64,000 nt of DNA, from positions 27,479 to 91,478 of the forward strand of contig QWPF01000001.1 in assembly GCA_003671255.1 (NCBI GenBank). The letters run 5' to 3'. Shown piece by piece: positions 1 to 64,000 of the stretch. The notes below the pieces were generated by a model. That model saw nothing but the letters and a program-made list of their open reading frames with translations, made no database searches and was not told the origin of the DNA. Each line of letters opens with the position of its first letter. The first letter of the stretch is position 1. Origin of the DNA: Planctomycetota bacterium. GTDB taxonomy: Bacteria > Planctomycetota > Planctomycetia > Gemmatales > Gemmataceae. Position numbers and translations under genes: made by a program.

Positions 1-801
1 GGGACTGGATTTAGATTCAGCGCCGGAGTTGCTTGAACCTTGCGAGGTTCCTCCAATTTTTGCAACGATAACTGTAATGTTATCATGCCCACCGCGAAGA
101 TTCGCTAAATCTACCAGCATTTTGCACGCTTCATGCGCCGATAAACTATTGGTGATTGCGCCTAATTCAGAATCTTTGACTAACCCCGTCAATCCATCGC
201 TGCAAATTAAAAAGCAATCGCCAGGTTCTACTTTGTGTGGGCCTTCAATATCTGGTTCTACGATTGCTTCTGGCCCCAGGCATCGGTTTATGTAATTACT
301 AGGGATATCCTTGACTTCATCAGGGTCTATTTTTTTTAACCTGGCATATTCCCATACAAGGCTATGGTCGTAGGTAAGTTGTTCAACAAGTTTTCCTCGG
401 ATTCGATAAGCCCTACTATCCCCTACATGGCCTATCCAAACTCCTTCGGGCCTTATTATGATTCCGGTGGCAGTTGTACCCATACCTCGAAATTCACTGT
501 TTTCCTGACCACAGGTGTGAATGGTTGAGTTAGCTTCATAAAAAGCTTTGCGGAGGGAATCTGGGGCCCCTTCTTTTACATGCTTGCTGTAGACATGGGG
601 AATTGTTTTTACTGCTTGCTCGCTTGCTTTTTCGCCGACCGCATGCGCACCCATCCCATCTGCCACTAATAATATATGGCCCAGCTCTTGCCAATTTGTT
701 TCATTGGAAGCTATGGCTAAATAATTGCTATCTTGGTTGTAGCCTCTTTTCAGACCCACATCCGTTAAAACTGCACATTCGATTTGTTCGAATGAAGCCA
801 T
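1..801 (-). CDS. PP2C-family Ser/Thr protein phosphatase (3' end runs off the left window edge)
   Basis: Absent from the ORF track because there is no in-window stop. My minus-strand translation from the ATG (complement of 799-801) reads MASFEQIECAVLTDVGLKRGYNQDSNYL...LLVADGMGAHAVGEKAS...PGDCFLICSDGLTGLVKDSELG...LANLRGGHDNITVIVAKIGG. These are PP2C/Stp1-type metal-binding and C-terminal motifs. The + ORF 29-295 is antisense to it. Confidence 0.8.
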   Translation of the reverse strand, partial: MASFEQIECAVLTDVGLKRGYNQDSNYLAIASNETNWQELGHILLVADGMGAHAVGEKASEQAVKTIPHVYSKHVKEGAPDSLRKAFYEANSTIHTCGQENSEFRGMGTTATGIIIRPEGVWIGHVGDSRAYRIRGKLVEQLTYDHSLVWEYARLKKIDPDEVKDIPSNYINRCLGPEAIVEPDIEGPHKVEPGDCFLICSDGLTGLVKDSELGAITNSLSAHEACKMLVDLANLRGGHDNITVIVAKIGGTSQGSSNSGAESKSSP

Positions 802-1035
802 TAGGTCTCCATCTTCGGAATAAAAATAATCACAAGTGTTATAATACCTAAGTTTTACAAAATATCAAATTAAAGCCAGAATAAGATTTTATTATGAAAA
901 GCATGGTGAAAACACCTATTGACCTAATTGAAAATTAAGTTATCAGCATCAAAGTTACAAGGTTTTTAAAGAGATTGATAAGTTTGATTTTTAAAATTAG
1001 GTTTTCTAGGTGATTTGCACTGGGGTGAAGAAATA

Positions 1036-1491
1036 ATGTTTTTACGCTGTCTACCTATGGTGCTACTTTTGATTGTATTTACGGGATGTGTCACCCGCAA
1101 ATACACGATTGATTCATTTCCACAAGGTGCCATGGTTTATAAGGATGGAAAACCCATAGGCGTTACTCCCATGGATGAGCATTTCATCTATTACGGGAAA
1201 TATAATTTTAAGTTGGTCAAAGATGGTTACGAAACCTTGGATGTCGAGCAGAAAATTCCTTCGCCATGGTATGAATATCCCCCCTTGGATTTTGTAGCTG
1301 AAAGTTTGTTCCCATTTGAAGTTCATGATATCCATCGTTTTAGTTATGCTTTGCAACCAGCAAAAGCAGTCAGACAGGATGAAATACTTGAGAAAGCCGC
1401 AGAGCTAAGAGAAAAAGGTAGAGCGGTTGTTCCTTTTGCTCCTGTCCCAGAAAAAACCAAAGGGCTATTGCCTTTAGCTGGTGCAAAATAA
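1036..1491 (+). CDS. PEGA-domain lipoprotein
   Basis: Internal ATG at 1036 is preceded by GGGGTGAAG. Lipobox LLIVFTGC. PEGA-like segment IDSFPQGAMVYKDGKPIGVTPMDEHFIYYGKYNFKLVKDGYETLDV. Confidence 0.65.
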   Translation: MFLRCLPMVLLLIVFTGCVTRKYTIDSFPQGAMVYKDGKPIGVTPMDEHFIYYGKYNFKLVKDGYETLDVEQKIPSPWYEYPPLDFVAESLFPFEVHDIHRFSYALQPAKAVRQDEILEKAAELREKGRAVVPFAPVPEKTKGLLPLAGAK

Positions 1492-1528
1492 TTGCTTTGC
1501 ACCATGCGCATTACCATTAAGCTTTTAT

Positions 1529-2944
1529 TTAATCGTTAATAGATATTGTTTTCAAAATTTCGTTCAATTCTTCTAACCAAAAATCTTTTGTTTTAATTGG
1601 GATTTCACAAACAAATATCAAGTTGCCATTTGTTGTGGAATACTTGCCGAAAAAAATTATCTTTTGAACTTGATCATCAACTTTGAATGTGAAAAAGTCG
1701 GGTTTAAAAGTAATGCTTTTGCTGCTAAGTTCAGAGAATTTATATTTGATATCCGCAGCCTTTTCGATTTTAGTTTCGGGATTTTTTTCCTCTCTGAGTA
1801 ATTCAAATAATTTCTCTTCCACCATATCCCATGCTTTTTCATCCTTGATTGGTTTGAAAAGGGAGAATAGCTGTAATTTGGCTTTCTGGTTTAAAAAGTC
1901 ACCCGAATCGCTGGGGTTCTTTCCAATAAAAACTGATTCAGGTGCTGTATCATAATCTTTAACATCCTGGGGCGCCCATAAAGATTCTGGAACAGTTACA
2001 GTTATTTTCAATTTTTCAACATTCACTAATCTTGTTTTTCTGGGTGTTGGTTTCCAGTCAACTTTGGCATTTGTTTTAATTGCTAATCCCTGATTAAATT
2101 TCCCCCACGATTCCTCAACTGAATCTTTGCTGTCGATGGGTGCGAGGCAGATTATCAGAAAGAACACCCCGTTGATGTTTGAGGAGTAGCAATCGCCAAC
2201 CCATGCTGATGAATCTTCCTTGGACCCTTCGATCCCAAATTTTTTAAACGGGACTTTTCCTATTTCTGTTTCATCAGCTTTTTCTTCCCATTCAAGATTT
2301 TTAGGTAGGAATAATTTCAGCCTTGAAATCATTTCTTGATGCATTTCAGTGTTTGTGGGGTTTCTAGTCTTAAAATCCTTGTAATACATGAGCCATATGT
2401 CTTTTGCTTTGCCTGTATATGCAAATTTAGTTTGCAAAGATTGAGCAAGCTTTTGATCTTTTGTGTAAGAATTATAAGGTTTAAAAGTAAAGAATTCCGA
2501 ATCAATTAATTCAGAACTTCCTTCGGATTGTTGATTTGATTCATTGCGTATCTCTTTTTTTAATAGTGGCAGCCCAATGATGTAGAAAGCCGCGAAACTG
2601 ACAGAAATGAAAAACACAACGAAACCTAATAGAAATACCTGCGATATGGTAAGCCCGTTACTTTTTTTCTTTTTAGAAGGGGTCTTTTTTTCAGGCGTAA
2701 AACTTGGTTTTATTTCTGATTTAGATTCAAATACCAACCCTTGATTGTCTTCCACAACATTTACAATGTTAGGTGGGGAGACTATGGGCACTTTTGAAGG
2801 CGAAGCAGGACCGCTTTTATTAGGCTTTCGTGTTGCAAATGTTTTTTTGCAATTTGGACAGGTAATTGATTGTACACCTTGCATTGCTTCGATTTGAAAC
2901 GAGTAATTGCAGGATTTGTTTGGGCAAGGGAATCCAGAGGCCAT
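1529..2944 (-). CDS. Membrane protein with N-terminal zinc ribbon, one TM helix and a ~330-aa uncharacterised C-terminal domain
   Basis: CPNKSC...x17...CPNCKK four-Cys ribbon at the N-terminus. Lys/Pro/Ser-rich linker. Hydrophobic helix ISQVFLLGFVVFFISVSFAAFYIIGLPLL. Long uninterrupted ORF. Confidence 0.6.
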   Translation of the reverse strand: MASGFPCPNKSCNYSFQIEAMQGVQSITCPNCKKTFATRKPNKSGPASPSKVPIVSPPNIVNVVEDNQGLVFESKSEIKPSFTPEKKTPSKKKKSNGLTISQVFLLGFVVFFISVSFAAFYIIGLPLLKKEIRNESNQQSEGSSELIDSEFFTFKPYNSYTKDQKLAQSLQTKFAYTGKAKDIWLMYYKDFKTRNPTNTEMHQEMISRLKLFLPKNLEWEEKADETEIGKVPFKKFGIEGSKEDSSAWVGDCYSSNINGVFFLIICLAPIDSKDSVEESWGKFNQGLAIKTNAKVDWKPTPRKTRLVNVEKLKITVTVPESLWAPQDVKDYDTAPESVFIGKNPSDSGDFLNQKAKLQLFSLFKPIKDEKAWDMVEEKLFELLREEKNPETKIEKAADIKYKFSELSSKSITFKPDFFTFKVDDQVQKIIFFGKYSTTNGNLIFVCEIPIKTKDFWLEELNEILKTISIND

Positions 2945-3000
2945 GATTGTTTTCCAAATTTTTACATTACCGGTTTTTCACAAAACAACAGTATTAGTTT

Positions 3001-3018
3001 ATTTGATTTATATTTAGA
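3001..3018 (+). repeat. Copy 1 of exact 18-nt motif ATTTGATTTATATTTAGA (divergent promoter region)
   Basis: Identical 18-mer in the same orientation recurs at 4694-4711. Lies 57 nt upstream of the minus-strand start at 2944 and 171 nt upstream of the ATG at 3189. Confidence 0.9.
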
Positions 3019-3188
3019 TTATAACTGTCTAGTTGAAACTTTAGACCATTTGGTCAAGATTGATCGATTATTATTGCAAAAAAAACAATACTTTAAACTT
3101 TTTATGATTAATAATTTTTCTTGCACCCTTAACAATCCGAATGATTGTAAAGATTACAGATTTATTACCTTTGGTTAAGGCAAACATC

Positions 3189-3593
3189 ATGAAGAGGCAA
3201 CTGTTAAATTCAATCGGAATGTTTTTTTTGACCATTGGTTCGGTTGTTGCTGCTGAAACCCCAGTTGTCCAGCCAACAACCACACCAATTGTTCCTCCTG
3301 CCGGTTGCGATAAATGCAAAAAAGAGACCGGGTCATGCTTAACTAAATTAAAAGCTTGGATGGGCAGTAAGGAAGAAAATCAAGGGAGAAACTATTCTGG
3401 GCCAAGAACGCAAGGGGTAAGGCCAACTCCTTTATATATGTATTTTCAGCCAGCCTGCACAGAGAAATCAGGCGCTGGTTCTTCAAAGAACAATCTAAGC
3501 TGGAGCCCTACAGGGTGGAGGGATTTCACTTCTACGGGCCATCGGATGTTTGACACCCCAACTCAATTTGGTGTTGGATCTGGTCAGAAATAG
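3189..3593 (+). CDS. Small secreted hypothetical protein
   Basis: Internal ATG gives the signal peptide MKRQLLNSIGMFFLTIGSVVAAETP. No recognisable domain. Confidence 0.45.
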   Translation: MKRQLLNSIGMFFLTIGSVVAAETPVVQPTTTPIVPPAGCDKCKKETGSCLTKLKAWMGSKEENQGRNYSGPRTQGVRPTPLYMYFQPACTEKSGAGSSKNNLSWSPTGWRDFTSTGHRMFDTPTQFGVGSGQK

Positions 3594-3634
3594 GTTAGTT
3601 TTTCATCTAGTCCTAAAAAGGATGGGGTGAGAAC

Positions 3635-4543
3635 TTGAATAATGGTTATCAAATAAAAGAGTTTGATTCAAAAGTTGACACAGTTGATCAATTGATCGTC
3701 TGTGTTTGTCCGTTTAATTTGGAGTTGGTGAATTTTTTTGGGCCATTGATTAAAACCAAGCATGTGTTAATAAGAGCGATATTTGATTTTTCAACAAAAA
3801 AGCCAATGTTTTTGCTAAGTGCAGTTCAAGAGTGCAAAGATTTTTACGAGCTTGATATTTTCATTTCAGAATATTTTTCGATTGAGTTAAGTTCGGAAAT
3901 GGAAATTGCAATCAGTAATTGCCTGAGTGATGTTTTGTCATCAACAAAGAGCGTGGGTAAGCAGTTGTTTATCGAATCCAATTTGGTGGTCGATAAAATA
4001 AAGCATTTGATAGTTGCAGCTGGAATGAGATTTATCACAAATTTTTCAGAACTTACAATTTATATTGGGGAAACGGGTTCCTATTCTTATTTAAATAGCC
4101 CTTTAGAATTCGGTTTTATTAAAGATTTTGGCTATGAAGAGTTAAATGATTTGTTTTTGCGTAGTTCGATAAATTCGCTTGATTGCCCTGAAGGTTTGAA
4201 ATTTAGAAATATTGCCAAGGTTTTTGATTCGCTGATTTATCACCCCTTTTTGGATGCAAGTGGTTCGCAGGTAGCGATGTTAGGCAGAATACTTGTGGGC
4301 TTTGTTTTTGTTGTAAAGTATGAAGATATGGCTGAAATTGCTTATCTTGGTGTTGCAGAAGAATTCAGGTCACAAAGGTTTGGAAGTGCCTTGATGGGGA
4401 AAATGTTAGGAGTATTGGCTAAAGATAAAGTTAAAAATTTAAGGGTAATAGTTGATGAAGGGAATTTTCCCGCATTGGGTTTGTACCATAGCTTTGGGAT
4501 GGAACTCAAAAAGAAGCGTATTTTATTTTTAGCTGAGGGATGA
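3635..4543 (+). CDS. Hypothetical protein with C-terminal GNAT acetyltransferase-like domain
   Basis: TTG start after GGGGTGAG. C-terminal YLGVAEEFRSQRFGSALMGKML matches the GNAT acetyl-CoA binding motif (Q/R-x-x-G-x-G/A). Confidence 0.6.
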   Translation: MNNGYQIKEFDSKVDTVDQLIVCVCPFNLELVNFFGPLIKTKHVLIRAIFDFSTKKPMFLLSAVQECKDFYELDIFISEYFSIELSSEMEIAISNCLSDVLSSTKSVGKQLFIESNLVVDKIKHLIVAAGMRFITNFSELTIYIGETGSYSYLNSPLEFGFIKDFGYEELNDLFLRSSINSLDCPEGLKFRNIAKVFDSLIYHPFLDASGSQVAMLGRILVGFVFVVKYEDMAEIAYLGVAEEFRSQRFGSALMGKMLGVLAKDKVKNLRVIVDEGNFPALGLYHSFGMELKKKRILFLAEG

Positions 4544-4693
4544 TTTTTATCGAGAAAAAATCGACTTTAAAAAGAACTTTTAAAAGATTCAAATATTCTA
4601 TTTGCTAAAAAAATTACAGTGTCTAAATTACTAATCTCTGAAGGTTGCAAGGGTGGTTTCCCGACCCCTTTTGCTTCTGATCATTCTTGGTTC

Positions 4694-4711
4694 ATTTGAT
4701 TTATATTTAGA
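4694..4711 (+). repeat. Copy 2 of exact 18-nt motif ATTTGATTTATATTTAGA, ending 5 nt before the dnaA ATG
   Basis: Identical to 3001-3018. It occupies the position where a Shine-Dalgarno sequence would be expected, and none is visible. Confidence 0.9.
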
Positions 4712-4716
4712 GTTGC

Positions 4717-6162
4717 ATGGTTAACCCAATCATTCAAGAGTTGGATATTCCAACCTTGGAGAAATTACTTATTGGACGCATCGGAAAACCACGGTTTGAC
4801 CTGTGGTTTGGTAAGCTCGTTTCTTTCGTGTTAAACCACGATAAGTTGCTTGTTTTAGTCCCTAACAACCATTTTCTAGAATGGCTTAACAGTAAGTTTC
4901 GTAAAGATATCGAAGATGCGCTTAAAGAATGCTTTCTTGGCGCCAAGCAGGTCGTTTTTCAAATAGCACAACAATCTTCAGTCCAATCTGCAATAGTAAA
5001 TGTTGAGAATACCATTCAAAATGGTCCTAAGTTAAATTCATTAGATTTAGCGACTGTAAAAACGGATGGCGCTATTCAGTTGGTAAAGGTGCCTGGCACA
5101 AAAGAAGCCAAAAAAAGAGACTGGTTTGATTTTAAGTCTTTTGTCATCGGGGAATCAAACAAACTTGCTTTTGAAATGGCCCGTAGTTTAAGTGTTGAGA
5201 AACGAAGTGATACCAGTCCACTGGTAATTTTTGGCCCCCAAGGATGTGGCAAAACTCATCTTTTAGAGTCATCTTATAGGTCATTTAATAATTCTTTTCC
5301 ATTGATACCCGCAGAGTTTATTTCTGCGGAAGAGTTCACCAGTCAATTTGTTGTTGCGATGCAAAAAAATCGTATGCCTGCATTCCGAGCTAAAATTCGT
5401 GCCAATTCTTTGTTTGTTTTTGATGATGTGCACCTGCTTGCGGATAAACCCGCTACTCAAAAAGAACTCATGCTTAATCTTGATGTTATCACCCAAAAAG
5501 GGGGTAGCATTATTGCTGGAATGGATTGCCATCCACGCATGGCAAAGAAAATCATGCCCGAATTGTTAGACCGATTGATGTCTGGCATGATTTGTTCGGT
5601 GGATGTTCCAGAAGATTCGTTGCGCATTGCTTTAATAAAGCGTTATTGGGCATTGTTGTCGAATCAAGATATCAACTCAGAAGTTGTTGAATATCTCAGT
5701 AAAGAGATTCGAGGCAATGTAAGGATTATTCTTGGTGTTCTTAAGCAGATATCTAATTCTGTAAGAATAAACCGTGTATTACCCACTATGGAATTGGCCC
5801 GATCTATTGTCAGTGGTTTTGTTAGGTGTGTTTTTAGGTCTATAACTTTGCAAGATATTGATGAAGTTGTCAGTACCTTTCTTTTTTTGGCGCCGGGTTC
5901 CTTAAAGTCTGGCGTTAGGGAAGAAAAAATGTCTTTCCCGCGTAATCTTGCCATGTATCTTGCTCGAAAAAACTCTTCTTTTACTTACCGTGAGATCGGA
6001 AGCTACTTCGGTAACCGTAATCATAGCACCGTAATCGCAGGCGAAAAACAGATCGAATCCTTGATTAAATTTGATTCGCGTGTTCAATTTGCAAACCTTG
6101 AATACGATCTCAATTTTCTACTTCAGAGCATCCAGCAAAAGCTTCAATCCAGCAGATCTTAA
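4717..6162 (+). CDS. dnaA: Chromosomal replication initiator DnaA
   Basis: AAA+ Walker A GPQGCGKTHLL. Walker B LFVFDDVHLL. Domain IV HTH FPRNLAMYLARKNSSFTYREIGSYFGNRNHSTVIAGEKQIE. Confidence 0.9.
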   Translation: MVNPIIQELDIPTLEKLLIGRIGKPRFDLWFGKLVSFVLNHDKLLVLVPNNHFLEWLNSKFRKDIEDALKECFLGAKQVVFQIAQQSSVQSAIVNVENTIQNGPKLNSLDLATVKTDGAIQLVKVPGTKEAKKRDWFDFKSFVIGESNKLAFEMARSLSVEKRSDTSPLVIFGPQGCGKTHLLESSYRSFNNSFPLIPAEFISAEEFTSQFVVAMQKNRMPAFRAKIRANSLFVFDDVHLLADKPATQKELMLNLDVITQKGGSIIAGMDCHPRMAKKIMPELLDRLMSGMICSVDVPEDSLRIALIKRYWALLSNQDINSEVVEYLSKEIRGNVRIILGVLKQISNSVRINRVLPTMELARSIVSGFVRCVFRSITLQDIDEVVSTFLFLAPGSLKSGVREEKMSFPRNLAMYLARKNSSFTYREIGSYFGNRNHSTVIAGEKQIESLIKFDSRVQFANLEYDLNFLLQSIQQKLQSSRS

Positions 6163-6417
6163 CAACTTGCGTTTTATTTTGAGAGAATAGGTGGATTAGG
6201 CTGAGTCTGCCAATTCTTCGGCTTGCCGATTGCGAATTCTGTTTAACTATTCACTATTATTCCGTTTGTTCCTTTTATTTCTTCCGATTTGATTATTAGT
6301 GAAATGCGGCGATTAACAGATTGGCAATGCCGCAGGCCTTCGGGCGTATCGCAAGTGGTGGGGGTCGAAATGGATTTCGACAGCGATAAGCCTTCATATT
6401 CTGTAAAGGAGTCGGAG

Positions 6418-6903
6418 ATGAAGCGGTTTGCTTTAATTTTTGGTGTGTTGGCTGGTTTAGCCATTGGTTCTAATAATGTCCACGCTAGCTGGGGTTCCCT
6501 AGGGTACAGCGGCTGGCAACCTTGGTACAATATTTTTGCAAAACGATATAAATGCCTTACGCCTGAAGAAGAAAGACTTCAGAAATTCTGGCACGATTAT
6601 TACAATGCAATGGAGAAATATTACGGAGCACTAGATAATATTGACTGGGTAGCCTACTACAAGAATCATGGTTATCAAATCAATAGTGGCCCTGGTGGTA
6701 GCTCGAACGGTCGAGTTAATTATGCACCTGTTTTTGTAAGCCCCGGTCTTCAGTGGGCTGTTCCAAACGGTGCAGTAGGCGGCCCTCCAGTAAGTGGCGG
6801 AATGCCTGCGGGCTACGGAGTGATGCCAGCCGGTGGCGCAATGCCAGCCGGTGGTAACTTCCCCCCGATGCCAGTAAATTATGCCCCAGGTGCTGGTTAC
6901 TAA
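6418..6903 (+). CDS. Small secreted Tyr/Trp/Pro/Gly-rich protein with MPAGG repeats
   Basis: ATG at 6418 follows AAGGAG. Signal peptide MKRFALIFGVLAGLAIGSNNVHA. C-terminus GGMPAGYGVMPAGGAMPAGGNFPPMPVNYAPGAGY is encoded partly by an 18-nt-period direct repeat (6823-6858). Confidence 0.6.
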   Translation: MKRFALIFGVLAGLAIGSNNVHASWGSLGYSGWQPWYNIFAKRYKCLTPEEERLQKFWHDYYNAMEKYYGALDNIDWVAYYKNHGYQINSGPGGSSNGRVNYAPVFVSPGLQWAVPNGAVGGPPVSGGMPAGYGVMPAGGAMPAGGNFPPMPVNYAPGAGY

Positions 6904-6924
6904 GCTAGCTTGGGTAATATAAAA

Positions 6925-6962
6925 AGAAGCCATCGAGCATATCTCGATGGCTTCTTTTATTT
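6925..6962 (+). terminator. Intrinsic terminator
   Basis: 13-bp perfect stem AGAAGCCATCGAG / CTCGATGGCTTCT, loop CATAT, then TTTATTTAT. Confidence 0.75.
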
Positions 6963-7094
6963 ATATAGCGATTAATTGGGTTTTACTATTAAGCTGCGTT
7001 CAGATTTTCTTAATTATAAAAAGCAAACCCCTTCAAACTTTTAGAATGTGCTAAGTTTCAACCATTAGCCATGTTTCCATGGATGGGAGGACTT

Positions 7095-7481
7095 ATGCGA
7101 ATTAAGTTGTTATGTAGTGTTTTGGCATTCGGACTTGTTGTTTCAAACTCTATTGGTCAACAACCCAAGACAACTGCTCCGCAAGCAATGCCTCCCAACC
7201 AAATAAATCCCCAGCAACAGTATCAGCAACAAGCACCCTACTTTGTTTATTACATACCCACAGCCCCAGACATGATGGGACCGGGCTTTTATTACACCAA
7301 TTGTTACGGTGTGACTTATGGTCCAAATTATTGTGTAACGCCGCCTTTTGCTCCTTGCAATGGTCCTTTACCAGCTTTTGGCGCTGCCGCAATGAATCAA
7401 AAACCTAAGGCATATCCAGGGATGTCTTTTCCTACCCATCCGTATGTACGAAGTGCCCGAGATTATTTCATGGTGGATTAA
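7095..7481 (+). CDS. Small secreted Gln/Pro/Tyr-rich protein
   Basis: ATG at 7095 follows GGGAGG. Signal peptide MRIKLLCSVLAFGLVVSNSIGQ. Mature part is QQQYQQQAPYFVYYIPTAPDMMGPGFYYTNCYGVTYGPNYCVTPPFAPC... Confidence 0.6.
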   Translation: MRIKLLCSVLAFGLVVSNSIGQQPKTTAPQAMPPNQINPQQQYQQQAPYFVYYIPTAPDMMGPGFYYTNCYGVTYGPNYCVTPPFAPCNGPLPAFGAAAMNQKPKAYPGMSFPTHPYVRSARDYFMVD

Positions 7482-7507
7482 CTTAAGTTTGATTTGATGG
7501 GATATAT

Positions 7508-7540
7508 AAAAGAGCCAGTTTTAACTGGCTCTTTTTGTTT
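7508..7540. terminator. Bidirectional intrinsic terminator between convergent genes
   Basis: AGAGCCAG / CTGGCTCT stem, loop TTTTAA, flanked by an A-run and a T-run. Confidence 0.7.
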
Positions 7541-7549
7541 AATAAGAAC

Positions 7550-9049
7550 TTAACTATTCTCCAACGCCTGCCTTAAAACTTTGAGAGTTTTTAAAGGGTT
7601 TTCTGAGTTAAACAAAGCGTTGCTGACTGCAATTCGTTTAACCCCATGCTTGGCAAGTTGGGTGATGTTTTGAGTGTCAATTCCACCAATAGCAAACCAA
7701 GGAATAGTACAAACGGTGTTTGCCGCCTGAACAAAGTCCAATCCTGCTAGATTATTGAAAGTTTTGGTTTTAGAGTTGAAAACCGGCCCAACACCAATGT
7801 AATCAGCGCCGTTTTCTATTGATTTAAGAATCTGGTCTTCATTATGAGTACTGATACCAAGTATTTTATTTCTTCCGATAATTGATTTTGCTTCTTTAAG
7901 AGGCAAATCATCCTGGCCCAAATGTAGCCCATCAGCATCAACAATTTTGGCAATATCTGGCCGATCGTTAATGATGAGCAATTTTCCGTTTTGTGCGGTA
8001 AGGGTCTTAAGTTCAAAAGCATAGTCCAGCAACTTGCTATCAGGGGCATTTTTAATTCGTAATTGCACCATGTCTAACCCGTTTTCGAACAGAGTATCCA
8101 GCGTATCCATGAAGCCTGGATCAAGATGTTCGTGCCCTAAAAGACCATATATTTTGATGTCTTTAAGCTTTCCAGAGTAATCTAGAAAACGAAAAATTCT
8201 TTGTTCAAGATCATAAGACCTATATCTTATTTCGCCGATCGCAACCGAAAAATCAGGAGATTCTAATTTGCCGAATTCCTCTAGTGAGCGAAGAGATTCC
8301 TGTACTCTTTTAATATTTGCTTTGAAAACATCTTCGTCATTTAATCTGGTCAATTCTTGATTGGTGTGGATGGATGTACCTACATCTTCTTCAACATTAC
8401 GATGAGAAATGATAAGAGTTGCAGGAATCCACTGAAGTGTTTCATTGAAATCATGCCTTAACTTTTTAGTTATTGTACATAACAGGCTCGAATTTAGAAT
8501 AAATCTGCAATAATCATCGACTACTCTTAACCCTTCTCGTACCCGATTCGCAGCAGCATCCAGTATTCTCAAACAAGAATCAATTTCAGTGTTGGCATCT
8601 AAATCCAAAGGAACATCAAGTACCAAGGGCGCCATACGCTGATTGTCAATCCAATTAATCAGTTGTTCCCAATTGACTCCCATGGATTCAAGTATGAGCT
8701 GGGTGTTTTTAAAATCTTCAATGAGATAAACGAGAAAGCCTAAGCTTGTGCCTTCCTGTTCTGCGAGGATTTTTTTTGAGATACGCAATATTTTACTGCT
8801 AATATAAGGCTTTTTAGCAGATTCAAAAACTGAAAAACCAGCTTCAATGTTGTTGTTTGTTTTGGCAGAGACAATGCGGGATTCTTGTAAACCAAAATCT
8901 TTAAGAAGATTAGTAACAGGACCTTCAGGATCAAAAAGCAGTGCGCTGATGCAATGTTTTGCTTCAGGTTCCAAAATGCCTTCTTCGAAGGCAAGATGAA
9001 AAGCAAAATCCAGAGCTCTTCTGCATGCGGATGATAATTCAAGTTCCAT
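7550..9049 (-). CDS. thiE: Thiamine-phosphate synthase (ThiE) with a long N-terminal extension that includes a Clp_N-like double repeat
   Basis: C-terminal ~200 aa: MVQLRIKN...LIINDR...GLHLGQDDLP...LGISTHN...GADYIGVGPVFNSKTK...IPWFAIGGI. Middle part LRILDAAANRVREGLRVVDDYCRF resembles the N-extension of cyanobacterial-type ThiE. Residues 1-135 look like two Clp R-domain repeats. Confidence 0.8.
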   Translation of the reverse strand: MELELSSACRRALDFAFHLAFEEGILEPEAKHCISALLFDPEGPVTNLLKDFGLQESRIVSAKTNNNIEAGFSVFESAKKPYISSKILRISKKILAEQEGTSLGFLVYLIEDFKNTQLILESMGVNWEQLINWIDNQRMAPLVLDVPLDLDANTEIDSCLRILDAAANRVREGLRVVDDYCRFILNSSLLCTITKKLRHDFNETLQWIPATLIISHRNVEEDVGTSIHTNQELTRLNDEDVFKANIKRVQESLRSLEEFGKLESPDFSVAIGEIRYRSYDLEQRIFRFLDYSGKLKDIKIYGLLGHEHLDPGFMDTLDTLFENGLDMVQLRIKNAPDSKLLDYAFELKTLTAQNGKLLIINDRPDIAKIVDADGLHLGQDDLPLKEAKSIIGRNKILGISTHNEDQILKSIENGADYIGVGPVFNSKTKTFNNLAGLDFVQAANTVCTIPWFAIGGIDTQNITQLAKHGVKRIAVSNALFNSENPLKTLKVLRQALENS

Positions 9050-9319
9050 TAGCGAATCTTTCGGAAATGTAAAAATAATTGATTATAAAGCATGTTTAAT
9101 GAATAAACATCTTCTAAACTAGTTTCCCTTTATATTTTATTTAATTGACCCCAAGTTCCAAACCCACTTATTCGGAATGATATTTTTAAGAAATTCACAA
9201 GAAATCATCACCTCATTTCAGAAGATTATTTATTGGGTCGATTAAAGTAGAAGAAGTTAATAATTTCTCGATTGATGTTGTAAAAAATTACAAGCGATTG
9301 AGCCTACCAGGAGCAGTTC

Positions 9320-10609
9320 ATGTTGCATCGAATAAGGTTAAATTCCAGCTCAATTAAATGGATCATTGGCGGAGCTGTTGTAGCGATGCAATTTGCAATA
9401 GCTGGTGAAATTACATTGGCCCAAGATAGTCCGATAATTGTAAAAAATCCGAGCAAAGTTCCAATTTATAACATTGAAAAGCTTAGGGAAATGGGGCGTT
9501 CCAACAGCTCAACAATTAAAGCTGCACAACTTGGTATTGATGGGGTTGCGGAAAAGCAGGATGCGATCCACAAGATGAGATTTTTGGGGATTATTTCTAA
9601 GGATCTGCCTGTTCGAAAGCAACAAGCTCAAACCGGAATGACAGCAGCAACAGCAAATTACACGCAATCCGAGTTGGATTTGAATTTTTCCATTGCCTAC
9701 ACCTATGTTTCCATTATTTATGCCAATCAACAGCTTGATGTCGCAGAACGCGGGATCAATGATCTAAATACCTTAGGCGATATCGCAAAGGAAATCGTAA
9801 AAACTGGGTCTAGAAATGATGTTTCAAAAAAGCAGATTGATCAGATCAATGTTTATTTGAATTTGTTTAATGGGAAAAAAGAAGAAGCTGTTCAAGGCGT
9901 ACCACGAGCTAAAGCAGCATTAAGGGAAGCCCTTGGTGTAAGTGATATAAATTGGGATCTGCAAACAGCAGACAAAGTGTTGGCGCTTTCAAATATTGAG
10001 GTTAACAGGGCATCTGTTATTGCAGAAGCGCAATCTCGCAGGGGCGAAATTGTACAAGCACAATCTGCAGTGGATGCAACTTGTTTAGAAGTAAAAGCAC
10101 AAGAGAAAATAAGGGCATTTGCCGGTAAGACTTTTGCATCGGGTTCTGATATCCATGCAAATATATTGCCGATTGCATCATTGGATGAGAATTACAGGCC
10201 GGGTGCGATAGCTCCAGAAATGCCAGGAAATCTTTATGGTTCTAAAAAATCCCGTGTGAATCAAGCAAAGATTTTGCATGAGAGAGCACAAACTGTTGCA
10301 GACAAGGCAAAAAGCTTGGTTGTTCTTGAAGCAGAAAACACCTACTTGCGTTGGATTGAAAACAAAAATCGTGCGATTAGTTATCTTAAGTCAGCAGAAG
10401 AAGCTGAAAAACTTGCTTCTTCACTAAAAGAACGGTTTGATCCCCGAGGTGGGAAAATTACCTTGGATGAGGTGATTACCACGGGTATTCAAGCCAACAC
10501 TATTCGAATTGCTGCTAATGAAGCAATTTACAAAGCAACTTTGGCGCTGATTGCTCTTGAGAGAGTTAGTGGTGGTGGATTTATTGCTCCGCCAATCACC
10601 AAAAAATAA
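9320..10609 (+). CDS. TolC-like outer membrane efflux protein (OEP family)
   Basis: AGGAG before the ATG. Signal-like N-terminus. Long helical, Ala/Gln/Glu-rich two-repeat organisation typical of OEP proteins. Call made from overall pattern only. Confidence 0.55.
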   Translation: MLHRIRLNSSSIKWIIGGAVVAMQFAIAGEITLAQDSPIIVKNPSKVPIYNIEKLREMGRSNSSTIKAAQLGIDGVAEKQDAIHKMRFLGIISKDLPVRKQQAQTGMTAATANYTQSELDLNFSIAYTYVSIIYANQQLDVAERGINDLNTLGDIAKEIVKTGSRNDVSKKQIDQINVYLNLFNGKKEEAVQGVPRAKAALREALGVSDINWDLQTADKVLALSNIEVNRASVIAEAQSRRGEIVQAQSAVDATCLEVKAQEKIRAFAGKTFASGSDIHANILPIASLDENYRPGAIAPEMPGNLYGSKKSRVNQAKILHERAQTVADKAKSLVVLEAENTYLRWIENKNRAISYLKSAEEAEKLASSLKERFDPRGGKITLDEVITTGIQANTIRIAANEAIYKATLALIALERVSGGGFIAPPITKK

Positions 10610-10684
10610 ACCGGGCGCGTAACCTTGTTTGTCGTTATTCCTCCTTTGATTTTACACCTTGATTCATCACCCTTAAGGAAACCT

Positions 10685-11566
10685 ATGCGAAGTAAATTCT
10701 GGCTGTTTTCTCTCTCTCTCTTGGGCGTTCTGCTTTATGGAATTTCCCAAGTAAGATCAGCCGAAAAACAAAAAGCTGTGCGTATTGGAATGATGAGGAC
10801 TATCTTTAAAGATACTCCTGATTCTCTTTTACAAATTTTAATGAAACCATTCAGTTCAGTTATGGAAAGTCAAACTGGCCTGAGTGGTGATTTGGTGATG
10901 TCACCAAGCTATGACAAACTGGGAAAACAGCTTTGCGATGGCGAGATTCAAGTTGGTGTTTTTCATGGTTTTGAATTTGCTTGGGCAAAACTTAAATACC
11001 CTGATTTGGAACCGTTGATGCTTGCTGTTAACAATAAAGCCATACTGAAGTCTTATGTTGTGGTTGCAGATAACTCTGGAATCAAATCTGTCGACGACCT
11101 TAAAGGTAAAAGTGTTTCATTTGCAAGAGGCAATCGCGAGCATTGTAGGTTGTTCTTGGAACACCGTATTTTGCCTGCAAACACCAGTTCAGGAAAGTTT
11201 TTCGGGAAGATTAATTTAAATGCTGATGCTGAAGACGCATTTGATGGTTTGGCTTCTGGAGAAGTTGAAGTAGTTCTTTCTGATTCTGCACCTTGGGAGA
11301 GTTTTAAGTTACAAAAGCCAGGTACTGCTGGAAAGTTAAGAGTTGTGATGATATCCGAAGAGTTTATTCCTGCAGTAATCGGGTACAATCCTAAGAAGCT
11401 TGATCAAAATATCAGAGATAGCTTTAAGAATGGAATGCTCTCCGCAAGTGGGAATCCCAAATCGAAGAGAATGTTGGAATTTGTTAAAATTTCAAGTTTT
11501 GAAACGATTCCAGAAGACTTCAATGAGCAGATGTCTGAAATGCTTAAATCTTACCCTGCGCCATAA
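10685..11566 (+). CDS. PhnD-like (phosphate/phosphonate-type) periplasmic substrate-binding protein
   Basis: ATG at 10685 follows AAGGAA. Signal peptide MRSKFWLFSLSLLGVLLYGIS. VRIGMMRTIF..., GFEFAWAK..., VVVADNSGIKSVDDLKGKSVSFARGN... fit the Phosphonate-bd (PF12974-type) pattern. Confidence 0.6.
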   Translation: MRSKFWLFSLSLLGVLLYGISQVRSAEKQKAVRIGMMRTIFKDTPDSLLQILMKPFSSVMESQTGLSGDLVMSPSYDKLGKQLCDGEIQVGVFHGFEFAWAKLKYPDLEPLMLAVNNKAILKSYVVVADNSGIKSVDDLKGKSVSFARGNREHCRLFLEHRILPANTSSGKFFGKINLNADAEDAFDGLASGEVEVVLSDSAPWESFKLQKPGTAGKLRVVMISEEFIPAVIGYNPKKLDQNIRDSFKNGMLSASGNPKSKRMLEFVKISSFETIPEDFNEQMSEMLKSYPAP

Positions 11567-11607
11567 CATCCCTTGGCAGACTAACAGAAAATCGTAAATA
11601 ACATATT

Positions 11608-11646
11608 AACTCTGGGCATTAAAATTGTCCGGAGTTGATTTTTTTT
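11608..11646 (+). terminator. Intrinsic terminator
   Basis: 8-bp stem AACTCTGG / CCGGAGTT (one G-U pair), 13-nt loop, then GATTTTTTTT. Confidence 0.6.
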
Positions 11647-11724
11647 AGCTGTTACGATGGTAACTCACCAATCAGTTGTTAGAATGCTTCAGCGTTTCAA
11701 GTCCCTGAATGATGGGGTATAAAT

Positions 11725-14094
11725 ATGGCAGAAAATATTCAAACCGTTGCGCTTAAAGATGAAACTCGCGACCGTTATCTCATTTATGCATTATCGGTGA
11801 TCACTTCACGGGCTATTCCTGATGTAAGGGATGGTCTCAAGCCTGTACAAAGGCGCATTCTTTACACAATGTTTAATGATCTGCGATTAACCTTTGATGG
11901 CAGACCGAGAAAGTGTGCCAAGATAGTAGGCGATGTAACCGGGAATTATCATCCCCATGGGACTTCAGCAGCATATGAAGCTTTGGTAAGGTTAGCGCAG
12001 GATTTTGTTATGAGGGTACCCTTGATTGTGGGTCAGGGTAATTTTGGATCGGTAGATGGTGATGCTCCTGCAGCAGAGCGTTATACCGAGGCAAAGCTTG
12101 CATTAGCCTCTGAACATCTCATGATGGAATTAAAGCAGCGAACGGTGGATCTCCGACCTAACTATGATAATACGCGCGATGAGCCAATCGTATTGCCTGC
12201 CCAATTCCCTAACTTGCTGGTTAACGGGAGTTCTGGGATTGCGGTGGGTTTGGCAACCAACATCCCGCCTCATAATTTGGGCGATGTAATTAAAGCTTGC
12301 ATACATCTTATAGAGAATCCCGAAGCAACAACATCACAACTGTTGGATCGTTTAAAGGGGCCTGATTTTCCTTTGGGTGGAAAAATATTGATAGACCGCC
12401 CTGCCCTCACAAAAATTTATGAGGAAGGATCAGGGAGCCTTAAGATCCAAGGGCAATGGAAGATTGAAGAAATTAACAAGGTTAAAAACATTATTGTTTA
12501 TTCCATCCCTTTTGGTGTCGATAAGGGCAAACTTGTTTCTGATATTGGATTGATAATTATTGATCGAAAAGTTCCTCAACTTTTAAATGTAGTTGATGAA
12601 TCCAGCGAAAAAGAAGGTGTCAAAATTGTGCTGGAGATGAAGGCGGAATCTTCTCCTGAACTTATCATGTCTTATTTGTATAGGCATACTCAATTGCAGG
12701 ATAATTTCGCCTGCAACTTTACTTGTTTGATTCCCATCAAAGATGCGGAAGGTCGGGAACGAACAAGGCCAGAAAGGCTTGGGATATGCCAGATTCTCAG
12801 GCAATTCCTTGATTTCCGCTTTGAAACAATCAAGCGAAGGTTTGAGTTTGATCTTGAGCAATTACGAAAACGCATTCACATCCTTAAAGGTTTCAAAATT
12901 ATTTTTGATGCTTTGGATCGTGCCATCAAGATGATTCGTGAGAGCCAAGGTAAAGCCGATGCCGCTGAAAAATTGATGAAGGCTTTTGGTCTTGATGACA
13001 TTCAAACTGAAGCAATATTAGAAGCGCAGTTGTATAAGATTGCACAAATAGAAATTAAAAAGATCACTGATGAACTCCGGGAGAAAGCCAAGGAAGCAGA
13101 TCGAATTGAAGATATTCTTGCATCGAAACGCAAACTCTGGGGCGTAGTAAAATCAGAATTAGCAGAGCTAGGCGAAAAGTTTGCGGATAAAAGACGAACA
13201 AAGTTCGGAGATGCAGATGAGGCAACCGAGTTTGATCCCGAAGCGTATATTCAGCGGGAAAATACCAATGTTGTTTTAACCCGCGATGGTTGGGTGAAAA
13301 GGATAGGTAGGCTCGCATCCGTTGAAGGTACTCGCGTTAGAGAAGGTGATGAAGTCTTGGCAGTGGTTCCTGCAAGCACTCTGGATCAAATTATTTTCTT
13401 TAGTGACGATGGCGCTGCTTTTACAATGAGAGCGAATGAAATTCCTGCAAGTTCCGGTTATGGAGAGCCTATAAACAAGTATTTTAGGTTGAATGACCGC
13501 GCAAAAATTATCATGATGGTTACCACGGATGAACGGTTCACCCAACCTTCGAAACCGGGCAAAGGTGATGATCCTATCCCGCCCTTTGTTTTGGTTGTAA
13601 CCTCGCAAGGGCAGGTTCTTAGAACACCCTTAGTGGCACACAGAATTGCTTCCACCAAAACGGGTAGAATGTATGTACGGCTTAATGAAAACGACCGGGT
13701 GGTGAATGTTTTTATTGTCAATAAAGAAAAAAGCATGATGCTTGCTTCGAAGTTTGGGCATATCATTCATTTTTCAATAGATGAAGTTAATATTTTATCT
13801 GGCGTTGGAAAAGGTGTGATGGGTATCAAATTAGGGGAAGAAGATCATTGCCTGGGCGGGGTTGTTATTTCAGGCAAAGATTCCTTTTTGCAGGTTGAAA
13901 CCACAAATGGTAAAACCATGGATTTTCGGCCCGGTAAATATGAAGTTGTAACCCGGGGCGGTAAAGGTTTTGAAGCTGTTAAAAGATCTGAATTTGCAAA
14001 AATTGTTCTCTCCCCGATCGAGTTGGTTAATTGGGATGAAATTGTAGATGCAGAAGCCCAAAAACCAAGCAGCCCTAAAGGTTTGTTTGATTAA
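11725..14094 (+). CDS. Type IIA DNA topoisomerase subunit A (gyrase/topoisomerase IV A; ParC-like C-terminal domain)
   Basis: [56 protein letters not shown] with the catalytic Tyr at 12082-12084. No QRRGGKG box follows the DGWVKR strand. Confidence 0.9.
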
Positions 14095-14120
14095 TTATAG
14101 TGTGAAACGGACAAGATAAT

Positions 14121-16043
14121 ATGAGTAGTGCCAATAGTAATTATTCCGCCAAGGACATTACGGTTCTCGAAGGACTTGAACCAGTAAGAAAACGGCCCTC
14201 GATGTACATTGGTGGTGTTGATCCCAAAGGGTTGCACCATTTAGTGTGGGAAATTGTTGATAACTCTGTTGATGAATACCTGAATGGGTTTGCAGATTCA
14301 ATAACCGTCACGCTTCATAAAACAGGCGATGCAGTAACAGTTGTTGATAATGGCCGCGGTATTCCTGTTGATTTACATCCCAAGCATAAAAAGCCCGCAC
14401 TTGAACTTATCCTTACCACTTTGCATTCAGGTGCTAAATTTGGTGAAGGTGATAATTATATTCATTCGGGCGGGTTGCATGGTGTGGGCGCTTCGGTGGT
14501 GAATGCGCTTTCAAAAAAACTAGTAGTAAATATTAAACGAGATGGTAGAGAGTATCGCCAGACATTCAAAAAAGGTAAAGCTTTTGGTGAACTCGAAAAG
14601 CTAGGGTCTATTCGTGGTACGGGAACAACAATCTATTTTGAACCTGACCCTGAAATTTTCCGAAATACTCAATTCGAACCCGATTGGATTAAGTCACACC
14701 TTGATGACATGTCTTATATCCACAGTGGTATGAAGATTGTTTTTATAAATCAAATATCTGGAGAAACATTTGATCTCACCCATCCGGGTGGTATCCCAGA
14801 GTTTCTTTCGAAGTTGGTAACTGATGGCCAAAAACCTCCCGTGACGGAAAGTATTTTTACTGTTAATCGCAAGGAAGGCGAAAAGATGGAGGTCGCCCTC
14901 CAGTGGACTGAATCCACCGATGAATCTTTTCGCTCTTATGTAAATGGCATCCGTACGGCATCAGGTGGTACGCATGAGAATGGTCTGAAAAATGGTGTTG
15001 GTAAGGCCATTCGCAATTTTATGGAGACCCACGATATCAAAGTTAAAGGTATTGCAATTACCGCTGAAGATATTCGTGAAGGGTTGGTGGGAATTCTTTC
15101 AGTGTTTGTTCGTGAACCAATGTTCCAAGGCCAAACTAAAGAAAAATTAAATAACCCAGAATTGACAGCGTTGGTGGATGGTTTTGTTCGCCCTGCACTT
15201 GAAGCATGGCTTAATTTTAACAAAACTGCAGCAGACCAAATCGTTGGAAGAATTGTCCTTTCAGCCCGAGCAAGGCTTGCATCACGAGAAGCAGCATCCG
15301 AGGTAAAACGAAAGTCTGCAACTTCGAGAAGATTAAATCTTCCCGGCAAACTTTCTGATTGTAAATCAACCAATCTTGATGATTCAGAACTATTCATCGT
15401 TGAAGGTGATTCAGCAGGTGGTTCTGCCAAACAAGGTCGTAATAGCAAAGTTCAGGCTATTTTACCCTTGCGAGGTAAGATCTTGAATTCTGAAGGATTA
15501 CCTCTTGCAAGAGTTATGGCTAATACAGAACTAAATGATTTAGTTACAGCGATTGGAACAGGGGCTGGAGAAAAGTTTGATATCTCTGGGTTGAGGTATG
15601 GGAAAATTATTTTGTTGATGGATGCAGATGCGGATGGCCATCACATATCAACATTGTTGTTGGGATTCTTTTTTCGGCATATGCCCGAACTAATCCGCAA
15701 GGGTCATGTGTTTCTGGCACAACCGCCCCTATTTAGGGTTGATGTTGGCAAGGAAACTTTTTGGGCTCGAGATGATAGCCATAAGGAAGAAATTCTTTCG
15801 GGTTTAAGGGCTAATGCGAAACCAGAAATCTCGCGCTTCAAAGGTTTAGGCGAGATGGATCCAAGCGTTCTTGCATTGACCACGCTAGATATTAAGACCA
15901 GGATTTTGCTAAAAGTTGAAATCGATTCAAATCTTGAAACAGATAAAACATTTGTTGATCTTTTGGGGAAAGATGCAGCCCCCCGCTTTAAGTTTATCAT
16001 GGAACATGCAGCACGCGCAGTGGTTGATGATTTGGATATTTAG
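14121..16043 (+). CDS. Type IIA DNA topoisomerase subunit B (gyrase/topoisomerase IV B)
   Basis: GHKL ATPase motifs (LEGLEPVRKRPSMYIG, EIVDNSVDE, DNGRGIPV, GGLHGVGAS). Toprim EGDSAGGSAKQGR, PLRGKILN, LLMDADADGHHI. Confidence 0.9.
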   Translation: MSSANSNYSAKDITVLEGLEPVRKRPSMYIGGVDPKGLHHLVWEIVDNSVDEYLNGFADSITVTLHKTGDAVTVVDNGRGIPVDLHPKHKKPALELILTTLHSGAKFGEGDNYIHSGGLHGVGASVVNALSKKLVVNIKRDGREYRQTFKKGKAFGELEKLGSIRGTGTTIYFEPDPEIFRNTQFEPDWIKSHLDDMSYIHSGMKIVFINQISGETFDLTHPGGIPEFLSKLVTDGQKPPVTESIFTVNRKEGEKMEVALQWTESTDESFRSYVNGIRTASGGTHENGLKNGVGKAIRNFMETHDIKVKGIAITAEDIREGLVGILSVFVREPMFQGQTKEKLNNPELTALVDGFVRPALEAWLNFNKTAADQIVGRIVLSARARLASREAASEVKRKSATSRRLNLPGKLSDCKSTNLDDSELFIVEGDSAGGSAKQGRNSKVQAILPLRGKILNSEGLPLARVMANTELNDLVTAIGTGAGEKFDISGLRYGKIILLMDADADGHHISTLLLGFFFRHMPELIRKGHVFLAQPPLFRVDVGKETFWARDDSHKEEILSGLRANAKPEISRFKGLGEMDPSVLALTTLDIKTRILLKVEIDSNLETDKTFVDLLGKDAAPRFKFIMEHAARAVVDDLDI

Positions 16044-16780
16044 TTTTGGTCTCTTATTTTTGCTTTATACCATGTTAATTGCCTGTTCAGGCCTATGAGC
16101 CATTTCATTTCTTGTGTAGTAGGTTTTGAGCGAGCTATCATGGTTTTAATTCCATTAAAAAGAGCATCAGCTTTTGGGCCAAACAAAAAGTGAATTTCTT
16201 CTAGGGATGATTTTAGGGCATCAAAAGCTTGCTGTTGCATTTTCCATGATGCTAATTCAATTGGTTTGGTTGTTTCTTCATCTTTTTCTTCCATTACCAT
16301 ATTGATTTCGTGAAGTGTGATGGCAACCGACATAGCTAAATTAAGTGCGGGGTAATCATCAGAGGTTGGTATACCTATGAGCAAATTGCATAAGCTTATT
16401 TCTTCGGTGGTTAATCCGGAAGATTCGGGCCCAAAAACCAATGCGACTTGGGAACGATTGATTTCTTTTGATAAAACTTTTGCTGCAATCCTGATTGGTT
16501 TTATTATTGAAGCACGCGCCAACCCTTTGGTTTGGCTTGATGTTGCAGCCACATAGGTACAGTCAACAAGAGCTTGCTCGATTAAATCAACTTGGGTTGA
16601 ATTGTGAAGGATTTCTTCCCCTTGGCAGGAGAATTTTTTAGCTTCATCATCAAGATGGTTTGCTTTGGGTGAAACTAAAACGAGTTGAGAAAACCCCATG
16701 TTCTTCATTACTCTTGCGATGGAACCAATGTTCCCTGCAAATTGAGGCCTTACCAATATTATTTTGCAGTTTTTAAACAT
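16040..16780 (-). CDS. trmJ: SpoU/TrmH-family RNA 2'-O-methyltransferase, TrmJ-like
   Basis: IILVRPQFAGNIGSIARVMKNMGF..., VALVFGPESSGLTTEE..., ALNLAMSVAITLHE align closely with E. coli TrmJ as I remember it. Stop codon overlaps the convergent topoisomerase B stop. Confidence 0.75.
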   Translation of the reverse strand: MFKNCKIILVRPQFAGNIGSIARVMKNMGFSQLVLVSPKANHLDDEAKKFSCQGEEILHNSTQVDLIEQALVDCTYVAATSSQTKGLARASIIKPIRIAAKVLSKEINRSQVALVFGPESSGLTTEEISLCNLLIGIPTSDDYPALNLAMSVAITLHEINMVMEEKDEETTKPIELASWKMQQQAFDALKSSLEEIHFLFGPKADALFNGIKTMIARSKPTTQEMKWLIGLNRQLTWYKAKIRDQN

Positions 16781-16804
16781 GGTTGCTGGTCTGTTGGTAC
16801 AGGA

Positions 16805-19111
16805 TTAGGATTTAACCATCGCAATTTCCATAGCTTTAACTTTTAAGCCTGCGAGATCTAGTTTTCCGCTGCCTAACACTGCGATTTCGTTGACGGGGTG
16901 AAAATCTTTTTCCGAAGGAACCCAAAGGTTTGGTAATCCGCGAGAGGATAATTTCTTTATCCATGTTTTAACATCGAGCCCAAAGCTTTCAAGAATACTA
17001 GGTATAAAGAGCACTAAGATTCTTTCGCCACGAGTGATATCCGGTACGCAAGTTACAGCGCACACCCTTTCCGATGATTGAAGAACTTCGTGAAGTTCAT
17101 CTTCAAGGCGTTCGAGAGGGACCATTTCACCGCCAATTTTTGCAAAACGACTTAATCTTCCTGTAAGGGTGACATAGGATTCAAAATTGATTTTGCCCAT
17201 ATCTCCTGTGATGTACCAACCATCTATAATTACGGAAGCTGTTTTTTCCAAGTCATCAAGATAACCTTTCATGACATTTGCACCTGTTGCCAATACCATT
17301 CCTTCGTGATTTGGGGGAAGAATTTCAAGAGTATCAGGGTCAACAATTTTAATTGAAACTCCTGGAATAATCTGGCCAATCGAGCCCGCCATTTGGCCTA
17401 AAATAGTTCCCTCAGGAATGGTTATATCCCCTTTATTAATACAAACTACGGGAGATAACTCAGTGCACCCGTAGCCTTCCAGAGGAAGAATACCGAATTT
17501 CGATTCAAAATCTTTGGCAAGTTGGATTGGAAGTTTCTCTGCGCCACAAATTAATATTCGAAGTGATTTAAAATCATCAGATTCAGATTTTTTAAGGCAG
17601 AAGCGCAGGAAAGTGGCTGTTGATAAGTATGCTGTACATTGATAACTTTTGCATGCAGCTCCAATATCACGGGCTTGCCTTGGGTCGGGTTGATAAACGA
17701 TTGAAGCCCCTACTTGAATGGGTGTCCACATGGAAACAGTGTACCCGAAACTGTGAAAAAAAGGCAGTGCTCCCAAAAGACAATCCGTGTAATCGACATC
17801 TGCACCTTTGATGGTGGACCAAACATTGGAAGTTATATTGTTGTAGGTGAGCATAACGCCTTTGGGGTTTCCGGTACTTCCGCTAGAAAAAATAATTGTC
17901 AAAGTGTCATCTTTGTTTGGTTGATGAGCTTTCAAAATGGTTTTAATAAACAAGGAGGGAGTCAAGATTTTACTTGCAAGAAAAGTCAGGATTTTTTCAG
18001 TTGAACTTATATTTTGCATTATATCTTCCAAGTAAAGCAACCTGATGTTTTTAATATCGGGCCAACTAACCTTACTTGTAAACCGCTTGGCTGTAATAAC
18101 AGTCTTTACTCCCGATTTTTTTATGCAATGCTCTAAAATCCCTATGGATGCTGTGTAATTTAAATTGACTGAAATCTTTCCTATCGTTCCTAGGGCAATG
18201 TTTGTAAGTGCGCTTCCGGTGCTGTTTGGAAGCCAAATTCCAACGATTGTTTCCTCTTTTAGTTCATGGCGAAGTTGTTTTCCAAGGCAACTGACTGCAA
18301 CTAAAGCCTTGCCATAAGTGAGGTTTAATTTTGGATTGGTGTTGTCGGGGAAGCATAACTTTTCAGGATCTCTTAAAGCCTGTAATGCAAAACCAATATG
18401 AACAAGAGGCAGGTCATTATGAGCGATTTTTGCAGCTTCCACGCTAAGACCTTGAATTACTGCTTTAATATCTTTAGCTTCCTCTAATGTGGTTAAAGGT
18501 TTGCCTATGAAAAGATGCCAATGGGTTTCGTTGTTGATGATGTTCCGATTGAACACTCCTTTTTTTCGGATGGTAAAATTGCTTCCTTTTGGTTGCTCTA
18601 GGTGGACGGGGACAATTAAAGCATTTGTTTTTTTAAGTATTGCCTTTAGGACGCGGAATGAATCAATTTCAAACCCGCTGCTAGTTTTAAACCATTCGGT
18701 TACAACACCTATGTTTTCATTGTTTTTAATTATGCTTCGTGCTTCTTTTAAGGCTTTTACAATACCTCGAAGTCCAAGGTTCGGCTGAATATAAATAATA
18801 AGATTGTGCAGGGGAGTGTTTTGGGCCGGGTGGCATGGTAGTGCAGACAAATCGAAAACTAGGATTTTTTTTACAGGTAAATTAAGAAGGGCGAATTGTT
18901 CATCAAATCGGATTTGGGAGGCCACAAAAATTACACCACTTTTAACCGGAATATTCTCTATTCCATGCATGGTTATTTTTGCAGACCCAGAACCCTTTTT
19001 TATCAAAAAAATAATTTGAAGTAGTAGTAGGCCCAAAATGCCAACAGCGGTTAACCATGAAGTAGAATCTACAATTATGGCAGCAGAAAAAAAACTTTGC
19101 ATCTGGTGCAA
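16805..19111 (-). CDS. Aas-like fusion: N-terminal membrane-anchored PlsC-type acyltransferase-like domain plus AMP-binding acyl-ACP/CoA synthetase
   Basis: AMP-binding core IIFSSGSTGNPKGVMLTYNNI, GYGCTE, YITGDMG...GRLSRFAKIGGE. The N-terminus has a TM helix and G-x-ENIP acyltransferase-like region, but the HX4D box reads VASQIRFDEQ. Confidence 0.75.
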   Translation of the reverse strand: MHQMQSFFSAAIIVDSTSWLTAVGILGLLLLQIIFLIKKGSGSAKITMHGIENIPVKSGVIFVASQIRFDEQFALLNLPVKKILVFDLSALPCHPAQNTPLHNLIIYIQPNLGLRGIVKALKEARSIIKNNENIGVVTEWFKTSSGFEIDSFRVLKAILKKTNALIVPVHLEQPKGSNFTIRKKGVFNRNIINNETHWHLFIGKPLTTLEEAKDIKAVIQGLSVEAAKIAHNDLPLVHIGFALQALRDPEKLCFPDNTNPKLNLTYGKALVAVSCLGKQLRHELKEETIVGIWLPNSTGSALTNIALGTIGKISVNLNYTASIGILEHCIKKSGVKTVITAKRFTSKVSWPDIKNIRLLYLEDIMQNISSTEKILTFLASKILTPSLFIKTILKAHQPNKDDTLTIIFSSGSTGNPKGVMLTYNNITSNVWSTIKGADVDYTDCLLGALPFFHSFGYTVSMWTPIQVGASIVYQPDPRQARDIGAACKSYQCTAYLSTATFLRFCLKKSESDDFKSLRILICGAEKLPIQLAKDFESKFGILPLEGYGCTELSPVVCINKGDITIPEGTILGQMAGSIGQIIPGVSIKIVDPDTLEILPPNHEGMVLATGANVMKGYLDDLEKTASVIIDGWYITGDMGKINFESYVTLTGRLSRFAKIGGEMVPLERLEDELHEVLQSSERVCAVTCVPDITRGERILVLFIPSILESFGLDVKTWIKKLSSRGLPNLWVPSEKDFHPVNEIAVLGSGKLDLAGLKVKAMEIAMVKS

Positions 19112-19375
19112 CTCCTATAGTATTTAAGCACAATCTGAATCCTTCAGAAAACCACCAGAGTTTCTTTGTTTTAACCAAGTTTTAGCATTACAACATTGGC
19201 ACAATAACATTGTTTGAAAGAACTTTGCCATATATGTTGTATTGTTCCATTAAAAATTGTTATCATAATATGTCTGCCGGGATTTGGAGATGATTCTTCA
19301 ATCTGACACTTATTAAAGCTTTTTGAAGGCTTTGACATGATTTATTCTCGTTTTTATGACTTTGGGGGATTAACT

Positions 19376-20803
19376 ATGAAAATTTTAAAATCGATTGCTG
19401 TTGCCTGCGCCTTTCTGATTTCTAGTGTCGCAAACGCACAAAATATTAGCTTTATCAAGGATGTGGCACCAATTTTAAAAGAAAATTGTTTTGCTTGCCA
19501 TGGTTCTAAAAACCCAAAAGGTAAGCTGGATATGACAAAATACGAAGCATTGAGGCATGGTGGTACGAAAGATGACCCAATTGTTGCTGGGAAACCCGAT
19601 GAAAGTTATTTTATCGATGTTTTAAAAGCCACGGATAAAACAAGAATGCCCCCTAAGGAAAGTGGCGACGCCCTTTCCCCTGAAAAAATTAAGATTCTTC
19701 AGCAATGGGTAGCGCAAGGTGCCAAAATTGACAAGGAAGTTGATGCAAAAGCTGATTTATTGAAAGAATTACGCATTCGTTGGAAAGCCCCCGTGCCTTC
19801 TGCAAAGTACTCTTTCCCAGTTGCTGCTACCGCTCTTGCGTTTTCTCCAGATGGTAAAAAAATCGTTGTTGGTGGTCATCATGAAATTACAGTTTGGGAT
19901 GTGGATACTGCTAAATTAGAAAAAAGGATTAATACCCGTGCGCGGCGTGCCATGGCTTTCCTTTTCCTTCCCGATGGTAAACTTGTTGTTGCAGGAGGCC
20001 GACCCGGTGAAGAAGGTGATGTAAGGGTCTATGATATCTCTGGTGCGGGAAAAATAACTGATGGCGTTTCGTTCTTGGATGGCGTTGATGATAAAAAAAT
20101 CATGCTCAAACAGCTTTTGGATACGGATGACGAGGTGCTTTGCCTAGCCCTTAGCAGCGATGGTAAAAAGCTTGCTGCAGGTGGTTGCGATCGTCTTCTA
20201 CATGTTTGGGATATTGGTTCTGGTATAGAAAATGCAAAGCTAGAGCAGTCCATCGAAAACCATGCAGATTGGGTTTTTTCAGCGTCTTTTTCACCAGATG
20301 GAAAGTTTCTGGCCAGTTCTAGCCGAGATAAAACTGCCAAGGTTTGGAACCTTGCGTCCAAGGAATCTTTAGCAACTTTCCCCGACCATCAAAATTCTGT
20401 TTATGGGGTATTTTTTAAGGCGGATGGAAAGAATTGCTATTCTGCAGGTGATGATAAACAACTCAGACTTTTTGGTCTTGAGGGGGAAAGAGCTGGTAAA
20501 CAAGTGCGTGTCATTGGCGCTCATACAGGGCAGATTCTTAAAATTGCGGGCAATGATAAAGCTAATCTAATCGCTACGGGAGGTTCAGATAATACCATTA
20601 AAACTTGGAATGCAGAATCTGGTGCTGCTGTAAAAACATTCGCCGGTCTAACTGATCAAGTTCTTTCATTGACATTTAATAAAGATGGTTCGTTAGTTGC
20701 TGGCGGTGCCTGGAATGGTGAAGTAATAATATGGAAAACCGCAGATGCAGTTGTAGTCAAAAAAATTGCAATTTCTCCTGGATTACAGACTGCAGGTAAG
20801 TAG
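19376..20803 (+). CDS. Secreted planctomycete-type cytochrome c domain (PSCyt1) fused to WD40 repeats
   Basis: Signal peptide MKILKSIAVACAFLISSVANAQ. CFACHGSKNPKGKLDM heme motif. Repeated WD-like strands (VWDV, VWDI, VWNL, TWNA, IWKT). Confidence 0.75.
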   Translation: MKILKSIAVACAFLISSVANAQNISFIKDVAPILKENCFACHGSKNPKGKLDMTKYEALRHGGTKDDPIVAGKPDESYFIDVLKATDKTRMPPKESGDALSPEKIKILQQWVAQGAKIDKEVDAKADLLKELRIRWKAPVPSAKYSFPVAATALAFSPDGKKIVVGGHHEITVWDVDTAKLEKRINTRARRAMAFLFLPDGKLVVAGGRPGEEGDVRVYDISGAGKITDGVSFLDGVDDKKIMLKQLLDTDDEVLCLALSSDGKKLAAGGCDRLLHVWDIGSGIENAKLEQSIENHADWVFSASFSPDGKFLASSSRDKTAKVWNLASKESLATFPDHQNSVYGVFFKADGKNCYSAGDDKQLRLFGLEGERAGKQVRVIGAHTGQILKIAGNDKANLIATGGSDNTIKTWNAESGAAVKTFAGLTDQVLSLTFNKDGSLVAGGAWNGEVIIWKTADAVVVKKIAISPGLQTAGK

Positions 20804-20840
20804 GAAATTGGTATTCTTTGTATTTTGAGAATCTAATATT

Positions 20841-21695
20841 TTGGAAGATGTTAATCGCTATCTAAGCTTGGCAACGCTTGATGAGTTCAAGAGTTCTAAG
20901 GGCAAAATCAATTATTTTTCTTGGGGTCAAGGCCCGACCATTGTATTTATACATGGTTTAGCTGACTCTAAGGATGCATTTGTTTCCATCTCCAATATTC
21001 TTTCCAGCAAGTTTCGTTGTATCGGTTTAGATATTCCCAAAGTAGTGTTGGGAAGTAGTACTAAAGATCAAACTTTGTTAGATGCTTACACCGAATTTAT
21101 AAAAGACTTCATCGAGAAAAAAGTAAAGTCGCCCGTAGTTCTTTTTGGTTCCTCTTTTGGTTCTACTTTGTCAATAAACCTTGCATTAAAAACTCCTAAG
21201 TCTGTTTCAGGTTTAATATTGCAAGGAGGTTTTGTTTATCGCCCTCTTAGTGTGGTTGAGAGGTGCTCTGCTTTTCTTGCCAGCCTTTTCCCTTTCAATG
21301 GTGCAACTTTCCCTTACCTTGAATTCGTTATGAAATCACAACATTACCACGCTTTTCATGGTAAACCCTCCTATCGTTGGAATAGATTAGTTGAAAGCGT
21401 AGGTAAAGCCTATTTCAGCACCACAGGCAGGCTTGCAGCGGCTATTAACGATATCGACTTAAGGCACAAAGCTTCTGATTTTCGTAAACCTGTACTTTTA
21501 ATTGACGGTGAGGTTGATCCCCTGATCGGTCCTAATATTCGAAAAACCCTATATGAGGCTTTTCCTGATGGTGAAAAAGTGGTGATTGAAGGGGGTGGGC
21601 ATTTATTGCCTTACAGTCATCCCGAAGAAATTGCTGCCCATACGGAGCAATTTTTAAATAAAGTATTTCCTAATAATCGGATAGTATCAGAGTAG
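20841..21695 (+). CDS. Alpha/beta hydrolase fold protein
   Basis: IVFIHGLADSKDAF, nucleophile elbow GSSFGS, C-terminal GGGHLLPYSHPEE. TTG start, so the start position is uncertain. Confidence 0.7.
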   Translation: MEDVNRYLSLATLDEFKSSKGKINYFSWGQGPTIVFIHGLADSKDAFVSISNILSSKFRCIGLDIPKVVLGSSTKDQTLLDAYTEFIKDFIEKKVKSPVVLFGSSFGSTLSINLALKTPKSVSGLILQGGFVYRPLSVVERCSAFLASLFPFNGATFPYLEFVMKSQHYHAFHGKPSYRWNRLVESVGKAYFSTTGRLAAAINDIDLRHKASDFRKPVLLIDGEVDPLIGPNIRKTLYEAFPDGEKVVIEGGGHLLPYSHPEEIAAHTEQFLNKVFPNNRIVSE

Positions 21696-21736
21696 TAACG
21701 CCATTTGATTAATCAGTCTTTATTCAGGAATTTCAC

Positions 21737-22978
21737 ATGGGACAGAAGATTCATGTTATTGGGATAGGCAGCGATGGATTATTTGGCCTGACGACCCTTG
21801 AAAGGGATATTCTGGCGCAGTGCGAGATTATATTTGGTTCTGAAAATGTACTTCGCTTAGTAGAAAGCCTTAAAGGCGAAAAGCGAAAAACCGGACCTGA
21901 TCTTCAAGAGTTGTGCGAGTCGCTACAGAAACTTGATGTTGGTAAAATGGTTTCGCTTTTAGTAAGTGGTGACCCGTTGTTTTATGGAGTAGTGCGATAT
22001 TTATCAGAAAAGATCGGGAAAGATCGCTTTGAAGTTCATCCGCATGTCAGCAGCATGCAAATGGCTTTTGCTCGAGTTAAGGAGAGTTGGGATGATGCCT
22101 ATCTTACAAGCTTGCAAAACCAATCTTTGGATAAGGTGATCGAGAAAATCAGAGTGTCTGAAACTGTTGGTATATTTACCAACATCGTCGAAAACCCTAG
22201 GGAGATTGCAAAGAGATTGCTTGCAAGGGGGATTGATTACTTCAAGGTTTTTGTTTGTGAGAATCTCGGTGGCAAGGACGAGAGGGTTACCCAGGCGGAA
22301 CTTTCAGAAATCGTTGAAATGGATTTTGATCCACTCAATGTTCTTATTCTTAAACGAAAACCGGGTCGTCCTGATATTCCTGCGACATCATGTACTCCCA
22401 GACTTTTTGGGAATCCAGATGATATTTTTGCCCAGAGTAGGCCTAAAACGGGTTTGCTTACCCAATCTGAAATCCGTGCCATTGCTCTTTCAAGGCTTTC
22501 CGTAAAGCCGACTAGCGTTGTCTACGATATTGGTGCCGGGTCTGGTTCTGTTTCGATAGAGGCCGCACAACTTTGCTATTCGGGTATGGTCTATGCGATT
22601 GAACAGGATGCCGCGGATTACCATTTGATTCTTGCCAATGCAGAAAAAATGGGCATTAGAAACATTAAGGCAATCCATGGCATTGCTCCTGAAGTTTTTC
22701 AGGGACTGCCACGGCCTGACGCCATCTTTGTAGGAGGAATAGGCAAGGAAGTTACCGGGTTGCTGGATGCAGCTTTTGAAACGCTAGTTCCCCAAGGTAG
22801 AATGGTTGTAAATGTTGGTTCAGTAGAAAACTTGTATGTTTGTGTAAATACAATGCGGAAAATTGATCCTGAATTTGAAGTGCTGATGGTTCAGATTTCC
22901 CGGGGTTTAAATCAATACGGGTCACTTAGATTTGAGGCGATAAATCCTTCTTATTTACTTACAGCAGTTAAACATTGA
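21737..22978 (+). CDS. cobL: Precorrin-6Y C5,15-methyltransferase (decarboxylating), fused CbiE/CbiT type
   Basis: N-terminal tetrapyrrole methylase (IHVIGIGSDG, LVSGDPLFYG). C-terminal SAM methyltransferase (VVYDIGAGSGSVSIEAA). Confidence 0.85.
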   Translation: MGQKIHVIGIGSDGLFGLTTLERDILAQCEIIFGSENVLRLVESLKGEKRKTGPDLQELCESLQKLDVGKMVSLLVSGDPLFYGVVRYLSEKIGKDRFEVHPHVSSMQMAFARVKESWDDAYLTSLQNQSLDKVIEKIRVSETVGIFTNIVENPREIAKRLLARGIDYFKVFVCENLGGKDERVTQAELSEIVEMDFDPLNVLILKRKPGRPDIPATSCTPRLFGNPDDIFAQSRPKTGLLTQSEIRAIALSRLSVKPTSVVYDIGAGSGSVSIEAAQLCYSGMVYAIEQDAADYHLILANAEKMGIRNIKAIHGIAPEVFQGLPRPDAIFVGGIGKEVTGLLDAAFETLVPQGRMVVNVGSVENLYVCVNTMRKIDPEFEVLMVQISRGLNQYGSLRFEAINPSYLLTAVKH

Positions 22979-22983
22979 TGTGA

Positions 22984-23388
22984 TTAGTTTTGTTTACCAA
23001 CCCATTGAACATGAACTTGTCTGGTTCTGGGGCCATCAAATTCACATAAAAAAATGCCCTGCCATTGACCAAGGATAATTTTTCCTTCTTCCACGATTAC
23101 ATGAGACGAGTTTCCAAACAACCCGGTTTTAATATGGCTGTCGCTGTTACCCTCCCCGTGTAGGAACTTAGCGAGATTTTTTGGGATCGATTTCTCAAGC
23201 CAATGTAGTGTGTCATGAATAACATCGGGGTCCCAGCACTCGTTGATTGTCAAACCTGCTGTGGTGTGTGGGCAAAAAATCACACCAATTCCCGACCTGA
23301 TTGCGCTTTTCTTGAGGCTTGATTCCACTAGGCGAGTTATATTTACAAATTCACAGCGGTTCTGGGTGAAAATTTCAATAGTATCCAT
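22984..23388 (-). CDS. yjbQ: YjbQ/UPF0047 family (secondary thiamine-phosphate synthase-type) protein
   Basis: CPHTTAGLTINECWDPDV..., HGEGNSDSHIK..., LGQWQGIFLCEFDGPRTR. I chose the internal ATG (complement of 23386-23388) because family members are ~135-140 aa and the long form would overlap the divergent gene at 23471. Confidence 0.8.
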   Translation of the reverse strand: MDTIEIFTQNRCEFVNITRLVESSLKKSAIRSGIGVIFCPHTTAGLTINECWDPDVIHDTLHWLEKSIPKNLAKFLHGEGNSDSHIKTGLFGNSSHVIVEEGKIILGQWQGIFLCEFDGPRTRQVHVQWVGKQN

Positions 23389-23470
23389 ACTTCTTGGCCT
23401 CGCATTTTTAATGCCAAAACTGATAATATCTCTTATCTTATAGAATTCTTTATTTGACTTGAGGTCTTGC

Positions 23471-24238
23471 ATGATTGCAAAAATTAAAGCGCTTTGCTTT
23501 TTCGTTTTAGCTATAGCGTGCGTTTCATATGCACCTAATCTGGATGCCCAAAACTCTTCCTTACCCCAACCCATTATTGTTCTCCTTAATAAAGCCATTG
23601 AGGCGCATGGCGGGTATACTAAGCTTTCAACCCATAGGGCCGACCGTGTGAAAATGAAAGGCTCGATTCAGTTTGCTGGAGTAGATGCTACATTTAAAGG
23701 TGAAACAACCGTTCAACTACCTGACCAGATGAAAACTGTTCAGGAAATTACGGTTAAGGGTAAATCTTTTAATGTGATCCAAGTGTTTGATAAAGATAAA
23801 GTCTTGGTTAATTTAAATGGGCAACCTCAAAAAGCTGAAGAGCCTATAGCGGTACAAATTAAAGAAACAATGCGCCTTGCGAAAATCATCAGGCTAGTAC
23901 CCCTGTTGACAGGTAAAGAATTTGAAATAACTGACCTTGGATTTATTAAAGCTGGAGAATTGGCCCTGCATGGCATCAAAGTAAAAGAAGTTTCCAAGCC
24001 TGATATCCTTTTGTTTTTTGATAGGCAAACAGGCCTTCTCGTGAAAACCGAACAAATTAGGGAATTTGAAAAAAACAAAGTGGTTCAGGAAGATTATTTC
24101 TCTGACTTCAGGGATCTAGGTGGTTTTAAAAGACCTGTTAAAATTCAGTCATTTAGAAATGGGAAAAAAATTCTTGATGCAGAACTAGTCGAAGTAAGAT
24201 ATTTTGAAAAACTGCCTTCAGAAGACTTTAAACCATAA
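23471..24238 (+). CDS. Secreted hypothetical protein
   Basis: ATG after GAGG. Signal peptide MIAKIKALCFFVLAIACVSYAPNLDAQ. No recognisable motif. Confidence 0.5.
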   Translation: MIAKIKALCFFVLAIACVSYAPNLDAQNSSLPQPIIVLLNKAIEAHGGYTKLSTHRADRVKMKGSIQFAGVDATFKGETTVQLPDQMKTVQEITVKGKSFNVIQVFDKDKVLVNLNGQPQKAEEPIAVQIKETMRLAKIIRLVPLLTGKEFEITDLGFIKAGELALHGIKVKEVSKPDILLFFDRQTGLLVKTEQIREFEKNKVVQEDYFSDFRDLGGFKRPVKIQSFRNGKKILDAELVEVRYFEKLPSEDFKP

Positions 24239-24265
24239 CGCATTAACCAAACAGCAGAAGGTATT

Positions 24266-25258
24266 ATGAAGCCTGGTAATTACTATGTTAGAAAACAAGA
24301 TGCTGGTATCCAACTATTGGCATGGCTGAAAGTTTCGCTGAAGCTTGATGGGGGATCCTGCAACCAGTTAATAGCAGCAGGTTGCATCTTTATCGATAAG
24401 AAGCAGGTGAGGGACCCGAAATTGCAGCTTAAGGGCGGGGCTCGGGTATTCTTGAAACCCTCCCCTAAACCTTTGAAAACCAATAAGAAAAAAGCAGAAG
24501 CCCGTGTAGTTATTGCTATGCCGGAAATTATTTACTTTGATGATGATATCGCCATTGTTGAAAAACCCAGTGGCCTTACCACGGTACATCACGCCCAAGA
24601 TAAAAAAGAATTTTCAGAGAGAGACCGCAAGTTTTTGCCTTCTACTTTGCAGGATATCCTGCCCGATATTCTTTCTGTTCATACAAAAAAAAAGGTGCCT
24701 TTTGTTCGCGCCGTTCATCGCTTAGATAAAGAAACGAGTGGAGTTTTGGTCTTTTCTTTGAATAAAAAAGCTGAAAGTTCCCTTGGTAAGCAAATGAGAG
24801 AAAAAAAATTCACCAGACGCTATATTGCTTTGGTTCGTGGTCAGATCGAAAACCAAGAAATCCGCTCAATTCTTGTTCGCGATCGGGGTGACGGTCGCAG
24901 GGGCAGTTCACTAAAAGATCCGGATGGCGAGTTGGCAGTTACCCATGTCAAAAAAATAGAATCTCTTGGAGATATTTCTGTTGTTGAATGTGAGTTAGAA
25001 ACAGGAAGAACCCATCAAGTACGCATACATTTGGGGGAATCAAATGCCCCGTTATGTGGCGAAAAGATTTATGATAGGCCAATAAACGGCCGCCCTAAGC
25101 CAGATCCAAGCGGGATCGATCGAATTGCGCTACATGCATGTTATTTAAGTTTAGAACATCCTACGAGTGGAAAAGTTATGAGTTGGAAAAGTTCAATTCC
25201 GCATGATATGCAAGGAGTGATTGAAAGGTTTAGGGAAAAAAATAAAGCCCCGGAATAA
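24266..25258 (+). CDS. RluA-family (RluD-like) pseudouridine synthase with N-terminal S4-like domain
   Basis: Catalytic motif HRLDKETSGVLVF. GRTHQVRIHL. ALHA near the C-terminus. Confidence 0.85.
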   Translation: MKPGNYYVRKQDAGIQLLAWLKVSLKLDGGSCNQLIAAGCIFIDKKQVRDPKLQLKGGARVFLKPSPKPLKTNKKKAEARVVIAMPEIIYFDDDIAIVEKPSGLTTVHHAQDKKEFSERDRKFLPSTLQDILPDILSVHTKKKVPFVRAVHRLDKETSGVLVFSLNKKAESSLGKQMREKKFTRRYIALVRGQIENQEIRSILVRDRGDGRRGSSLKDPDGELAVTHVKKIESLGDISVVECELETGRTHQVRIHLGESNAPLCGEKIYDRPINGRPKPDPSGIDRIALHACYLSLEHPTSGKVMSWKSSIPHDMQGVIERFREKNKAPE

Positions 25259-25276
25259 ATCCAGGGCTTTATTTTT
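25244..25276. terminator. Probable bidirectional terminator overlapping the stop codon
   Basis: AAAGCCC / GGGCTTT stem with inner GGA/TCC pairing. T-runs on both strands. Lies between convergent genes. Confidence 0.45.
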
Positions 25277-25288
25277 AGAATTACAACT

Positions 25289-26293
25289 CTATGGTTTTGG
25301 AGTTGGAACTGGGACTGGAGTTGGAACTGTACTCGACTTTATTGAAATTGGATTCACATCCATGGTTTCAACAAAGGTATCCTGAGTTTGTTCAAGATCA
25401 ATCTTGGTTTTCTGCCCACCGATATCAACGGTAAGATCACCAGTAATCTTAAGGCTCATACTCGAGCGATCAATTCTACCCTTCGCTGCATCAAAAAAAA
25501 TAAGGCCGTTTGATGAAGATGTTTTGATATTTGCGGCATCTATTTTGAAGGGCAATCCGCCAGCATTGCTAGAAACTGGCTTTGTATAAACCAATTCTGC
25601 CTTAACTGAAATCTTGTCCATTTTCTTTTCGTCTTGTCCTTCATAGGTGTAGGTATACGCGTTGTCGTACTTCCCAATTGGTCCCATATCAAGGGAGGTT
25701 GTACGCTTCCAAGTACCTTTTTCCTTGTCACCTTTGGTAACTTCGATATTAGGAATTGCGCCAAAAGTAGGTTCAGCCATCTCTACCATGGTTTTTTCGC
25801 TAAGTATCTTATCAAGCAAAGGTTGCATCTGTGGGTTTGAATTAATCAATTTTTTGACGAATTCTTCGCGGCCTCCGATTTTTGTAACTTTCATATCCTT
25901 GGTGTTGATGGTTACTAAAAATTCAGTTCCAACCAAGGCTTTGAAGAAATCAGACAATGGTGTTGTTGATGCAGATTCCTTAGTGGAATCATGCTGAACT
26001 TTGGTTCCACCAATATCAATGTTTAAAATGACGCCTTCAATTTTTTGCTTAAGTTCCCAATTGTCGCCGTCTTGCTTGACAGGAGTCCAACTGAAATAAA
26101 AGGTTTGGTTTTGTTCCTGATTGATGTCGGTACCACTTACCTTCATTTTTTGAACGGTTTTAGTAACCACCTTTTGATAAAAGGTTTTTTCCTTTTCAAA
26201 TTTCCATTTAATTGTTGATTTTTCTTGGGCCCCTAACGAAGGGATAACCAAAGCAACAAAAACAAATCCAACTACCCATCTCATACTCGACAT
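25289..26293 (-). CDS. Secreted hypothetical beta-rich protein with Pro/Thr/Val tail
   Basis: Signal peptide MSSMRWVVGFVFVALVIPSLGAQE. C-terminus STVPTPVPVPTPKP. No catalytic motif seen. Confidence 0.55.
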   Translation of the reverse strand: MSSMRWVVGFVFVALVIPSLGAQEKSTIKWKFEKEKTFYQKVVTKTVQKMKVSGTDINQEQNQTFYFSWTPVKQDGDNWELKQKIEGVILNIDIGGTKVQHDSTKESASTTPLSDFFKALVGTEFLVTINTKDMKVTKIGGREEFVKKLINSNPQMQPLLDKILSEKTMVEMAEPTFGAIPNIEVTKGDKEKGTWKRTTSLDMGPIGKYDNAYTYTYEGQDEKKMDKISVKAELVYTKPVSSNAGGLPFKIDAANIKTSSSNGLIFFDAAKGRIDRSSMSLKITGDLTVDIGGQKTKIDLEQTQDTFVETMDVNPISIKSSTVPTPVPVPTPKP

Positions 26294-26449
26294 CGAGAAT
26301 CCTCCAAAAAGTAAGAAACTAATCCACTTAAATGATGTTCGTGGAAGTATATATACAGTATTCTCATCTACAGCAAAATATCATACAAGAAATTCTATGG
26401 TTTTTGAATATTTCTGGTAAATATTTGGAATAACTTAAGGAAAGTAAGA

Positions 26450-27400
26450 ATGAATCTGTTAACCACGCTGTCAAATTCATTAATGCAGGGTTTTTTTCCA
26501 AATGGATGGGATTTAGGCAAAATAGATGGTCTTGCAGAGGTTTCTGGGTCTGATTTAGTGTCTAAAAAGAGCTGGTGGAACCCTGAATTCAAGCCAATCC
26601 CCTGTCAAAATCTAGGCGATTTTGATGTGTATATGGGGCATGAAATAGCTCTTGAAATTTCGAACTCACGAAAAAATGGGCGTGAACTTGCCATGATTTT
26701 GCCTGTTGGCCCTATGGGTATGTACCGTTGGGCTGTTTATTTTTTAAACCAATGGGATGTGAACTGCTCGCATGTGCATGGATTTAACATGGATGAATGG
26801 TCCGATGCTGAAGGAAATACTCTGCCTTCTGATAATTCCGGGGCATTTCAATTTGCAATGGAAAAAGCGTTTTATGGCCCGTTAGGTAAACTTACGGTGC
26901 CCAAAAATCAGCGAAACTTTGCTTTAAAAAATAATCTCCCATCCTATGCCGAGAAAATAAAAGCTCTTAAAACCAAAGGTGCCAAACTTATTACAGTCTT
27001 TGGTATTGGCCGTGTTTGTCATATTGCGTTTTGGGAACCACATTTCGCTGCTGAATTTGATTCCGTTGAACAGTGGAAACTGCAAACCCACCGTTTAGGT
27101 GCCAAGCTTCACCCATTAACCATTGAACAAAATGCTCTGACAAGTTTTAAAAGTAGAACGACATTAGTGCCTGCGTTTGCCAATACGATTGGGCCAGGTT
27201 TATTCTTGCAGTCAGATAGTATTATTGGGGGTTGTGATGGCACTTTTGGCAGGGGAATGCAATGGCAGGGCCTTTCATTGAGAATGAGTTTGCTGCATGA
27301 ACCAACGCCATGGATACCAAGTTCGTTTATGCCCACTTTGCCCGGGAAGTTGTTTTTCTTGAACGAATTAGCAGAACCCTTGGTTGCTGATTGCAATTAA
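26450..27400 (+). CDS. Glucosamine-6-phosphate deaminase/isomerase (NagB)-like protein
   Basis: [17 protein letters not shown]...[13 protein letters not shown] matches the NagB-family LGLPTG...FNMDEY pattern. AAGGAAAG precedes the ATG. Confidence 0.6.
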
Positions 27401-28794
27401 ATTGGTTTTAATGAGTTGAGAATCACATGCACTACTATGTCAATTTCCTCGGTTTTAAGGGTTCGTAAATCTAAAACGATTTTGTCCTCTTTTATCCGGG
27501 TAAATAGGGAAGGTTCAGCGGTTCTAAGTTTGTGAGATAAAGATTGTGTATCGAGATTGGGAGCTGAGAAATCGACCACCCAAGTAGGCATTTGCTGATC
27601 TGGTAAAGTTCCGCCTCCTGCAAAACCTTCACTGATTTTAGCTTCAACCTTATCGCACAAGCCGATTTGCTTTAATTTGGTTTCTAATTGAATAGCTTTT
27701 TCGTGTAGTTCATCCATGGAAACAGAGAGCATTTTCAAGGTGGGAATTTTCTGGCTTACCGTGCTTGAATTTAGATGAAGCAATAAGGTTTGTTCGAGTG
27801 CAGCAAGGTTCATTTTGTCGAGTCTGAAAGCTCGCATCAGTGGGTCGCTTTCAATCTTATCAACCCATTCTTTTTTACCTGCGATAATTCCAGCTTGAGG
27901 GCCACCTAAAAGTTTATCTCCACTGAAAAGCGTCAAGTCTGCCCCAAGTGAAATACTTGTAACAGGGTTAGGTTCCTCATCAAAACCCTTGCAATTAAGC
28001 GGTATTACCGCCCCGCTGCCTGCATCGTCAATAACGGGGATGTTGTGCTTTTTTCCAAGCTCAATTAGTTCTTCAATGGTTACGGATTGCGTGAAACCAT
28101 TGATTTTGTAATTGCTGGTATGAACTCTGATTAGGGCGCCTGTGTTTGGCCCAATTGCAGATTCATAATCTTTGATTCGGGTGATATTGGTGGAACCCAC
28201 TTCCCTCATAATGGCGTTGCTGACTTTCATGATTTCTGGAAGTCGGAAGCTCCCGCCTATTTCAATTAATTGGCCCCGGGAAATAATCACTTCTTTATTT
28301 TCAGCAACAGATTTTAAGACGATTATAGTTGCAGCTGCACAATTATTTACAACCGTGGCAGATTGGCACTTAAGTAACTTGCATATCCATTCTCTTACAG
28401 AATCCTGCCTGGAAGATCGCTTTCCTGTTTCGATATCTACTTCAAGATTGATATAGCCAGAGGCAGCCAGGTACGCTGCTTTCGCAGCTTCTTCTGCCAT
28501 AGGTGAACGGCCAAGATTAGTGTGTAAAACAATGCCAGTTGCATTGATAACTTTTCTTAGTTTTGGTTTGAAATGCAAAGTCAATCGATTGCAAACGGCC
28601 AAGCCAATGGATTCGGGTGAGGTATTTAAGGGTGGAGAGTTATCTTTGCTTAATGAGTTTCGAAGTTCATCGAGATAAAGCCTGATTTCTGAAACGACAT
28701 TTTCTTGACCCAGAGTAAGGGTAAGATCATGAATAGCCTTGATTTTAAGGATAACATGAACAGCAGGCAGGCTTCGAAAATTATTATTGGTCAT
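27397..28794 (-). CDS. selA: L-seryl-tRNA(Sec) selenium transferase
   Basis: [23 protein letters not shown]-lysine context [15 protein letters not shown]. Start overlaps the selB stop by 11 nt. Confidence 0.9.
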
Positions 28795-30742
28795 GTTCTA
28801 AGTTTTCTTGAGGGGTTTTTAACTGCTTTAAGGGAGGGTACCTAAGGTCGCCTTCCCTTCTAGTTGTTCCGATCTTATCGAGATGTTCGCAGAAAGGCAC
28901 TGCATATTTTCGCGAAGTTTTTAACAAATCTCTTATTTCCGCAACAGTCAAACCTTTGCCATTTTCAAGTGCGTTTGAAACTAAGCAACGCATTTCTTGT
29001 TCAACATCGTAGTCAAGGTATAAGTCGTCTTGCAAGCAGACTAATTTTCCCTCTTGAACGCTAAGGTTAAAGAGTTCTTGCAGTTGGATTTTCTGCCCTC
29101 CAAGGTGATTGATGAAATCTTCCATGGGTGGAGGTGCAAACTTTGCCTCGCGATAAGTTGAGTGGATTTTCTCGAGAAGTTTTCTTTGGTTGTTTGATAA
29201 CTTAGGTTTGAAAGCTGTTAACCCAATTCGCCTTTTGTTGCCAGTGAGGATTTTTTGTGCAATCATCTGGTCAATCAAATCCTGAACTAGTGCATCATCA
29301 GCGACATAGGCTAATTCGCTGGTAACGCGCTGGCGTTCGTGTGTTGATATCAATGGGTTTTCTGCGTGGAGAGATTCTAGGATAGTGGTTGTTTTGGTTT
29401 TTAAATCAATGATCAATTGATTATCGATTATTTTTTTTCTTCCTGTCGAGGTGTTGATTTCAAAAAGTGCTCCATCTTCCAAACCTAGTTTTAATTGCTC
29501 GTTGATTGCACTTGGATCAATACCAGTGAAAAGAGGCAATGATTCTTCATTGATTCCTTTGAAACCTGCAAACCAAGCTGCAGCTTTTAGCTTTAATACA
29601 TCTACCCCTGAAGCAAGATCGTTAAGCATTTGAATAGAGTGAGAATGCCTTCTGCGGATTTTACCTGCAGTTGGCTGGATAACATTTCCTCCGCCAAGGG
29701 TTGCGGTTGCTGAACTATTTCGGATTACAAAAGGTTGGCCCCAAGAAGCGGTTATGGGTTCTTTTAAAAACAATTGCGCAAGGCCTGGTTTCCCAGGTGC
29801 AATTGCATCGTCTTCCAATATGGATAAGGTTCCTAGAATTTCGGAAGTTCCTAGATGAAGCCTGACGGGTAATCGATGCTTCAAGGGTTTTTTTCTTTCT
29901 TTTGCGCAGTGCAAAACGACTGAAATTATTTTAGCAGGGAACAAATACCCAGGCGTTGCAAGTTCCTGACCCCTTACTACTTCATGGTGATCGATTCCAG
30001 CCAAATTGATGGCACAGCGCTGCCCCTCGGAAGATTGTTTGATATTTTTTGCGTGAGATTGCAAAGATCGAACCCGTACAGTTTTTCTATCCGGGAAAAG
30101 CTCTAATTCGTCGCCCTCACTTACTTTACCCGTATATACAGTCCCGGTTACAACCGCTCCATAGCCGTGAACTGCAAATGACCTATCAATGGGCAATCGA
30201 AAAAAGTGCTGTTCTTTTTTTGCTTCAATACCTGCGCAAATCTCTGTGATTTTGGTTTTAAGTTCAGCAATACCTTTGCCAGTGGTTGCTGAGGTTTGAA
30301 TAATTGGGGCATTTTCAAATGCTGACCCCTCGAGTAATTCGCGGATTTCCATTTCCACGACTTCGAGTGTATCGGAATCCCCAAGGTCGCATTTGGTTAA
30401 AGCTACAAGTCCATGTTTGATCTTTAAGAATTTAAGTATTTCAAGATGTTCTCTTGTTTGTGGCATAACTGAATCATCGGCTGCAACAATTAAAAGGGCG
30501 ATATCAAAACCAGTGGCACCAGCCAGCATGTTCTTGATGAATTTTTCATGACCTGGAACATCAATAATTCCAATTCGATAGCCCGGAAGATCAAGATTTG
30601 CAAAGCCCAGATCAATGGTGATACCCCGCGCTTTTTCTTCTGGTAATCGATCGCAATCAATTCCAGTAAGTGCCTTTACAAGGCTGGTTTTGCCATGATC
30701 AATATGGCCCGCAGTTCCTAGTATCAGATCTCTCTTTAGCAT
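28784..30742 (-). CDS. selB: Selenocysteine-specific translation elongation factor
   Basis: [48 protein letters not shown]. Long C-terminal winged-helix region typical of SelB. Confidence 0.9.
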
Positions 30743-30755
30743 ATTTTCCTTACAA

Positions 30756-33700
30756 TTACTGTTTTAAGCTTGCAAGATACTCCACTAAATCCCTAAGTTC
30801 ATACCTGCTTAATTGCTTGTAAAGATCAGCGGGCATTGCGGATTTACCCGCTTTCTTTTCGTCGATGTCGGTTTTTTTTACGGTGATCAACTTTCCCTCA
30901 AAATCCATCAGGACAAGTTCATTTGGTTTGTCTTGTTTTAAAATACCAGTCACTGTTTTGCCATTTGACAGCACTAACAACAACGATTCAAATCCTTTAG
31001 CAATGTTTTTTTCAGGCAAAATAAGCGACTCAAGCAGGTATTCGCGTTTCTGTTTGCTTCCTATGCCGTTGAGTTCTGGACCAACATCACCGCCCTGCCC
31101 TTCAACTTTATGGCATCGAAGGCAAGCGACGGCAATTTTCTGAAAGAAAACATTTTTTCCTGCTTCTTTGTCTCCACCTTCAAGTGCAAAAGCCATTGCG
31201 TTAGGCTTGGAAATATCATCTTGAATTAAGTTTTTAGATTCTCCAATCCCAGCTTTTAGGCCTGCCTCTGCAATTTCAAGAAGAACGCCTGGTTGAGTTT
31301 TTCCCGAAGTGGCATCTTGAACCAAACCTTTAAGCTTGTCTTTTGATGAAGGGCTTTTACTTTCTCCAAGAATTCCAATAAGGGCTTGCTGTTCTTTTAA
31401 TGATCCCTTTTTGAAGATCGTTTCCGCAGATTTTTCAGGGTAGTCTGGTTGAAGATGCGAATAAACACGAATGGCCTCGGCCCGTACGAGGTCTGAGGCA
31501 TCGGCTAAAGCGGCTTCAGCAAGAGATTTGGTTTCCGGGGCCTTCAAGGAATTGAGGGCTTTAAGCGAATCTGCTCTAAACTTTCCCTCAAGGGAATTGT
31601 TTTTCAACGATGTGATTAATTCTGGAATGATCTCATTTATTTTTAGAGCTGCTGCTACTCGGATTGTTTCTTTGCTGATTTTAATATCTGCACCAAGAAG
31701 TGCGGGCAGGTTGGTTTTTAACGCATTAATCGCATCGGCTGTATTTGCAGCCTTTGTTGGTCGAGCTAACCCTGTAATAAAATCCCTTTTACCCTCTTCG
31801 CCCCATTTTTCAAGATATTCTAAAGCTTCCATACGGATTTCATTAGGTGTTTGCTGTTTTGCTGCAAGCTTTGCGATTTCGATTGCGTTTTGGTTTGTTC
31901 CTATTCTTCGATTTGCAGCCAGAACTCTTCGGAGATTATGAGTTGTTTTTGTATTACCTAGGGTTATCGTTTGCGCTAAATCCGTTAAAGATTTTGCAAT
32001 AGGGATATCGTATATTGCACGCGCAGCCTCATCTGCTATTTCTTGGTTTGAATCAGTCAAGAAGTTGCTTATTTCTTCACTTTCAAGCTGCCTTAATGCA
32101 AGAGTTGCACCCATCCGAATTCCAGGAGAATTGTTTTTTGCATAAGCAGATAATGCCTTGGCATCGTTGATAGCAGCAAGTGCAACCACGCAACCATGGC
32201 GGAGGTAAACATCTTTGTTCTGGTTTTTATCTAGCAGCTCAATCAGGGCTGGAATATTTTCAATTGAAGGAAGTTTCACCAACGCTTGGGATGCAAAAAA
32301 CTGCACGCGTGGTTCCGAATCATTAAGCATTGCAAGTAAAGGCTTACGAGCTTCTTTTGCCTTAAGTTCGCCTAATACTTTTGCGGATTGAGCTCGAATT
32401 TCAGGGTCTTTATCGTTAAGCAAAGGTAATAGAATAGGAATCACAGAAGCTCCATCCTTCCTGCCAATTTGGCCAAGTCCCCAGATGGCATGCATTCTGG
32501 AAAACAGGGATGTTTCCCCTTTGGCGACTGAAGCAAATTTGGTTATGGAACTTGAACCTTTTTCAGCAAGTGCAAATTGAGATTCTCTTCGAACTCTTAA
32601 GTCCACATGTTCAAGCAACTTGATCAATTCAATATCAGAACGGTTTTCGAAACCCTCGCCTAGAAGTGTTTTAACTTCTTTGGTTATTGGGCTTGCAGAT
32701 TCTTTATCATCTGAAAGTTTGTAGATTCTGCCTTTCCCCGGTTTGTTCCAGCCATTGACCCAGTCTGATACATACATGTTTCCATCAGGTCCAAAATCAA
32801 CATCAGTAGCTAGGATTGACCATAGAAACTGTTTCGGGTTTTGCATGGAAAACCCAGCACCTTCTTTTTTAAAGGAAAAAGACCAGATACCACTGTTGGC
32901 AGGTGCGCCCCTGAAGTCGCAAAGGAAAAAGTGGTTGTCGTATTCTTTAGAGAATCCTGTACCAGGGTAGTAAACTAGGCCAGAAGGGCCCGAACTCATA
33001 TTGATCATAGGCGGTATGATGTAATTGGGTTGACCTTCAAAGCGAGGTTTCCAAAGTCCTTCCGCGTTCCATGGCCCTCGGGCATTTGGCTTTTCGATGA
33101 ATTGGTAACCAAATCTCCAGCCACTGTCGCCGCCTTCAACCAGATAAATAGCGCGAGCCTGGTCGCCGCCATCGGAGTTGTTGTCAACCGTGAATAAGTT
33201 TCCGTAAGCATCAAAGGCAAGTTCTTGAGGATTTCGAAGGCCTTTGTAGAACACTTCTAAGTTCGAGCCATCTTGATCGCATCGAAAAACAGCCCCCATG
33301 TTGGGAAGGTTTATTTTGTTTTTAGGATTCGAGATATTGGTCCCTCGATCGCCAATGCTAAAATAAATCTTTCCATCCATCCCCATGGTAAGGCCATGTA
33401 AGTCGTGGCCAATGAAGGCAATATGAACACCGAAGCCGTTGTGCAAAGAAGTTCTTGAGTCGGCTTTGCCTTGGTTTTTTGTGTCTTGCAATAACCAAAG
33501 GTCTGGGATGCAAGTGAACCAAGTTTTATTTCCACGAACAAGAATGCCTGCTGCAATTCCTGCGGGAATACTATTGAAGCCATCCGCATAAACTTCAGAA
33601 AAGTCTGCTTTGCCATCGCCATCACGGTCGATGATAATCTTGATGCGATCGTGATCTTTTTGGAAGTCGTGTGGTTTTTCAGCAGCAATATTCTGAAGAA

Positions 33701-34028
33701 GTTTAGTGCGATCTTCGACGGATTTTAATCCAAGGTCATCATCCAGCCATTTCATGTAGCTGCGAATATCCAAAGCTCCGGTGTGTAAGCGAAAAGTTTC
33801 AACGACAAAAAAGCGATTTTTATTATCAATGGTAAATGCAACGGGGTTAGCAAGGTGAGGCTCTGCAGCAAAAAGTTTGAGATTAAATCCTTTGGGGACT
33901 TTAAACCCGCCCAGTGCTTTTTGCGCCTCATCGGATTCTTTTGAAATAGTGGGGGTATAAACTGGCTTGGCATCTTGATGAATAGGAAGATGAGCAAGCG
34001 AGAAAATCAAAATCATACTAGAAATCAT
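30756..34028 (-). CDS. PVC-type membrane-bound dehydrogenase-like beta-propeller / HEAT-repeat / C-terminal CxxCH heme-binding protein
   Basis: Signal peptide. Propeller-like N-terminal half. HEAT-like repeats (DPEIRAQSAKVLGEL, EPRVQFFASQAL). CLRCH at 31110-31124 followed by GPELNGIG. This architecture is typical of Planctomycetes/Verrucomicrobia. Confidence 0.8.
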   Translation of the reverse strand: MISSMILIFSLAHLPIHQDAKPVYTPTISKESDEAQKALGGFKVPKGFNLKLFAAEPHLANPVAFTIDNKNRFFVVETFRLHTGALDIRSYMKWLDDDLGLKSVEDRTKLLQNIAAEKPHDFQKDHDRIKIIIDRDGDGKADFSEVYADGFNSIPAGIAAGILVRGNKTWFTCIPDLWLLQDTKNQGKADSRTSLHNGFGVHIAFIGHDLHGLTMGMDGKIYFSIGDRGTNISNPKNKINLPNMGAVFRCDQDGSNLEVFYKGLRNPQELAFDAYGNLFTVDNNSDGGDQARAIYLVEGGDSGWRFGYQFIEKPNARGPWNAEGLWKPRFEGQPNYIIPPMINMSSGPSGLVYYPGTGFSKEYDNHFFLCDFRGAPANSGIWSFSFKKEGAGFSMQNPKQFLWSILATDVDFGPDGNMYVSDWVNGWNKPGKGRIYKLSDDKESASPITKEVKTLLGEGFENRSDIELIKLLEHVDLRVRRESQFALAEKGSSSITKFASVAKGETSLFSRMHAIWGLGQIGRKDGASVIPILLPLLNDKDPEIRAQSAKVLGELKAKEARKPLLAMLNDSEPRVQFFASQALVKLPSIENIPALIELLDKNQNKDVYLRHGCVVALAAINDAKALSAYAKNNSPGIRMGATLALRQLESEEISNFLTDSNQEIADEAARAIYDIPIAKSLTDLAQTITLGNTKTTHNLRRVLAANRRIGTNQNAIEIAKLAAKQQTPNEIRMEALEYLEKWGEEGKRDFITGLARPTKAANTADAINALKTNLPALLGADIKISKETIRVAAALKINEIIPELITSLKNNSLEGKFRADSLKALNSLKAPETKSLAEAALADASDLVRAEAIRVYSHLQPDYPEKSAETIFKKGSLKEQQALIGILGESKSPSSKDKLKGLVQDATSGKTQPGVLLEIAEAGLKAGIGESKNLIQDDISKPNAMAFALEGGDKEAGKNVFFQKIAVACLRCHKVEGQGGDVGPELNGIGSKQKREYLLESLILPEKNIAKGFESLLLVLSNGKTVTGILKQDKPNELVLMDFEGKLITVKKTDIDEKKAGKSAMPADLYKQLSRYELRDLVEYLASLKQ

Positions 34029-34215
34029 GATTTATCCTGTAAAAGGGATTAAATATTGGAGGACCAAGTTTGGTAAATCTAGCAAAAATCGTTCAGTGAG
34101 TCTTGCCCATGTTAAGCTTGGTACAATTATTTCCAAGGGTTGATATTGCCCAAACCTCTTCTTTGGCGTTACCTTAGCCTATCTTACCAGTTTTATCGCT
34201 AACAGGGAGAGTCAT

Positions 34216-35541
34216 TTGGGCATAGAAGCTAAGGAAAGTGCACCAGTAATAGAACCCAAGTTATGGTTTGGCTTAAGTGCCAAGGTTTGGTTTTTAGTAT
34301 TTCTTACCCTGTTTTTTGTAGGCCAAAGCATTAAGTATGCGATGAAAGTGTCAGAAAAAAGATCAGCAATCCAGCGCTGGCAACCCCAAATCCTTGGCCT
34401 CGATTCTGGCGAAGACCTTTCCCAAAAGTATCAGTATCCAAATCCCCCAATAATGGCGCTACTGCTTTATCCCTTAGCCAAGATGCCTCCAATGGTAATG
34501 GCTTTGCTTTGGTATTACATGAAGGTTGCCATGATTATCCTTTGTTTTCATTGGATATTTAATTTTATAGAGAAGGATGGAATGGCCTTTCCTTTATGGG
34601 CGAAAGCCTTGACGGTGTTATTGGCATTGCGCCCCATTACCGGAGATTTGCAGCATGGAAATGTGAATATTTTTATTCTTTTTGCTGTGATAGCTGGGTT
34701 GCATCTTTACACACTTCGTTGGGATGTTACCGGAGGAATATGCATCGGATTGGCGATTGCATGTAAAGTGACACCTGCGCTTTTCATTCCTTATTTCTTT
34801 TGGAAACGCTCATGGAACATGCTACTAGGAATCGGTTTAGGGCTTATGCTGTTCCTTTGGCCAGGCGTTTTCCCAAGTTTGATTCTTGGTTTTGACGAAA
34901 ACCAGAAGCAGCTTTATTCTTGGTATACCGAGATGGTTTATCCCTTTGTTATTGAGGGTAAAGTTTGGAGCGAGCATAATAATCAGTCTTTGCCTGGTCT
35001 GATGTATCGGATTTTTACCCATAGTCCTTCTTTTTCTGATTATGTCGAAGGCGTTTATACTCCCCTGGAATATCACAATGTTGCTGATCTTCCTGTTTCG
35101 ATTATCAGATTGATTCTCAAGGCATCTTTGGGCGTTTTTGCGTTATGTGTGGTGTTTTGTTGCAGGACGCCCTCAAATAACCGCGGTGGTTGGGCTTTGT
35201 CTGCAGAATTTGCAATTATTTGTCTGGGGATGCTTTTGTTTAGCGAGCGAACTTGGAAGCATCATTGTGTCACATTGGTTTTACCTTTTGCTGTTCTAAG
35301 CTATTTTCTTGCAACATGCCTTAAAACCAAAGCAAGCTATGTTCTTCCCGTTGGTACTATTTTCGTTGCTACTTTGTTGATGACGCTTACAAGTACAGGC
35401 CTTCTTGAGGATGATTTTGCCAAGGAAGCCCAAGTGTATGGCTGTTATGTTTGGGCATTTATCTTAATGATGGTATGCCTTTTCATCGTGCTTTATAGGA
35501 ACAATAAAAAGACCATGACAGTTGTAGTTGCAAGTAATTAA
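34216..35541 (+). CDS. Polytopic membrane protein, GT87/DUF2029-like glycosyltransferase
   Basis: About 10 or more hydrophobic helices. ITGDLQHGNVNIFILF resembles the DUF2029 conserved loop. TTG start is uncertain. Confidence 0.55.
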   Translation: MGIEAKESAPVIEPKLWFGLSAKVWFLVFLTLFFVGQSIKYAMKVSEKRSAIQRWQPQILGLDSGEDLSQKYQYPNPPIMALLLYPLAKMPPMVMALLWYYMKVAMIILCFHWIFNFIEKDGMAFPLWAKALTVLLALRPITGDLQHGNVNIFILFAVIAGLHLYTLRWDVTGGICIGLAIACKVTPALFIPYFFWKRSWNMLLGIGLGLMLFLWPGVFPSLILGFDENQKQLYSWYTEMVYPFVIEGKVWSEHNNQSLPGLMYRIFTHSPSFSDYVEGVYTPLEYHNVADLPVSIIRLILKASLGVFALCVVFCCRTPSNNRGGWALSAEFAIICLGMLLFSERTWKHHCVTLVLPFAVLSYFLATCLKTKASYVLPVGTIFVATLLMTLTSTGLLEDDFAKEAQVYGCYVWAFILMMVCLFIVLYRNNKKTMTVVVASN

Positions 35542-35561
35542 AAATATCGATGAGCAAATGC

Positions 35562-35599
35562 AAAAGTCGGTGTGCTTGTAATTAAGCACACCGACTTTT
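35562..35599. terminator. Strong bidirectional intrinsic terminator
   Basis: 16-bp perfect stem AAAAGTCGGTGTGCTT / AAGCACACCGACTTTT, loop GTAATT. Lies between convergent genes. Confidence 0.8.
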
Positions 35600-35614
35600 G
35601 TTTTGATCAGTTGA

Positions 35615-38600
35615 TTAAGGATTCACATTTGGCGGAGCTTTGTAGCCAGTCTGGTAGAACTCTTCTTCTTCCTGAATGATAATCCTAGGTGTTACCATGA
35701 TCAGTAAGCTTTCAGCTTCTCGACCATAGGAAGTGTTTCTGAAAAGCCTATTGAGGTAAGGAATCTTGCTAAGAATCGGAGGTCCGTATTCATTTCTAGA
35801 TTCGGATAGCCGTTTGATACCACCCATAAGCACCGTGCCACCATCTGGAACTGATACCGTGGTTTGTACTGCAATCGTATTGATAACAGGCTGCTGAATG
35901 TACTGGGTGAAGGTAACTGGATCACCAGGGTTTGTGGAAAGAGCACTGGAACTAGGGAAAATAGGAACCACAACAGGGAAAAGTGATACAGGTCCAGGTA
36001 CAAGGTTTGTTAAGGTGACAGGAATATTTAGCCTTACTGTTCTGCGATCTGCAGAGATAAGAGGTTGCACATTCATGTAAACACCGAATGGGAACGCTTG
36101 AACCGTCGGGGCAAAAGCGATATTACCATTAACAAGTGTTGACACATTTACACCCGTTACAAAGAACTGGTTTTCAGCAACAATAATGTTTGCGTTTTGA
36201 CCGTTAAACATAGTTAATTTCGGGGCTTGCATAACATTGGTTCTACGATCACCTTGAACTGCTTCCATGAATAGAAAGACTTGAATATCGCTTAGAAACG
36301 CCAAACCCATCGCAAGACCACCAGCGCCAGGCAATCCTGGGTATCCACCGAAAGAGGGCATTGCTAGCGGATAAGATGATTGTTTGATCGGGATATCAAG
36401 GTCGCTGGTGAAATTACCAGAGGGCGTGATACCGGCTATCATACGATCAAAGTTTGGATCGTTGATGTAACCTGAGGGCTTGTACTGTCCGGATTGAATC
36501 TGTGGTTCAAACCGTTGAGTGTTTTTGTCTGTCTTGATGTTAAGGTTAAAGTCTACACCAATTCGTTCGTAAAAATCTTCAGCGATACTGATGAAGCGTA
36601 TTTCAACTGCAACTTCCTGATCTTGCAATCTCCTTAGCGCGGTAAGAAGGTCTGCAACTTGTTCCTGAATGTCAGGTGATTGATTTATAACTAGGGCCAT
36701 GGTCAATGGGAAATATTCTATGGTTCCGGGTCCGCCCATGTTGTTCCATGCCTGGGGAGAAATGGTGCTGGTTAATAATTTAATCAGCATTTCTTCCATG
36801 GTCTGGCTGTTTTTCTTGCTCGTTGAAACATTCCCATTGGTTGCTGTGCCAGATGGTGTGCCTGTTGGCGTGCCCCCAGTCATGCTGTTGGAGTTCATCA
36901 ATGGACTGGTAGCATTGGTGCTATTGGCCGGTTGTTGGTTAGCAGAAATCCCGAGGATTGGTGAAAGAGAGTTCGTAAGCAAAGGGTTGACATAGTTTTC
37001 AACAGGGATCACCAAGTCTGCAACTTGATAAGTTACAGTCTGAAGTTTGCCCCTTGCGTGCGATTCAGTTGTTATCTGAAGAACTTCATCTTTAATCACA
37101 TAGGTCAAATGCGCGCTGTGCAACAAAAGATTTAATGCGCTCTTAAGCGATACCTGCTCCAGTTTAAGGCTTACCGGCCTGTCGAGGCTGATTCCTTCTT
37201 GTTCCAATGCTGGCATATCAGGCACAATGTTAATCCCGTAAAAACTTCGTAGGTCTTCAATTGCATCCTTTAGAAGAATGTTGTTGAAATTTAGATTAAC
37301 CGGCATGCTTAGCTTACTTTCAATTTCTTTTTCTTTGTCACTCTTCCTTGTGGTGCTGGTGATGGAAGTGAGGTTTTTGCGTTTGTTACGGCGATCAGCC
37401 ATTTCTGGATTCGTATCAAGTGGCTTGTCCATTTCTAGAGCTGGCCCTACTTTATCCGTGGCATTAAGCCCATCCAAGAAGAAGGTTTCTTTTTCAGATT
37501 TAAGCTTCTTGGCAACATTGATGTTTCTTTGGGTCTTTGCCATGCTCATACCAGCAGCAGCCATTGCGTTATCTGGATCTAATTCATGTGCCCTCATGGC
37601 ATAGCTTTCAGCTTCCAGATATTTGCCTTCTTTGAAATTCTGATTGAATTGTTTCATCAGATCCGCAACTTTCTTTTGTTTGTTATCATCAGCAAGCTGT
37701 TTCTGCCCGATTGCATTGATCTTGTCTTTCTGCCCACCATCCTTGGCAAGCATTTCTTTTTGGGCTTTCATAAGCTTGAAATGTTGGAGTCTTGATTCGA
37801 CAGGTCTTCGTAAAAAAGCCATTTTGCCTGGATCAAGATCGTTGCTGTTCAGTTCGTTTAAGTATTCTGTAAGCATCTCGATCCCAGCTTCGGTTTGACC
37901 AGCTTGGAATTTTTCCATTGCTTCGCGCTGAAGATCCAAACCTTGTTGCCTCATTTGGCCGAATTTAACTTCGCGAAGTTGATTGGTAGCTTCAAGAAGA
38001 TCTATTTCCCCTTCTTCTTTAGGCTTTGCTGTAGCGTTTACATTATTGGTAGGGGCTGGTTTTGTGCGAATATCAGTTGTACCCTTGACTAAAGACAGCG
38101 CGCTCTTTTCCTTGGGTTGCATTTCTGCAGTCATTAATATTTCTTTTAACTTCTGCTGGCGATCCTTATCAAGGTTCTTTTCTGTCAATGTTGAAATCAT
38201 TGTCTTTGATTGTTCATAATCTTTGCGATTGTATGCAGATAAAGCTGCATCAAAGGTACGCCTGGTTTCAAGCATTTTTTGATTTACATCTTCAATATCA
38301 ATGCTGCGAAGCACCGATGCTGCTTCTTCTTTGACTCCATAAGTTCCCTGATAGGCTTCAACTGCAAGTTTTCTTGCAGCAACCAATTGGCCACTTCGAA
38401 GCTCCAAACGGGATTTCTCCAGCAAAGCCTTGCCTTGGTTTGATTCTGCCATGGATTCGCTTGCAATAATCGCACTTCCAGGAACCTTGGTTTTAACTAA
38501 TCCTAGTTGAACTTTTTTTGATTCAATGCTTGCAGTGTCTTGCCCAAACGATTTTGAAAGATTGATTGCACTTTCAAGAGCTTGGTTTGCAGCCTCAGTT

Positions 38601-40960
38601 TTCTTTTCAACACTTTCGCTGCTATTCATGCTGCGAGTTGCCTGGGTGACAAGATCGTCGATTTGATTTCTTGCACTTGAACCTAATTGCAATAATAACT
38701 GTTCAGGGCTGTCTTCATTGGGTTCAAAAATTACCCCTTGCTTCTGAGCTTCGATGCCTTTCAGACGGGCAGCCACCAAATTGCCTGCCAATTGAAGTTG
38801 GCGCCCCTCTTTCAACATTGCAACGGTTTTTTCTTTGTCATTTCCGGATGTTGGTGGGGTTGGTGGAAACACGGGTGCAACAACTACCGCTGGGGTTATT
38901 ACGGGTGCAACAACTGCCGCTGGAGTAATTACGGGTAATGGTATTTTGGTTTCTGCGGGCGTGCCCTTGTCTGCAACTGTTTTAGATCGATTTTTTTCGA
39001 TATCTTTTAATATTGTGTCAGGGGTATCGCCTGCCAAGTTTTCAGATTTTACTTTCATTCCCTTTACCATGAAGGCAAGGGCGGCAGCTTTCTCTGGGTT
39101 ACCTGATTCAAGCGCGGTTCGAGCTTCTTTTAGGCTTGCTTGTGCCTTGGCTACCATTGCAGAATCATTGGCGTTTGCTTCGTCTTTGGGCGTATCTTTC
39201 TTCGCAATAAATCCATTCTTTTTTGATTTAAGTTTCGATGTTTCGATTTCAGCAATTAATCGTTGTGGACGATCTGATGTTTCCCAAACATTGTAGGGGC
39301 CGTGTAATTGTTGAGCCCTATACGCAGCTTTGGTGGCAGCTTCATAATCTTCTTGTTCAAATAGCTTTCTAGCTTCTAACAATACTTTGACAGATTCTTC
39401 TTTGTCTTTTTTTGCTTGTAATTTTTCGATTTCTGCTCGAAGTTTATCGGGTGAATCTTCGAATAAGCCCCATTTTGCACCAGGGGATGCCTTGGCACGG
39501 AGCATCAACCGTGTTGCTTCATCAGTTTTGTTTTCTGCCAACATCTTACGACCCCTGCGCAATAATTGCCTTGGGTCTTCTGTTTCTTTGGGCGCATCCT
39601 TGCCCGCCTGTTCTGTCAATGTTTTTCCTTCTGAACGAAGGATGTCGCTTTGTACTCTTTCTGGATTATCTTCCCACCAATTTAAAGTTGGTTTCATGGC
39701 TTTGGCTTGTTCGTTCAGCTTTTTCGCTTTTTCTGGGTTCGCTTCTGTTAAAGCTTTTCTAGCATCACGAATAAGATTTCTTGCGGCTTCGGTGTTCCCT
39801 GTTGTTACTTCTGTTTTCACTGGTTGGGAGGTGCCGGTGGAATTTTCTACAGTTAATACTGGTATGGCCTTTGGAGCAATGACTGGTTCTGGTTTTACTG
39901 CATTTTCTTTTGCTAAAGTTTTTGCATCTAATGCTGCAGCATCTACTTTAAGTTTGGCTCCTTGAATTTCTTTTAAAAGCTTCGAAGGAGAGTCGCTTGA
40001 AAGTGCAAATGTCCAGGTGTATGCTGATTTTTCTGCTGCTTTTGCAAGTGATTCTGCTCGGTCAAATTCTTTATTCGTAAAGTTTTTACGAGCTAATCCC
40101 AGCAGCGCTTTTGGATCTTGCTTTAATTTTTGAAGTTCCAACTTTAACTTCGCTTGAGTATCAGCTTCGGGTACCCCTGTAGTTGCCACTTCAGTTATCA
40201 TACCTTCAGCTTTTTCTAAGTCTCCCAGCGCTATTGCAGCACGCACTTGATCTGCGGTTATGGTTGATGTTGCGGTTTCTGTAGTCTTGATTGATGGTAT
40301 TGATTTTGGTTCGGAAAGTTTAAGCTCTTTTGGTTCAATTTGGATGTCAGTTTTGGATGCTATATCCTTGCTCTTGATGCTTTCTTGAAGATTCTTGAAT
40401 CGAAGTTTATCTGATTCGCGAAGATATTGTTCATCAAAAGCAATCTTTTTGGTCAAATCATTTGCAGCAGAAAATTGTTTCTTTCCGACAAGATCTTCTG
40501 CAATATCCAAGGTTGAAGCTGATTCTATACGAGCTTTTAAAGCTTTTTTGTTGGCTTCATACAACTTCTTAAAATCATCTGCTTCCGCTGGAAGTAAATC
40601 TTTCTGACGAGATTCGACTTCCTTGAATGATTTGTCTGCTTCTTCGTAATCGCCCCTGCGGTGAGTTTCGATTGCTTGGTTTAATGCAATGCTTGCTTTA
40701 TTTGGAATTCCTGGGGTTAACCAAGTAATTGCTGGAAGGATGCTGGTAACAACTGCAGCTTGTGCAATTGTTGGGGCCCCTAGCATTATCAAACTTAAGG
40801 ATGAAGCAAAACCTAGTTTTGCAAACCATGAAGAGTTAGAAATGGTTTTCTCCTTGCGAGATATAGTCATGATTTTACCTAAATTAAGATTCGAACAAGA
40901 AGGTGCTTTTGAATCAGAAATCACATTGTTTACTAAGCTGTTTGATTCATTAATATTCAT
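35615..40960 (-). CDS. Giant (1781 aa) secretin-family outer membrane protein with a long repetitive helical N-terminal region
   Basis: C-terminal secretin domain (VAVEIRFISIAEDFYERIGVDFN, QAPKLTMFNGQNANI, VSVPDGGTVLMGGI, IPYLNRLF, LLIMVTPRII). N0/STN-like domain at residues ~1218-1300. N-terminal hydrophobic signal/anchor. Residues ~285-890 hold at least 7 related ~50-aa modules. Confidence 0.85.
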   Translation of the reverse strand: MNINESNSLVNNVISDSKAPSCSNLNLGKIMTISRKEKTISNSSWFAKLGFASSLSLIMLGAPTIAQAAVVTSILPAITWLTPGIPNKASIALNQAIETHRRGDYEEADKSFKEVESRQKDLLPAEADDFKKLYEANKKALKARIESASTLDIAEDLVGKKQFSAANDLTKKIAFDEQYLRESDKLRFKNLQESIKSKDIASKTDIQIEPKELKLSEPKSIPSIKTTETATSTITADQVRAAIALGDLEKAEGMITEVATTGVPEADTQAKLKLELQKLKQDPKALLGLARKNFTNKEFDRAESLAKAAEKSAYTWTFALSSDSPSKLLKEIQGAKLKVDAAALDAKTLAKENAVKPEPVIAPKAIPVLTVENSTGTSQPVKTEVTTGNTEAARNLIRDARKALTEANPEKAKKLNEQAKAMKPTLNWWEDNPERVQSDILRSEGKTLTEQAGKDAPKETEDPRQLLRRGRKMLAENKTDEATRLMLRAKASPGAKWGLFEDSPDKLRAEIEKLQAKKDKEESVKVLLEARKLFEQEDYEAATKAAYRAQQLHGPYNVWETSDRPQRLIAEIETSKLKSKKNGFIAKKDTPKDEANANDSAMVAKAQASLKEARTALESGNPEKAAALAFMVKGMKVKSENLAGDTPDTILKDIEKNRSKTVADKGTPAETKIPLPVITPAAVVAPVITPAVVVAPVFPPTPPTSGNDKEKTVAMLKEGRQLQLAGNLVAARLKGIEAQKQGVIFEPNEDSPEQLLLQLGSSARNQIDDLVTQATRSMNSSESVEKKTEAANQALESAINLSKSFGQDTASIESKKVQLGLVKTKVPGSAIIASESMAESNQGKALLEKSRLELRSGQLVAARKLAVEAYQGTYGVKEEAASVLRSIDIEDVNQKMLETRRTFDAALSAYNRKDYEQSKTMISTLTEKNLDKDRQQKLKEILMTAEMQPKEKSALSLVKGTTDIRTKPAPTNNVNATAKPKEEGEIDLLEATNQLREVKFGQMRQQGLDLQREAMEKFQAGQTEAGIEMLTEYLNELNSNDLDPGKMAFLRRPVESRLQHFKLMKAQKEMLAKDGGQKDKINAIGQKQLADDNKQKKVADLMKQFNQNFKEGKYLEAESYAMRAHELDPDNAMAAAGMSMAKTQRNINVAKKLKSEKETFFLDGLNATDKVGPALEMDKPLDTNPEMADRRNKRKNLTSITSTTRKSDKEKEIESKLSMPVNLNFNNILLKDAIEDLRSFYGINIVPDMPALEQEGISLDRPVSLKLEQVSLKSALNLLLHSAHLTYVIKDEVLQITTESHARGKLQTVTYQVADLVIPVENYVNPLLTNSLSPILGISANQQPANSTNATSPLMNSNSMTGGTPTGTPSGTATNGNVSTSKKNSQTMEEMLIKLLTSTISPQAWNNMGGPGTIEYFPLTMALVINQSPDIQEQVADLLTALRRLQDQEVAVEIRFISIAEDFYERIGVDFNLNIKTDKNTQRFEPQIQSGQYKPSGYINDPNFDRMIAGITPSGNFTSDLDIPIKQSSYPLAMPSFGGYPGLPGAGGLAMGLAFLSDIQVFLFMEAVQGDRRTNVMQAPKLTMFNGQNANIIVAENQFFVTGVNVSTLVNGNIAFAPTVQAFPFGVYMNVQPLISADRRTVRLNIPVTLTNLVPGPVSLFPVVVPIFPSSSALSTNPGDPVTFTQYIQQPVINTIAVQTTVSVPDGGTVLMGGIKRLSESRNEYGPPILSKIPYLNRLFRNTSYGREAESLLIMVTPRIIIQEEEEFYQTGYKAPPNVNP
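38871..38936 (-). repeat. 30-nt tandem direct repeat (2.2 copies) inside the secretin gene
   Basis: ACGGGTGCAACAACTACCGCTGGGGTTATT / ACGGGTGCAACAACTGCCGCTGGAGTAATT / ACGGGT. There are 3 mismatches between the two full copies. Encodes PVITPAAVVA-PVITPAVVVA. Confidence 0.9.
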
Positions 40961-41183
40961 AAGTCGATTCCTAATTCAATTTACATTTCTATCTGTTTTA
41001 TTCTTGCCCTGATTGGTTTTCACGATCCAATCATTGCGCAAAAATATTAACTAGTGTGCGGGACAATACCGATCCCTTTTTTAAGAATCAAGGTCAGGTT
41101 ATCTTTAATCAAAATAATATTTTTTTCAAAATAGTAAGATGGGGGAGAGGGTGGAAAGATGAGAGGTATGGTGAGGCTGTGAG

Positions 41184-44100
41184 CTAGAAAGGTTGATTTA
41201 CACCAAACCAGAATTGTGTTCCCGTGCCTTGATTTATGGCTTGTGCAGCATCAAACCGAAGCAGCATTTTTTCTACAAAACTCATGAACGATACATCGCA
41301 GCGAATTCCCACTCCTACTCCTTGCGCTATCGAACCAAGAGCTTGGCTATTCACATAAGTGTTACCTACATCGTAAAAGAGTGCCAAATAAGTGTTTTTT
41401 AGTGAAAACAGATGGTCGACAGCGTCAACAGAGGTGTTTCGGGAAACTGGGAAGCGCAGTTCCGCACTGCCCACCCAAACTGAATTTCCTTGCCTTTGTG
41501 CAAGGTCAAAGGCACGAAACATTTCACCGCCCCCCATGGTGAAAAATTGTCCATAGGAAGGAACCGAGGTGCCACCGAATGCTCGCACTGCTAATCGTGT
41601 GTCTGCAATCCAGTTGGCAGTTTTATTTAAGAGAGGTTTTTCACCGGGCAAATAATCAAGCAAGCCAGATAGATTAGGTAAGTAGTGGACGGTTGAAGCT
41701 TGTGCCCATACTTTCTGTACGGTTGCATATTCATTTAAAAGGGCTTGTCCAGCTTCATAAACCGCATCAAATTGGTAACCACCTTCGGGATCCCAATAAG
41801 GAGTTAGGTAATTAATGCGATAATGAAGGCCCCCCGTGGTCATGTGCTGAAAGCGTTGAGCACCTGGGGCAGTTTGAACTGGATCTGGAAGGAAGTTGTC
41901 GTGGAAAGAGCCAAATACATCGATAAACTTTGAAGGAAGAAGATAAAGACTTGGGTGTTCCATAAATACATATCTACCAAATACTGAAGCACGCGTCGCC
42001 TCATTGTTCCCTTCATAGAAAGTATAAAAACGCCTTTCTGCATTAAAACCGAATTGAAATGGAGAATCGGGCCAGTGGGTGAAAAGGCCATCAATACCCG
42101 CAATAAAATCACGATAATCGGTTCGATATGCTGTATAAAGGCCCCCTGAAAATTCCTGCGATCTATATGCGCCCGCTCGCAAACCTACCATGGTTGCCCT
42201 GCTATACCAGACATCATCGTAACTTTTCATGTAAAGCCATGGACCAAAATTAAAATTCCAGCGGTCGTAGGAATTGGTAAGGGATGTTTCATCAACAAAA
42301 GTGTACAAAGGCGTTAATCGAAATCTTGGGCTGTGATGCCAGTAGTTATTCGAAGGGTTTTTATCAACAATTACAGAATCTGGATCGATTGCAATTTGAT
42401 TTGGTATATCTGGTAAGTCCACGGTTACCCTGATTGTGTCCGGGGAAAGATTCTCAACCGTTGCAGGAGGGTCATCAATTCCATAATTTCCCCCAGCGGG
42501 TAAGATTGGTATTCGAATCGAATATTCTTCTGACTTTCCCATGGCAAACCCCAGATAGGTTTGTTCACTGTATTCCGCATTTTGCTTAATAATAATAGTG
42601 ACGGTGGTTTTTTGATTTTTGGGGTTTGCGGAAGAGCGAAGAGATAGGGGCAAAATTTTTCGAGCCAATGGGGCATCATTTATTTTCACGGATTCCAGAT
42701 TCCAATCAGTCAAACCTGAACCCTTAAGCCACTTTTCAAAGAAATCCTCCCACGATTTTCCAGTTTGTGCTTCGAGTTCTTTTTGGAAATCGCTTACATG
42801 CATCACCTTGTATTCGTATTTTTTTCGTACACTGCGCATTACATCAAGAAATGCTTGTTCGCCTATTCTAGATTCAATCATTTCAACAATCTTTGCACCC
42901 TTGTCGTAACACATACTAAATAGCGTTACCACATGCCCGAATTTGTCCATGGGTTGAAGTATGGAAGTATTATCCCCCCTGCCAACCGAACCATAAAAGC
43001 CGTTCATTCTGTAATCTTCACGCTTTATATTGGGCAGCCATTTTAACGAATCAGGGTATTCAAGCAGTTCGTTATTTTTGCCCCGGGTTTGATTCAAAAA
43101 ACGATGGCTGAAGTAGGTTGCGAGGGCTTCATCCATCCAAGTTTCCCGATAACCATCCGTACCCACAAGGTTGTACCACCATTGATGACAAACTTCATGG
43201 CTTATTAGGTATTCTGCGTAACGCTTAGCAAAGTGAGGCATGGAGAAAATGCGCTCATCAATCATTACCAGCGAACCACATTCGTTCCCGTTCCAGCCAA
43301 AATAGGATTCAACAATGGTGAATTCAGGGTATGGGTATGGGCCAAACCAATGGCTGTAAGTGACCATGCATTCACAGACAATTCTTAAGAATTCCTTGGC
43401 AAAAAACTCATGTTCTTCGAACGCTTGAATTTTTACTTTAAGTGGTGTTTCTCTGCCTGGGAGTTTTATTTCGGTTTCAAGAATCTTGAACCTTGTTGAG
43501 CAAAGAAAAGCGAAGTCCCTTGTACCTTTTGCTTCAAGTCGCACTTTCTTTCTTCCATCTGGTAACTTTTCTTCCCCAACAATTACCCCGGTGCTGGCAA
43601 TTTGCTGATCACTGTCTAATGTTGCGGTGACATCATAAATGCCTGCTTCATTATAAAAGGGTTGGTGCCAGGGTACGAAAGGCGTTGGTTTCCAACCTTG
43701 TTCAGTATCGTTAGGGGTTTCCGCATGCCAATCATGTTTGTGATAAGCGAAAATCGGTAGCCAGTTGGTGAGGAAAGTTACATTTTTCCAATGCCCCCAC
43801 CTGCCTTGCTTTTCAGGTAAGCGCATTCTAAATTCGAGGTCAAAGGTGACTTTTTCGCCTTTGGCTAATGGTTGGTCTAAGTCAAATTCTAATGTTGTTT
43901 TCGTAGGGCCTGTAAATTGATGCTTTAATTTCTGAACGCTTCCGTCTTTATTCAAAATCCCCACTGTTTTTATTTCGAGACAGGGAGTTTTTGCCCCGAG
44001 CGAATCTCCGGGATTTAGCCTTAATAGTTCAAGTGTTTTTGCCATTAATGCTATGTCGCTATCGGGCACAATATAATTCGAATGTGTTACGAATACGATT

Positions 44101-44288
44101 TTGCTTACCGGGCTATCCGAGCGATTGGTCCAAGTTGCTTTTTGGTGCACCTCAACCGTATGCTTGCTCGTATCAAGATTCATTTGAATTTGGTATGCAG
44201 GCAAACCCTCAGGCAACTCGCATTTTCCAACGGAGGGAAATGCAAGCAGTGTGCAAAAACCAAATATCAAGCAGGTCAATTTTCTCAA
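41184..44288 (-). CDS. Secreted M1-family zinc metallopeptidase fused to a C-terminal Omp85/BamA-like beta-barrel domain
   Basis: Signal peptide. HEVCH (43185-43199) plus E 19 residues after the second His (WMDEALA), the HExxH-x18-E spacing of M1 peptidases. C-terminal ~380 aa carry GGGEMFRAFD, SAELRFPV, YDVGNTY and end in FWFGVNQPF. Confidence 0.8.
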   Translation of the reverse strand: MRKLTCLIFGFCTLLAFPSVGKCELPEGLPAYQIQMNLDTSKHTVEVHQKATWTNRSDSPVSKIVFVTHSNYIVPDSDIALMAKTLELLRLNPGDSLGAKTPCLEIKTVGILNKDGSVQKLKHQFTGPTKTTLEFDLDQPLAKGEKVTFDLEFRMRLPEKQGRWGHWKNVTFLTNWLPIFAYHKHDWHAETPNDTEQGWKPTPFVPWHQPFYNEAGIYDVTATLDSDQQIASTGVIVGEEKLPDGRKKVRLEAKGTRDFAFLCSTRFKILETEIKLPGRETPLKVKIQAFEEHEFFAKEFLRIVCECMVTYSHWFGPYPYPEFTIVESYFGWNGNECGSLVMIDERIFSMPHFAKRYAEYLISHEVCHQWWYNLVGTDGYRETWMDEALATYFSHRFLNQTRGKNNELLEYPDSLKWLPNIKREDYRMNGFYGSVGRGDNTSILQPMDKFGHVVTLFSMCYDKGAKIVEMIESRIGEQAFLDVMRSVRKKYEYKVMHVSDFQKELEAQTGKSWEDFFEKWLKGSGLTDWNLESVKINDAPLARKILPLSLRSSANPKNQKTTVTIIIKQNAEYSEQTYLGFAMGKSEEYSIRIPILPAGGNYGIDDPPATVENLSPDTIRVTVDLPDIPNQIAIDPDSVIVDKNPSNNYWHHSPRFRLTPLYTFVDETSLTNSYDRWNFNFGPWLYMKSYDDVWYSRATMVGLRAGAYRSQEFSGGLYTAYRTDYRDFIAGIDGLFTHWPDSPFQFGFNAERRFYTFYEGNNEATRASVFGRYVFMEHPSLYLLPSKFIDVFGSFHDNFLPDPVQTAPGAQRFQHMTTGGLHYRINYLTPYWDPEGGYQFDAVYEAGQALLNEYATVQKVWAQASTVHYLPNLSGLLDYLPGEKPLLNKTANWIADTRLAVRAFGGTSVPSYGQFFTMGGGEMFRAFDLAQRQGNSVWVGSAELRFPVSRNTSVDAVDHLFSLKNTYLALFYDVGNTYVNSQALGSIAQGVGVGIRCDVSFMSFVEKMLLRFDAAQAINQGTGTQFWFGVNQPF

Positions 44289-44423
44289 AGCTATAGCAAC
44301 TCTTACTTTAAGATCCTCTAAATTTCGAACTTTGGGCCGAAACTAAAACTGACCCCATAGCGTTGGAAATGATTTTGTGCCATCTCAATCGAGAAAAAAT
44401 TGTGAGAGATGGGTTGAATGGGC

Positions 44424-44460
44424 AAATAAAAAAGGCTCGCTTCAAAATTGAAGCGAGCCT
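44424..44460 (-). terminator. Strong intrinsic terminator downstream of the DUF1549/DUF1553 gene
   Basis: 12-bp perfect stem AGGCTCGCTTCA / TGAAGCGAGCCT, 4-nt loop. On the minus strand it is followed by TTTTTTATTT. Confidence 0.8.
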
Positions 44461-44478
44461 TTTAAAGTAATAAATAAA

Positions 44479-47007
44479 TTACTGGTTGAACATGAATTCC
44501 TTCGTGTTCAGAAGTGCCCAGATAATGTTTTCGTAGGCTAGTTTCTTGTTCATCGTGTGTTTAGTCAGATGGCCAAGAGCAGATTCCTTTTGCTGCGGAG
44601 TAGGCTTTCTAGAGAAAGCCCAAAGGAAAATGTCATCAATTTTCTCTGCATCAGGGCGAGGATCTTTGGCTATGGCATCAGCCCGCCCATTTGGTCTCGC
44701 CAGCTTATTTTGGATTTCATCGGAATTAAGCAGATGCAAAGCTTGGGCAAGGTTTGCTTCGCTAACCCTTTCGCATTCGCAAGCGCTAATGCGTTGAGGT
44801 CTTCCAAAGACATCCAAGAAGTAAGAGGTGTAGCCTTCATCGGGAAGCATGATGGCGCGTTTTGGTGCAAGTTGGTCGGTAGGTAGGCCTCCAAAACCAG
44901 CTGGACTGTCAGTAATCAAACAAACAGCATCAAAAAGAACCTCGGCACTTAACCTTTTGGGGTAATAGCGTGCATAATTTTGCTTATCCTGTTTGTTAAA
45001 ATCATTAGGAACTGCGCTTAACTGATAAGTTCTTGAGTTAACAATGGACCGTATCAATTGCTTTAAACTAAAGCCATTTTTCACCAAATCGCCTGCAAGC
45101 GCATCAAGTAATTCTGGGTTACTTGGTGGGTTGGTGACACGCATATCATCCAAGGGGTCAACAATACCTCTGGAAAAGAAATGGGCCCAATAACGATTAG
45201 CAATTGCTTTGGGGAAAAACTGATTTTTCCCATCAACCATCCAATCCACGAGTTTTACACGGGGATCATCATCTTCTTCCATAACCATGGCTTTTTCACC
45301 CAAGGCTTTGTAATCTGCAACTTTGCCTGAGCGCTTGTTGGTAACGGAGCCAGTTTTTGTGGTGTAAACAACAAGTTTTTGATTGGCATTATTGTTAGAA
45401 GCCTGGCCTGGGATAGCCAATTTCTTTCGGCCTATCTTGCCAAAGAAGGAAGCCATGCCCCAATAATCATCTTGGCTCCATTTTTCGTATGGATGATGAT
45501 GGCATTGAGCGCAAGCCATTCTGAGGCCAAGAAAAACCTGTGATGTATCATCAACATATTGCTCAGGGTTAGTTAGGCTTTTGTACCAATAGGTTGGAGG
45601 CGTTTCAGATTCATCACCTGTTGCGGTAAGAATTTCGCGTGCGAACTGATCGTAGGGCATATCAGACTTGATTGCATCACGAATCCAGCCATGGAAAGCA
45701 AAAGTGCCTTTCATGTTTTCGGCTTGCCCGCCCCGCTTAACGCGAAGGATGTCGGCCCATTTAGCAGCGAAATAATAGGAGTATTCTGAGGAATTGAGCA
45801 TTTTTTCGACTAAATCTTTGCGCTTGTTGGGGCTCGTGCTGTCAACAAATGCTTTGACTTGAACTGGGGTAGGAATGGTTCCGGAAAGATCCAATGACAA
45901 TCTTCGAATAAACTGTTCATCGGAGCATAATTCGGAGGGGGCCAAACCTAGCTGCTTCCATTTTGCACTCGTGAATTTATCTACGAAAGTGTTGTTTTCG
46001 AAGGCAAATTCTCGTGGTTTTTCAGAAAGTGGTACCGTTGCCCTGAATATATTTACAAATTCTTGGTAGCGAACCATGATTGCGGCTTCGCCAGCCATTG
46101 AATTTGTCCGAACAAGCGCATTGCTGTCTACGGTTGCTATATCTTGTTCGTTTGATTCGTATTGGGCTCTGCGGGTAACATCTTCGGTTGTCCCATCGGT
46201 GTAATGGGCAGTAACGATGAATTGTTGTTTTGCATTTCTGGGCATAATCCTGTTTTCAGGATAGATGGTGATTTTGGTAACCACGGCATCCGTGGGATTG
46301 CCATAAGGTACGCCAGCTGCGACCCAACGACGAACCAAGCGGTATTCATCAGATCCGACTTCCATTTTCTTGCCGCCACCGTGAGGCACTATTCCGACTG
46401 ATTTGGTTAAAAGAAGGCTGTTGTCCGGCGATGCAGGAAATACTCTTCTGCCGCGGCTTTCTTGTACCAACGAGATAAAATCCAAATCCGGATCGAATCC
46501 GAGCAAAGATAACTTGAAATTATTCTGGCCACTTGCTTTTCCATGGCAACCACCTGAGTTGCAACTCAGTTTGGTGAAAATAGGCACAATTTGATTGGCA
46601 AAATTAATCGGTAGGTTGATGTCGCAATCAGATGTCTTAGCAACGACTTGAAGCTTTTTAGTGCCGAATGAAACATTGATTGACGAGCTACCGTTGGAAA
46701 GAGGGACAACTCTTCCCGAAGGGGTTACGCGTAATGTTTTAGAATCTGCTGCTTCGTATTGGCTTACGGAGGTAAGATCCAGAAGCATACCAGATTTAGT
46801 CGTACCCGTGATAACCATTTGAATGGCATCATCTAAGCCGCGCAATTTAACTTCAGTTGGGAAAACTTCGATTTTTGTAAATTCGGTTTCCGCAGGCAGC
46901 ACAAACTCTTCAACAGGTTTAGTGCTTACTTTATCATTTGCATGCGAATAACTCGAGCATGCTAAAACTACAGCAAAAAAACTAAAAGTCTTTATATTTA
47001 AAGACAT
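44479..47007 (-). CDS. Secreted DUF1549/DUF1553 (PSD1-type) protein with Ig-like N-terminal domains and cytochrome-like Cys motifs
   Basis: ATG at 47007 follows AGGAG. Signal peptide MSLNIKTFSFFAVVLACSSYSHA. CNSGGCHG and CAQCHHHPYEKW motifs. This is the typical planctomycete family architecture. Confidence 0.85.
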   Translation of the reverse strand: MSLNIKTFSFFAVVLACSSYSHANDKVSTKPVEEFVLPAETEFTKIEVFPTEVKLRGLDDAIQMVITGTTKSGMLLDLTSVSQYEAADSKTLRVTPSGRVVPLSNGSSSINVSFGTKKLQVVAKTSDCDINLPINFANQIVPIFTKLSCNSGGCHGKASGQNNFKLSLLGFDPDLDFISLVQESRGRRVFPASPDNSLLLTKSVGIVPHGGGKKMEVGSDEYRLVRRWVAAGVPYGNPTDAVVTKITIYPENRIMPRNAKQQFIVTAHYTDGTTEDVTRRAQYESNEQDIATVDSNALVRTNSMAGEAAIMVRYQEFVNIFRATVPLSEKPREFAFENNTFVDKFTSAKWKQLGLAPSELCSDEQFIRRLSLDLSGTIPTPVQVKAFVDSTSPNKRKDLVEKMLNSSEYSYYFAAKWADILRVKRGGQAENMKGTFAFHGWIRDAIKSDMPYDQFAREILTATGDESETPPTYWYKSLTNPEQYVDDTSQVFLGLRMACAQCHHHPYEKWSQDDYWGMASFFGKIGRKKLAIPGQASNNNANQKLVVYTTKTGSVTNKRSGKVADYKALGEKAMVMEEDDDPRVKLVDWMVDGKNQFFPKAIANRYWAHFFSRGIVDPLDDMRVTNPPSNPELLDALAGDLVKNGFSLKQLIRSIVNSRTYQLSAVPNDFNKQDKQNYARYYPKRLSAEVLFDAVCLITDSPAGFGGLPTDQLAPKRAIMLPDEGYTSYFLDVFGRPQRISACECERVSEANLAQALHLLNSDEIQNKLARPNGRADAIAKDPRPDAEKIDDIFLWAFSRKPTPQQKESALGHLTKHTMNKKLAYENIIWALLNTKEFMFNQ

Positions 47008-47100
47008 GGATCGATCTCCTGATAATCCATGGAAGGGTTCCAATACCACGCAGTAATAACATTGTGAACGATTTTTTTGAAATATGCAACAAATTAATCG

Positions 47101-47133
47101 ATAAAAAAAGAGAGACCCGTATAAACGGGCCTC
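47101..47133 (-). terminator. Intrinsic terminator downstream of the DUF3467-like gene
   Basis: On the minus-strand RNA: GAGGCCCGU / ACGGGUCUC stem (one G-U pair), loop UUAU, followed by CUUUUUUUAU. Confidence 0.65.
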
Positions 47134-47160
47134 TAGGACTGCTTCAAACTTCGTGGATTA

Positions 47161-47505
47161 TTAGTTTCCCGGGGTTCCAGGAGCGGTTTTTACCCTTTTG
47201 CGGGGGTCAAGTTCGATTACGCCAAACGCTTCTTCATGTTTTTGGAGAGTCATGCCCAAGGTGGTAAACAATCTTTTTGCGGTATAGAAGTTCATAATAA
47301 GGCGCTGATCTATACTTATTTCTTGTTTCCCAGTTGCAAACGGATTGGAATTAAGTGCCAAATCAACGATAACTTCTTCTGGTGTTGCAGTAACACGGGC
47401 AAAATTTGCATAAGCTGCATGTATATTGCGTTCAGAAAAAGTTACTTCGGTTTGCTGTCCAGCGTTTTGTTCTTCTTGTACCGCTGGCTTTTTTGGGTCT
47501 GCCAT
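47161..47505 (-). CDS. DUF3467-like small protein
   Basis: AYANFARVTATPEEVIVDLAL...RLIMNFYTAKRLFTTL follows the DUF3467 pattern as I recall it. Confidence 0.6.
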   Translation of the reverse strand: MADPKKPAVQEEQNAGQQTEVTFSERNIHAAYANFARVTATPEEVIVDLALNSNPFATGKQEISIDQRLIMNFYTAKRLFTTLGMTLQKHEEAFGVIELDPRKRVKTAPGTPGN

Positions 47506-47626
47506 TCTACGAATCTCCTGAATTTAGATAAAAAGTAACACCTCAATGTCGATCTTTAAGTTATTTTACCGGAAAAGGGAAGTTCAATTTGAAAATTATC
47601 ACATTTGCATGATAATAGATTGGTAA

Positions 47627-47700
47627 GCGCCCGTAGCTCAATTGGATAGAGCAACGGTCTTCGGAACCGTAGGTTATAGGTTCGACTCCCATCGGGCGCA
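47627..47700 (+). tRNA. tRNA-Arg (anticodon TCG)
   Basis: Hand-folded cloverleaf. Acceptor GCGCCCG/CGGGCGC. D arm GCTC-AATTGGATA-GAGC. Anticodon arm ACGGT-CTTCGGA-ACCGT. Variable loop AGGTT. T arm ATAGG-TTCGACT-CCCAT (one mismatch). Discriminator A. No encoded CCA. Confidence 0.9.
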
Positions 47701-47765
47701 TTTTTCCCTTTCTTCTGTTCCACACCATTTAAACTAGTTGGTTACTTTAACAGTTTGAAATGCTT

Positions 47766-48233
47766 TTATTTCGACACGATTTTCGTTTCTAAAAAAGCAC
47801 ATAATTTTGCTGCTTCATTTGTTCCTATTCGCAGTATCTCTTTTTCGCAATACAACACAACGCAATCTTTGCCCCAGATGTTCCAAACCCATCCGCCACG
47901 AATGCTGTGATGAATCCCCCAGCCATCCAATAGAAGGGTCCTCCCTAATTCGACTTTGATGATGTTTTTATAAATCAGTTTGCGGTTGCATAAAGGCAAA
48001 GGCAATTTGCCAAAACGAATAGTAAGAAAATCTCCTTGATCTACAACTTGGAGGTGTTGGAAACCAAACGCCAAGAAGATTACAAATATGCCTGAAAAGA
48101 GTAAAATGATTCCTGGCAAATTTGAGATGCTCCAGGAGGAAAATGTAGTGGCTGCGATAAGCTGTAATATTCCCATTGCAAAAATGATTAAATATAAAGG
48201 AGATTTTTGTATGTGATCGTATTGAGGTTGCAT
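47766..48233 (-). CDS. Small membrane protein (two TM helices plus soluble C-terminal domain), hypothetical
   Basis: Chose the internal ATG (complement of 48231-48233) to avoid overlap with the upstream gene. Helices LYLIIFAMGILQLIAATTF and GIILLFSGIFVIFLAFGF. Confidence 0.5.
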   Translation of the reverse strand: MQPQYDHIQKSPLYLIIFAMGILQLIAATTFSSWSISNLPGIILLFSGIFVIFLAFGFQHLQVVDQGDFLTIRFGKLPLPLCNRKLIYKNIIKVELGRTLLLDGWGIHHSIRGGWVWNIWGKDCVVLYCEKEILRIGTNEAAKLCAFLETKIVSK

Positions 48234-48241
48234 GATTGATA

Positions 48242-49330
48242 CTAGTTTTTTTTGTAAGCGAACCACTGCTTTAATTGCAGAAGCCCAATGTAGCCTACAA
48301 CTATTCCGCTAATAAATCCAACCAACAGGTATTTCAAGTCCCCTGAAAATAAGGTTGGCCGTATCAAGGAGGGCGGTTCGCCTTCGAGTGTGATTGCTTC
48401 TTGTTTTGGGTTTGCTTGCTCATTGTTTTCGCTTGCGTGCCTACGAAGGATTCTTGAATGTTCAAATAAGACAGGGTTGCTACTCATTTGTCTGGCGTTT
48501 ACAAGTTCGTCTAAAACTTTGGCTGCGGAGCCGGCATCCCCTGTTGCATTTAAGATTTCTCCATACAGCCAAAAAAGGTTGTTGTCCTGAGGAAAGCACG
48601 AAAGTAATTTAATCGCTAAATCCAATGCGTCAGGGTTTTGTGAGTCAAGAAAGATTGGGGAAGCTGTACCAGGTGTGTATTTGTTTTTTTTCCATTCAGA
48701 TTCGAAATCGCCAAAGATGTTAGTGATTGTATTTTGAGAAGATGATTTTCGGTCTCGATTCAATTGTTTTTCCTGAAGGAATTTAAGGAAGAACAATTCG
48801 GAACGGCGGTTGAATTGCCAAATAGGAAAGGGTGAGTCGGGTGGTTTTTGGAAAGATAGCAGGCCTTGTTTTTGGTAGTCGATCGCTCGTTCCAATAAAA
48901 GGTCATCGCTCGAGTAAGCCATTGCGAGGTTAAAGTAAAGTTGATGTTGGAGAGCAGAATTGGCATCAAGTTCTTTGCGGGCAGATTCGAGGCATGCAAT
49001 TGCTTTTGTAGGTTGATTCAGTCGTAAAAAGCAGCCCCCGAGTCTGATTTTATCTTCAGAAGTTGCGCTACCTGCGTTTAGCTTGCTTTCAAGTTCTTTA
49101 TTTAATTGAAGGTATATTGGCCTGAGTGAGGCCTCGGCTGGTTGTTGTGTGGCATCAGTGGGAATTCCCAACGCCCTTAGTTCGCTGAGTATTAGCCTCA
49201 CTTGTGCGAAGCTTGCGTTCTTTGGGATTGCCAACGGTTCGCCTGGCAAATAAATGCCTGCCAATAATGAAGCCTTGCAACTAAAAGACGCAAGGCCGAC
49301 AAGCATTAAAAGTGGTAGAGTGCGCTTCAT
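48242..49330 (-). CDS. Secreted TPR-like helical protein with C-terminal TM anchor, hypothetical
   Basis: Signal peptide [20 protein letters not shown]. Helical-repeat character. C-terminal helix [20 protein letters not shown]. Its ATG overlaps the queF stop (ATGA). Confidence 0.55.
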
Positions 49331-49704
49331 TTATGTTGATGGTTGAATGGGTAGGTACAGGTTATATTGGTGCTGATACCGCCTCTGGGAGTGAAAGCCC
49401 CGGTAAGTTTGCAGTGTATGGGTTTTGAAACCGCAACAAAATCTTCAAGTATGCGATTAGTGACAGCTTCGTAGAACGAACCCACATTTCTAAATCTTTG
49501 GAGGTAGAGTTTTAGGGATTTCAGTTCTACGCATACCTCGGAAGGGGTGTAGGTAAAGGTCATGATGCCGAAATCTGGATGCCCGGTTTTGGGGCAAAGG
49601 GAGGTAAATTCGGGGCAAATAATCTCAATGATATAATCCCTTCCAGGGGAAGGGTTAGGGAAAGTTTCCAATTGATTGCGGTTTGGTTCATCAAAGCTTA
49701 CCAT
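49327..49704 (-). CDS. queF: NADPH-dependent 7-cyano-7-deazaguanine (preQ0) reductase, unimodular type
   Basis: Catalytic Cys context [14 protein letters not shown]. QueF motif ELKSLKLYL. Confidence 0.9.
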
Positions 49705-49814
49705 CTTAACTCCGTTGCTTATTAAAGGTTGTCGTTATAATAGAATAACATTTGTAGTTTGGTGTAGTCTAGTATTTCAACTAATTTGTGGCCCATTTGT
49801 TTATTAGGAATTTC

Positions 49815-50699
49815 ATGCCAATCAAATCGTTTCTATTTTTAATGCAAACTATAGTGCTTGTTTTGGCTGTTTTATGCCTTCCTTTGGCTGCTCAAGAATT
49901 ACCAAGCCTCAAGTATGTCGATTCTTTAGAAAACCCATTGGGGGGTTATTGGCCCAATTTGGCGGCCAAGGGCAAAAATTCAAGCCTGAGAGCTACGGTG
50001 GCTGCACTTCGTGTTTATAAGTACGAAGGAAAAGCGCTTCCTAATTTTGTAAAGCATCGTGACTTTATGCTTTCTTGCTGGCATGAAAAAGATTTGGGAT
50101 TTGCAGATTTCCCGGGTGGCCCCACCGATGTTATTCTTACCTCAGTGGGGCTGATGGGCGCCCGCGATGGTGCATTTCTTAACGATGATAAACGAACCTT
50201 GGGCAAAAAATATCTCATCGAAAAGGCTCAATCTTTTGAAGAAATTCGCATGGCATCGGCCTTTCTGGCTGATGAACCTCTCGATGCTAAGCTTGCAGCA
50301 TCTTGGCAGAAAACTATTCTGCCCAGGGCTAACAAAGATGGTACTTATGGGTCTGGTTTTAGCAAACCGCGCGATAGCGCATCGGCATGGGTCACTTTGC
50401 TAAGGTTGCAATTCCCTTTGAAGAATGATGATCAACTGGGTAAGGATTTTAGAATGAAAGATGGTGGTTTTGGCAGCGAAAGTTCCGATCGATCGGATCT
50501 TGAAACTGCTTATAGGGTCTCCAGGTATTTTTACATGGTTAAGGATAAGGAAATGTTACGCAGCACCCTAGGTTTCATTGAAGCTTGCAAAAATGAAGAC
50601 GGTGGCTATGGTCCCAGACCTGGGGAAAAATCTTCCCTTGGTTCTACTTATCATGCAATTATCATAAAAAAGTGGGCAGACCCACTAATTCACAAATAA
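49815..50699 (+). CDS. Secreted prenyltransferase/squalene-oxidase-repeat-like protein
   Basis: Signal peptide MPIKSFLFLMQTIVLVLAVLCLPLAAQE. Repeated GG(Y/F)G / DGxYG motifs (NPLGGYWP, KDGTYGSGF, KDGGFGSE, EDGGYGPRPG) are typical of alpha/alpha-toroid repeats. Confidence 0.55.
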   Translation: MPIKSFLFLMQTIVLVLAVLCLPLAAQELPSLKYVDSLENPLGGYWPNLAAKGKNSSLRATVAALRVYKYEGKALPNFVKHRDFMLSCWHEKDLGFADFPGGPTDVILTSVGLMGARDGAFLNDDKRTLGKKYLIEKAQSFEEIRMASAFLADEPLDAKLAASWQKTILPRANKDGTYGSGFSKPRDSASAWVTLLRLQFPLKNDDQLGKDFRMKDGGFGSESSDRSDLETAYRVSRYFYMVKDKEMLRSTLGFIEACKNEDGGYGPRPGEKSSLGSTYHAIIIKKWADPLIHK

Positions 50700-50709
50700 G
50701 GTTTTCCCG

Positions 50710-51948
50710 ATGGCTCATCTTGCATACTTGGGTTTTGGAAGTAACTTGGGAGATTCGCAGGCTTTGATTCTTCGGGCACTTCAATGCTTGGAGCAGAAAG
50801 TTTTTGGGAAAATTCTTGCTGTTTCTAGTTTGTATAAAACTTTACCAGTTGGCGGCCCTGCAGATCAGTCTGATTATATTAATGGATGCGCTGCTATCGT
50901 TTGTAATCTTGAACCTCTGCAATTACTGGAAAAAATGCGTGCGGTAGAAGAAGAGTTTGGCAGAGTTCGAGAGGTTCTGAATGGTCCACGAACTATTGAT
51001 CTTGATTTGCTTTTATTTGATGACCAATTGGTTTCAGGTGAATTGCAGGTTCCGCATCCGAGAATGCACACGCGATCTTTTGTATTAAGGCCATTGTTTG
51101 AAATTGCACCTTTTGCTATTCACCCGATTTTGAATCGAACTATTGCGGAGCTTCTTTTTGATCTAGAGGGGATTATTCCCCTTCAATCTTCATCTGCACG
51201 GGAGTTGGAAGGCAGAAAAATATTGGTAACTGGTTCCACTTCTGGGATTGGTATGGCGTGTGCTGTTGAGCTTGCTCTTGCTGGGGCAAAGGTTGTTTTT
51301 CATGGCAGAAAGCCCTTGGATAAAATCAATGCTTATTTAGACTTCGCTGCAAATTGTTCGGGTTTTTCCCGCTATATTCAAGCTGATTTGAAATCTGAAG
51401 ATGGCTGCTCTTCTTTAATTAAACAAGCTTGGGATGATATTAATGGGCTGGATGGTGTCTTGTTGAATGCTGGTGCGGATATTCTTACGGGAGAAATCTC
51501 GCAAATGAATGTTGATCAAAAATTCAAAGAATTGATTCAAGTTGATTTGCATTCCACTTTTTCTCTCGCAAGAGAATTCGGGAAACGAATGAAACTTGCA
51601 GGTAAAGGTGTTCTCCTTACCACAGGATGGGATCAAGCTGTTACGGGGTTCAAGGGGGATAGTGGCGAAATGTTCGCTGCGATTAAAGGAGGGGTCATGA
51701 ATTTCAGTCGTAGCCTTTCTCTTTCTTTGGCACCTGAAGTTCGCGTCAATTGCATAGCGCCCGGTTGGATTAAGACATCTTGGGGAGAAACCGCTTCTGA
51801 ATACTGGCAACAAAAAGCCAAAGAAGAGTGCCCTTTGCAACGCTGGGGCGAACCTCAAGACATTGCTTCCGCAGCAAGGTGGCTTTTTTCTGACAAGTCT
51901 TCATTCGTAAGTGGGCAGATTTTGGCGATTAATGGCGGGATTGTTTAA
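50710..51948 (+). CDS. folK: Fusion of 6-hydroxymethyl-7,8-dihydropterin pyrophosphokinase (HPPK, FolK) and a short-chain dehydrogenase/reductase domain
   Basis: Residues 1-~160: AYLGFGSNLGD, LYKTLPVGGP, GPRTIDLDLLLFD, VPHPRMHTRSFVLRPLFEIAP. Residues ~170-412: ILVTGSTSGIGMA, LLNAGAD, NCIAPGWIKT. The YxxxK position reads FAAIK (51673-51687). Confidence 0.8.
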   Translation: MAHLAYLGFGSNLGDSQALILRALQCLEQKVFGKILAVSSLYKTLPVGGPADQSDYINGCAAIVCNLEPLQLLEKMRAVEEEFGRVREVLNGPRTIDLDLLLFDDQLVSGELQVPHPRMHTRSFVLRPLFEIAPFAIHPILNRTIAELLFDLEGIIPLQSSSARELEGRKILVTGSTSGIGMACAVELALAGAKVVFHGRKPLDKINAYLDFAANCSGFSRYIQADLKSEDGCSSLIKQAWDDINGLDGVLLNAGADILTGEISQMNVDQKFKELIQVDLHSTFSLAREFGKRMKLAGKGVLLTTGWDQAVTGFKGDSGEMFAAIKGGVMNFSRSLSLSLAPEVRVNCIAPGWIKTSWGETASEYWQQKAKEECPLQRWGEPQDIASAARWLFSDKSSFVSGQILAINGGIV

Positions 51949-51960
51949 AAGAGTCGTTAA

Positions 51961-52383
51961 TTAACTTTTATTGATTTCTTCAAACCGGTGAGCAAGCCTA
52001 CGACTATTGATATCCAAGGCTTCAAGGATTTGGACGACGGGATCCATGGGGATGTTCCAATCCATAGCCCAGTTAATGATATCTAGATTTTCCTGCCCGG
52101 ACTTTAGTCTATCGAGTATCCGGTCTAGTAAAACGGTGTTTTCGTGGAATTTGCGCTGAAGTAGACCAAAATCACCACGGTCAAGCTCAACCCAGAAGCG
52201 TTTGCCCTGAAGATGTTCGAGCCAACGGGCTCTTAAATAGCCCCACCAATGGCACTGAACCCATTTGCGGATCGCAACTTCACCTAAGTCGCAACCTGCT
52301 TTTTCGGATTCAATCCATTTAAAACGAAGAGCTTCTTCGTCTCCATCGACATAAACACTAGATTTTTCCATGATTTCTAGCAT
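51961..52383 (-). CDS. Hypothetical cytoplasmic protein
   Basis: Clean 140-aa ORF containing the motif FKWIESEKAGCDLGEVAIRKWV. I cannot name the family with confidence. Confidence 0.5.
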   Translation of the reverse strand: MLEIMEKSSVYVDGDEEALRFKWIESEKAGCDLGEVAIRKWVQCHWWGYLRARWLEHLQGKRFWVELDRGDFGLLQRKFHENTVLLDRILDRLKSGQENLDIINWAMDWNIPMDPVVQILEALDINSRRLAHRFEEINKS

Positions 52384-52660
52384 TATCCAATCGGGTCTAA
52401 GCGGTTAAAGGGCAGACTACATAAGCAAACCAGTTCGCCAGACTGCCTATTTTAATTATAGGGTAGTTTCGCTGGTGTGCAACTTTCAAGATGCAGATAC
52501 CTATAAATAGAATTAGTTGCAATAGGGATTATACAAGATAAAACCTTTGTATATCCCCAAAACTTTAGGTGTTTGATTAAAGTTATCTTGACCATATCCC
52601 ATTCTAACCTTATTGCTAAATTTCGTGAAATTTTGTTTGTTGAGCGAGACAATAATTCTG

Positions 52661-53545
52661 ATGGGTAGAAATGGGACTGTTTTTTTGATGCTTTTTATGT
52701 TGGCAGGCTGCCTGCCTTCCGCCGATTCTTTTGTTATCCAAGAGAAAAAGAGTGATAATTCGTTATTGAAAACTATTGATGAGAGTAATTCAATCAGGCT
52801 TGATGTTGCTTTGGTTCAGCTTCCTATGGTGGACAAAAACATTCTCGAATCAATTTGGAGTTTAGCGGATAATAACTCTGTGGGTTTGGAAAAAAAAGCA
52901 GTGTTGGAGTTGAATGGATTTAGAATTACCAGCTTTGGGAAAAATCCCCCTCCCGAACTTCTCCGCCTTTTAAGTACCGAAAAATACACGCCAAACCCTC
53001 GAAGGCTCCATGTTAAAATTGGCGCGGCTAATGTTATTCCCATAACAGGGGTAATGGATTCACTTGATACCATTCTTTTTGAAAACGATACCAATCAGGA
53101 TATTAATCTTTTAGATGCACAGGCTTTTTTAAGGGTGTCTTCCATTTCGGTTTCTGAGAATTCTTATCAACTCAAGCTCGAGCCATTGATTAAATCTGGG
53201 AAAGAAAAGCTATTGCCCAAGCCGGTTAAAACTGCATCGGGAAGTCTTGAATGGGAAATGCACTCGTTTAAGTCGGAACGCATTTTTGATCAACTTGCTT
53301 GCGAACTAAAAGTTGAGGCTGGAGATTTTCTTGTGATTGGGCCAACTGAAACCCCCAAAGATGATTTAAAGTTGATGGGGTCCAATTTTTTTTATCTGAG
53401 AAATGGCCAAAATATCATTCCTCGGGTTCTTGTTTTGCGGTGTAGCAAAAAAAGTGCGCCTCTCCGAGATACCCTGGCTGAATTTGGCAAGTCTGTCCCT
53501 CTCGCAATTCAAGCTTCCTGGAAAAATTTCGAAGACGATAAATAA
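52661..53545 (+). CDS. Hypothetical lipoprotein
   Basis: Internal ATG gives MGRNGTVFLMLFMLAGC (lipobox LAGC). No recognisable domain. Confidence 0.5.
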   Translation: MGRNGTVFLMLFMLAGCLPSADSFVIQEKKSDNSLLKTIDESNSIRLDVALVQLPMVDKNILESIWSLADNNSVGLEKKAVLELNGFRITSFGKNPPPELLRLLSTEKYTPNPRRLHVKIGAANVIPITGVMDSLDTILFENDTNQDINLLDAQAFLRVSSISVSENSYQLKLEPLIKSGKEKLLPKPVKTASGSLEWEMHSFKSERIFDQLACELKVEAGDFLVIGPTETPKDDLKLMGSNFFYLRNGQNIIPRVLVLRCSKKSAPLRDTLAEFGKSVPLAIQASWKNFEDDK

Positions 53546-53559
53546 AGGCTGTAATTACC

Positions 53560-54954
53560 ATGCCGAGTCTCTCTTTCCGATTTCTGATCATCGCTTTACT
53601 TTTATTAATGAATAATATTGCCTTTGCGCAGAAGGAAAACCAACGCTACGAGGTTGGTCGAAGATTAATTGCTTTCGAACTTGATTTTGAAGGAATAACT
53701 GACCCGAAGGTACTCAAGAACATCTGCGAAAGATTGAAACCCATTACTTTTCATTTCTTTTCTGGGCAATTGGATCAATGTGCCAAGGCCCTTGATCTTG
53801 CCCGATGGAATTGTAAGAACTCTGGTGATTCATCAAAGGTTAGGGCTTTTGCAGATTCATTAAGCATAACCCCTTCACGAAGAATTGTTGAACTCAAGGA
53901 TAAATTGATTCAGTGCGAAATAGCTTCAGTTTATGCGGTCAAGGAAAAAAGTTTATTGAAGGCTCGTGTGTATTTAAATCAGCTTAATACAAAACATATT
54001 CACGAACTTGAAGTCTTTTCGATTGAACACCTTCCCCAAAAAGTTTCAGGGAATATCCAAGGTTTGAAGGAAGGTGAATATCAATTGGTGATGGAATTGA
54101 GCAATGAAGGAAAGGTAGTGGCCAGCCATAAGGTAGCCATTAGTTTGATTCAGGATAAAACGCAGTTAATTGCATCGATGGGCGCAACAGAGCTAAAAAA
54201 AGATGTGCCAATATGGAAAGCCAGCAAACAGAACCTAGTAATTCTTTTGGATGAATTGCTATCGGGTAAAAGATTTGAAGGGGATATACCTGTAAGTCGC
54301 TTGGTTGAAAGTAAAGGTTTTTTAGATAAAGGGTTGGATGCGGTTGATGGCAAAAACGGGAGTGAGTATCTGATTGCATTTCCGGGCAGATTGGCGCCCT
54401 TGCCTGCCCGTATTTTTATACCCGCTAATGCTAAAATTTCCAAAGTTCCTTTGGTTGTTGCTTTGCATGGTGCTGGAGCTACCGAGAATATGTTCTTTGA
54501 AGCATATGGCGCAGGGAAAGTTAAAAATCTTTGCAAAGATCGAGGCTGGATGCTGCTTGCACCTCGAAATGGCATATCTGTGGATAATTTACGAATGTTG
54601 ATCAGCGAGCTTCCGATAGATCCCGAACAGGTGATTTTCATTGGGCATTCGATGGGTGCAGGGCAAGCTCTTGGATTTGCTCTTAATCATTCAAAAGAAG
54701 TTAAAGCATTAGGATTGATGGGTGGTGCGGGGGCAGTTGGGAAAAATCAAGCGTTGGGAAGCATGCCTGTTTTTGTTGGGATTGGGTCTGAAGATTTTGC
54801 AAGGGCGTCAGTCACAAGATTTGCACAAGAAGCTATGAAACAGCCTGAAAGCAAGACGATTTTAAAGGAATATGAGTCGATCGAACACAGTTCTATTTGC
54901 CAAGTGTGTCTGCCTGAGATGTTCAATTATTTTTCAATGATCTTAAAAAAGTAG
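53560..54954 (+). CDS. Secreted protein with C-terminal alpha/beta hydrolase (esterase/dienelactone-hydrolase-like) domain
   Basis: Signal peptide MPSLSFRFLIIALLLLMNNIAFAQ. VVALHGAGATENMF. Nucleophile elbow GHSMGAG. VFVGIGSEDF. Confidence 0.65.
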   Translation: MPSLSFRFLIIALLLLMNNIAFAQKENQRYEVGRRLIAFELDFEGITDPKVLKNICERLKPITFHFFSGQLDQCAKALDLARWNCKNSGDSSKVRAFADSLSITPSRRIVELKDKLIQCEIASVYAVKEKSLLKARVYLNQLNTKHIHELEVFSIEHLPQKVSGNIQGLKEGEYQLVMELSNEGKVVASHKVAISLIQDKTQLIASMGATELKKDVPIWKASKQNLVILLDELLSGKRFEGDIPVSRLVESKGFLDKGLDAVDGKNGSEYLIAFPGRLAPLPARIFIPANAKISKVPLVVALHGAGATENMFFEAYGAGKVKNLCKDRGWMLLAPRNGISVDNLRMLISELPIDPEQVIFIGHSMGAGQALGFALNHSKEVKALGLMGGAGAVGKNQALGSMPVFVGIGSEDFARASVTRFAQEAMKQPESKTILKEYESIEHSSICQVCLPEMFNYFSMILKK

Positions 54955-55051
54955 AAGGCAATCGGATTTTTCATCTTCTTTCCATAAATTAGTAATGGAT
55001 GATTCGTGCAATTATTACCCCATCTGTTTTTTAAGGGGAGGGATTACTGCT

Positions 55052-55876
55052 ATGGAACTTTTTGACAAGATTCAGGAAAGCGTTAAGGCGATCAAGGGGC
55101 GTTGGAATGGGAACCCTAAGGTAGGGATTATTCTGGGTACGGGGCTTGGTGGTTTTGCCCAAGAAATTAAGCAGGAAGCCTCCATCCCTTATAAGGATAT
55201 ACCTCATTTTCCTGAATCAACGGCGCCCACTCATACCGGCAGAATGATATGTGGCACAATTGCAGGTAAGCAGGTCGTGGCAATGGAAGGCCGATTCCAT
55301 TTTTACGAAGGCTACACGATGGAGCAGATCACTTTGCCTGTTCGTGCTCTCAAGGCTTTAGGTTGTGATATTTTGATTGTTAGTAACGCTTGCGGTGGCA
55401 TGAACCCTCAGTTTGAAAGAGGTGATATCATGTTCATTGAAGACCAGATTAATCTGATGGGCGGGAATCCATTGATTGGTAAAAATGATGATCGATTGGG
55501 CGTTCGTTTTCCGGACATGTGTTTTCCTTACGATCGGGAATTATTGAAGATTGCTTTAGATGTTGCTTTGGAAGAACGCATTCGTTGCCATAAGGGAGTT
55601 TTTGTTGCTGTTTCTGGTCCTAATCTTGAAACTCGGGCTGAATACCGATTTTTGAGGCAGGCAGGTGCTGATGTTGTTGGGATGTCTACGGTGCCCGAGG
55701 TGATTGTTGCGGTACACTCAGGTTTAAAAACATTGGGTATATCCATTATCACCGATATGTGTCTTCCGGATGCGTTGGAACCTGTTAAGTTAGAAGAGAT
55801 AGTAGCAACAGCAAATGAGGCTGAGAAAAAATTGCGGGTTTTAGTTACAAATATTGTCAGGAAAATTCCGGACTAA
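55052..55876 (+). CDS. Purine nucleoside phosphorylase (PNP family, PunA-like)
   Basis: ATG after GGGGAGGG. GIILGTGLGG, HTGRMICG, MEGRFHFYEGY, NACGGMNP, GPNLETRAEYRFLRQAGADVVGMSTVPE. Confidence 0.9.
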   Translation: MELFDKIQESVKAIKGRWNGNPKVGIILGTGLGGFAQEIKQEASIPYKDIPHFPESTAPTHTGRMICGTIAGKQVVAMEGRFHFYEGYTMEQITLPVRALKALGCDILIVSNACGGMNPQFERGDIMFIEDQINLMGGNPLIGKNDDRLGVRFPDMCFPYDRELLKIALDVALEERIRCHKGVFVAVSGPNLETRAEYRFLRQAGADVVGMSTVPEVIVAVHSGLKTLGISIITDMCLPDALEPVKLEEIVATANEAEKKLRVLVTNIVRKIPD

Positions 55877-55893
55877 TCATAAAGAGTAATATT

Positions 55894-56892
55894 ATGCCAC
55901 GCCTTGAAGGCGGTAATCCGTTGCGTACCGATGGTTTTAATTCCTTTAATCGTTTCTTACGAGATAAATTCGGGGAAAAGGTTTATCGTGTTACGATTGA
56001 TGGTGGTTTTACCTGCCCGAATGTGGATGGCACGGTTACCACGGGAGGGTGTGTTTATTGTGATAATCGTAGTTTCAGCCCTAACAGAAGGTTGCCCCGT
56101 GTAACCATCGCTGATCAACTTGAAAAAGGTATCACCTTTCTTTCCAAGTATTTTGAATGCTCAAAATTCATCGCTTATTTTCAAGCTGCAACTAATACTC
56201 ATGGGAAAATAGAAAAGCTTGAGAGGCTTTATAAAGAGGCTTTAAATCATCCGCAAGTGATTGGATTGGCAATCGGTACCCGCCCTGATTCTGTTCCCGA
56301 ACCTGTTCTAGAGTTGTTGCAAGACATTGCCAAGGATCGATTTGTCTGCCTTGAACTTGGATTGCAATCCGCCCACGATCGATCTTTAGTTTGGATGAAC
56401 CGTGGGCACGATGTGGATAGCTTTACCGATGCAGTCAGGCGCTCGAAAAATAGAAATTTGGATTTGTGCGCACATGTGATTTTAGGTCTTCCCGGTGAAT
56501 CGCATGAAGATATGCTTTATACCGCAGATTATCTTGCAGCCTTGAACATGGATGGTGTCAAAATTCACAACCTTCATGTTGTTAAAGATACTCCCATGGA
56601 AGCAATGTACCTCCGAGGTGAGGTTCCCATGATGACTCAACCGGAATATGTAAACTTGGTATGTGACTTTTTGGAAAGGCTACCTGCAAGCTATACCATT
56701 CATCGTTTGACGGGGGATGCACCAGGTGAATTTTTAATAGCCCCTGATTGGTGTGTGCGCAAGCATGAGATTCTTGCACAAATAAAACAGGAATTTAAAA
56801 AGCGTGGCACTTGCCAGGGTAGTAATTGCGATCCCTCGCGATTGGCAGGAAGTGTATTATTAAAAAGAAAAACCCTGCCAATGATGGGATAG
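55894..56892 (+). CDS. Radical SAM protein, TIGR01212 (YhcC-like) family
   Basis: GGFTCPNVDGTVTTGGCVYCDN Cys cluster and overall length fit the TIGR01212 pattern. Confidence 0.85.
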   Translation: MPRLEGGNPLRTDGFNSFNRFLRDKFGEKVYRVTIDGGFTCPNVDGTVTTGGCVYCDNRSFSPNRRLPRVTIADQLEKGITFLSKYFECSKFIAYFQAATNTHGKIEKLERLYKEALNHPQVIGLAIGTRPDSVPEPVLELLQDIAKDRFVCLELGLQSAHDRSLVWMNRGHDVDSFTDAVRRSKNRNLDLCAHVILGLPGESHEDMLYTADYLAALNMDGVKIHNLHVVKDTPMEAMYLRGEVPMMTQPEYVNLVCDFLERLPASYTIHRLTGDAPGEFLIAPDWCVRKHEILAQIKQEFKKRGTCQGSNCDPSRLAGSVLLKRKTLPMMG

Positions 56893-56927
56893 CATCGGCA
56901 AGGTTTCTATTTATGCTAACAGTTTAA

Positions 56928-57293
56928 TTAACGGGCTGGATACACATAAGAGTTGGAACCATAATAGTAGAAATAATTTGGATGGTTTTGTGCGCCTAGT
57001 TGGCCATTGCCTTGTTGGTTTGCAGGAGGCGCTTGATAGTTTGCGCCCGGCCAATAAGGGTAAGCCATTGGTGCGATTGGTTGATTGATTGCTTCAGATG
57101 GCCAATAGGTATACCAAGGAGCCAAGGGTGGAACCGGGGGATGCCTTTTGTTGTAGTGTGCATGATGATGGGGCATTTGGTACCAATGGCTTAATAAAAC
57201 TCCCATCTGTCCTTGAGCTGTGTAAAGCATTTCTGCCTTGACGCTGGGTACTGTAATAAGAGCGATCAAAATTCCTAGAACGATTTTCTTCAT
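56928..57293 (-). CDS. Small secreted Tyr/Pro/His/Asn-rich protein
   Basis: Signal peptide MKKIVLGILIALITVPSVKA. Mature part includes HWYQMPHHHAHYNKRHPPVPPLAPWYTYWP...AYPYWPGANYQAPP...NYFYYYGSNSYVYPAR. Confidence 0.6.
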   Translation of the reverse strand: MKKIVLGILIALITVPSVKAEMLYTAQGQMGVLLSHWYQMPHHHAHYNKRHPPVPPLAPWYTYWPSEAINQPIAPMAYPYWPGANYQAPPANQQGNGQLGAQNHPNYFYYYGSNSYVYPAR

Positions 57294-57350
57294 GTTGCAC
57301 CTTTTAATTAAAACATTTTGAGTTTAAACGATTGAGTTAGTAATGCTTGA

Positions 57351-57698
57351 TTATCTGCCATACCAATAGCTGGGCATCATAGTGTTGGGCATAGCGGGGT
57401 AGTAATGATAACCTGCGGTTGGTTGTTCAGCAGAAGTGCCGCCCTGCCCTGGATTTTGTTGTTGCCAGAAATTAGGGTAGCCATAGCTTTGATTGGCCGG
57501 AGTGAAGTAGGGCGCAGGCGTATTGAATTGGCTCATGAGTGGGGAATATCGCGCTACATAGCCATAGTGCCTACCGAAAAAATTCGGATACTGTTTTTCC
57601 ATCCCACCCGAATAATGATATCTGCCGTCTGCAGAAGCAGTCTGGGCAATGCCCAAGGTTAGTAATCCTAAAGCGAAAACAAAAAAAATCTTTTTCAT
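57351..57698 (-). CDS. Small secreted Tyr/Pro/Gln/Asn-rich protein (tandem neighbour of 56928-57293)
   Basis: Signal peptide MKKIFFVFALGLLTLGIAQTASA. Mature part includes YPNFFGRHYGYVARY...APYFTPANQSYGYPNFWQQQNPGQGG...YHYYPAMPNTMMPSYWYGR. Confidence 0.6.
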   Translation of the reverse strand: MKKIFFVFALGLLTLGIAQTASADGRYHYSGGMEKQYPNFFGRHYGYVARYSPLMSQFNTPAPYFTPANQSYGYPNFWQQQNPGQGGTSAEQPTAGYHYYPAMPNTMMPSYWYGR

Positions 57699-57866
57699 GA
57701 TGATACCTGATGCAAGGTTGAAAGTAGTTTTAGCCTATGCATCAAGTGTTCAACATGAATCATTAATCAAAATTTAAAAAAGGCCAAAGAGTGTAAAAAT
57801 GTGGTGATTCAATTCCTACAATCAACAGGTGTGATAAAGTCGTAACTGAGTTTTTTTAATATAGGA

Positions 57867-60584
57867 TCAAAAATCGATCTTCAGGAGCATAAGGCCGTTA
57901 GATTCCGGATAAATGGTAACGCTGTCATCGCGAATAGAGAGATCGCCTTGGTCATTGTTCTGTAAATCGAGGAAGCAAGCTCGCTTGGGTGTTTTGACGC
58001 AACGGATATCGCATGGGGTGGCAAAGCCTTCTGTTTCTTCTAAAAGCAGGTAAGCCGATGATTCATCTGCTTTGAATGAGATTTGGTGTAGAACCAGATT
58101 GGGTGCATCAATGTGAAAAAACCAGCCAGTTGGCCCGGCAGGTGGGGCACCTTTACTCACTTTTTGTATGTAAATGGGAGAATCCAATGCCATTGCCATT
58201 TGGAATGGGTGATCACGATCCATGCTCAGGCCGATGCTGAAGTGTGTTTGATTTTCTCCTTCGGTGACTAAAAGGGTATCGATCATTCTGTCGCCTTGCT
58301 TTTCGAAATATGAAAGGCCTCTGTTGAAGAGAAAAGTTTTTCTAGCACCCCACTTCCATTCAATAAAGTCGCAGCTTTCCATGCGTAGATTTTGTGTAGA
58401 TGCAGTTCTGCCTTCGTGTCCACGATGCATAGCTAATTGGTCAAGAGGCCATGCAAATCTAGATGCGATATAATTAGACCAGCGGTCCCCCCGTAATGGT
58501 TCGGTGGGGTGTATCTCGATGTTAATTTCCAGCATTGGTCTGCCAAGCCAGGCGCGAATGGTCTGTTTGAATTTTGCGATGACTTCTTGATTGGTGCCTG
58601 TGATTGTTCCTTCGGATTGGATTTCGCCGAAGAGTGGACCAGTGGAACTGACGCGAATGATATCAGCTTTCATAGTGCTGCCCACATTGGCAACAAGTTG
58701 CTGGCTAAGTCGGTTCGCTCTGGTTTTTAAATCTCGAAAGGCTTTTAATCCGCCAGAATTTCGATCGATCTCGGCTTCAAAAAATTCGTTTCTGACAGAG
58801 TTTTCGTCTGCAAGTTTAAATTTGTTGGAGAATTTTGGAGGGTTTGCTGTATCAGCAAGAGGCACCCAAGTGTAGCCCAAGCCTGGAACTTCAATAATGG
58901 ATTCTGATTTGTCCAATGATTGGTTGGATGCCAACACACCTTTGGCAGACTGCGGTCCGGATGAACTTTCAGTTTCCATGCCAATTCTTCGGGTGAAGCT
59001 GCAAGGGTTTATTAAGAGGATACCATTTTTCCCTTCTTCGCCCCTTTGGAGAATGCGGTCGGCTAGCAACCCCCCTGCCCTTTGGAATAGTTCCGAAGCT
59101 TGTTGATGGATTATCAAAGGATTTTGTTCTGCTTCAGATTCCGCTTTTGTCCAATCAGATGCAAATTGGCGCACGGATTCTGATTGGTTCGAACCCAAAA
59201 CATTTAGGATGGATGCAAGGTTGCTGGCGCAATCAAGGGCCCTGCGGTTTTTTAAATGATTGATTTGACCTGAAATTGGTGAATTTGAATGCAGTTGTAG
59301 AGTTTCAGTTTTGAAATCATCTTGAGCAATCGGACCAGGATATTCTGATGGGTATACTTCATGAAGATAATTTGACATGGTTAGCCAGTTGCCGAAAATC
59401 GGTGCGAGGCTGTTGGCTTTTAATAAGTAATTGTAAAAAATCGAACTGTTCGGGGTTGTTTTAAAGAATGCCAGAGTGGGTGAGCTATCTTGTTGCAGAA
59501 GTTTTCCCAAGTGGAATGCCAAATGAAAAAAAGTGTGATTAGTTGAAGAACTAAAAGGTTCCCTGCAAAAAGTTTCAATCTGCCTTCCGACACTTGATGA
59601 CCAGCTAAACACTGGCCCGCGAAAAGTGGGAACATTGTTTTCGCCATGTGGCATTAGTAATGCTTTGCTGAAGCCTGCAAGATGAAGCACTCTGGGAGTG
59701 TCAGCAGAAAGCCCCTGGGTGGTTTTTGCAAATATTTTGACTTCCTTGCCCACAAGGTTAAGCAGTGTTTCCCTTCCCTTTTTTAAATTCCACACCCTTG
59801 ATGTTAGAGGGCCAACCGTTTCGGGATGGTCAGTGAATAGCCCACCACAAATTTCCACCTGATCCGAATTAAACCAGTCCTTGATTTGTTCTAATTCAAG
59901 GGGAGGTAGTTCAGATAATTCTTTGGCGCTGGCTATGATGTTTACTGGATTGCCGGTTACTATATTTGGGATTAAAAGTCCTGCCAGATTTTTAATGGGT
60001 GCAAAATCCAGTAGGTGGATACTTGAGGAATGCAATACTTCTCTGCCACTTTGTATAAGTGCGCAGGCGTTTCGTAGATTTTCTTTTGCACCTTCCCAGT
60101 CGTTTTGAAGATACTTGTTGGAAGCTTGTACACATTCTTCCCAGATTGATTCGTGTGAAAGAAGATTCTCGTGCTGCATTGCTTCGAAAAGGCTATTTAC
60201 CATCAAGTATGCAAAGCCCACCGCAAAAAAGGTATCTATCTCAGGTGATTGAGTTGCTATTGTTTCATTATGAATGGTTTTTAACAACTCCCCAAGTTTT
60301 TGAATTGTTTCTGCTTTTTCTGAACAAGCTGTAAAAGTATTCTTGTTTGTTATCCCATGTGATTCATTGTTTGATAAATCTACCAGGCATACGAGTGATT
60401 GGTCATCGATTTCGTGGGTATCTTGGTAGCTGATAACTTTGGGTGGCTTGATCGATTTTGTAATGGCATTGGGGTGCCAAAGAGATAGATAGCCATTTAG
60501 AATTTGCGCCACCAATTCTTCATCAAGATAAAGGTTGTTGGTGGTTGGAATTGCATGTTGTGAAACAAGGTAGCATGAACTCAT
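57867..60584 (-). CDS. Large cytoplasmic hypothetical protein, distantly GH38 (alpha-mannosidase)-like in layout
   Basis: 905-aa uninterrupted ORF with no signal peptide. QVEICGGLFTDHPETVGPLTSRVWNLKKGRE resembles the GH38 G-R-x-E-x-x-GG-W-V-x-x-D segment. NEFFEAEIDRNSGGLKAFRDLKTR resembles the GH38 C-terminal region. Catalytic boxes were not found. Confidence 0.55.
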   Translation of the reverse strand: MSSCYLVSQHAIPTTNNLYLDEELVAQILNGYLSLWHPNAITKSIKPPKVISYQDTHEIDDQSLVCLVDLSNNESHGITNKNTFTACSEKAETIQKLGELLKTIHNETIATQSPEIDTFFAVGFAYLMVNSLFEAMQHENLLSHESIWEECVQASNKYLQNDWEGAKENLRNACALIQSGREVLHSSSIHLLDFAPIKNLAGLLIPNIVTGNPVNIIASAKELSELPPLELEQIKDWFNSDQVEICGGLFTDHPETVGPLTSRVWNLKKGRETLLNLVGKEVKIFAKTTQGLSADTPRVLHLAGFSKALLMPHGENNVPTFRGPVFSWSSSVGRQIETFCREPFSSSTNHTFFHLAFHLGKLLQQDSSPTLAFFKTTPNSSIFYNYLLKANSLAPIFGNWLTMSNYLHEVYPSEYPGPIAQDDFKTETLQLHSNSPISGQINHLKNRRALDCASNLASILNVLGSNQSESVRQFASDWTKAESEAEQNPLIIHQQASELFQRAGGLLADRILQRGEEGKNGILLINPCSFTRRIGMETESSSGPQSAKGVLASNQSLDKSESIIEVPGLGYTWVPLADTANPPKFSNKFKLADENSVRNEFFEAEIDRNSGGLKAFRDLKTRANRLSQQLVANVGSTMKADIIRVSSTGPLFGEIQSEGTITGTNQEVIAKFKQTIRAWLGRPMLEINIEIHPTEPLRGDRWSNYIASRFAWPLDQLAMHRGHEGRTASTQNLRMESCDFIEWKWGARKTFLFNRGLSYFEKQGDRMIDTLLVTEGENQTHFSIGLSMDRDHPFQMAMALDSPIYIQKVSKGAPPAGPTGWFFHIDAPNLVLHQISFKADESSAYLLLEETEGFATPCDIRCVKTPKRACFLDLQNNDQGDLSIRDDSVTIYPESNGLMLLKIDF

Positions 60585-60719
60585 AGAATCAGTATCCCAA
60601 AAAACAAATACCCGGGGCGAAAGATTCGCTCCAGGTTAAAGAGAATGTTCTATTAAGATTTTAAAAGGAAAAGGGCGTAATTTGTAATAAATAGTTTCAA
60701 TAAACTGAAATATTGTGAA

Positions 60720-60959
60720 TTAATTACTGCCCGGGCCGCCTGCGCCTGCACCTTTTAAGCCCGTTTTGTTTACATCCTTGTTCATTGCTTTTTTGATCGG
60801 CTCATTATTCAAAGTTCCTTTCGGATACTGAATAGGCTGGCTAAATCTTTTGTCTTCTACAGGCGGAACCTTAAACTCCTCAGGCTTTTTGGGTGGCTTG
60901 AGATTATCTGTGGTTGTGCACCCCAGAAAAAGGTATACCAGTAAGGGAGCAGCACGCAT
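60720..60959 (-). CDS. Small lipoprotein, hypothetical
   Basis: Internal ATG gives MRAAPLLVYLFLGC (lipobox). Lys/Pro-rich mature part. Confidence 0.5.
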   Translation of the reverse strand: MRAAPLLVYLFLGCTTTDNLKPPKKPEEFKVPPVEDKRFSQPIQYPKGTLNNEPIKKAMNKDVNKTGLKGAGAGGPGSN

Positions 60960-61061
60960 TCCCGTGCCTATTATTTCCCTCATGAATTCAGGCTCCTAAT
61001 TTGAAATATCCATTCAACTCTGGAAGCCATTTACCTTCAACTTGCAAACCTTGCAATAGCA

Positions 61062-61099
61062 AAAGAGCCATTTCGGATAATTGTCCGAAATGGCTCTTT
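61062..61099 (-). terminator. Intrinsic terminator downstream of sodA
   Basis: 16-bp perfect stem AAAGAGCCATTTCGGA / TCCGAAATGGCTCTTT, loop TAATTG. T-run follows on the minus strand. Confidence 0.75.
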
Positions 61100-61124
61100 A
61101 AGTTTCGAAATTTACTTCAACTTG

Positions 61125-61733
61125 CTACTTGGCTTTGTCAAAACTAGCGCCTATTTCTTTCCAGTTCGCTACATTCCACCAAGCTTCAACATAATCTGCC
61201 CGCTTATTTTGGTAACGCAGGTAGTATGCGTGCTCCCAAACATCGACGCCAAACAATGGGGCTTTACCTTGCATGATTGGGCTGTCTTGATTGCCTGTAT
61301 GCGTGATTTCTAGCTTGCCATTACTCATTACAAGCCATGACCATCCTGATCCAAATCTAGCAAGTGCAGCTTCTTTAATTTTGGTTTTTAAAGTTGCAAA
61401 ATCACCGAAAGTGGATTTGATAGCTTCCGCTAAAGAACCCGTGGGTTCGCCTCCGCCATTGGGGCTCATGGTTGTCCAAAACAGGGTATGGTTAGCGTGA
61501 CCGCCCCCATTATTGATGACTTTTTGGCGTATTGCTTCAGGGATGGTTTGGATTTCCCTTAGAAGTTGTTCGATTGTTTTGGCTTGCAAAGCAGGTTGAT
61601 CCGCCAAAGCTGCATTTAAGTTATCAACATAAGCTTTATGATGCCTGCCATGGTGAATTTCCATGGTCAGTTTATCGATTGCTTTTTCAAGAGAATCAGC
61701 GGGATATGGAAGGCTGGGTAGTTCAAACGCCAT
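61125..61733 (-). CDS. sodA: Superoxide dismutase, Mn-type
   Basis: FELPSLPY, EIHHGRHHKAYV, NNGGGHANHTLFW and TGNQDSP (Mn-type signatures), DVWEHAYYLRYQNKRADY. Confidence 0.92.
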   Translation of the reverse strand: MAFELPSLPYPADSLEKAIDKLTMEIHHGRHHKAYVDNLNAALADQPALQAKTIEQLLREIQTIPEAIRQKVINNGGGHANHTLFWTTMSPNGGGEPTGSLAEAIKSTFGDFATLKTKIKEAALARFGSGWSWLVMSNGKLEITHTGNQDSPIMQGKAPLFGVDVWEHAYYLRYQNKRADYVEAWWNVANWKEIGASFDKAK

Positions 61734-62108
61734 TTTTAAATGCTCCTGTACTTAAGTTCACTCTTCTAATAATAAGCATACGGAAAAAATCGTAACACAG
61801 ACGATTCTTTACTCTTAGCTAAAGTACCATTTTCTAACCTTGCAGCAAAAAGAAAAGAACTCTTTATTTAATTCTCTCTGAGCGACCTGAATGTATCTTC
61901 TCATTTTATTACGGTACAATAAAGGTTTATCACTACGGCAAAACAGGGTGATTTTCATGCCAATTCATACCCTCTCGACTGGCATTTAAGTAATTAAAAA
62001 GAGAGGGTTCAAAAGGCAAAATAAAGTTCAGATTTGTAGAAAAGGCGCTAGACAAACTTCATCTTCTTGCTATTGATACGCTTGATAACAGCTTAAATTG
62101 AAGGCGGG

Positions 62109-62417
62109 GTGATTGTGGACAGTTCCTGGAAAAGCGTCGTTGAGAACATTGAAAATACTTTGAATGATTGCCTATTGAAAATTGGTGACACCGGAGGTGA
62201 ATTGGAAGGCTTTGCTAGACAAGAAGTTGGTGCATCGAAACATATCGCTTTTCAGGAAACGATCCGAAATAATCTGGGCAAAATAGAAATTGCTTTGAAT
62301 AAAACTTACTCACAATTTAATATCCTTTCTCTAGAGATGGAATCCGCTGCTGATGCTCTGCGTGATTGGATCGGCAAAGCTCAGCAATGCCAAGATAAAG
62401 TCAAATCCATCGACTGA
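62109..62417 (+). CDS. Small hypothetical helical protein
   Basis: GTG start after GGCGGGG. 102-aa ORF directly upstream of ispD. No motif recognised. Confidence 0.4.
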   Translation: MIVDSSWKSVVENIENTLNDCLLKIGDTGGELEGFARQEVGASKHIAFQETIRNNLGKIEIALNKTYSQFNILSLEMESAADALRDWIGKAQQCQDKVKSID

Positions 62418-62446
62418 TTGAATAGTTTAAGACAAAAGAGGATACG

Positions 62447-63184
62447 ATGGCCAAGTTCGCTGTTATCCTGCCTGCTGCAGGAAAATCAACTCGGTTCAGT
62501 GATAAAGAAAAAAAGCCATATGCTGCATTAGATGGCAGGCCTGTTTGGCTTAGAACCGCAGAACTCTTTGTTTCTCGAGCTGATGTTTGCCAATGCATTC
62601 TTGTGATTGATCCTTCTGATGAGGAAATGGTAAAGCGCAAATATGGTGCGAACATGGCTTTTTTGAATATCTCTTTGGTGCATGGTGGATCAGAGCGTTT
62701 TCAATCCGTTGCTAACGCTTTAAAAATGTTAAAAGATGAAATAGAGTTTGTTGCGATTCATGATTCTGTACGCCCTTGTGTAACTAGCGAAATGATTGAT
62801 CGGGTATTTCAACAGGCTACCAAGTCTGGAGCGGCAATATTAGCCCTTCCCATGACCGATTCGCTGAAACGCGGGAGCATTACTGAACCCGTGATTATTG
62901 AACAATCTCTTCCCAGAGAGAGGCTATGGCTGGCGCAGACTCCTCAAGTTTTCAGCAAAGAAATTATTCTTAAGGCTTTCGAAAATGTTCCTAAAGGTGC
63001 TACCGATGATAGTCAGGTTGTCGAAGCCACAGGGGCTAAAGTTTCAATTGTTGTTGGTTCCTCGAGCAATATTAAAATCACCACAATAGATGATTTGTTT
63101 CTTGCAGACTCTATTCTTAAGTCTAGGCCCAAACCCAAGGCTAATGCTTCTGTACATCCTTTTGCAGATGATATGTTCCGTTAA
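62447..63184 (+). CDS. ispD: 2-C-methyl-D-erythritol 4-phosphate cytidylyltransferase
   Basis: AVILPAAGKSTRF, GGSERFQSVANAL, VAIHDSVRPCV, LAQTPQVF. Confidence 0.9.
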   Translation: MAKFAVILPAAGKSTRFSDKEKKPYAALDGRPVWLRTAELFVSRADVCQCILVIDPSDEEMVKRKYGANMAFLNISLVHGGSERFQSVANALKMLKDEIEFVAIHDSVRPCVTSEMIDRVFQQATKSGAAILALPMTDSLKRGSITEPVIIEQSLPRERLWLAQTPQVFSKEIILKAFENVPKGATDDSQVVEATGAKVSIVVGSSSNIKITTIDDLFLADSILKSRPKPKANASVHPFADDMFR

Positions 63185-63202
63185 TTGAAATGTGTGAAAA
63201 CT

Positions 63203-63829
63203 ATGCACCCCGCTCTTAAAGTTTTAGATACACCAATGGTTTCGCATTGGTTGTGTAATCTTAGAAATAAAAACTCTAGCAATCTTCTTTTCAGGCATGC
63301 CGTCGAGTTACTCTCACAGGCCGTGTTCCTTGAAGCTGCATCTAATTTTGATTTGAAAAAGTCTTCTTTTGAAACGCCCGTGGGCCCGGCAATCGGATAT
63401 CTTGTAAATCAAGACTTTGCAATTGTTCCGATTCTTAGAGCCGGGATTGGCATGGTTGATCCCATTTTACGATGGATGCCGGATGCTCGGGTTTATCATC
63501 TAGGTGCTTGTCGCAATCATGATACACTTCAGCCCGAATTTTATTACGATAAGCTACCTCAGGATATGTCCAAGTTTCATTGCCTGGTTCTTGACCCCAT
63601 GCTTGCAACCGGGGGATCCGCTTTAGAAACCATTAGGCGACTTCGTAAAAGTGGTGTCAGGAAGATAAACTTTCTCGGCTTGATTGGGTCGGAAAATGGG
63701 GTTGCAAATCTGCATGCCGAGTTTCCTGATGTTTCTATCACTCTTGCAGCGTTGGATGAGGAATTAAATAATAGGGGTTATATCTGCCCTGGTTTGGGAG
63801 ATGCGGGCGATCGGTTTTTTAACACTTAA
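63203..63829 (+). CDS. upp: Uracil phosphoribosyltransferase
   Basis: ILRAGIGMVD, PRPP loop VLDPMLATGGSA, C-terminal GYICPGLGDAGDRFF. Chose the ATG at 63203 rather than the TTG at 63185. Confidence 0.9.
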   Translation: MHPALKVLDTPMVSHWLCNLRNKNSSNLLFRHAVELLSQAVFLEAASNFDLKKSSFETPVGPAIGYLVNQDFAIVPILRAGIGMVDPILRWMPDARVYHLGACRNHDTLQPEFYYDKLPQDMSKFHCLVLDPMLATGGSALETIRRLRKSGVRKINFLGLIGSENGVANLHAEFPDVSITLAALDEELNNRGYICPGLGDAGDRFFNT

Positions 63830-64000
63830 GAGTTTGGCGCCTTTTTTTCAAAACTCGTTAGAGCATTGTCTTCCCATGAAGTTGGATCTTCTATAGGCTC
63901 GGCGTGAATTTGTACCTGACAATCTTTGATTTGCAATTTGATGGCCTGTTCGATTTTTTCCATCAGTTGATGCCCCACTTTGATGCTTAACAACCCGGGC
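63826..64000 (-). CDS. C-terminal end of a cation diffusion facilitator (CDF)-like transporter (5' part runs off the right window edge)
   Basis: My minus-strand translation reads ...PGLLSIKVGHQLMEKIEQAIKLQIKDCQVQIHAEPIEDPTSWEDNALTSFEKKAPNS*. The H-x-x-x-x-x-IE...V-x-IH-x-EP pattern is typical of CDF cytoplasmic domains. Its stop overlaps the upp stop within the palindrome CTTAAG. Confidence 0.5.
   Translation of the reverse strand, partial: PGLLSIKVGHQLMEKIEQAIKLQIKDCQVQIHAEPIEDPTSWEDNALTSFEKKAPNS

Follow-up and report, generated by a model that had tools for sequence, protein, structure and literature searches.

A giant secretin of freshwater Gemmataceae with an array of three-helix modules, a probable PilQ-equivalent of a type IV pilus-like machine

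Introduction

Secretins are well understood as a class, and it is their periplasmic parts, which vary by system, that decide what the pore connects to. In Thermus thermophilus, PilQ carries extra periplasmic N-domain rings of beta-alpha-beta-beta-alpha fold, rigidly stacked. In the exopolysaccharide exporters BcsC, PelB, PgaA and AlgK-AlgE, an outer-membrane barrel is coupled or fused to a TPR scaffold that lies N-terminally in the periplasm. TPR pilotins (PilF, PilW, Tgl and TadD) act on secretins of the PilQ and RcpA types.

The planctomycete periplasm is enlarged (PMC5394234). Planctomycetes also bear crateriform structures. A cell has about 100 of these outer-membrane complexes, which touch the cytoplasmic membrane and from which pili-like fibres extend (PMC5394234). 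These press-stud complexes pin the outer to the cytoplasmic membrane, and their fibres have been implicated in macromolecule capture. Which components build them was still given as unknown in a review of 2025 (PMC12673574).

Here we follow up an earlier note on a 64-kb stretch of Gemmataceae DNA (64,000 nucleotides, hereafter the window), which encodes a giant secretin. The family to which it belongs swaps the usual N-terminal domains for 4-14 copies of an undescribed three-helix module, and is conserved in many planctomycetes.

Results

The gene and its probable start site are as follows.

35615..40960, minus strand: giant secretin ORF, 1781 aa (ORF call; Pfam Secretin PF00263, E=1.5e-28; full-length homologues of 1400-2000 aa)
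40757..40870, minus strand: probable true start M31 and Sec signal peptide, aa 31-68 (MTISRKEK...LGAPTIAQA; sequence reading)

The earlier note had recognized a 1781-aa secretin here and considered it far larger than typical secretins; both statements hold, the protein being about twice the usual size. Translation probably begins at M31, giving a Sec signal peptide that ends in AQA at about aa 68, and the residues preceding M31 are not conserved in a homologue (P0014). No lipobox cysteine can be read after the signal peptide. A promoter and terminator scan around the gene returned nothing exceeding shuffle expectation.

The C-terminal part contains four elements.

37025..37339, minus strand: N0 domain, aa 1208-1312 (STN 18.7 bits, cut-off 28.4; AF2 alpha/beta fold, pLDDT ~80; Foldseek)
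36803..37009, minus strand: disordered S/T/P/G/N-rich linker, aa 1318-1386 (pLDDT <35)
36581..36799, minus strand: single ring-type N-domain before the pore, aa 1388-1460 (AF2; the GspD model aligns from position 262)
35636..36565, minus strand: secretin pore domain, aa 1466-1775 (Pfam; curated models; PDB sequence matches)

The gene product is a secretin, a point on which we have hardly any doubt. Pfam Secretin PF00263 scores 99.9 bits against a cut-off of 27.5 over aa 1568-1761, covering model positions 2-168 of 169, and PDB sequence matches of the pore region include pIV, GspD, PilQ and RcpA (E 3e-11 to 8e-4). With Foldseek, the C-terminal part matched InvG, EpsD, PilQ and N0-N1 crystal structures; the monomeric pore domain itself was modelled at low confidence by AF2. 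Upstream of the pore, AF2 and Foldseek reveal an STN-like fold whose sequence score lies below threshold, and the model matched the N0 domains of GspD, XcpQ, PilQ and EscC with Foldseek probabilities of 0.93-1.0. The domain plan first drawn for the protein thus stands as to a secretin end with one N0, whereas it had missed the N-domain at aa 1388-1460.

The curated secretin models match the protein in part. The GspD model TIGR02517 gives 101.9 bits against a cut-off of 351.35, in a partial alignment from position 262 onward that corresponds to N3 plus the secretin domain; the PilQ model TIGR02515 gives 92.4 bits against 284.35, and the MshL model matches partially as well. An AMIN domain found no Pfam match at E up to 1, and the N-terminal region is all-helical in AF2.

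This N-terminal region contains the repeats and the following further features.

40352..40699, minus strand: N-terminal TPR-like helical region, aa 88-203 (AF2 helices, pLDDT ~90)
40112..40267, minus strand: module 0, a degenerate eighth copy, aa 232-283 (hhalign 91-98% to modules 1-7, family profiles)
39962..40114, minus strand: module 1, aa 283-333 (leave-one-out 15.4 bits, 0/300 shuffles)
39638..39787, minus strand: module 2, aa 392-441 (leave-one-out 27.8 bits, 0/300 shuffles)
39425..39574, minus strand: module 3, aa 463-512 (KWGLFEDSPDKL), the most conserved copy (leave-one-out 22.6 bits, 0/300)
39242..39394, minus strand: module 4, aa 523-573, LHGPYNVW..DRP (leave-one-out 20.6 bits, 0/300 shuffles)
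38996..39145, minus strand: module 5, aa 606-655 (leave-one-out 17.0 bits, 0/300 shuffles)
38871..38936, minus strand: 30-nt tandem duplication in the linker between modules 5 and 6, PVITPAAVVA twice (DNA repeat analysis)
38681..38827, minus strand: module 6, aa 712-760 (leave-one-out 5.3 bits, 1/300, marginal; hhalign 96-97% to modules 2-5)
38291..38434, minus strand: module 7, aa 843-890, without the W..EDSP motif (6.9 bits, 2/300, marginal; hhalign 89-96% to modules 2-5)
37361..38284, minus strand: conserved long-helix region, aa 893-1200 (predicted helices; conserved as far as Isosphaerales, 124 bits)
37529..37645, minus strand: single canonical TPR motif, aa 1106-1144 (PDB sequence match to designed CTPR3, E=4.4e-4)

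At least seven copies of a helical module of about 50 aa had been proposed for this region. All seven sequences lie exactly at the residues quoted, the repeats are real, and the count rises to eight. Each copy was scored by a leave-one-out HMM against 300 composition-matched shuffles of aa 90-1220. Five of the seven stood clearly above the shuffles, those within residues 285-655 reaching 15-28 bits against a shuffle maximum below 10, and two (712-760 and 843-890, at 5-7 bits) did so marginally. When orthologous column blocks from 21 homologues were compared by hhalign, nearly all module pairs gave 89-99% probability, while control blocks of flanking helices mostly stayed below 60%. At the position of module 0, which the module HMM failed to detect in the window protein itself, relatives of 30-36% identity (P0017-P0025) have a module that reaches a full score.

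The modules are old repeats at the protein level. A DNA-level analysis showed no module repeat, and we rejected the idea of DNA repeats accordingly; the sole DNA-level repeat in the gene is the 30-nt linker duplication. Among the 21 homologues, W, G, L, F, D and P of module 3 are nearly invariant, and a W-G-L-F-E-D-x-P motif is nearly so in modules 3-4. Such constancy suggests a specific ligand rather than a passive spacer.

Structure prediction of the N-terminal region, proposed in the earlier note, bore out the helical nature of the module. In AF2 each copy consists of three helices (pLDDT ~90) arranged as a helix-turn-helix, a loop with W-x-x-F/W-E-D-S/T-P and a third helix, and the linkers between copies are disordered (pLDDT <50). 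The last helix of module 3 runs on into the first helix of module 4, the two forming one helix in AF2 (fragment residues 445-476). The modules otherwise appear as isolated three-helix units and build no continuous TPR superhelix; the pTM of 0.25 means that their arrangement relative to one another is not fixed by the model.

Whether the module is TPR-like or a new family had been left as a question. No curated Pfam family matches the module, and the full protein lacks any TPR family at E up to 1. Of 28 single modules searched individually, no more than 6 gave any match to TPR_4, the best one at E 0.0024. A PDB sequence search of the N-terminal region found one TPR motif only, outside the modules, and Foldseek with the whole N-terminal model returned generic TPR proteins only (E 1e-4 to 1e-2, TM <0.2). 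The array shows neither an above-threshold TPR profile nor a contiguous solenoid. Block aa 88-203 is related to block aa 893-945 (hhalign 94%) and only weakly to the modules. As judged from sequence, the three-helix module of about 50 aa is a previously undescribed, family-specific element.

The impression of an isolated oddity gave way to that of a large planctomycete family. In an exhaustive HMMER search, the module profile matched 1633 protein clusters at 50% identity (a word-indexed search, superseded by this one, had returned just four short fragments of the same genes). Among the best 150 of the 1633 clusters, a secretin domain is present in 98, and the remaining 52 seem to be truncated. 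The array precedes the secretin in every complete match; these proteins measure 1291-2309 aa and hold 4-14 copies, a number that correlates with protein length (r=0.70), and their linkers range from 11 to 100 aa. In one member (P0035), neighbouring copies are up to 94% identical, reflecting recent tandem amplification. The cluster closest to the window protein has 290 member sequences across metagenomes.

A genome scan with narrow patterns from a six-sequence alignment ([KR]WGLF[ED]D[TSN]P and similar) found the family in at least 153 GTDB species, a lower bound that is biased towards Gemmatales because the patterns are narrow. The 80 loci kept came from Gemmatales or unclassified planctomycete MAGs, plus a few oddly named bins. 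The family spans Gemmatales and Isosphaerales, the two orders that the scans mainly sampled, and has cultured members in Limnoglobus roseus PX52, Gemmata species and Singulisphaera sp. Ch08. Public pipelines (JGI) already name members 'GspD/PulD secretin / TPR repeat protein'. Our literature search, which covered few subscription journals and whose silence is not proof, found no description of the family or the module.

In the window, the gene is flanked by two others.

41184..44288, minus strand: M1 peptidase fused to an Omp85-like barrel, upstream and co-directional (16/82 loci)
34216..35541, plus strand: GT87 membrane glycosyltransferase, downstream and convergent (14/82 loci)

This synteny, a positional one, is confined to the clade of the window. 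The one other neighbour that recurs, a divergent gene for a secreted beta-repeat protein, occurs at 19 of 66 loci and is absent from the window.

It had been stated that no pilus, T2SS or Tad gene occurs in the 64 kb. We agree: Pfam searches of the long ORFs found none, nor did a six-frame scan of the window find a prepilin motif. Near the giant secretin at 82 Gemmatales loci, too, no pilus or secretion gene was found and none recurs. The gene's apparent orphan state is nevertheless lineage-specific. In three Isosphaerales relatives (L083 and L087, encoding P0030 and P0172, and Singulisphaera sp. Ch08, L089), the giant secretin is the last large gene of an operon whose first gene encodes a PilM_2 protein (E=1.4e-35 over the full length of the model) and whose next two encode membrane proteins. 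All three secretins share the architecture of module, helical region, N0, N-domain and pore. Metagenomic pilM loci with enough downstream sequence carry a same-strand, module-bearing secretin in 13 of 20 cases; the other 7 have no downstream secretin. The partners of the secretin in the pilM operons are oversized as well, the PilM-TM fusion measuring ~825 aa and each of the two TM proteins 600-700 aa. All 120 matches listed from the PilM search belong to Isosphaerales. One further relative (P0063) is followed by an N_methyl and SBP_bac_10 pilin-like gene. The end of a pilM-led operon, the place of pilQ in a pilM-N-O-P-Q cluster, is where the giant secretin lies in these Isosphaerales members, and not in the window or the 82 Gemmatales loci. 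The earlier note would have counted an obvious operon of partner genes just outside the window against its reading; this objection applies in part, since such an operon exists in these relatives and not beside the window.

Discussion

On balance, we favour the view that the giant secretin is the PilQ-equivalent of a type IV pilus-like machine in freshwater Gemmataceae. Its C-terminal 570 residues (N0, flexible linker, one N-domain and pore) would form the multimeric gated channel usual for secretins, which has 12-15 subunits. The preceding ~1,150 residues would lie in the periplasm as TPR-like helical hairpins, including the eight ~50-aa modules on variable disordered linkers, and would substitute for the AMIN domains of classical PilQ. 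Such an array could act as a flexible scaffold or tether of evolvable length. In the enlarged periplasm of planctomycetes it would join the pore to the cell wall, to the far-off platform in the inner membrane, or to the two together.

We give this scaffold or tether role an even chance. It fits because copy number and linkers vary and because the inner-membrane operon partners are equally oversized; the tandem amplification in P0035 and the linker duplication in the window gene have been counted towards it. The periplasm-spanning scaffold first imagined for this protein is in this sense plausible, and the array would then span or tether the periplasm. As no pilus gene lies nearby in the window or at the 82 Gemmatales loci, the pilus link here rests on assumed orthology with the Isosphaerales proteins, from which we infer that the Gemmataceae copy serves the same machine as its relatives in pilM operons. 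Against the PilQ assignment stands the best curated model, GspD, whose 101.9 bits slightly exceed the 92.4 of PilQ, both scores being far below their cut-offs. So do the 7 of 20 pilM loci that lack a secretin downstream, and the near-invariant motif of modules 3-4 speaks against a merely passive spacer.

The family might instead form the core outer-membrane ring of the crateriform structures, with the repeat array as the 'press stud', a possibility that we regard as rather doubtful. The composition of those complexes is unknown, and their contact with the cytoplasmic membrane, their abundance of ~100 per cell and their pili-like fibres (PMC5394234) would suit an outer-membrane pore joined to a very long periplasmic part. 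We found the family in Planctomycetes only, where it is widespread and highly conserved, with 290 metagenomic sequences in the closest cluster alone. The secretin pore would tentatively be both crater and fibre exit, and a lineage-tuned number of modules the stud across an expandable periplasm. All this is circumstantial, our literature search having found no localisation, proteomic or genetic data; moreover, our scans covered mainly Gemmatales and Isosphaerales, whereas the structures were characterised in Planctomycetales and Pirellulales. The idea is in any case compatible with the PilQ-equivalent reading and does not exclude it.

It is unlikely that the protein is the GspD of a type II secretion system exporting planctomycete hydrolases, its array serving to dock substrates or the pseudopilus platform. 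Of the NCBIfam models, GspD matches best, over N3 and the secretin domain, relatives are called GspD/PulD by the JGI pipelines, and N_methyl/SBP_bac_10 pseudopilin-like proteins have expanded enormously in Gemmatales (PMC8567305), one such gene following the P0063 secretin. Yet the score does not reach even a third of the 351 bits required for GspD and barely tops that of PilQ, one N-domain stands between N0 and pore where GspD has N1-N3, and the operon partner in relatives is PilM_2, of a type IV pilus family, not GspL, GspM or GspC. Indeed, not a single gsp gene appeared in the ~150 loci examined.

The array could also be a built-in pilotin or assembly chaperone, an equivalent in cis of PilF, PilW, Tgl or TadD rather than a periplasmic bridge, and as such be required for targeting the pore to the outer membrane and for its multimerisation. 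Modules and flanks are TPR-like, TPR pilotins are established for PilQ and RcpA secretins, and no separate pilotin gene lies beside the secretin in the window or at the 82 Gemmatales loci. We nonetheless judge this proposal unlikely: the lipobox cysteine is absent after the signal peptide, AF2 models isolated three-helix units and no continuous TPR superhelix, and 4-14 copies on long disordered linkers, amplified in particular lineages, are ill-suited to a single-groove chaperone.

That the modules merely reflect chance likeness among low-complexity, A/K/E/L-rich helices was tested and rejected as very improbable, since, although these four residues make up 44% of the region and two of the seven copies are marginal in leave-one-out tests, composition-keeping shuffles never attained the scores of the other five, profile-profile comparison gave 89-99% for modules and low values for flanking helical blocks of the same composition, and the motif turns up again in 1633 clusters and, at orthologous positions, in proteins that are 30% identical.

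In relatives, the pilus alignment proteins of the inner membrane that share an operon with the giant secretin are likewise two to three times as large as normal. Together, giant secretin and oversized partners make a concrete candidate for an envelope-spanning machine that copes with an enlarged, deformable periplasm. We also count the family among the candidate components of the crateriform structures; were it their core, they would have to be seen as a remodelled form of the type IV pilus machine, and genetic tests could address how planctomycetes capture macromolecules at the molecular level. Members occur in cultured and partly genetically tractable relatives (Limnoglobus, Gemmata, Singulisphaera).

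Among known systems, PilQ (6VE2 of P. aeruginosa, 3JC8 of M. xanthus, 4AV2 of N. meningitidis) resembles the giant secretin in its C-terminal N0, N-domain and pore, and in Isosphaerales relatives its gene closes a pilM-led operon, where pilQ would stand. It differs in having, instead of AMIN, a helical extension of ~1,150 aa with eight module copies, in being about twice the classical length, in scoring 92 bits against the TIGR02515 cut-off of 284, and in being unlinked from pil genes in the window and at other Gemmatales loci. GspD (TIGR02517; 5WQ8, 6I1Y) is the best-scoring curated model, and its N0 and pore align. The 102 bits scored are however far from the cut-off of 351, a lone N-domain stands in for N1-N3, and the giant secretin has no gsp neighbours in the loci examined, its partner in relatives being PilM.

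The PilQ of Thermus thermophilus sets a precedent for a periplasmically lengthened secretin in an organism with a wide periplasm, whereas the giant secretin adds three-helix units on disordered linkers. BcsC, PelB, PgaA and AlgK-AlgE share with it the fusion of helical repeats to an outer-membrane channel, thought to bridge to inner-membrane machinery. In contrast to them, its channel is that of a multimeric secretin where theirs is a monomeric beta-barrel, its repeats are separated beads and not a continuous TPR superhelix, and no polysaccharide synthase is linked to it, the adjoining GT87 being a clade-specific neighbour only. The pilotins PilF, PilW, Tgl and TadD have TPR-like helical repeats and act on secretins as well; each is a small lipoprotein in its own right, with a single unbroken TPR domain, unlike the helical region of the giant secretin, which is fused, has no lipobox and varies in copy number. 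This is still a secretin doing a secretin's job and therefore an architectural variant, not a new kind of system.

Repeat modules of the giant secretin

The secretin gene was confirmed as an ORF encoding 1781 aa (35615-40960, (-)), and the seven modules quoted in the earlier note were each found at the exact residues it gave. Pairwise BLASTP between these modules yielded E values as low as 2e-8. When an HMM built from six modules was used to seek the seventh, against a background of 300 shuffles of residues 90-1220, the five modules spanning residues 285-655 scored 15-28 bits, with no shuffle above 10, and the modules at 712-760 and 843-890 were marginal, their 5-7 bits being equalled by just 1-2 of 300 shuffles. 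We accept these two because a profile-profile comparison within the family links them. With orthologous column blocks for each module taken from a 21-sequence alignment, nearly all module pairs matched at 89-99% probability, versus mostly below 60% for three flanking helical control blocks of the same composition. This analysis also revealed an eighth copy at residues 232-283, decayed in the window protein; relatives that are 30-36% identical have a module with a full score there. The observation of repeats is thereby confirmed and extended.

The copies in the window protein are old (median identity 33%) and are not themselves repeats at the DNA level, where the sole repeat lies in the linker between modules 5 and 6:

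38871-38936: 30-nt tandem duplication, 91% match, encoding PVITPAAVVA twice

This duplication indicates that linkers vary in length by slippage. AT skew is -0.32 at 38-40 kb of the window, and two ORFs antisense to the secretin gene (38835-39296, (+), 153 aa; 39387-39965, (+), 192 aa) are probably artefacts of strongly skewed composition.

Domain architecture

Judged from its sequence, the protein probably starts at M31, which would provide a Sec signal peptide ending in AQA near residue 68; no lipobox cysteine was found on reading the sequence. An AlphaFold2 model of residues 60-1000, run with the family alignment (mean pLDDT 74), places a helical N-terminal region at residues 88-203, followed by modules of three helices each (pLDDT about 90). 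Helices 1 and 2 form a TPR-like hairpin (LLxEARxxLxxGxxxxAxxLAxxA), and a loop bearing W-x-x-F/W-E-D-S/T-P separates the hairpin from the third helix. Segments between modules fall below pLDDT 50, modules 3 and 4 are connected by one continuous helix, and with a pTM of 0.25 the model fixes individual modules, not their mutual arrangement. The loop motif is near-invariant in modules 3-4, which argues for a putative specific binding partner.

Searched against the PDB with Foldseek, the N-terminal model retrieved solely generic TPR proteins (E 1e-4 to 1e-2, TM <0.2). Pfam gave no significant match to the N-terminus when the whole protein was searched, and 28 modules searched singly gave only sporadic matches to TPR_4 (best E 0.0024) and DUF1771 (best E 0.0008). 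The sole canonical TPR motif found by PDB sequence search, at residues 1106-1144, lies outside the modules.

A second AlphaFold2 model, covering residues 901-1781, resolves the C-terminal part as follows:

To about residue 1170: long helices
Residues 1208-1312: N0 domain, alpha/beta
Residues 1318-1386: disordered linker rich in S, T, P, G and N
Residues 1388-1460: one further N-domain
Thereafter: beta-rich pore domain

Foldseek matched this model to InvG, EpsD, PilQ and secretin N0-N1 crystal structures. The Pfam Secretin match has E=1.5e-28, and PDB sequence matches were pIV, GspD, PilQ and RcpA.

Distribution and evolution

Used as the sole query, the N-terminal 1220 residues retrieved 30 proteins, all planctomycete, the complete ones being 1402-2003 aa long and every one carrying a C-terminal secretin domain; the cluster closest to the window protein has 290 member sequences. 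A 49-position module profile searched against 1.84 billion representative proteins matched 1633 clusters at E<=0.001, of which 261 reached E<=1e-30. Among the best 150, 98 contain a secretin domain (1291-2309 aa); of the other 52, 22 end inside the helical region, N0 or N-domain downstream of the modules, and those with modules only likewise look like contig-end fragments. Thus none of the best 150 of the 1633 clusters gave a convincing example of the module in any architecture but that of the secretin.

The 119 full-length members examined have 4 to 14 module copies, the number rising with the length of the protein (r=0.70), and linkers measure 11-100 aa (10th-90th percentile). Because neighbouring copies in one homologue, P0035, reach 94% identity, module amplification is still under way in some lineages.

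Our sampling of the family covers Gemmatales and Isosphaerales. Searching one genome for each GTDB species with two narrow peptide patterns gave 153 confirmed species; the best 80 of these, barring a few bins with odd names, are Gemmatales or unclassified planctomycete MAGs, among them Limnoglobus roseus PX52, Gemmata sp. IIL30, Gemmata algarum, Zavarzinella and Frigoriglobus. Closest to the window (98% across the query stretch) are Gemmataceae MAGs from freshwater lakes. Close homologues also occur in MAGs named Candidatus Kuenenia, Alcaligenaceae and Singulisphaera sp. GP187 (loci L003, L008, L014, L028 and others). The secretin loci of these MAGs resemble those of Gemmataceae, pointing to mis-binning or misnaming of the assemblies.

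Gene neighbourhood in Gemmatales

Among the long ORFs of the window, Pfam recognised housekeeping genes and genes typical of planctomycetes (dnaA, topoisomerase subunits, selA/selB, PSCyt/PSD and others). It found no component of a pilus, T2SS or Tad system, in agreement with the earlier note, and a prepilin motif is absent from all reading frames of the window. The secretin gene is flanked by:

41184-44288, (-): M1 peptidase fused to an Omp85-like barrel, 1034 aa, directly upstream and co-directional
34216-35541, (+): GT87-family membrane glycosyltransferase, downstream and convergent

The upstream product matches M1 aminopeptidase (E=3.4e-20) and, at its C-terminus, the Omp85-superfamily barrel (E=4.6e-5; 23.5 bits, slightly below the 24-bit cut-off); it is possibly an outer-membrane-anchored protease. 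The secretin keeps this neighbour in 16 of 82 related loci and the GT87 gene in 14, the latter down to about 42% secretin identity; synteny extends to about 40% secretin identity, but in just 14-16 of the 82. When the ORFs around the secretin in these loci were all clustered de novo, no secretion gene recurred. Apart from the two flanking genes, a single neighbour did: in 19 of 66 Gemmatales loci, but not in the window, a gene divergent from the secretin encodes a secreted repeat protein:

L061 8305-9291, L059 8281-9399, L002 9343-9774, all (-), and 16 further loci: secreted repeat protein

In most loci this protein is about 330 aa long and made up of 5-6 repeats of some 55 aa each (..KVRKxGExxF..GIEVFxDxNxGxLVYISETGSIA..); some, such as L002, encode a short, single-unit version. 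It has no Pfam match and might be a partner or substrate.

Elsewhere in the window, dnaA (4717-6162, (+)) and the secretin gene are separated by about 30 kb, and the chromosome record of the complete Limnoglobus roseus PX52 genome (L059) has the homologous secretin locus within its first 5-25 kb; a near-origin position may therefore be conserved. The genes for selenocysteine synthase and its elongation factor, selA and selB, occupy 27397-30742 (-); ARAGORN found no tRNA-Sec in the window, its sole tRNA being tRNA-Arg (47627-47700). At E<=1e-4, Pfam matched nothing in a 905-aa ORF (57867-60584, (-)); ORFs 1529-2944, 6289-6903, 26450-27400 and 52613-53545 likewise lack any match.

A pilM-led operon in Isosphaerales

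One operon is common to three loci of distant members: those of P0030 from an Isosphaeraceae MAG (L083), of P0172 (L087) and of the cultured Singulisphaera sp. Ch08 (L089, CP155447.1). It encodes, in order, a ~1000-aa protein, a ~825-aa PilM_2 protein, two membrane proteins, the secretin and a YdjY-family protein.

L083 2768-9418, L087 2963-9651, L089 10001-16376: oversized inner-membrane genes upstream of the secretin

The first 350 residues of the ~825-aa protein match the full PilM_2 model (E=1.4e-35) and precede a transmembrane segment. Both membrane proteins (590-700 aa) are single-pass, with glycine-rich low-complexity stretches and no Pfam match. Scored with HMMs made from the Gemmatales family, the Singulisphaera sp. 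Ch08 secretin has four modules (58, 58, 43 and 26 bits) as well as the helical region, N0, N-domain and pore. Of the metagenomic pilM loci retrieved, 20 extend 8 kb or more from the start of pilM, and in 13 of these 20 a secretin with modules lies downstream in the same orientation. A pilin-like gene (N_methyl plus SBP_bac_10) follows that of another homologue, P0063.

Discussion

Our preferred reading is that the family provides the secretin, in the position of PilQ, for a type IV pilus-like machine of planctomycetes, given orthology, which we assume, between its Gemmatales and Isosphaerales members. In Gemmatales the secretin gene would have become unlinked from the platform genes. Pilus genes, secretins included, are reported in the Limnoglobus genome description (PMC7397252), and a large expansion of prepilin-like proteins is reported in Gemmatales (PMC8567305). 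A possibility compatible with the PilQ position is that the family forms the core of crateriform structures. A rival reading takes the giant secretin for the GspD of a T2SS.

For the array itself, we infer a role as tether or scaffold, because it is periplasmic, built of beads and linkers and evolvable in copy number, and because the PilM fusion and partner proteins of the operon are equally oversized; these features also fit the enlarged planctomycete periplasm (PMC5394234). The earlier interpretation, a long periplasm-spanning scaffold, is to that extent supported in part. The array might alternatively serve as a cis-acting pilotin.

Our literature searches, incomplete in coverage, found no description of this secretin family. 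Its interest is moderate to good, chiefly as a way into planctomycete envelope biology. The family is large and undescribed; its type of secretin is known, and its repeat array is novel.

What the first reader, a model, noticed from the sequence alone, without database searches (positions are those of the whole stretch)
41184..44288. M1 zinc aminopeptidase fused to an Omp85/BamA-type outer-membrane barrel (possible type Vd-like autotransporter with a peptidase passenger)
One uninterrupted 1034-aa ORF carries three parts.
(i) A Sec signal peptide.
(ii) What looks like a complete M1 gluzincin peptidase at residues ~30-650. HEVCH lies at 43185-43199, and the third zinc ligand Glu (WMDEALA) sits at the canonical HExxH-x18-E spacing. 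The exopeptidase GxMEN box is divergent (GWNGNECG).
(iii) A ~380-aa C-terminal region with Omp85 hallmarks: GGGEMFRAFD where loop 6 of Omp85 proteins carries (V/I)RG(F/Y), SAELRFPV, alternating amphipathic strands, and a terminal FWFGVNQPF ending in Phe.

I see no POTRA-like repeat between the two parts. The enzyme-Omp85 fusions I know of are the patatin-like type Vd autotransporters (PlpD/FplA). A zinc aminopeptidase on such a barrel is not an architecture I know to be described. It would place a peptidase at the cell surface or release it there.
Basis: partly seen in the sequence, partly recalled or inferred. Interest (0 to 1): 0.8.

Follow-up and report, generated by a model that had tools for sequence, protein, structure and literature searches.

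The report
Zinc aminopeptidase fused to Omp85 barrel

Summary
ORF 41184-44288 (-) encodes 1034 aa in this order:
- a Sec signal peptide;
- M1 peptidase domains I-III (residues 30-634), with H364/E365/H368/E387/Y461 invariant in 119 homologues and the GxMEN Glu kept as NGNEC;
- a highly conserved 42-aa linker;
- a 16-stranded Omp85-superfamily barrel (677-1031).

Evidence for the barrel:
- The top 50 Foldseek PDB hits are all TamA, BamA, Sam50 or Toc75.
- The L6 R(G/A)F motif and the beta13 FxDxG lid-lock motif are conserved.
- Distant M1-Omp85 relatives pass Pfam's Omp85 threshold.

There is no POTRA domain, no TolB-like propeller and no M1 domain IV. The fusion occurs in at least 565 species-level genomes, mostly Gemmatales, including cultured Limnoglobus roseus PX52. 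It has no conserved operon partner.

The "type Vd autotransporter / surface peptidase" reading is not supported. Type Vd needs a patatin passenger and a POTRA domain, both absent here. The prototype PlpD has also been shown to keep its enzyme domain in the periplasm.

My best reading is a periplasm-facing, outer-membrane-anchored aminopeptidase. Orientation and substrate are inferred, not shown.

It is not wholly unprecedented. The 2014 Omp85 survey lists M1-like Phyre2 hits for its "WD40-like" subfamily in a supplementary table. I rate this a new, uncharacterised variant of the enzyme-Omp85 fusions.

The parts
41184..44288 (-). Whole gene: 1034-aa M1 peptidase-Omp85 fusion protein (stop codon 41184-41186)
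   Evidence: ORF list. The listed homologues of 46-94% identity are almost all full length. AF2 model: pLDDT 88.4, pTM 0.87.
44226..44288 (-). Sec-type signal peptide, residues 1-21 (MRKLTCLIFGFCTLLAFPSVG). No lipobox.
   Evidence: Read from the sequence: basic N-terminus, hydrophobic core, small residues before K22. AF2 pLDDT is below 50 for 1-5 and 14-21. The cleavage site is inferred, not computed.
43419..44201 (-). M1 domain I (N-terminal beta domain), residues ~30-290
   Evidence: AF2 secondary structure is all beta. Foldseek aligns about 650-690 columns of the model to ERAP1/ERAP2/IRAP/APN, E down to 4.6e-24.
42714..43418 (-). M1 catalytic (thermolysin-like) domain, residues 291-525
   Evidence: Pfam Peptidase_M1 E=3.4e-20. 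The family profile hits PDB M1 enzymes, best glutamyl aminopeptidase at E=1.1e-13.
43278..43292 (-). GxMEN-equivalent exopeptidase motif N333-G-N-E-C337. E336 is the putative substrate alpha-amine ligand.
   Evidence: Profile alignment 'fgWnGnEc' against 'fgtGAMENw' of 4kx7. E336 is E in 112 and Q in 7 of 119; C337 is C in 118 of 119.
43185..43199 (-). HExxH zinc-binding/catalytic motif H364-E-V-C-H368
   Evidence: H364, E365 and H368 are invariant in 119 sequences. C367 is conserved in 117 of 119 and co-occurs with C337 in 116 of 119; a disulfide between them is inferred only.
43128..43130 (-). E387, third zinc ligand (HExxH-x18-E)
   Evidence: Invariant in 119 of 119. The spacing is read from the sequence.
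42906..42908 (-). Y461, catalytic Tyr that stabilises the transition state (cYDKG)
   Evidence: Invariant. It aligns with the 'isYsKG' Tyr of 4kx7 and PSA.
42387..42704 (-). Beta-sandwich domain, residues 529-634, equivalent to M1 domain III. It is not a POTRA domain.
   Evidence: AF2 gives eight strands and no helices. The segment is included in the Foldseek alignment to ERAP/IRAP. It is the least conserved domain, mean top-residue frequency 0.54.
42261..42386 (-). Conserved linker, residues 635-676 (DPD..D..P.NN.W....R..P.Y...E...T..YDR)
   Evidence: Mean top-residue frequency 0.81, with 11 invariant positions. pLDDT is about 81-94 (10-residue block means) in the full model but below 50 when the barrel is modelled alone, so the M1 part stabilises it. 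The DPx..D..NN.(W)P...P.Y pattern recurs in the distant subfamily.
41187..42260 (-). 16-stranded Omp85-superfamily beta-barrel, residues 677-1034
   Evidence: 16 long strands in both AF2 models. The top 50 Foldseek PDB hits are all TamA/BamA/Sam50/Toc75, best E=3.3e-8, probability 1.0. Pfam Omp85 scores 23.5 bits for the query, matches 8 of 12 diverse members, and scores 49-59 bits in distant M1-Omp85 relatives.
41484..41561 (-). Loop 6 (residues 910-935) between strands 11 and 12, carrying FFxxGGxxxR(G/A)F
   Evidence: R925 is invariant; 926 is G in 108 and A in 11; 927 is F or Y. It aligns with TamA 'FFaGGdqsvRGyd'.
41364..41378 (-). Strand-13 'lid-lock' motif F971-Y-D973-V-G975 (FxDxG)
   Evidence: D973 and G975 are invariant; F971 and Y972 are at least 90% conserved. 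The motif definition comes from PMC11358297.
41778..41810 (-). Periplasmic turn T4, residues 827-837 (YLTPYWDPEGG). It is the most conserved element of the barrel half and a candidate docking surface for the M1 module.
   Evidence: Mean top-residue frequency 0.94. The P..DP..G core recurs in the distant subfamily. Its periplasmic position follows from the strand count and is an inference.
41187..41213 (-). C-terminal beta-signal-like strand FWFGVNQPF, ending in Phe
   Evidence: Residue 1034 is F in 117 and Y in 2 of 119; P1033 is invariant; G1029 is at least 90% conserved.
44430..44463 (-). Terminator-like hairpin (15-bp stem plus T-run) between the upstream PSCyt2/PSD1 gene and this gene. It suggests the gene has its own transcription start.
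   Evidence: Consensus scan and the sequence itself. This is a pattern match only.

Best explanation
This is a genuine, vertically conserved single-polypeptide fusion. After Sec export, the C-terminal 16-stranded Omp85-type barrel is inserted into the outer membrane. It anchors an N-terminal M1-family zinc aminopeptidase (domains I-III). The barrel takes the position in the chain that helical domain IV occupies in ordinary M1 enzymes.

By Omp85 topology and by analogy with PlpD, the peptidase module sits on the periplasmic face. It would be docked under the barrel through the conserved 42-aa linker and the conserved periplasmic turns. There it would remove N-terminal residues from peptides in the planctomycetal periplasm. 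The barrel would stay closed (L6 and strand-13 lid-lock intact) and serve mainly as anchor and scaffold.

Shown: the architecture, the fold, intact catalytic residues, the absence of POTRA, and the distribution.
Inferred: periplasmic orientation, docking, aminopeptidase (rather than endopeptidase) activity, and physiological substrate.
For: Architecture:
- Pfam M1 at E=3.4e-20 and Omp85 at E=4.6e-5.
- AF2 pLDDT 88.4 and pTM 0.87, with 16 barrel strands.
- Foldseek matches the M1 half to ERAP/IRAP at E about 1e-23.
- Foldseek matches the barrel half to TamA/BamA/Sam50/Toc75 in all top 50 hits.

Catalytic competence:
- H364, E365, H368, E387 and Y461 are invariant in 119 sequences, and the GAMEN Glu is retained.

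Omp85 hallmarks:
- L6 R925-(G/A)-F and strand-13 FYDVG are conserved.
- The protein ends in Phe.

Orientation:
- L6 falls between strands 11 and 12, and FxDxG lies in the outer half of strand 13. Strand 1 therefore starts from the periplasm.
- The most conserved non-strand elements are the linker and periplasmic turns T3, T4 and T7 (0.81-0.94). Outer loops L3, L5 and L8 score 0.39-0.53.
- The linker is confidently modelled only when the M1 half is present.
- The enzyme domain of PlpD was experimentally shown to be periplasmic (PMC11116518).

Export to an oxidising compartment:
- There is a signal peptide.
- A co-conserved Cys pair, C337/C367, flanks the active site.

Stand-alone function:
- No neighbour gene is conserved across 82 loci.
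- A terminator-like hairpin lies upstream.

A separate BamA is reported in all planctomycete genomes examined by Speth et al. 2012 (PMC3422733), so this protein is a paralogue and not the essential insertase.
Against: - No coordinates or PAE of the model could be inspected. I did not see directly which face of the barrel the M1 module occupies in the model, or whether its cleft faces the barrel.
- Conservation of periplasmic turns is only indirect evidence.
- The GxMEN box is strongly modified (NGNEC), so exopeptidase specificity is uncertain.
- M1 domain IV, which normally closes the substrate cavity, is missing.
- A plain membrane anchor would not obviously need retained lid-lock motifs, a Gly-containing last strand and such strong barrel conservation. 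These features hint that the barrel does more than anchor.
- There is no experimental datum for any member of the family.
Confidence: 0.6

Rival explanations
1. Type V-like self-export. The Omp85 barrel translocates the N-terminal M1 domain, so the peptidase is displayed on or released from the cell surface to digest external peptides.
For: - The N-terminal enzyme plus C-terminal barrel order resembles autotransporters.
- An aminopeptidase passenger exists in the classical P. aeruginosa autotransporter AaaA (PMC3426542).
- The conserved 42-aa linker could in principle span a barrel lumen.
- Planctomycetes live on polymers and peptides.
Against: - There is no POTRA and no patatin domain, so the type Vd definition is not met.
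- The type Vd prototype PlpD keeps its enzyme domain in the periplasm, and FplA was not detected on the surface (PMC11116518).
- The L6 and strand-13 lid-lock motifs that close BamA/TamA-type barrels are intact.
- The linker has no long helix of the kind that fills autotransporter barrels.
- Extracellular loops are the least conserved parts.
Confidence: 0.15
2. Outer-membrane-protein quality control, analogous to BepA. The Omp85 barrel engages stalled or misfolded beta-barrel substrates, or the BAM complex. The tethered M1 peptidase degrades them from their N-termini.
For: - The barrel keeps insertase-like features: lid-lock motifs, a conserved Gly in the last strand, and an invariant G-P-W in strand 1.
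- Heinz & Lithgow proposed periplasmic proteolytic quality control for their 'Metallo'-Omp85 proteins (PMC4104836).
- The gene sits next to a giant secretin gene in this clade and in three more distant loci.
- BepA, an M48 protease associated with BAM, is a precedent (from my own knowledge).
Against: - Aminopeptidases trim peptides rather than unfold and degrade proteins.
- There is no POTRA domain to receive substrates.
- Linkage to envelope-biogenesis genes is not conserved in most of the 82 loci.
Confidence: 0.12
3. Coupled pore-enzyme. The barrel is a peptide conduit across the outer membrane, and the M1 module at its periplasmic mouth trims incoming peptides, with the barrel replacing domain IV as the lid of the catalytic chamber.
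For: - The barrel occupies the chain position of M1 domain IV, which normally caps the active site.
- pTM of 0.87 indicates a fixed inter-domain arrangement.
- The periplasmic turns and the linker are highly conserved.
Against: - Omp85 barrels with intact L6 and strand-13 lock motifs are closed in known structures (as described in PMC11358297, and PMC4104836).
- The geometry could not be checked because no model coordinates are available.
Confidence: 0.08
4. A catalytically dead M1 fold used only as a binding or structural module, or the fusion is an assembly or frameshift artefact.
For: The GxMEN box is non-canonical. Pfam Omp85 for this sequence alone is 0.5 bit below threshold.
Against: - All zinc ligands, the catalytic Glu and the catalytic Tyr are invariant in 119 homologues.
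- The uninterrupted fusion recurs in at least 565 genomes, including a complete genome of a cultured strain.
Confidence: 0.03

Closest known systems
Patatin-like Omp85 proteins PlpD/FplA ('type Vd')
   Same: - N-terminal hydrolytic enzyme domain fused to a C-terminal 16-strand Omp85 barrel.
- Sec signal peptide.
- Stand-alone gene.
- The enzyme domain is probably periplasmic; for PlpD this is shown (PMC11116518).
   Different: - The enzyme here is an M1 zinc peptidase, not a patatin phospholipase.
- There is no POTRA domain between enzyme and barrel.
- Dimerisation was not tested.
- The phylum is different (Planctomycetota).
'WD40-like' Omp85 subfamily of Heinz & Lithgow 2014
   Same: It is an Omp85 barrel with a non-POTRA N-terminal region. 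Phyre2 matched that region to M1 aminopeptidases (1z5h, 4kxd, 3qnf, 4fgm) at about 99% confidence in Table S3. PMC11358297 summarises it as 'divergent WD40 and peptidase domains'.
   Different: - Those proteins carry TolB-like PD40 propeller repeats (PF07676), and none is detectable here.
- The paper's Pfam table lists no PF01433.
- Planctomycetes do not appear in its main text or in the supplementary files that were searched.
- The peptidase is not discussed in the main text.
- I could not fetch those sequences, so homology between the two groups is untested.
'Metallo' Omp85 (PF00149) and 'noNterm' Omp85 subfamilies
   Same: These are POTRA-less Omp85 barrels of unknown function. The same question applies to them: is the fused or absent N-terminal domain periplasmic or surface-exposed (PMC4104836; PMC11358297)?
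   Different: - PF00149 is, from my own knowledge, a calcineurin-like metallophosphoesterase family, although the paper calls it a metalloprotease. It is not a gluzincin peptidase.
- noNterm proteins have no enzyme at all.
Canonical M1 aminopeptidases (PepN, APN, ERAP1/2, IRAP, APA, LTA4H)
   Same: - Domains I-III fold (Foldseek E about 1e-23).
- HExxH-x18-E.
- Catalytic Tyr.
- Glu of the exopeptidase box.
   Different: - The helical domain IV is replaced by a membrane barrel.
- GAMEN is changed to NGNEC.
- A family-specific Cys pair, C337/C367, lies next to the active site.
- The protein is exported and integral to the outer membrane.
BamA/TamA
   Same: - 16-strand barrel.
- L6 RG(F/Y)-type motif.
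- Strand-13 FxDxG.
- C-terminal aromatic residue.
- They are the best structural matches.
   Different: - There are no POTRA domains.
- The sequence is very divergent: the family profile reaches only its own family among 1.84 billion representatives (484 hits), and TamA in the PDB only at E=0.59.
- The periplasmic turns are long and conserved (T4, T5).
AaaA of Pseudomonas aeruginosa (classical type Va autotransporter with aminopeptidase passenger)
   Same: An aminopeptidase joined to a C-terminal outer-membrane barrel (PMC3426542).
   Different: - From my own knowledge, AaaA has a 12-strand type Va barrel and an M28 peptidase, and it is surface displayed.
- The protein here has a 16-strand Omp85 barrel and an M1 peptidase.

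Membership tests
Peptidase family M1 (gluzincin aminopeptidases) | HExxH followed 18 residues later by a Glu (three zinc ligands plus catalytic Glu) | tested here: met
   H364-E-V-C-H368 and E387, all invariant in 119 homologues. Pfam PF01433 scores 73 bits against a cut-off of 27.7.
Peptidase family M1 (gluzincin aminopeptidases) | GxMEN exopeptidase motif | tested here: inconclusive
   The aligned segment is N-G-N-E-C. Only the Glu (E336; E in 112, Q in 7 of 119) matches; Gly, Met and Asn are replaced.
Peptidase family M1 (gluzincin aminopeptidases) | Catalytic Tyr downstream of the zinc site | tested here: met
   Y461 is invariant and aligned with the Tyr of 4kx7 and PSA.
Peptidase family M1 (gluzincin aminopeptidases) | Multi-domain fold: N-terminal beta domain, thermolysin-like domain, beta-sandwich, C-terminal helical domain | tested here: inconclusive
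   Domains I-III are present and superpose on ERAP/IRAP/APN. Helical domain IV is absent and replaced by the barrel.
Peptidase family M1 (gluzincin aminopeptidases) | Zinc-dependent aminopeptidase activity | not testable with these tools
   This needs an enzyme assay.
Omp85/TpsB superfamily | 16-stranded transmembrane beta-barrel | tested here: met
   16 strands in two independent AF2 runs. The Foldseek top 50 are all Omp85 barrels.
Omp85/TpsB superfamily | Loop 6 (V/I/L)RG(F/Y) motif between strands 11 and 12 | tested here: met
   F-R925-A-F in this protein; the family has R invariant, G in 108 of 119 and F/Y in 119 of 119. It aligns with the TamA RGY motif.
Omp85/TpsB superfamily | Strand-13 FxDxG lid-lock partner | tested here: met
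   F971-Y-D973-V-G975, with D and G invariant. The motif is as defined in PMC11358297.
Omp85/TpsB superfamily | Significant match to Pfam PF01103 | tested here: inconclusive
   The query scores 23.5 bits against a gathering score of 24. 8 of 12 diverse family members match at E<=1, best E=2.4e-7. The L. roseus orthologue scores 29.9 bits. Distant M1-Omp85 relatives score 49-59 bits.
Omp85/TpsB superfamily | [quoted passage not shown] | tested here: not met
   No POTRA family (PF07244, PF08479) appears at E<=10. The 529-676 segment is an all-beta sandwich plus a short linker, not beta-alpha-alpha-beta-beta. Recognised subfamilies such as noNterm, Metallo and WD40-like also lack POTRA (PMC4104836).
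Type Vd autotransporters (PlpD/FplA) | Patatin-like lipase passenger | tested here: not met
   There is no PF01734 hit; the N-terminal module is M1.
Type Vd autotransporters (PlpD/FplA) | Single POTRA between passenger and barrel | tested here: not met
Type Vd autotransporters (PlpD/FplA) | Passenger translocated to the cell surface | not testable with these tools
   For the prototype this is now contradicted experimentally (PMC11116518).
WD40-like Omp85 subfamily (Heinz & Lithgow 2014) | TolB-like PD40/WD40 beta-propeller N-terminal to the barrel | tested here: not met
   There is no PF07676 or other propeller hit at E<=10. The N-terminal beta domain superposes on M1 domain I.
WD40-like Omp85 subfamily (Heinz & Lithgow 2014) | Sequence relatedness of the barrel and peptidase-like region to listed members (e.g. 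D0MEQ5, Q2RZZ9, A9FGN9) | not tested
   Those UniProt sequences could not be fetched. None surfaced.

The most novel reading that the evidence does not exclude
The Omp85 barrel is not a passive anchor. It has taken over the role of M1 domain IV, so that an outer-membrane pore or lateral gate and a zinc aminopeptidase form one machine. That machine would perform either import-coupled trimming of peptides crossing the outer membrane, or N-terminal processing or degradation of proteins handled at the barrel seam. This would be a new functional class of Omp85 protein, neither insertase nor translocase, that is general to Gemmatales and also occurs in Omnitrophota-labelled MAGs.
Probability: 0.12. 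Interest if true: 0.8.

Novelty: new variant of a known kind. Interest (0 to 1): 0.55.

Why it matters
Omp85 proteins were long thought to do only two things: insert beta-barrels (BamA, TamA, Sam50) or translocate partners (TpsB, Toc75). PlpD showed that the scaffold can carry a periplasmic enzyme.

The protein here is a second, unrelated enzyme-Omp85 fusion. It lacks POTRA entirely, has an intact M1 active site, and is conserved across an entire order of bacteria with an unusual, enlarged periplasm.

It offers a tractable test case, because enzyme activity gives a read-out and cultured hosts such as Limnoglobus roseus exist. It could show what POTRA-less Omp85 barrels are for and how fused domains are oriented. 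It also identifies a likely outer-membrane-bound peptidase in planctomycetal peptide turnover.

Current annotation ('hypothetical protein' or 'M1 family aminopeptidase') misses the membrane barrel completely.

Tried and rejected
1. POTRA, ShlB or propeller domains between or before the two halves: none in Pfam at E<=10, and none in the AF2 secondary structure.
2. A profile of the barrel against PDB sequences gave only TamA at E=0.59, which is insignificant by sequence alone. The fold comparison was needed.
3. An exhaustive HMM search with the barrel profile returned only 484 hits. All those examined were the same M1-Omp85 family or fragments of it. This gave no bridge to BamA, noNterm or WD40-like groups.
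4. A search with the three distant-subfamily barrels returned five proteins: four fragments, two of which carry source names (BamA/TamA family; BamA), and one weak POTRA-Omp85 hit.
5. I looked for a conserved operon partner. The DUF3467-PSD1-[gene]-secretin-GT87 order holds only in the close clade (at least 62% identity). Secretin lies nearby in just three more distant loci. No neighbour family occurs in more than 10 of 82 loci.
6. Literature searches for an M1-Omp85 description found nothing in main texts. Only Table S3 of Heinz & Lithgow was relevant.
8. Model coordinates are not exposed by the tools. The domain interface, the Cys337-Cys367 distance and the direction of the active-site cleft could not be measured.
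9. Frameshift or artefact fusion was rejected on conservation.

Full report
OBSERVATION

The ORF is real: 41184..44288, minus strand, 1034 aa, TTG start, uninterrupted. HEVCH is residues 364-368 (nt 43185-43199). E387 lies 18 residues after H368. GWNGNECG is 331-338, GGGEMFRAFD is 919-928, SAELRFPV is 941-948, and the protein ends in FWFGVNQPF.

Pfam finds Peptidase_M1 at residues 306-520 (E=3.4e-20, 73 bits). It finds Omp85 PF01103 at residues 888-1033 (E=4.6e-5, 23.5 bits), half a bit under the gathering score of 24. NCBIfam gives only weak PepN, LTA4H and Omp85_fam matches.

The fusion is not an assembly artefact. The 120 best database homologues (46-94% identity) are almost all full-length proteins of about 1000-1100 aa. 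A scan of one genome per species found at least 565 genomes encoding it.

ANATOMY

An AlphaFold2 model built on 119 homologues is confident (mean pLDDT 88.4, pTM 0.87). It shows the following parts.
- A signal peptide, residues 1-21.
- An all-beta domain, about 30-290.
- A helical thermolysin-like domain, 291-525.
- An eight-stranded beta-sandwich, 529-634.
- A short, well-ordered linker, 635-676.
- Sixteen long beta-strands, 677-1031.

Foldseek aligns about 650-690 columns of the model to ERAP1, ERAP2, IRAP and APN (E down to 4.6e-24). The N-terminal 634 residues are therefore M1 domains I, II and III. The helical domain IV of canonical M1 enzymes is missing, and the barrel follows where it would be.

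The C-terminal 395 residues modelled alone (pLDDT 69.7, again 16 strands) hit only Omp85-superfamily barrels in the PDB. These were P. aeruginosa TamA (E=3.3e-8), BamA from several phyla, Sam50 and Toc75, and they fill all top 50 places at probability 1.0.

By sequence the barrel is very divergent.
- A 12-sequence profile reaches only TamA in the PDB, at E=0.59. That alignment does pair FFxxGGxxxRGF with TamA's FFAGGDQSVRGY.
- The same profile finds only 484 proteins among 1.84 billion representatives. All those I examined are the same family.
- The link to Omp85 is nonetheless firm. 8 of 12 diverse members hit PF01103 (best E=2.4e-7).
- The Limnoglobus roseus orthologue scores 29.9 bits.
- A distant subfamily of about 920-950 aa (P0199, P0240, P0253, P0265) carries Peptidase_M1 plus Omp85 at 49-59 bits. 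It is joined to this family at E=1e-19 to 1e-33.

The two lid-lock motifs that mark Omp85 barrels are present and conserved. One is the loop-6 Arg: R925 is invariant, in FRAF here and FRGF in 108 of 119 homologues. The other is the strand-13 FxDxG: F971-Y-D973-V-G975, with D and G invariant (motif definition from PMC11358297). Loop 6 lies between strands 11 and 12, and five strands follow it, exactly as in BamA.

There is no POTRA domain. Pfam finds none at E<=10, and the secondary structure between the catalytic domain and the barrel has no beta-alpha-alpha-beta-beta unit. There is also no propeller.

IS THE PEPTIDASE LIVE?

H364, E365, H368, E387 and Y461 are invariant in all 119 aligned homologues. 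A profile alignment to glutamyl aminopeptidase (4kx7) and puromycin-sensitive aminopeptidase places the family's 'fgWnGnEc' on 'fgtGAMENw', and 'cYDKG' on 'sYsKG'. The exopeptidase box is therefore N333-G-N-E-C337. The Glu that binds the substrate's free amine is kept (E in 112, Q in 7 of 119), while Gly, Met and Asn are replaced.

C337 and C367 (the x3 residue of HExxH) co-occur in 116 of 119 sequences. I infer a disulfide beside the active site, which would fit an exported enzyme, but I could not measure it.

I conclude that the domain is very probably an active zinc peptidase and probably an aminopeptidase. The modified box and the missing domain IV leave its specificity open.

DISTRIBUTION AND CONTEXT

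The top 80 genomic loci are nearly all Gemmataceae or Gemmatales. They include the cultured Limnoglobus roseus PX52 (complete genome) and MAGs named Fimbriiglobus and Zavarzinella. The nearest (93-95% identity) are freshwater-lake MAGs. Some genomes hold two copies, for example OY970367.1 (L054 and L064). One member of the distant subfamily is labelled Candidatus Omnitrophota.

In this window the gene lies between a PSCyt2/PSD1 gene (44479-47049) and a 1781-aa secretin gene (35615-40960), all on the minus strand. That order persists down to 62% identity (L001). It is lost in most loci at 50% identity or below. No neighbouring gene family occurs in more than 10 of 82 loci.

A 15-bp-stem terminator-like hairpin (44463-44430) separates the gene from the upstream gene. 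It therefore looks like a stand-alone function. The window is chromosomal, since DnaA, topoisomerase, SelA and SelB genes are present.

HOW IT MOST LIKELY WORKS

Shown: a Sec-exported protein whose C-terminal half has the fold and signature motifs of a BamA/TamA-type barrel, and whose N-terminal half is an M1 peptidase with an intact catalytic set.

Inferred: orientation. I could not inspect model coordinates, so the argument is indirect.
1. With 16 strands, L6 between strands 11 and 12, and FxDxG in the outer half of strand 13, strand 1 starts from the periplasm. The N-terminal fusion is born on that side.
2. Within the barrel half, the most conserved non-strand elements are the linker (0.81) and the periplasmic turns T4 (YLTPYWDPEGG, 0.94), T3 (0.83) and T7 (0.83). 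Outer loops L3, L5 and L8 score 0.39-0.53. The P..DP..G core of T4 and the DP..D..NN.(W)P...P.Y pattern of the linker recur in the distant subfamily.
3. The linker is confidently modelled only when the M1 half is present.
4. For PlpD, the only enzyme-Omp85 fusion studied experimentally, the enzyme domain is periplasmic and not secreted (PMC11116518).

I therefore favour an outer-membrane-anchored, periplasm-facing aminopeptidase that trims peptides in the planctomycetal periplasm, with confidence about 0.6 for this compound statement.

The rivals are as follows.
- Surface display by self-export, 0.15.
- BepA-like quality control of outer-membrane proteins at the barrel seam, 0.12.
- A coupled pore-enzyme in which the barrel replaces domain IV as the lid of the catalytic chamber, 0.08.
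- A dead enzyme or an artefact, 0.03.

The strong conservation of barrel features beyond what an anchor needs keeps the second and third rivals alive.

COMPARISON WITH WHAT IS KNOWN

The protein is a member of the Omp85 superfamily by fold and motifs, although it lacks POTRA, as do the recognised noNterm, Metallo and WD40-like subfamilies. It is a member of peptidase family M1 by catalytic motifs and by the fold of domains I-III.

It is not a type Vd autotransporter. The patatin passenger and the POTRA domain were both tested and not met, and passenger secretion is contradicted for the prototype.

Heinz & Lithgow's 2014 survey defines ten Omp85/TpsB subfamilies. Peptidase_M1 is not among its Pfam architectures, and Planctomycetes do not appear in its main text or in the supplementary files that were searched. 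However, its Table S3 has a column 'best aminopeptidase hit' for the WD40-like subfamily. That column lists Phyre2 matches at about 99% confidence to M1 enzymes (1z5h, 4kxd, 3qnf, 4fgm) or to collagenase G. PMC11358297 paraphrases this as 'divergent WD40 and peptidase domains'.

A gluzincin-like region on an Omp85 protein has therefore been catalogued before. It was always together with a TolB-like propeller, and it has not been discussed or characterised. Whether the planctomycetal family descends from that group could not be tested here.

Database names for this family are 'hypothetical protein' or 'M1 family aminopeptidase'. Barrel-only fragments are named 'BamA/TamA family'.

VERDICT

This is a real, widespread and uncharacterised variant of the enzyme-Omp85 fusions. 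It is interesting to people who work on outer-membrane biogenesis and on planctomycete cell biology. It is not categorically new, and its mechanism is unproven. Interest 0.55.

Noticed in passing
window 35615-40960 (-): The gene immediately downstream encodes a 1781-aa protein. Its only Pfam match is a Secretin domain in the last ~200 residues (1568-1761, E=1.5e-28). The preceding ~1500 residues are Lys/Glu/Ala-rich with no domain hit. The secretin gene stays adjacent to the M1-Omp85 gene down to 62% identity and lies nearby in three more distant loci (L010, L015, L060).
   Followed up: partly
window 44430-44463 (-): A strong terminator-like hairpin (15-bp stem, 7 G-C pairs, T-run) follows the PSCyt2/PSD1 gene directly and lies about 140 nt upstream of the M1-Omp85 start.
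   Followed up: partly
L006, L008, L060, L067, L081, L068; P0220: MAGs labelled 'Candidatus Kuenenia stuttgartiensis', 'Alcaligenaceae', 'Bacteroidales' and 'Bathyarchaeia archaeon' carry this gene. The Kuenenia-labelled L006 and L008 carry it at 94-95% identity with Gemmataceae synteny; the others are 42-43% identical or belong to the distant subfamily. These labels are probably mis-binned or mislabelled records.
   Followed up: no
L054 and L064 (both OY970367.1); also DATBHJ01 (L019/L053), JAJPIY01 (L016/L050), JAJXWW01 (L020/L056): Several genomes hold two paralogous copies of the M1-Omp85 gene (42-48% identical to the query), so the family has duplicated within Gemmatales.
   Followed up: partly
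M1-Omp85 residues 232, 263, 337, 367, 381, 460 (alignment A1): Most family members have six conserved Cys in the M1 half. This protein has four (C263, C337, C367, C460), with S232 and R381 at the other two positions. Only C337/C367 co-vary tightly. The pairing of the others is unresolved.
   Followed up: partly
L010:9237-10301 (-) and the equivalent in L002, L011, L012, L013, L015, L019, L060, L074: A gene of about 355-377 aa, convergent with the M1-Omp85 gene, recurs just downstream in 9 of the more distant loci. In L002 it carries a weak DDE_Tnp_1 hit. Its function was not examined.
   Followed up: no
P0292 (756 aa): A database protein combines PBP_dimer and transpeptidase domains with a Peptidase_M1 segment that is 70% identical to P0240. 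It is probably a merged gene call.
   Followed up: no
window 27397-30742 (-) and 4717-6162 (+): SelA and SelB (the selenocysteine machinery) lie a few kb away. A DnaA gene and the two type II topoisomerase subunit genes (11725-16043) are also in the window, so this may be near the replication origin.
   Followed up: no
M1-Omp85 residues 870-897: The turn between strands 10 and 11, periplasmic by the strand count, is 28 residues long and contains an 11-residue helix. It is the least conserved long connector (0.48), which is unusual for an Omp85 periplasmic turn.
   Followed up: no
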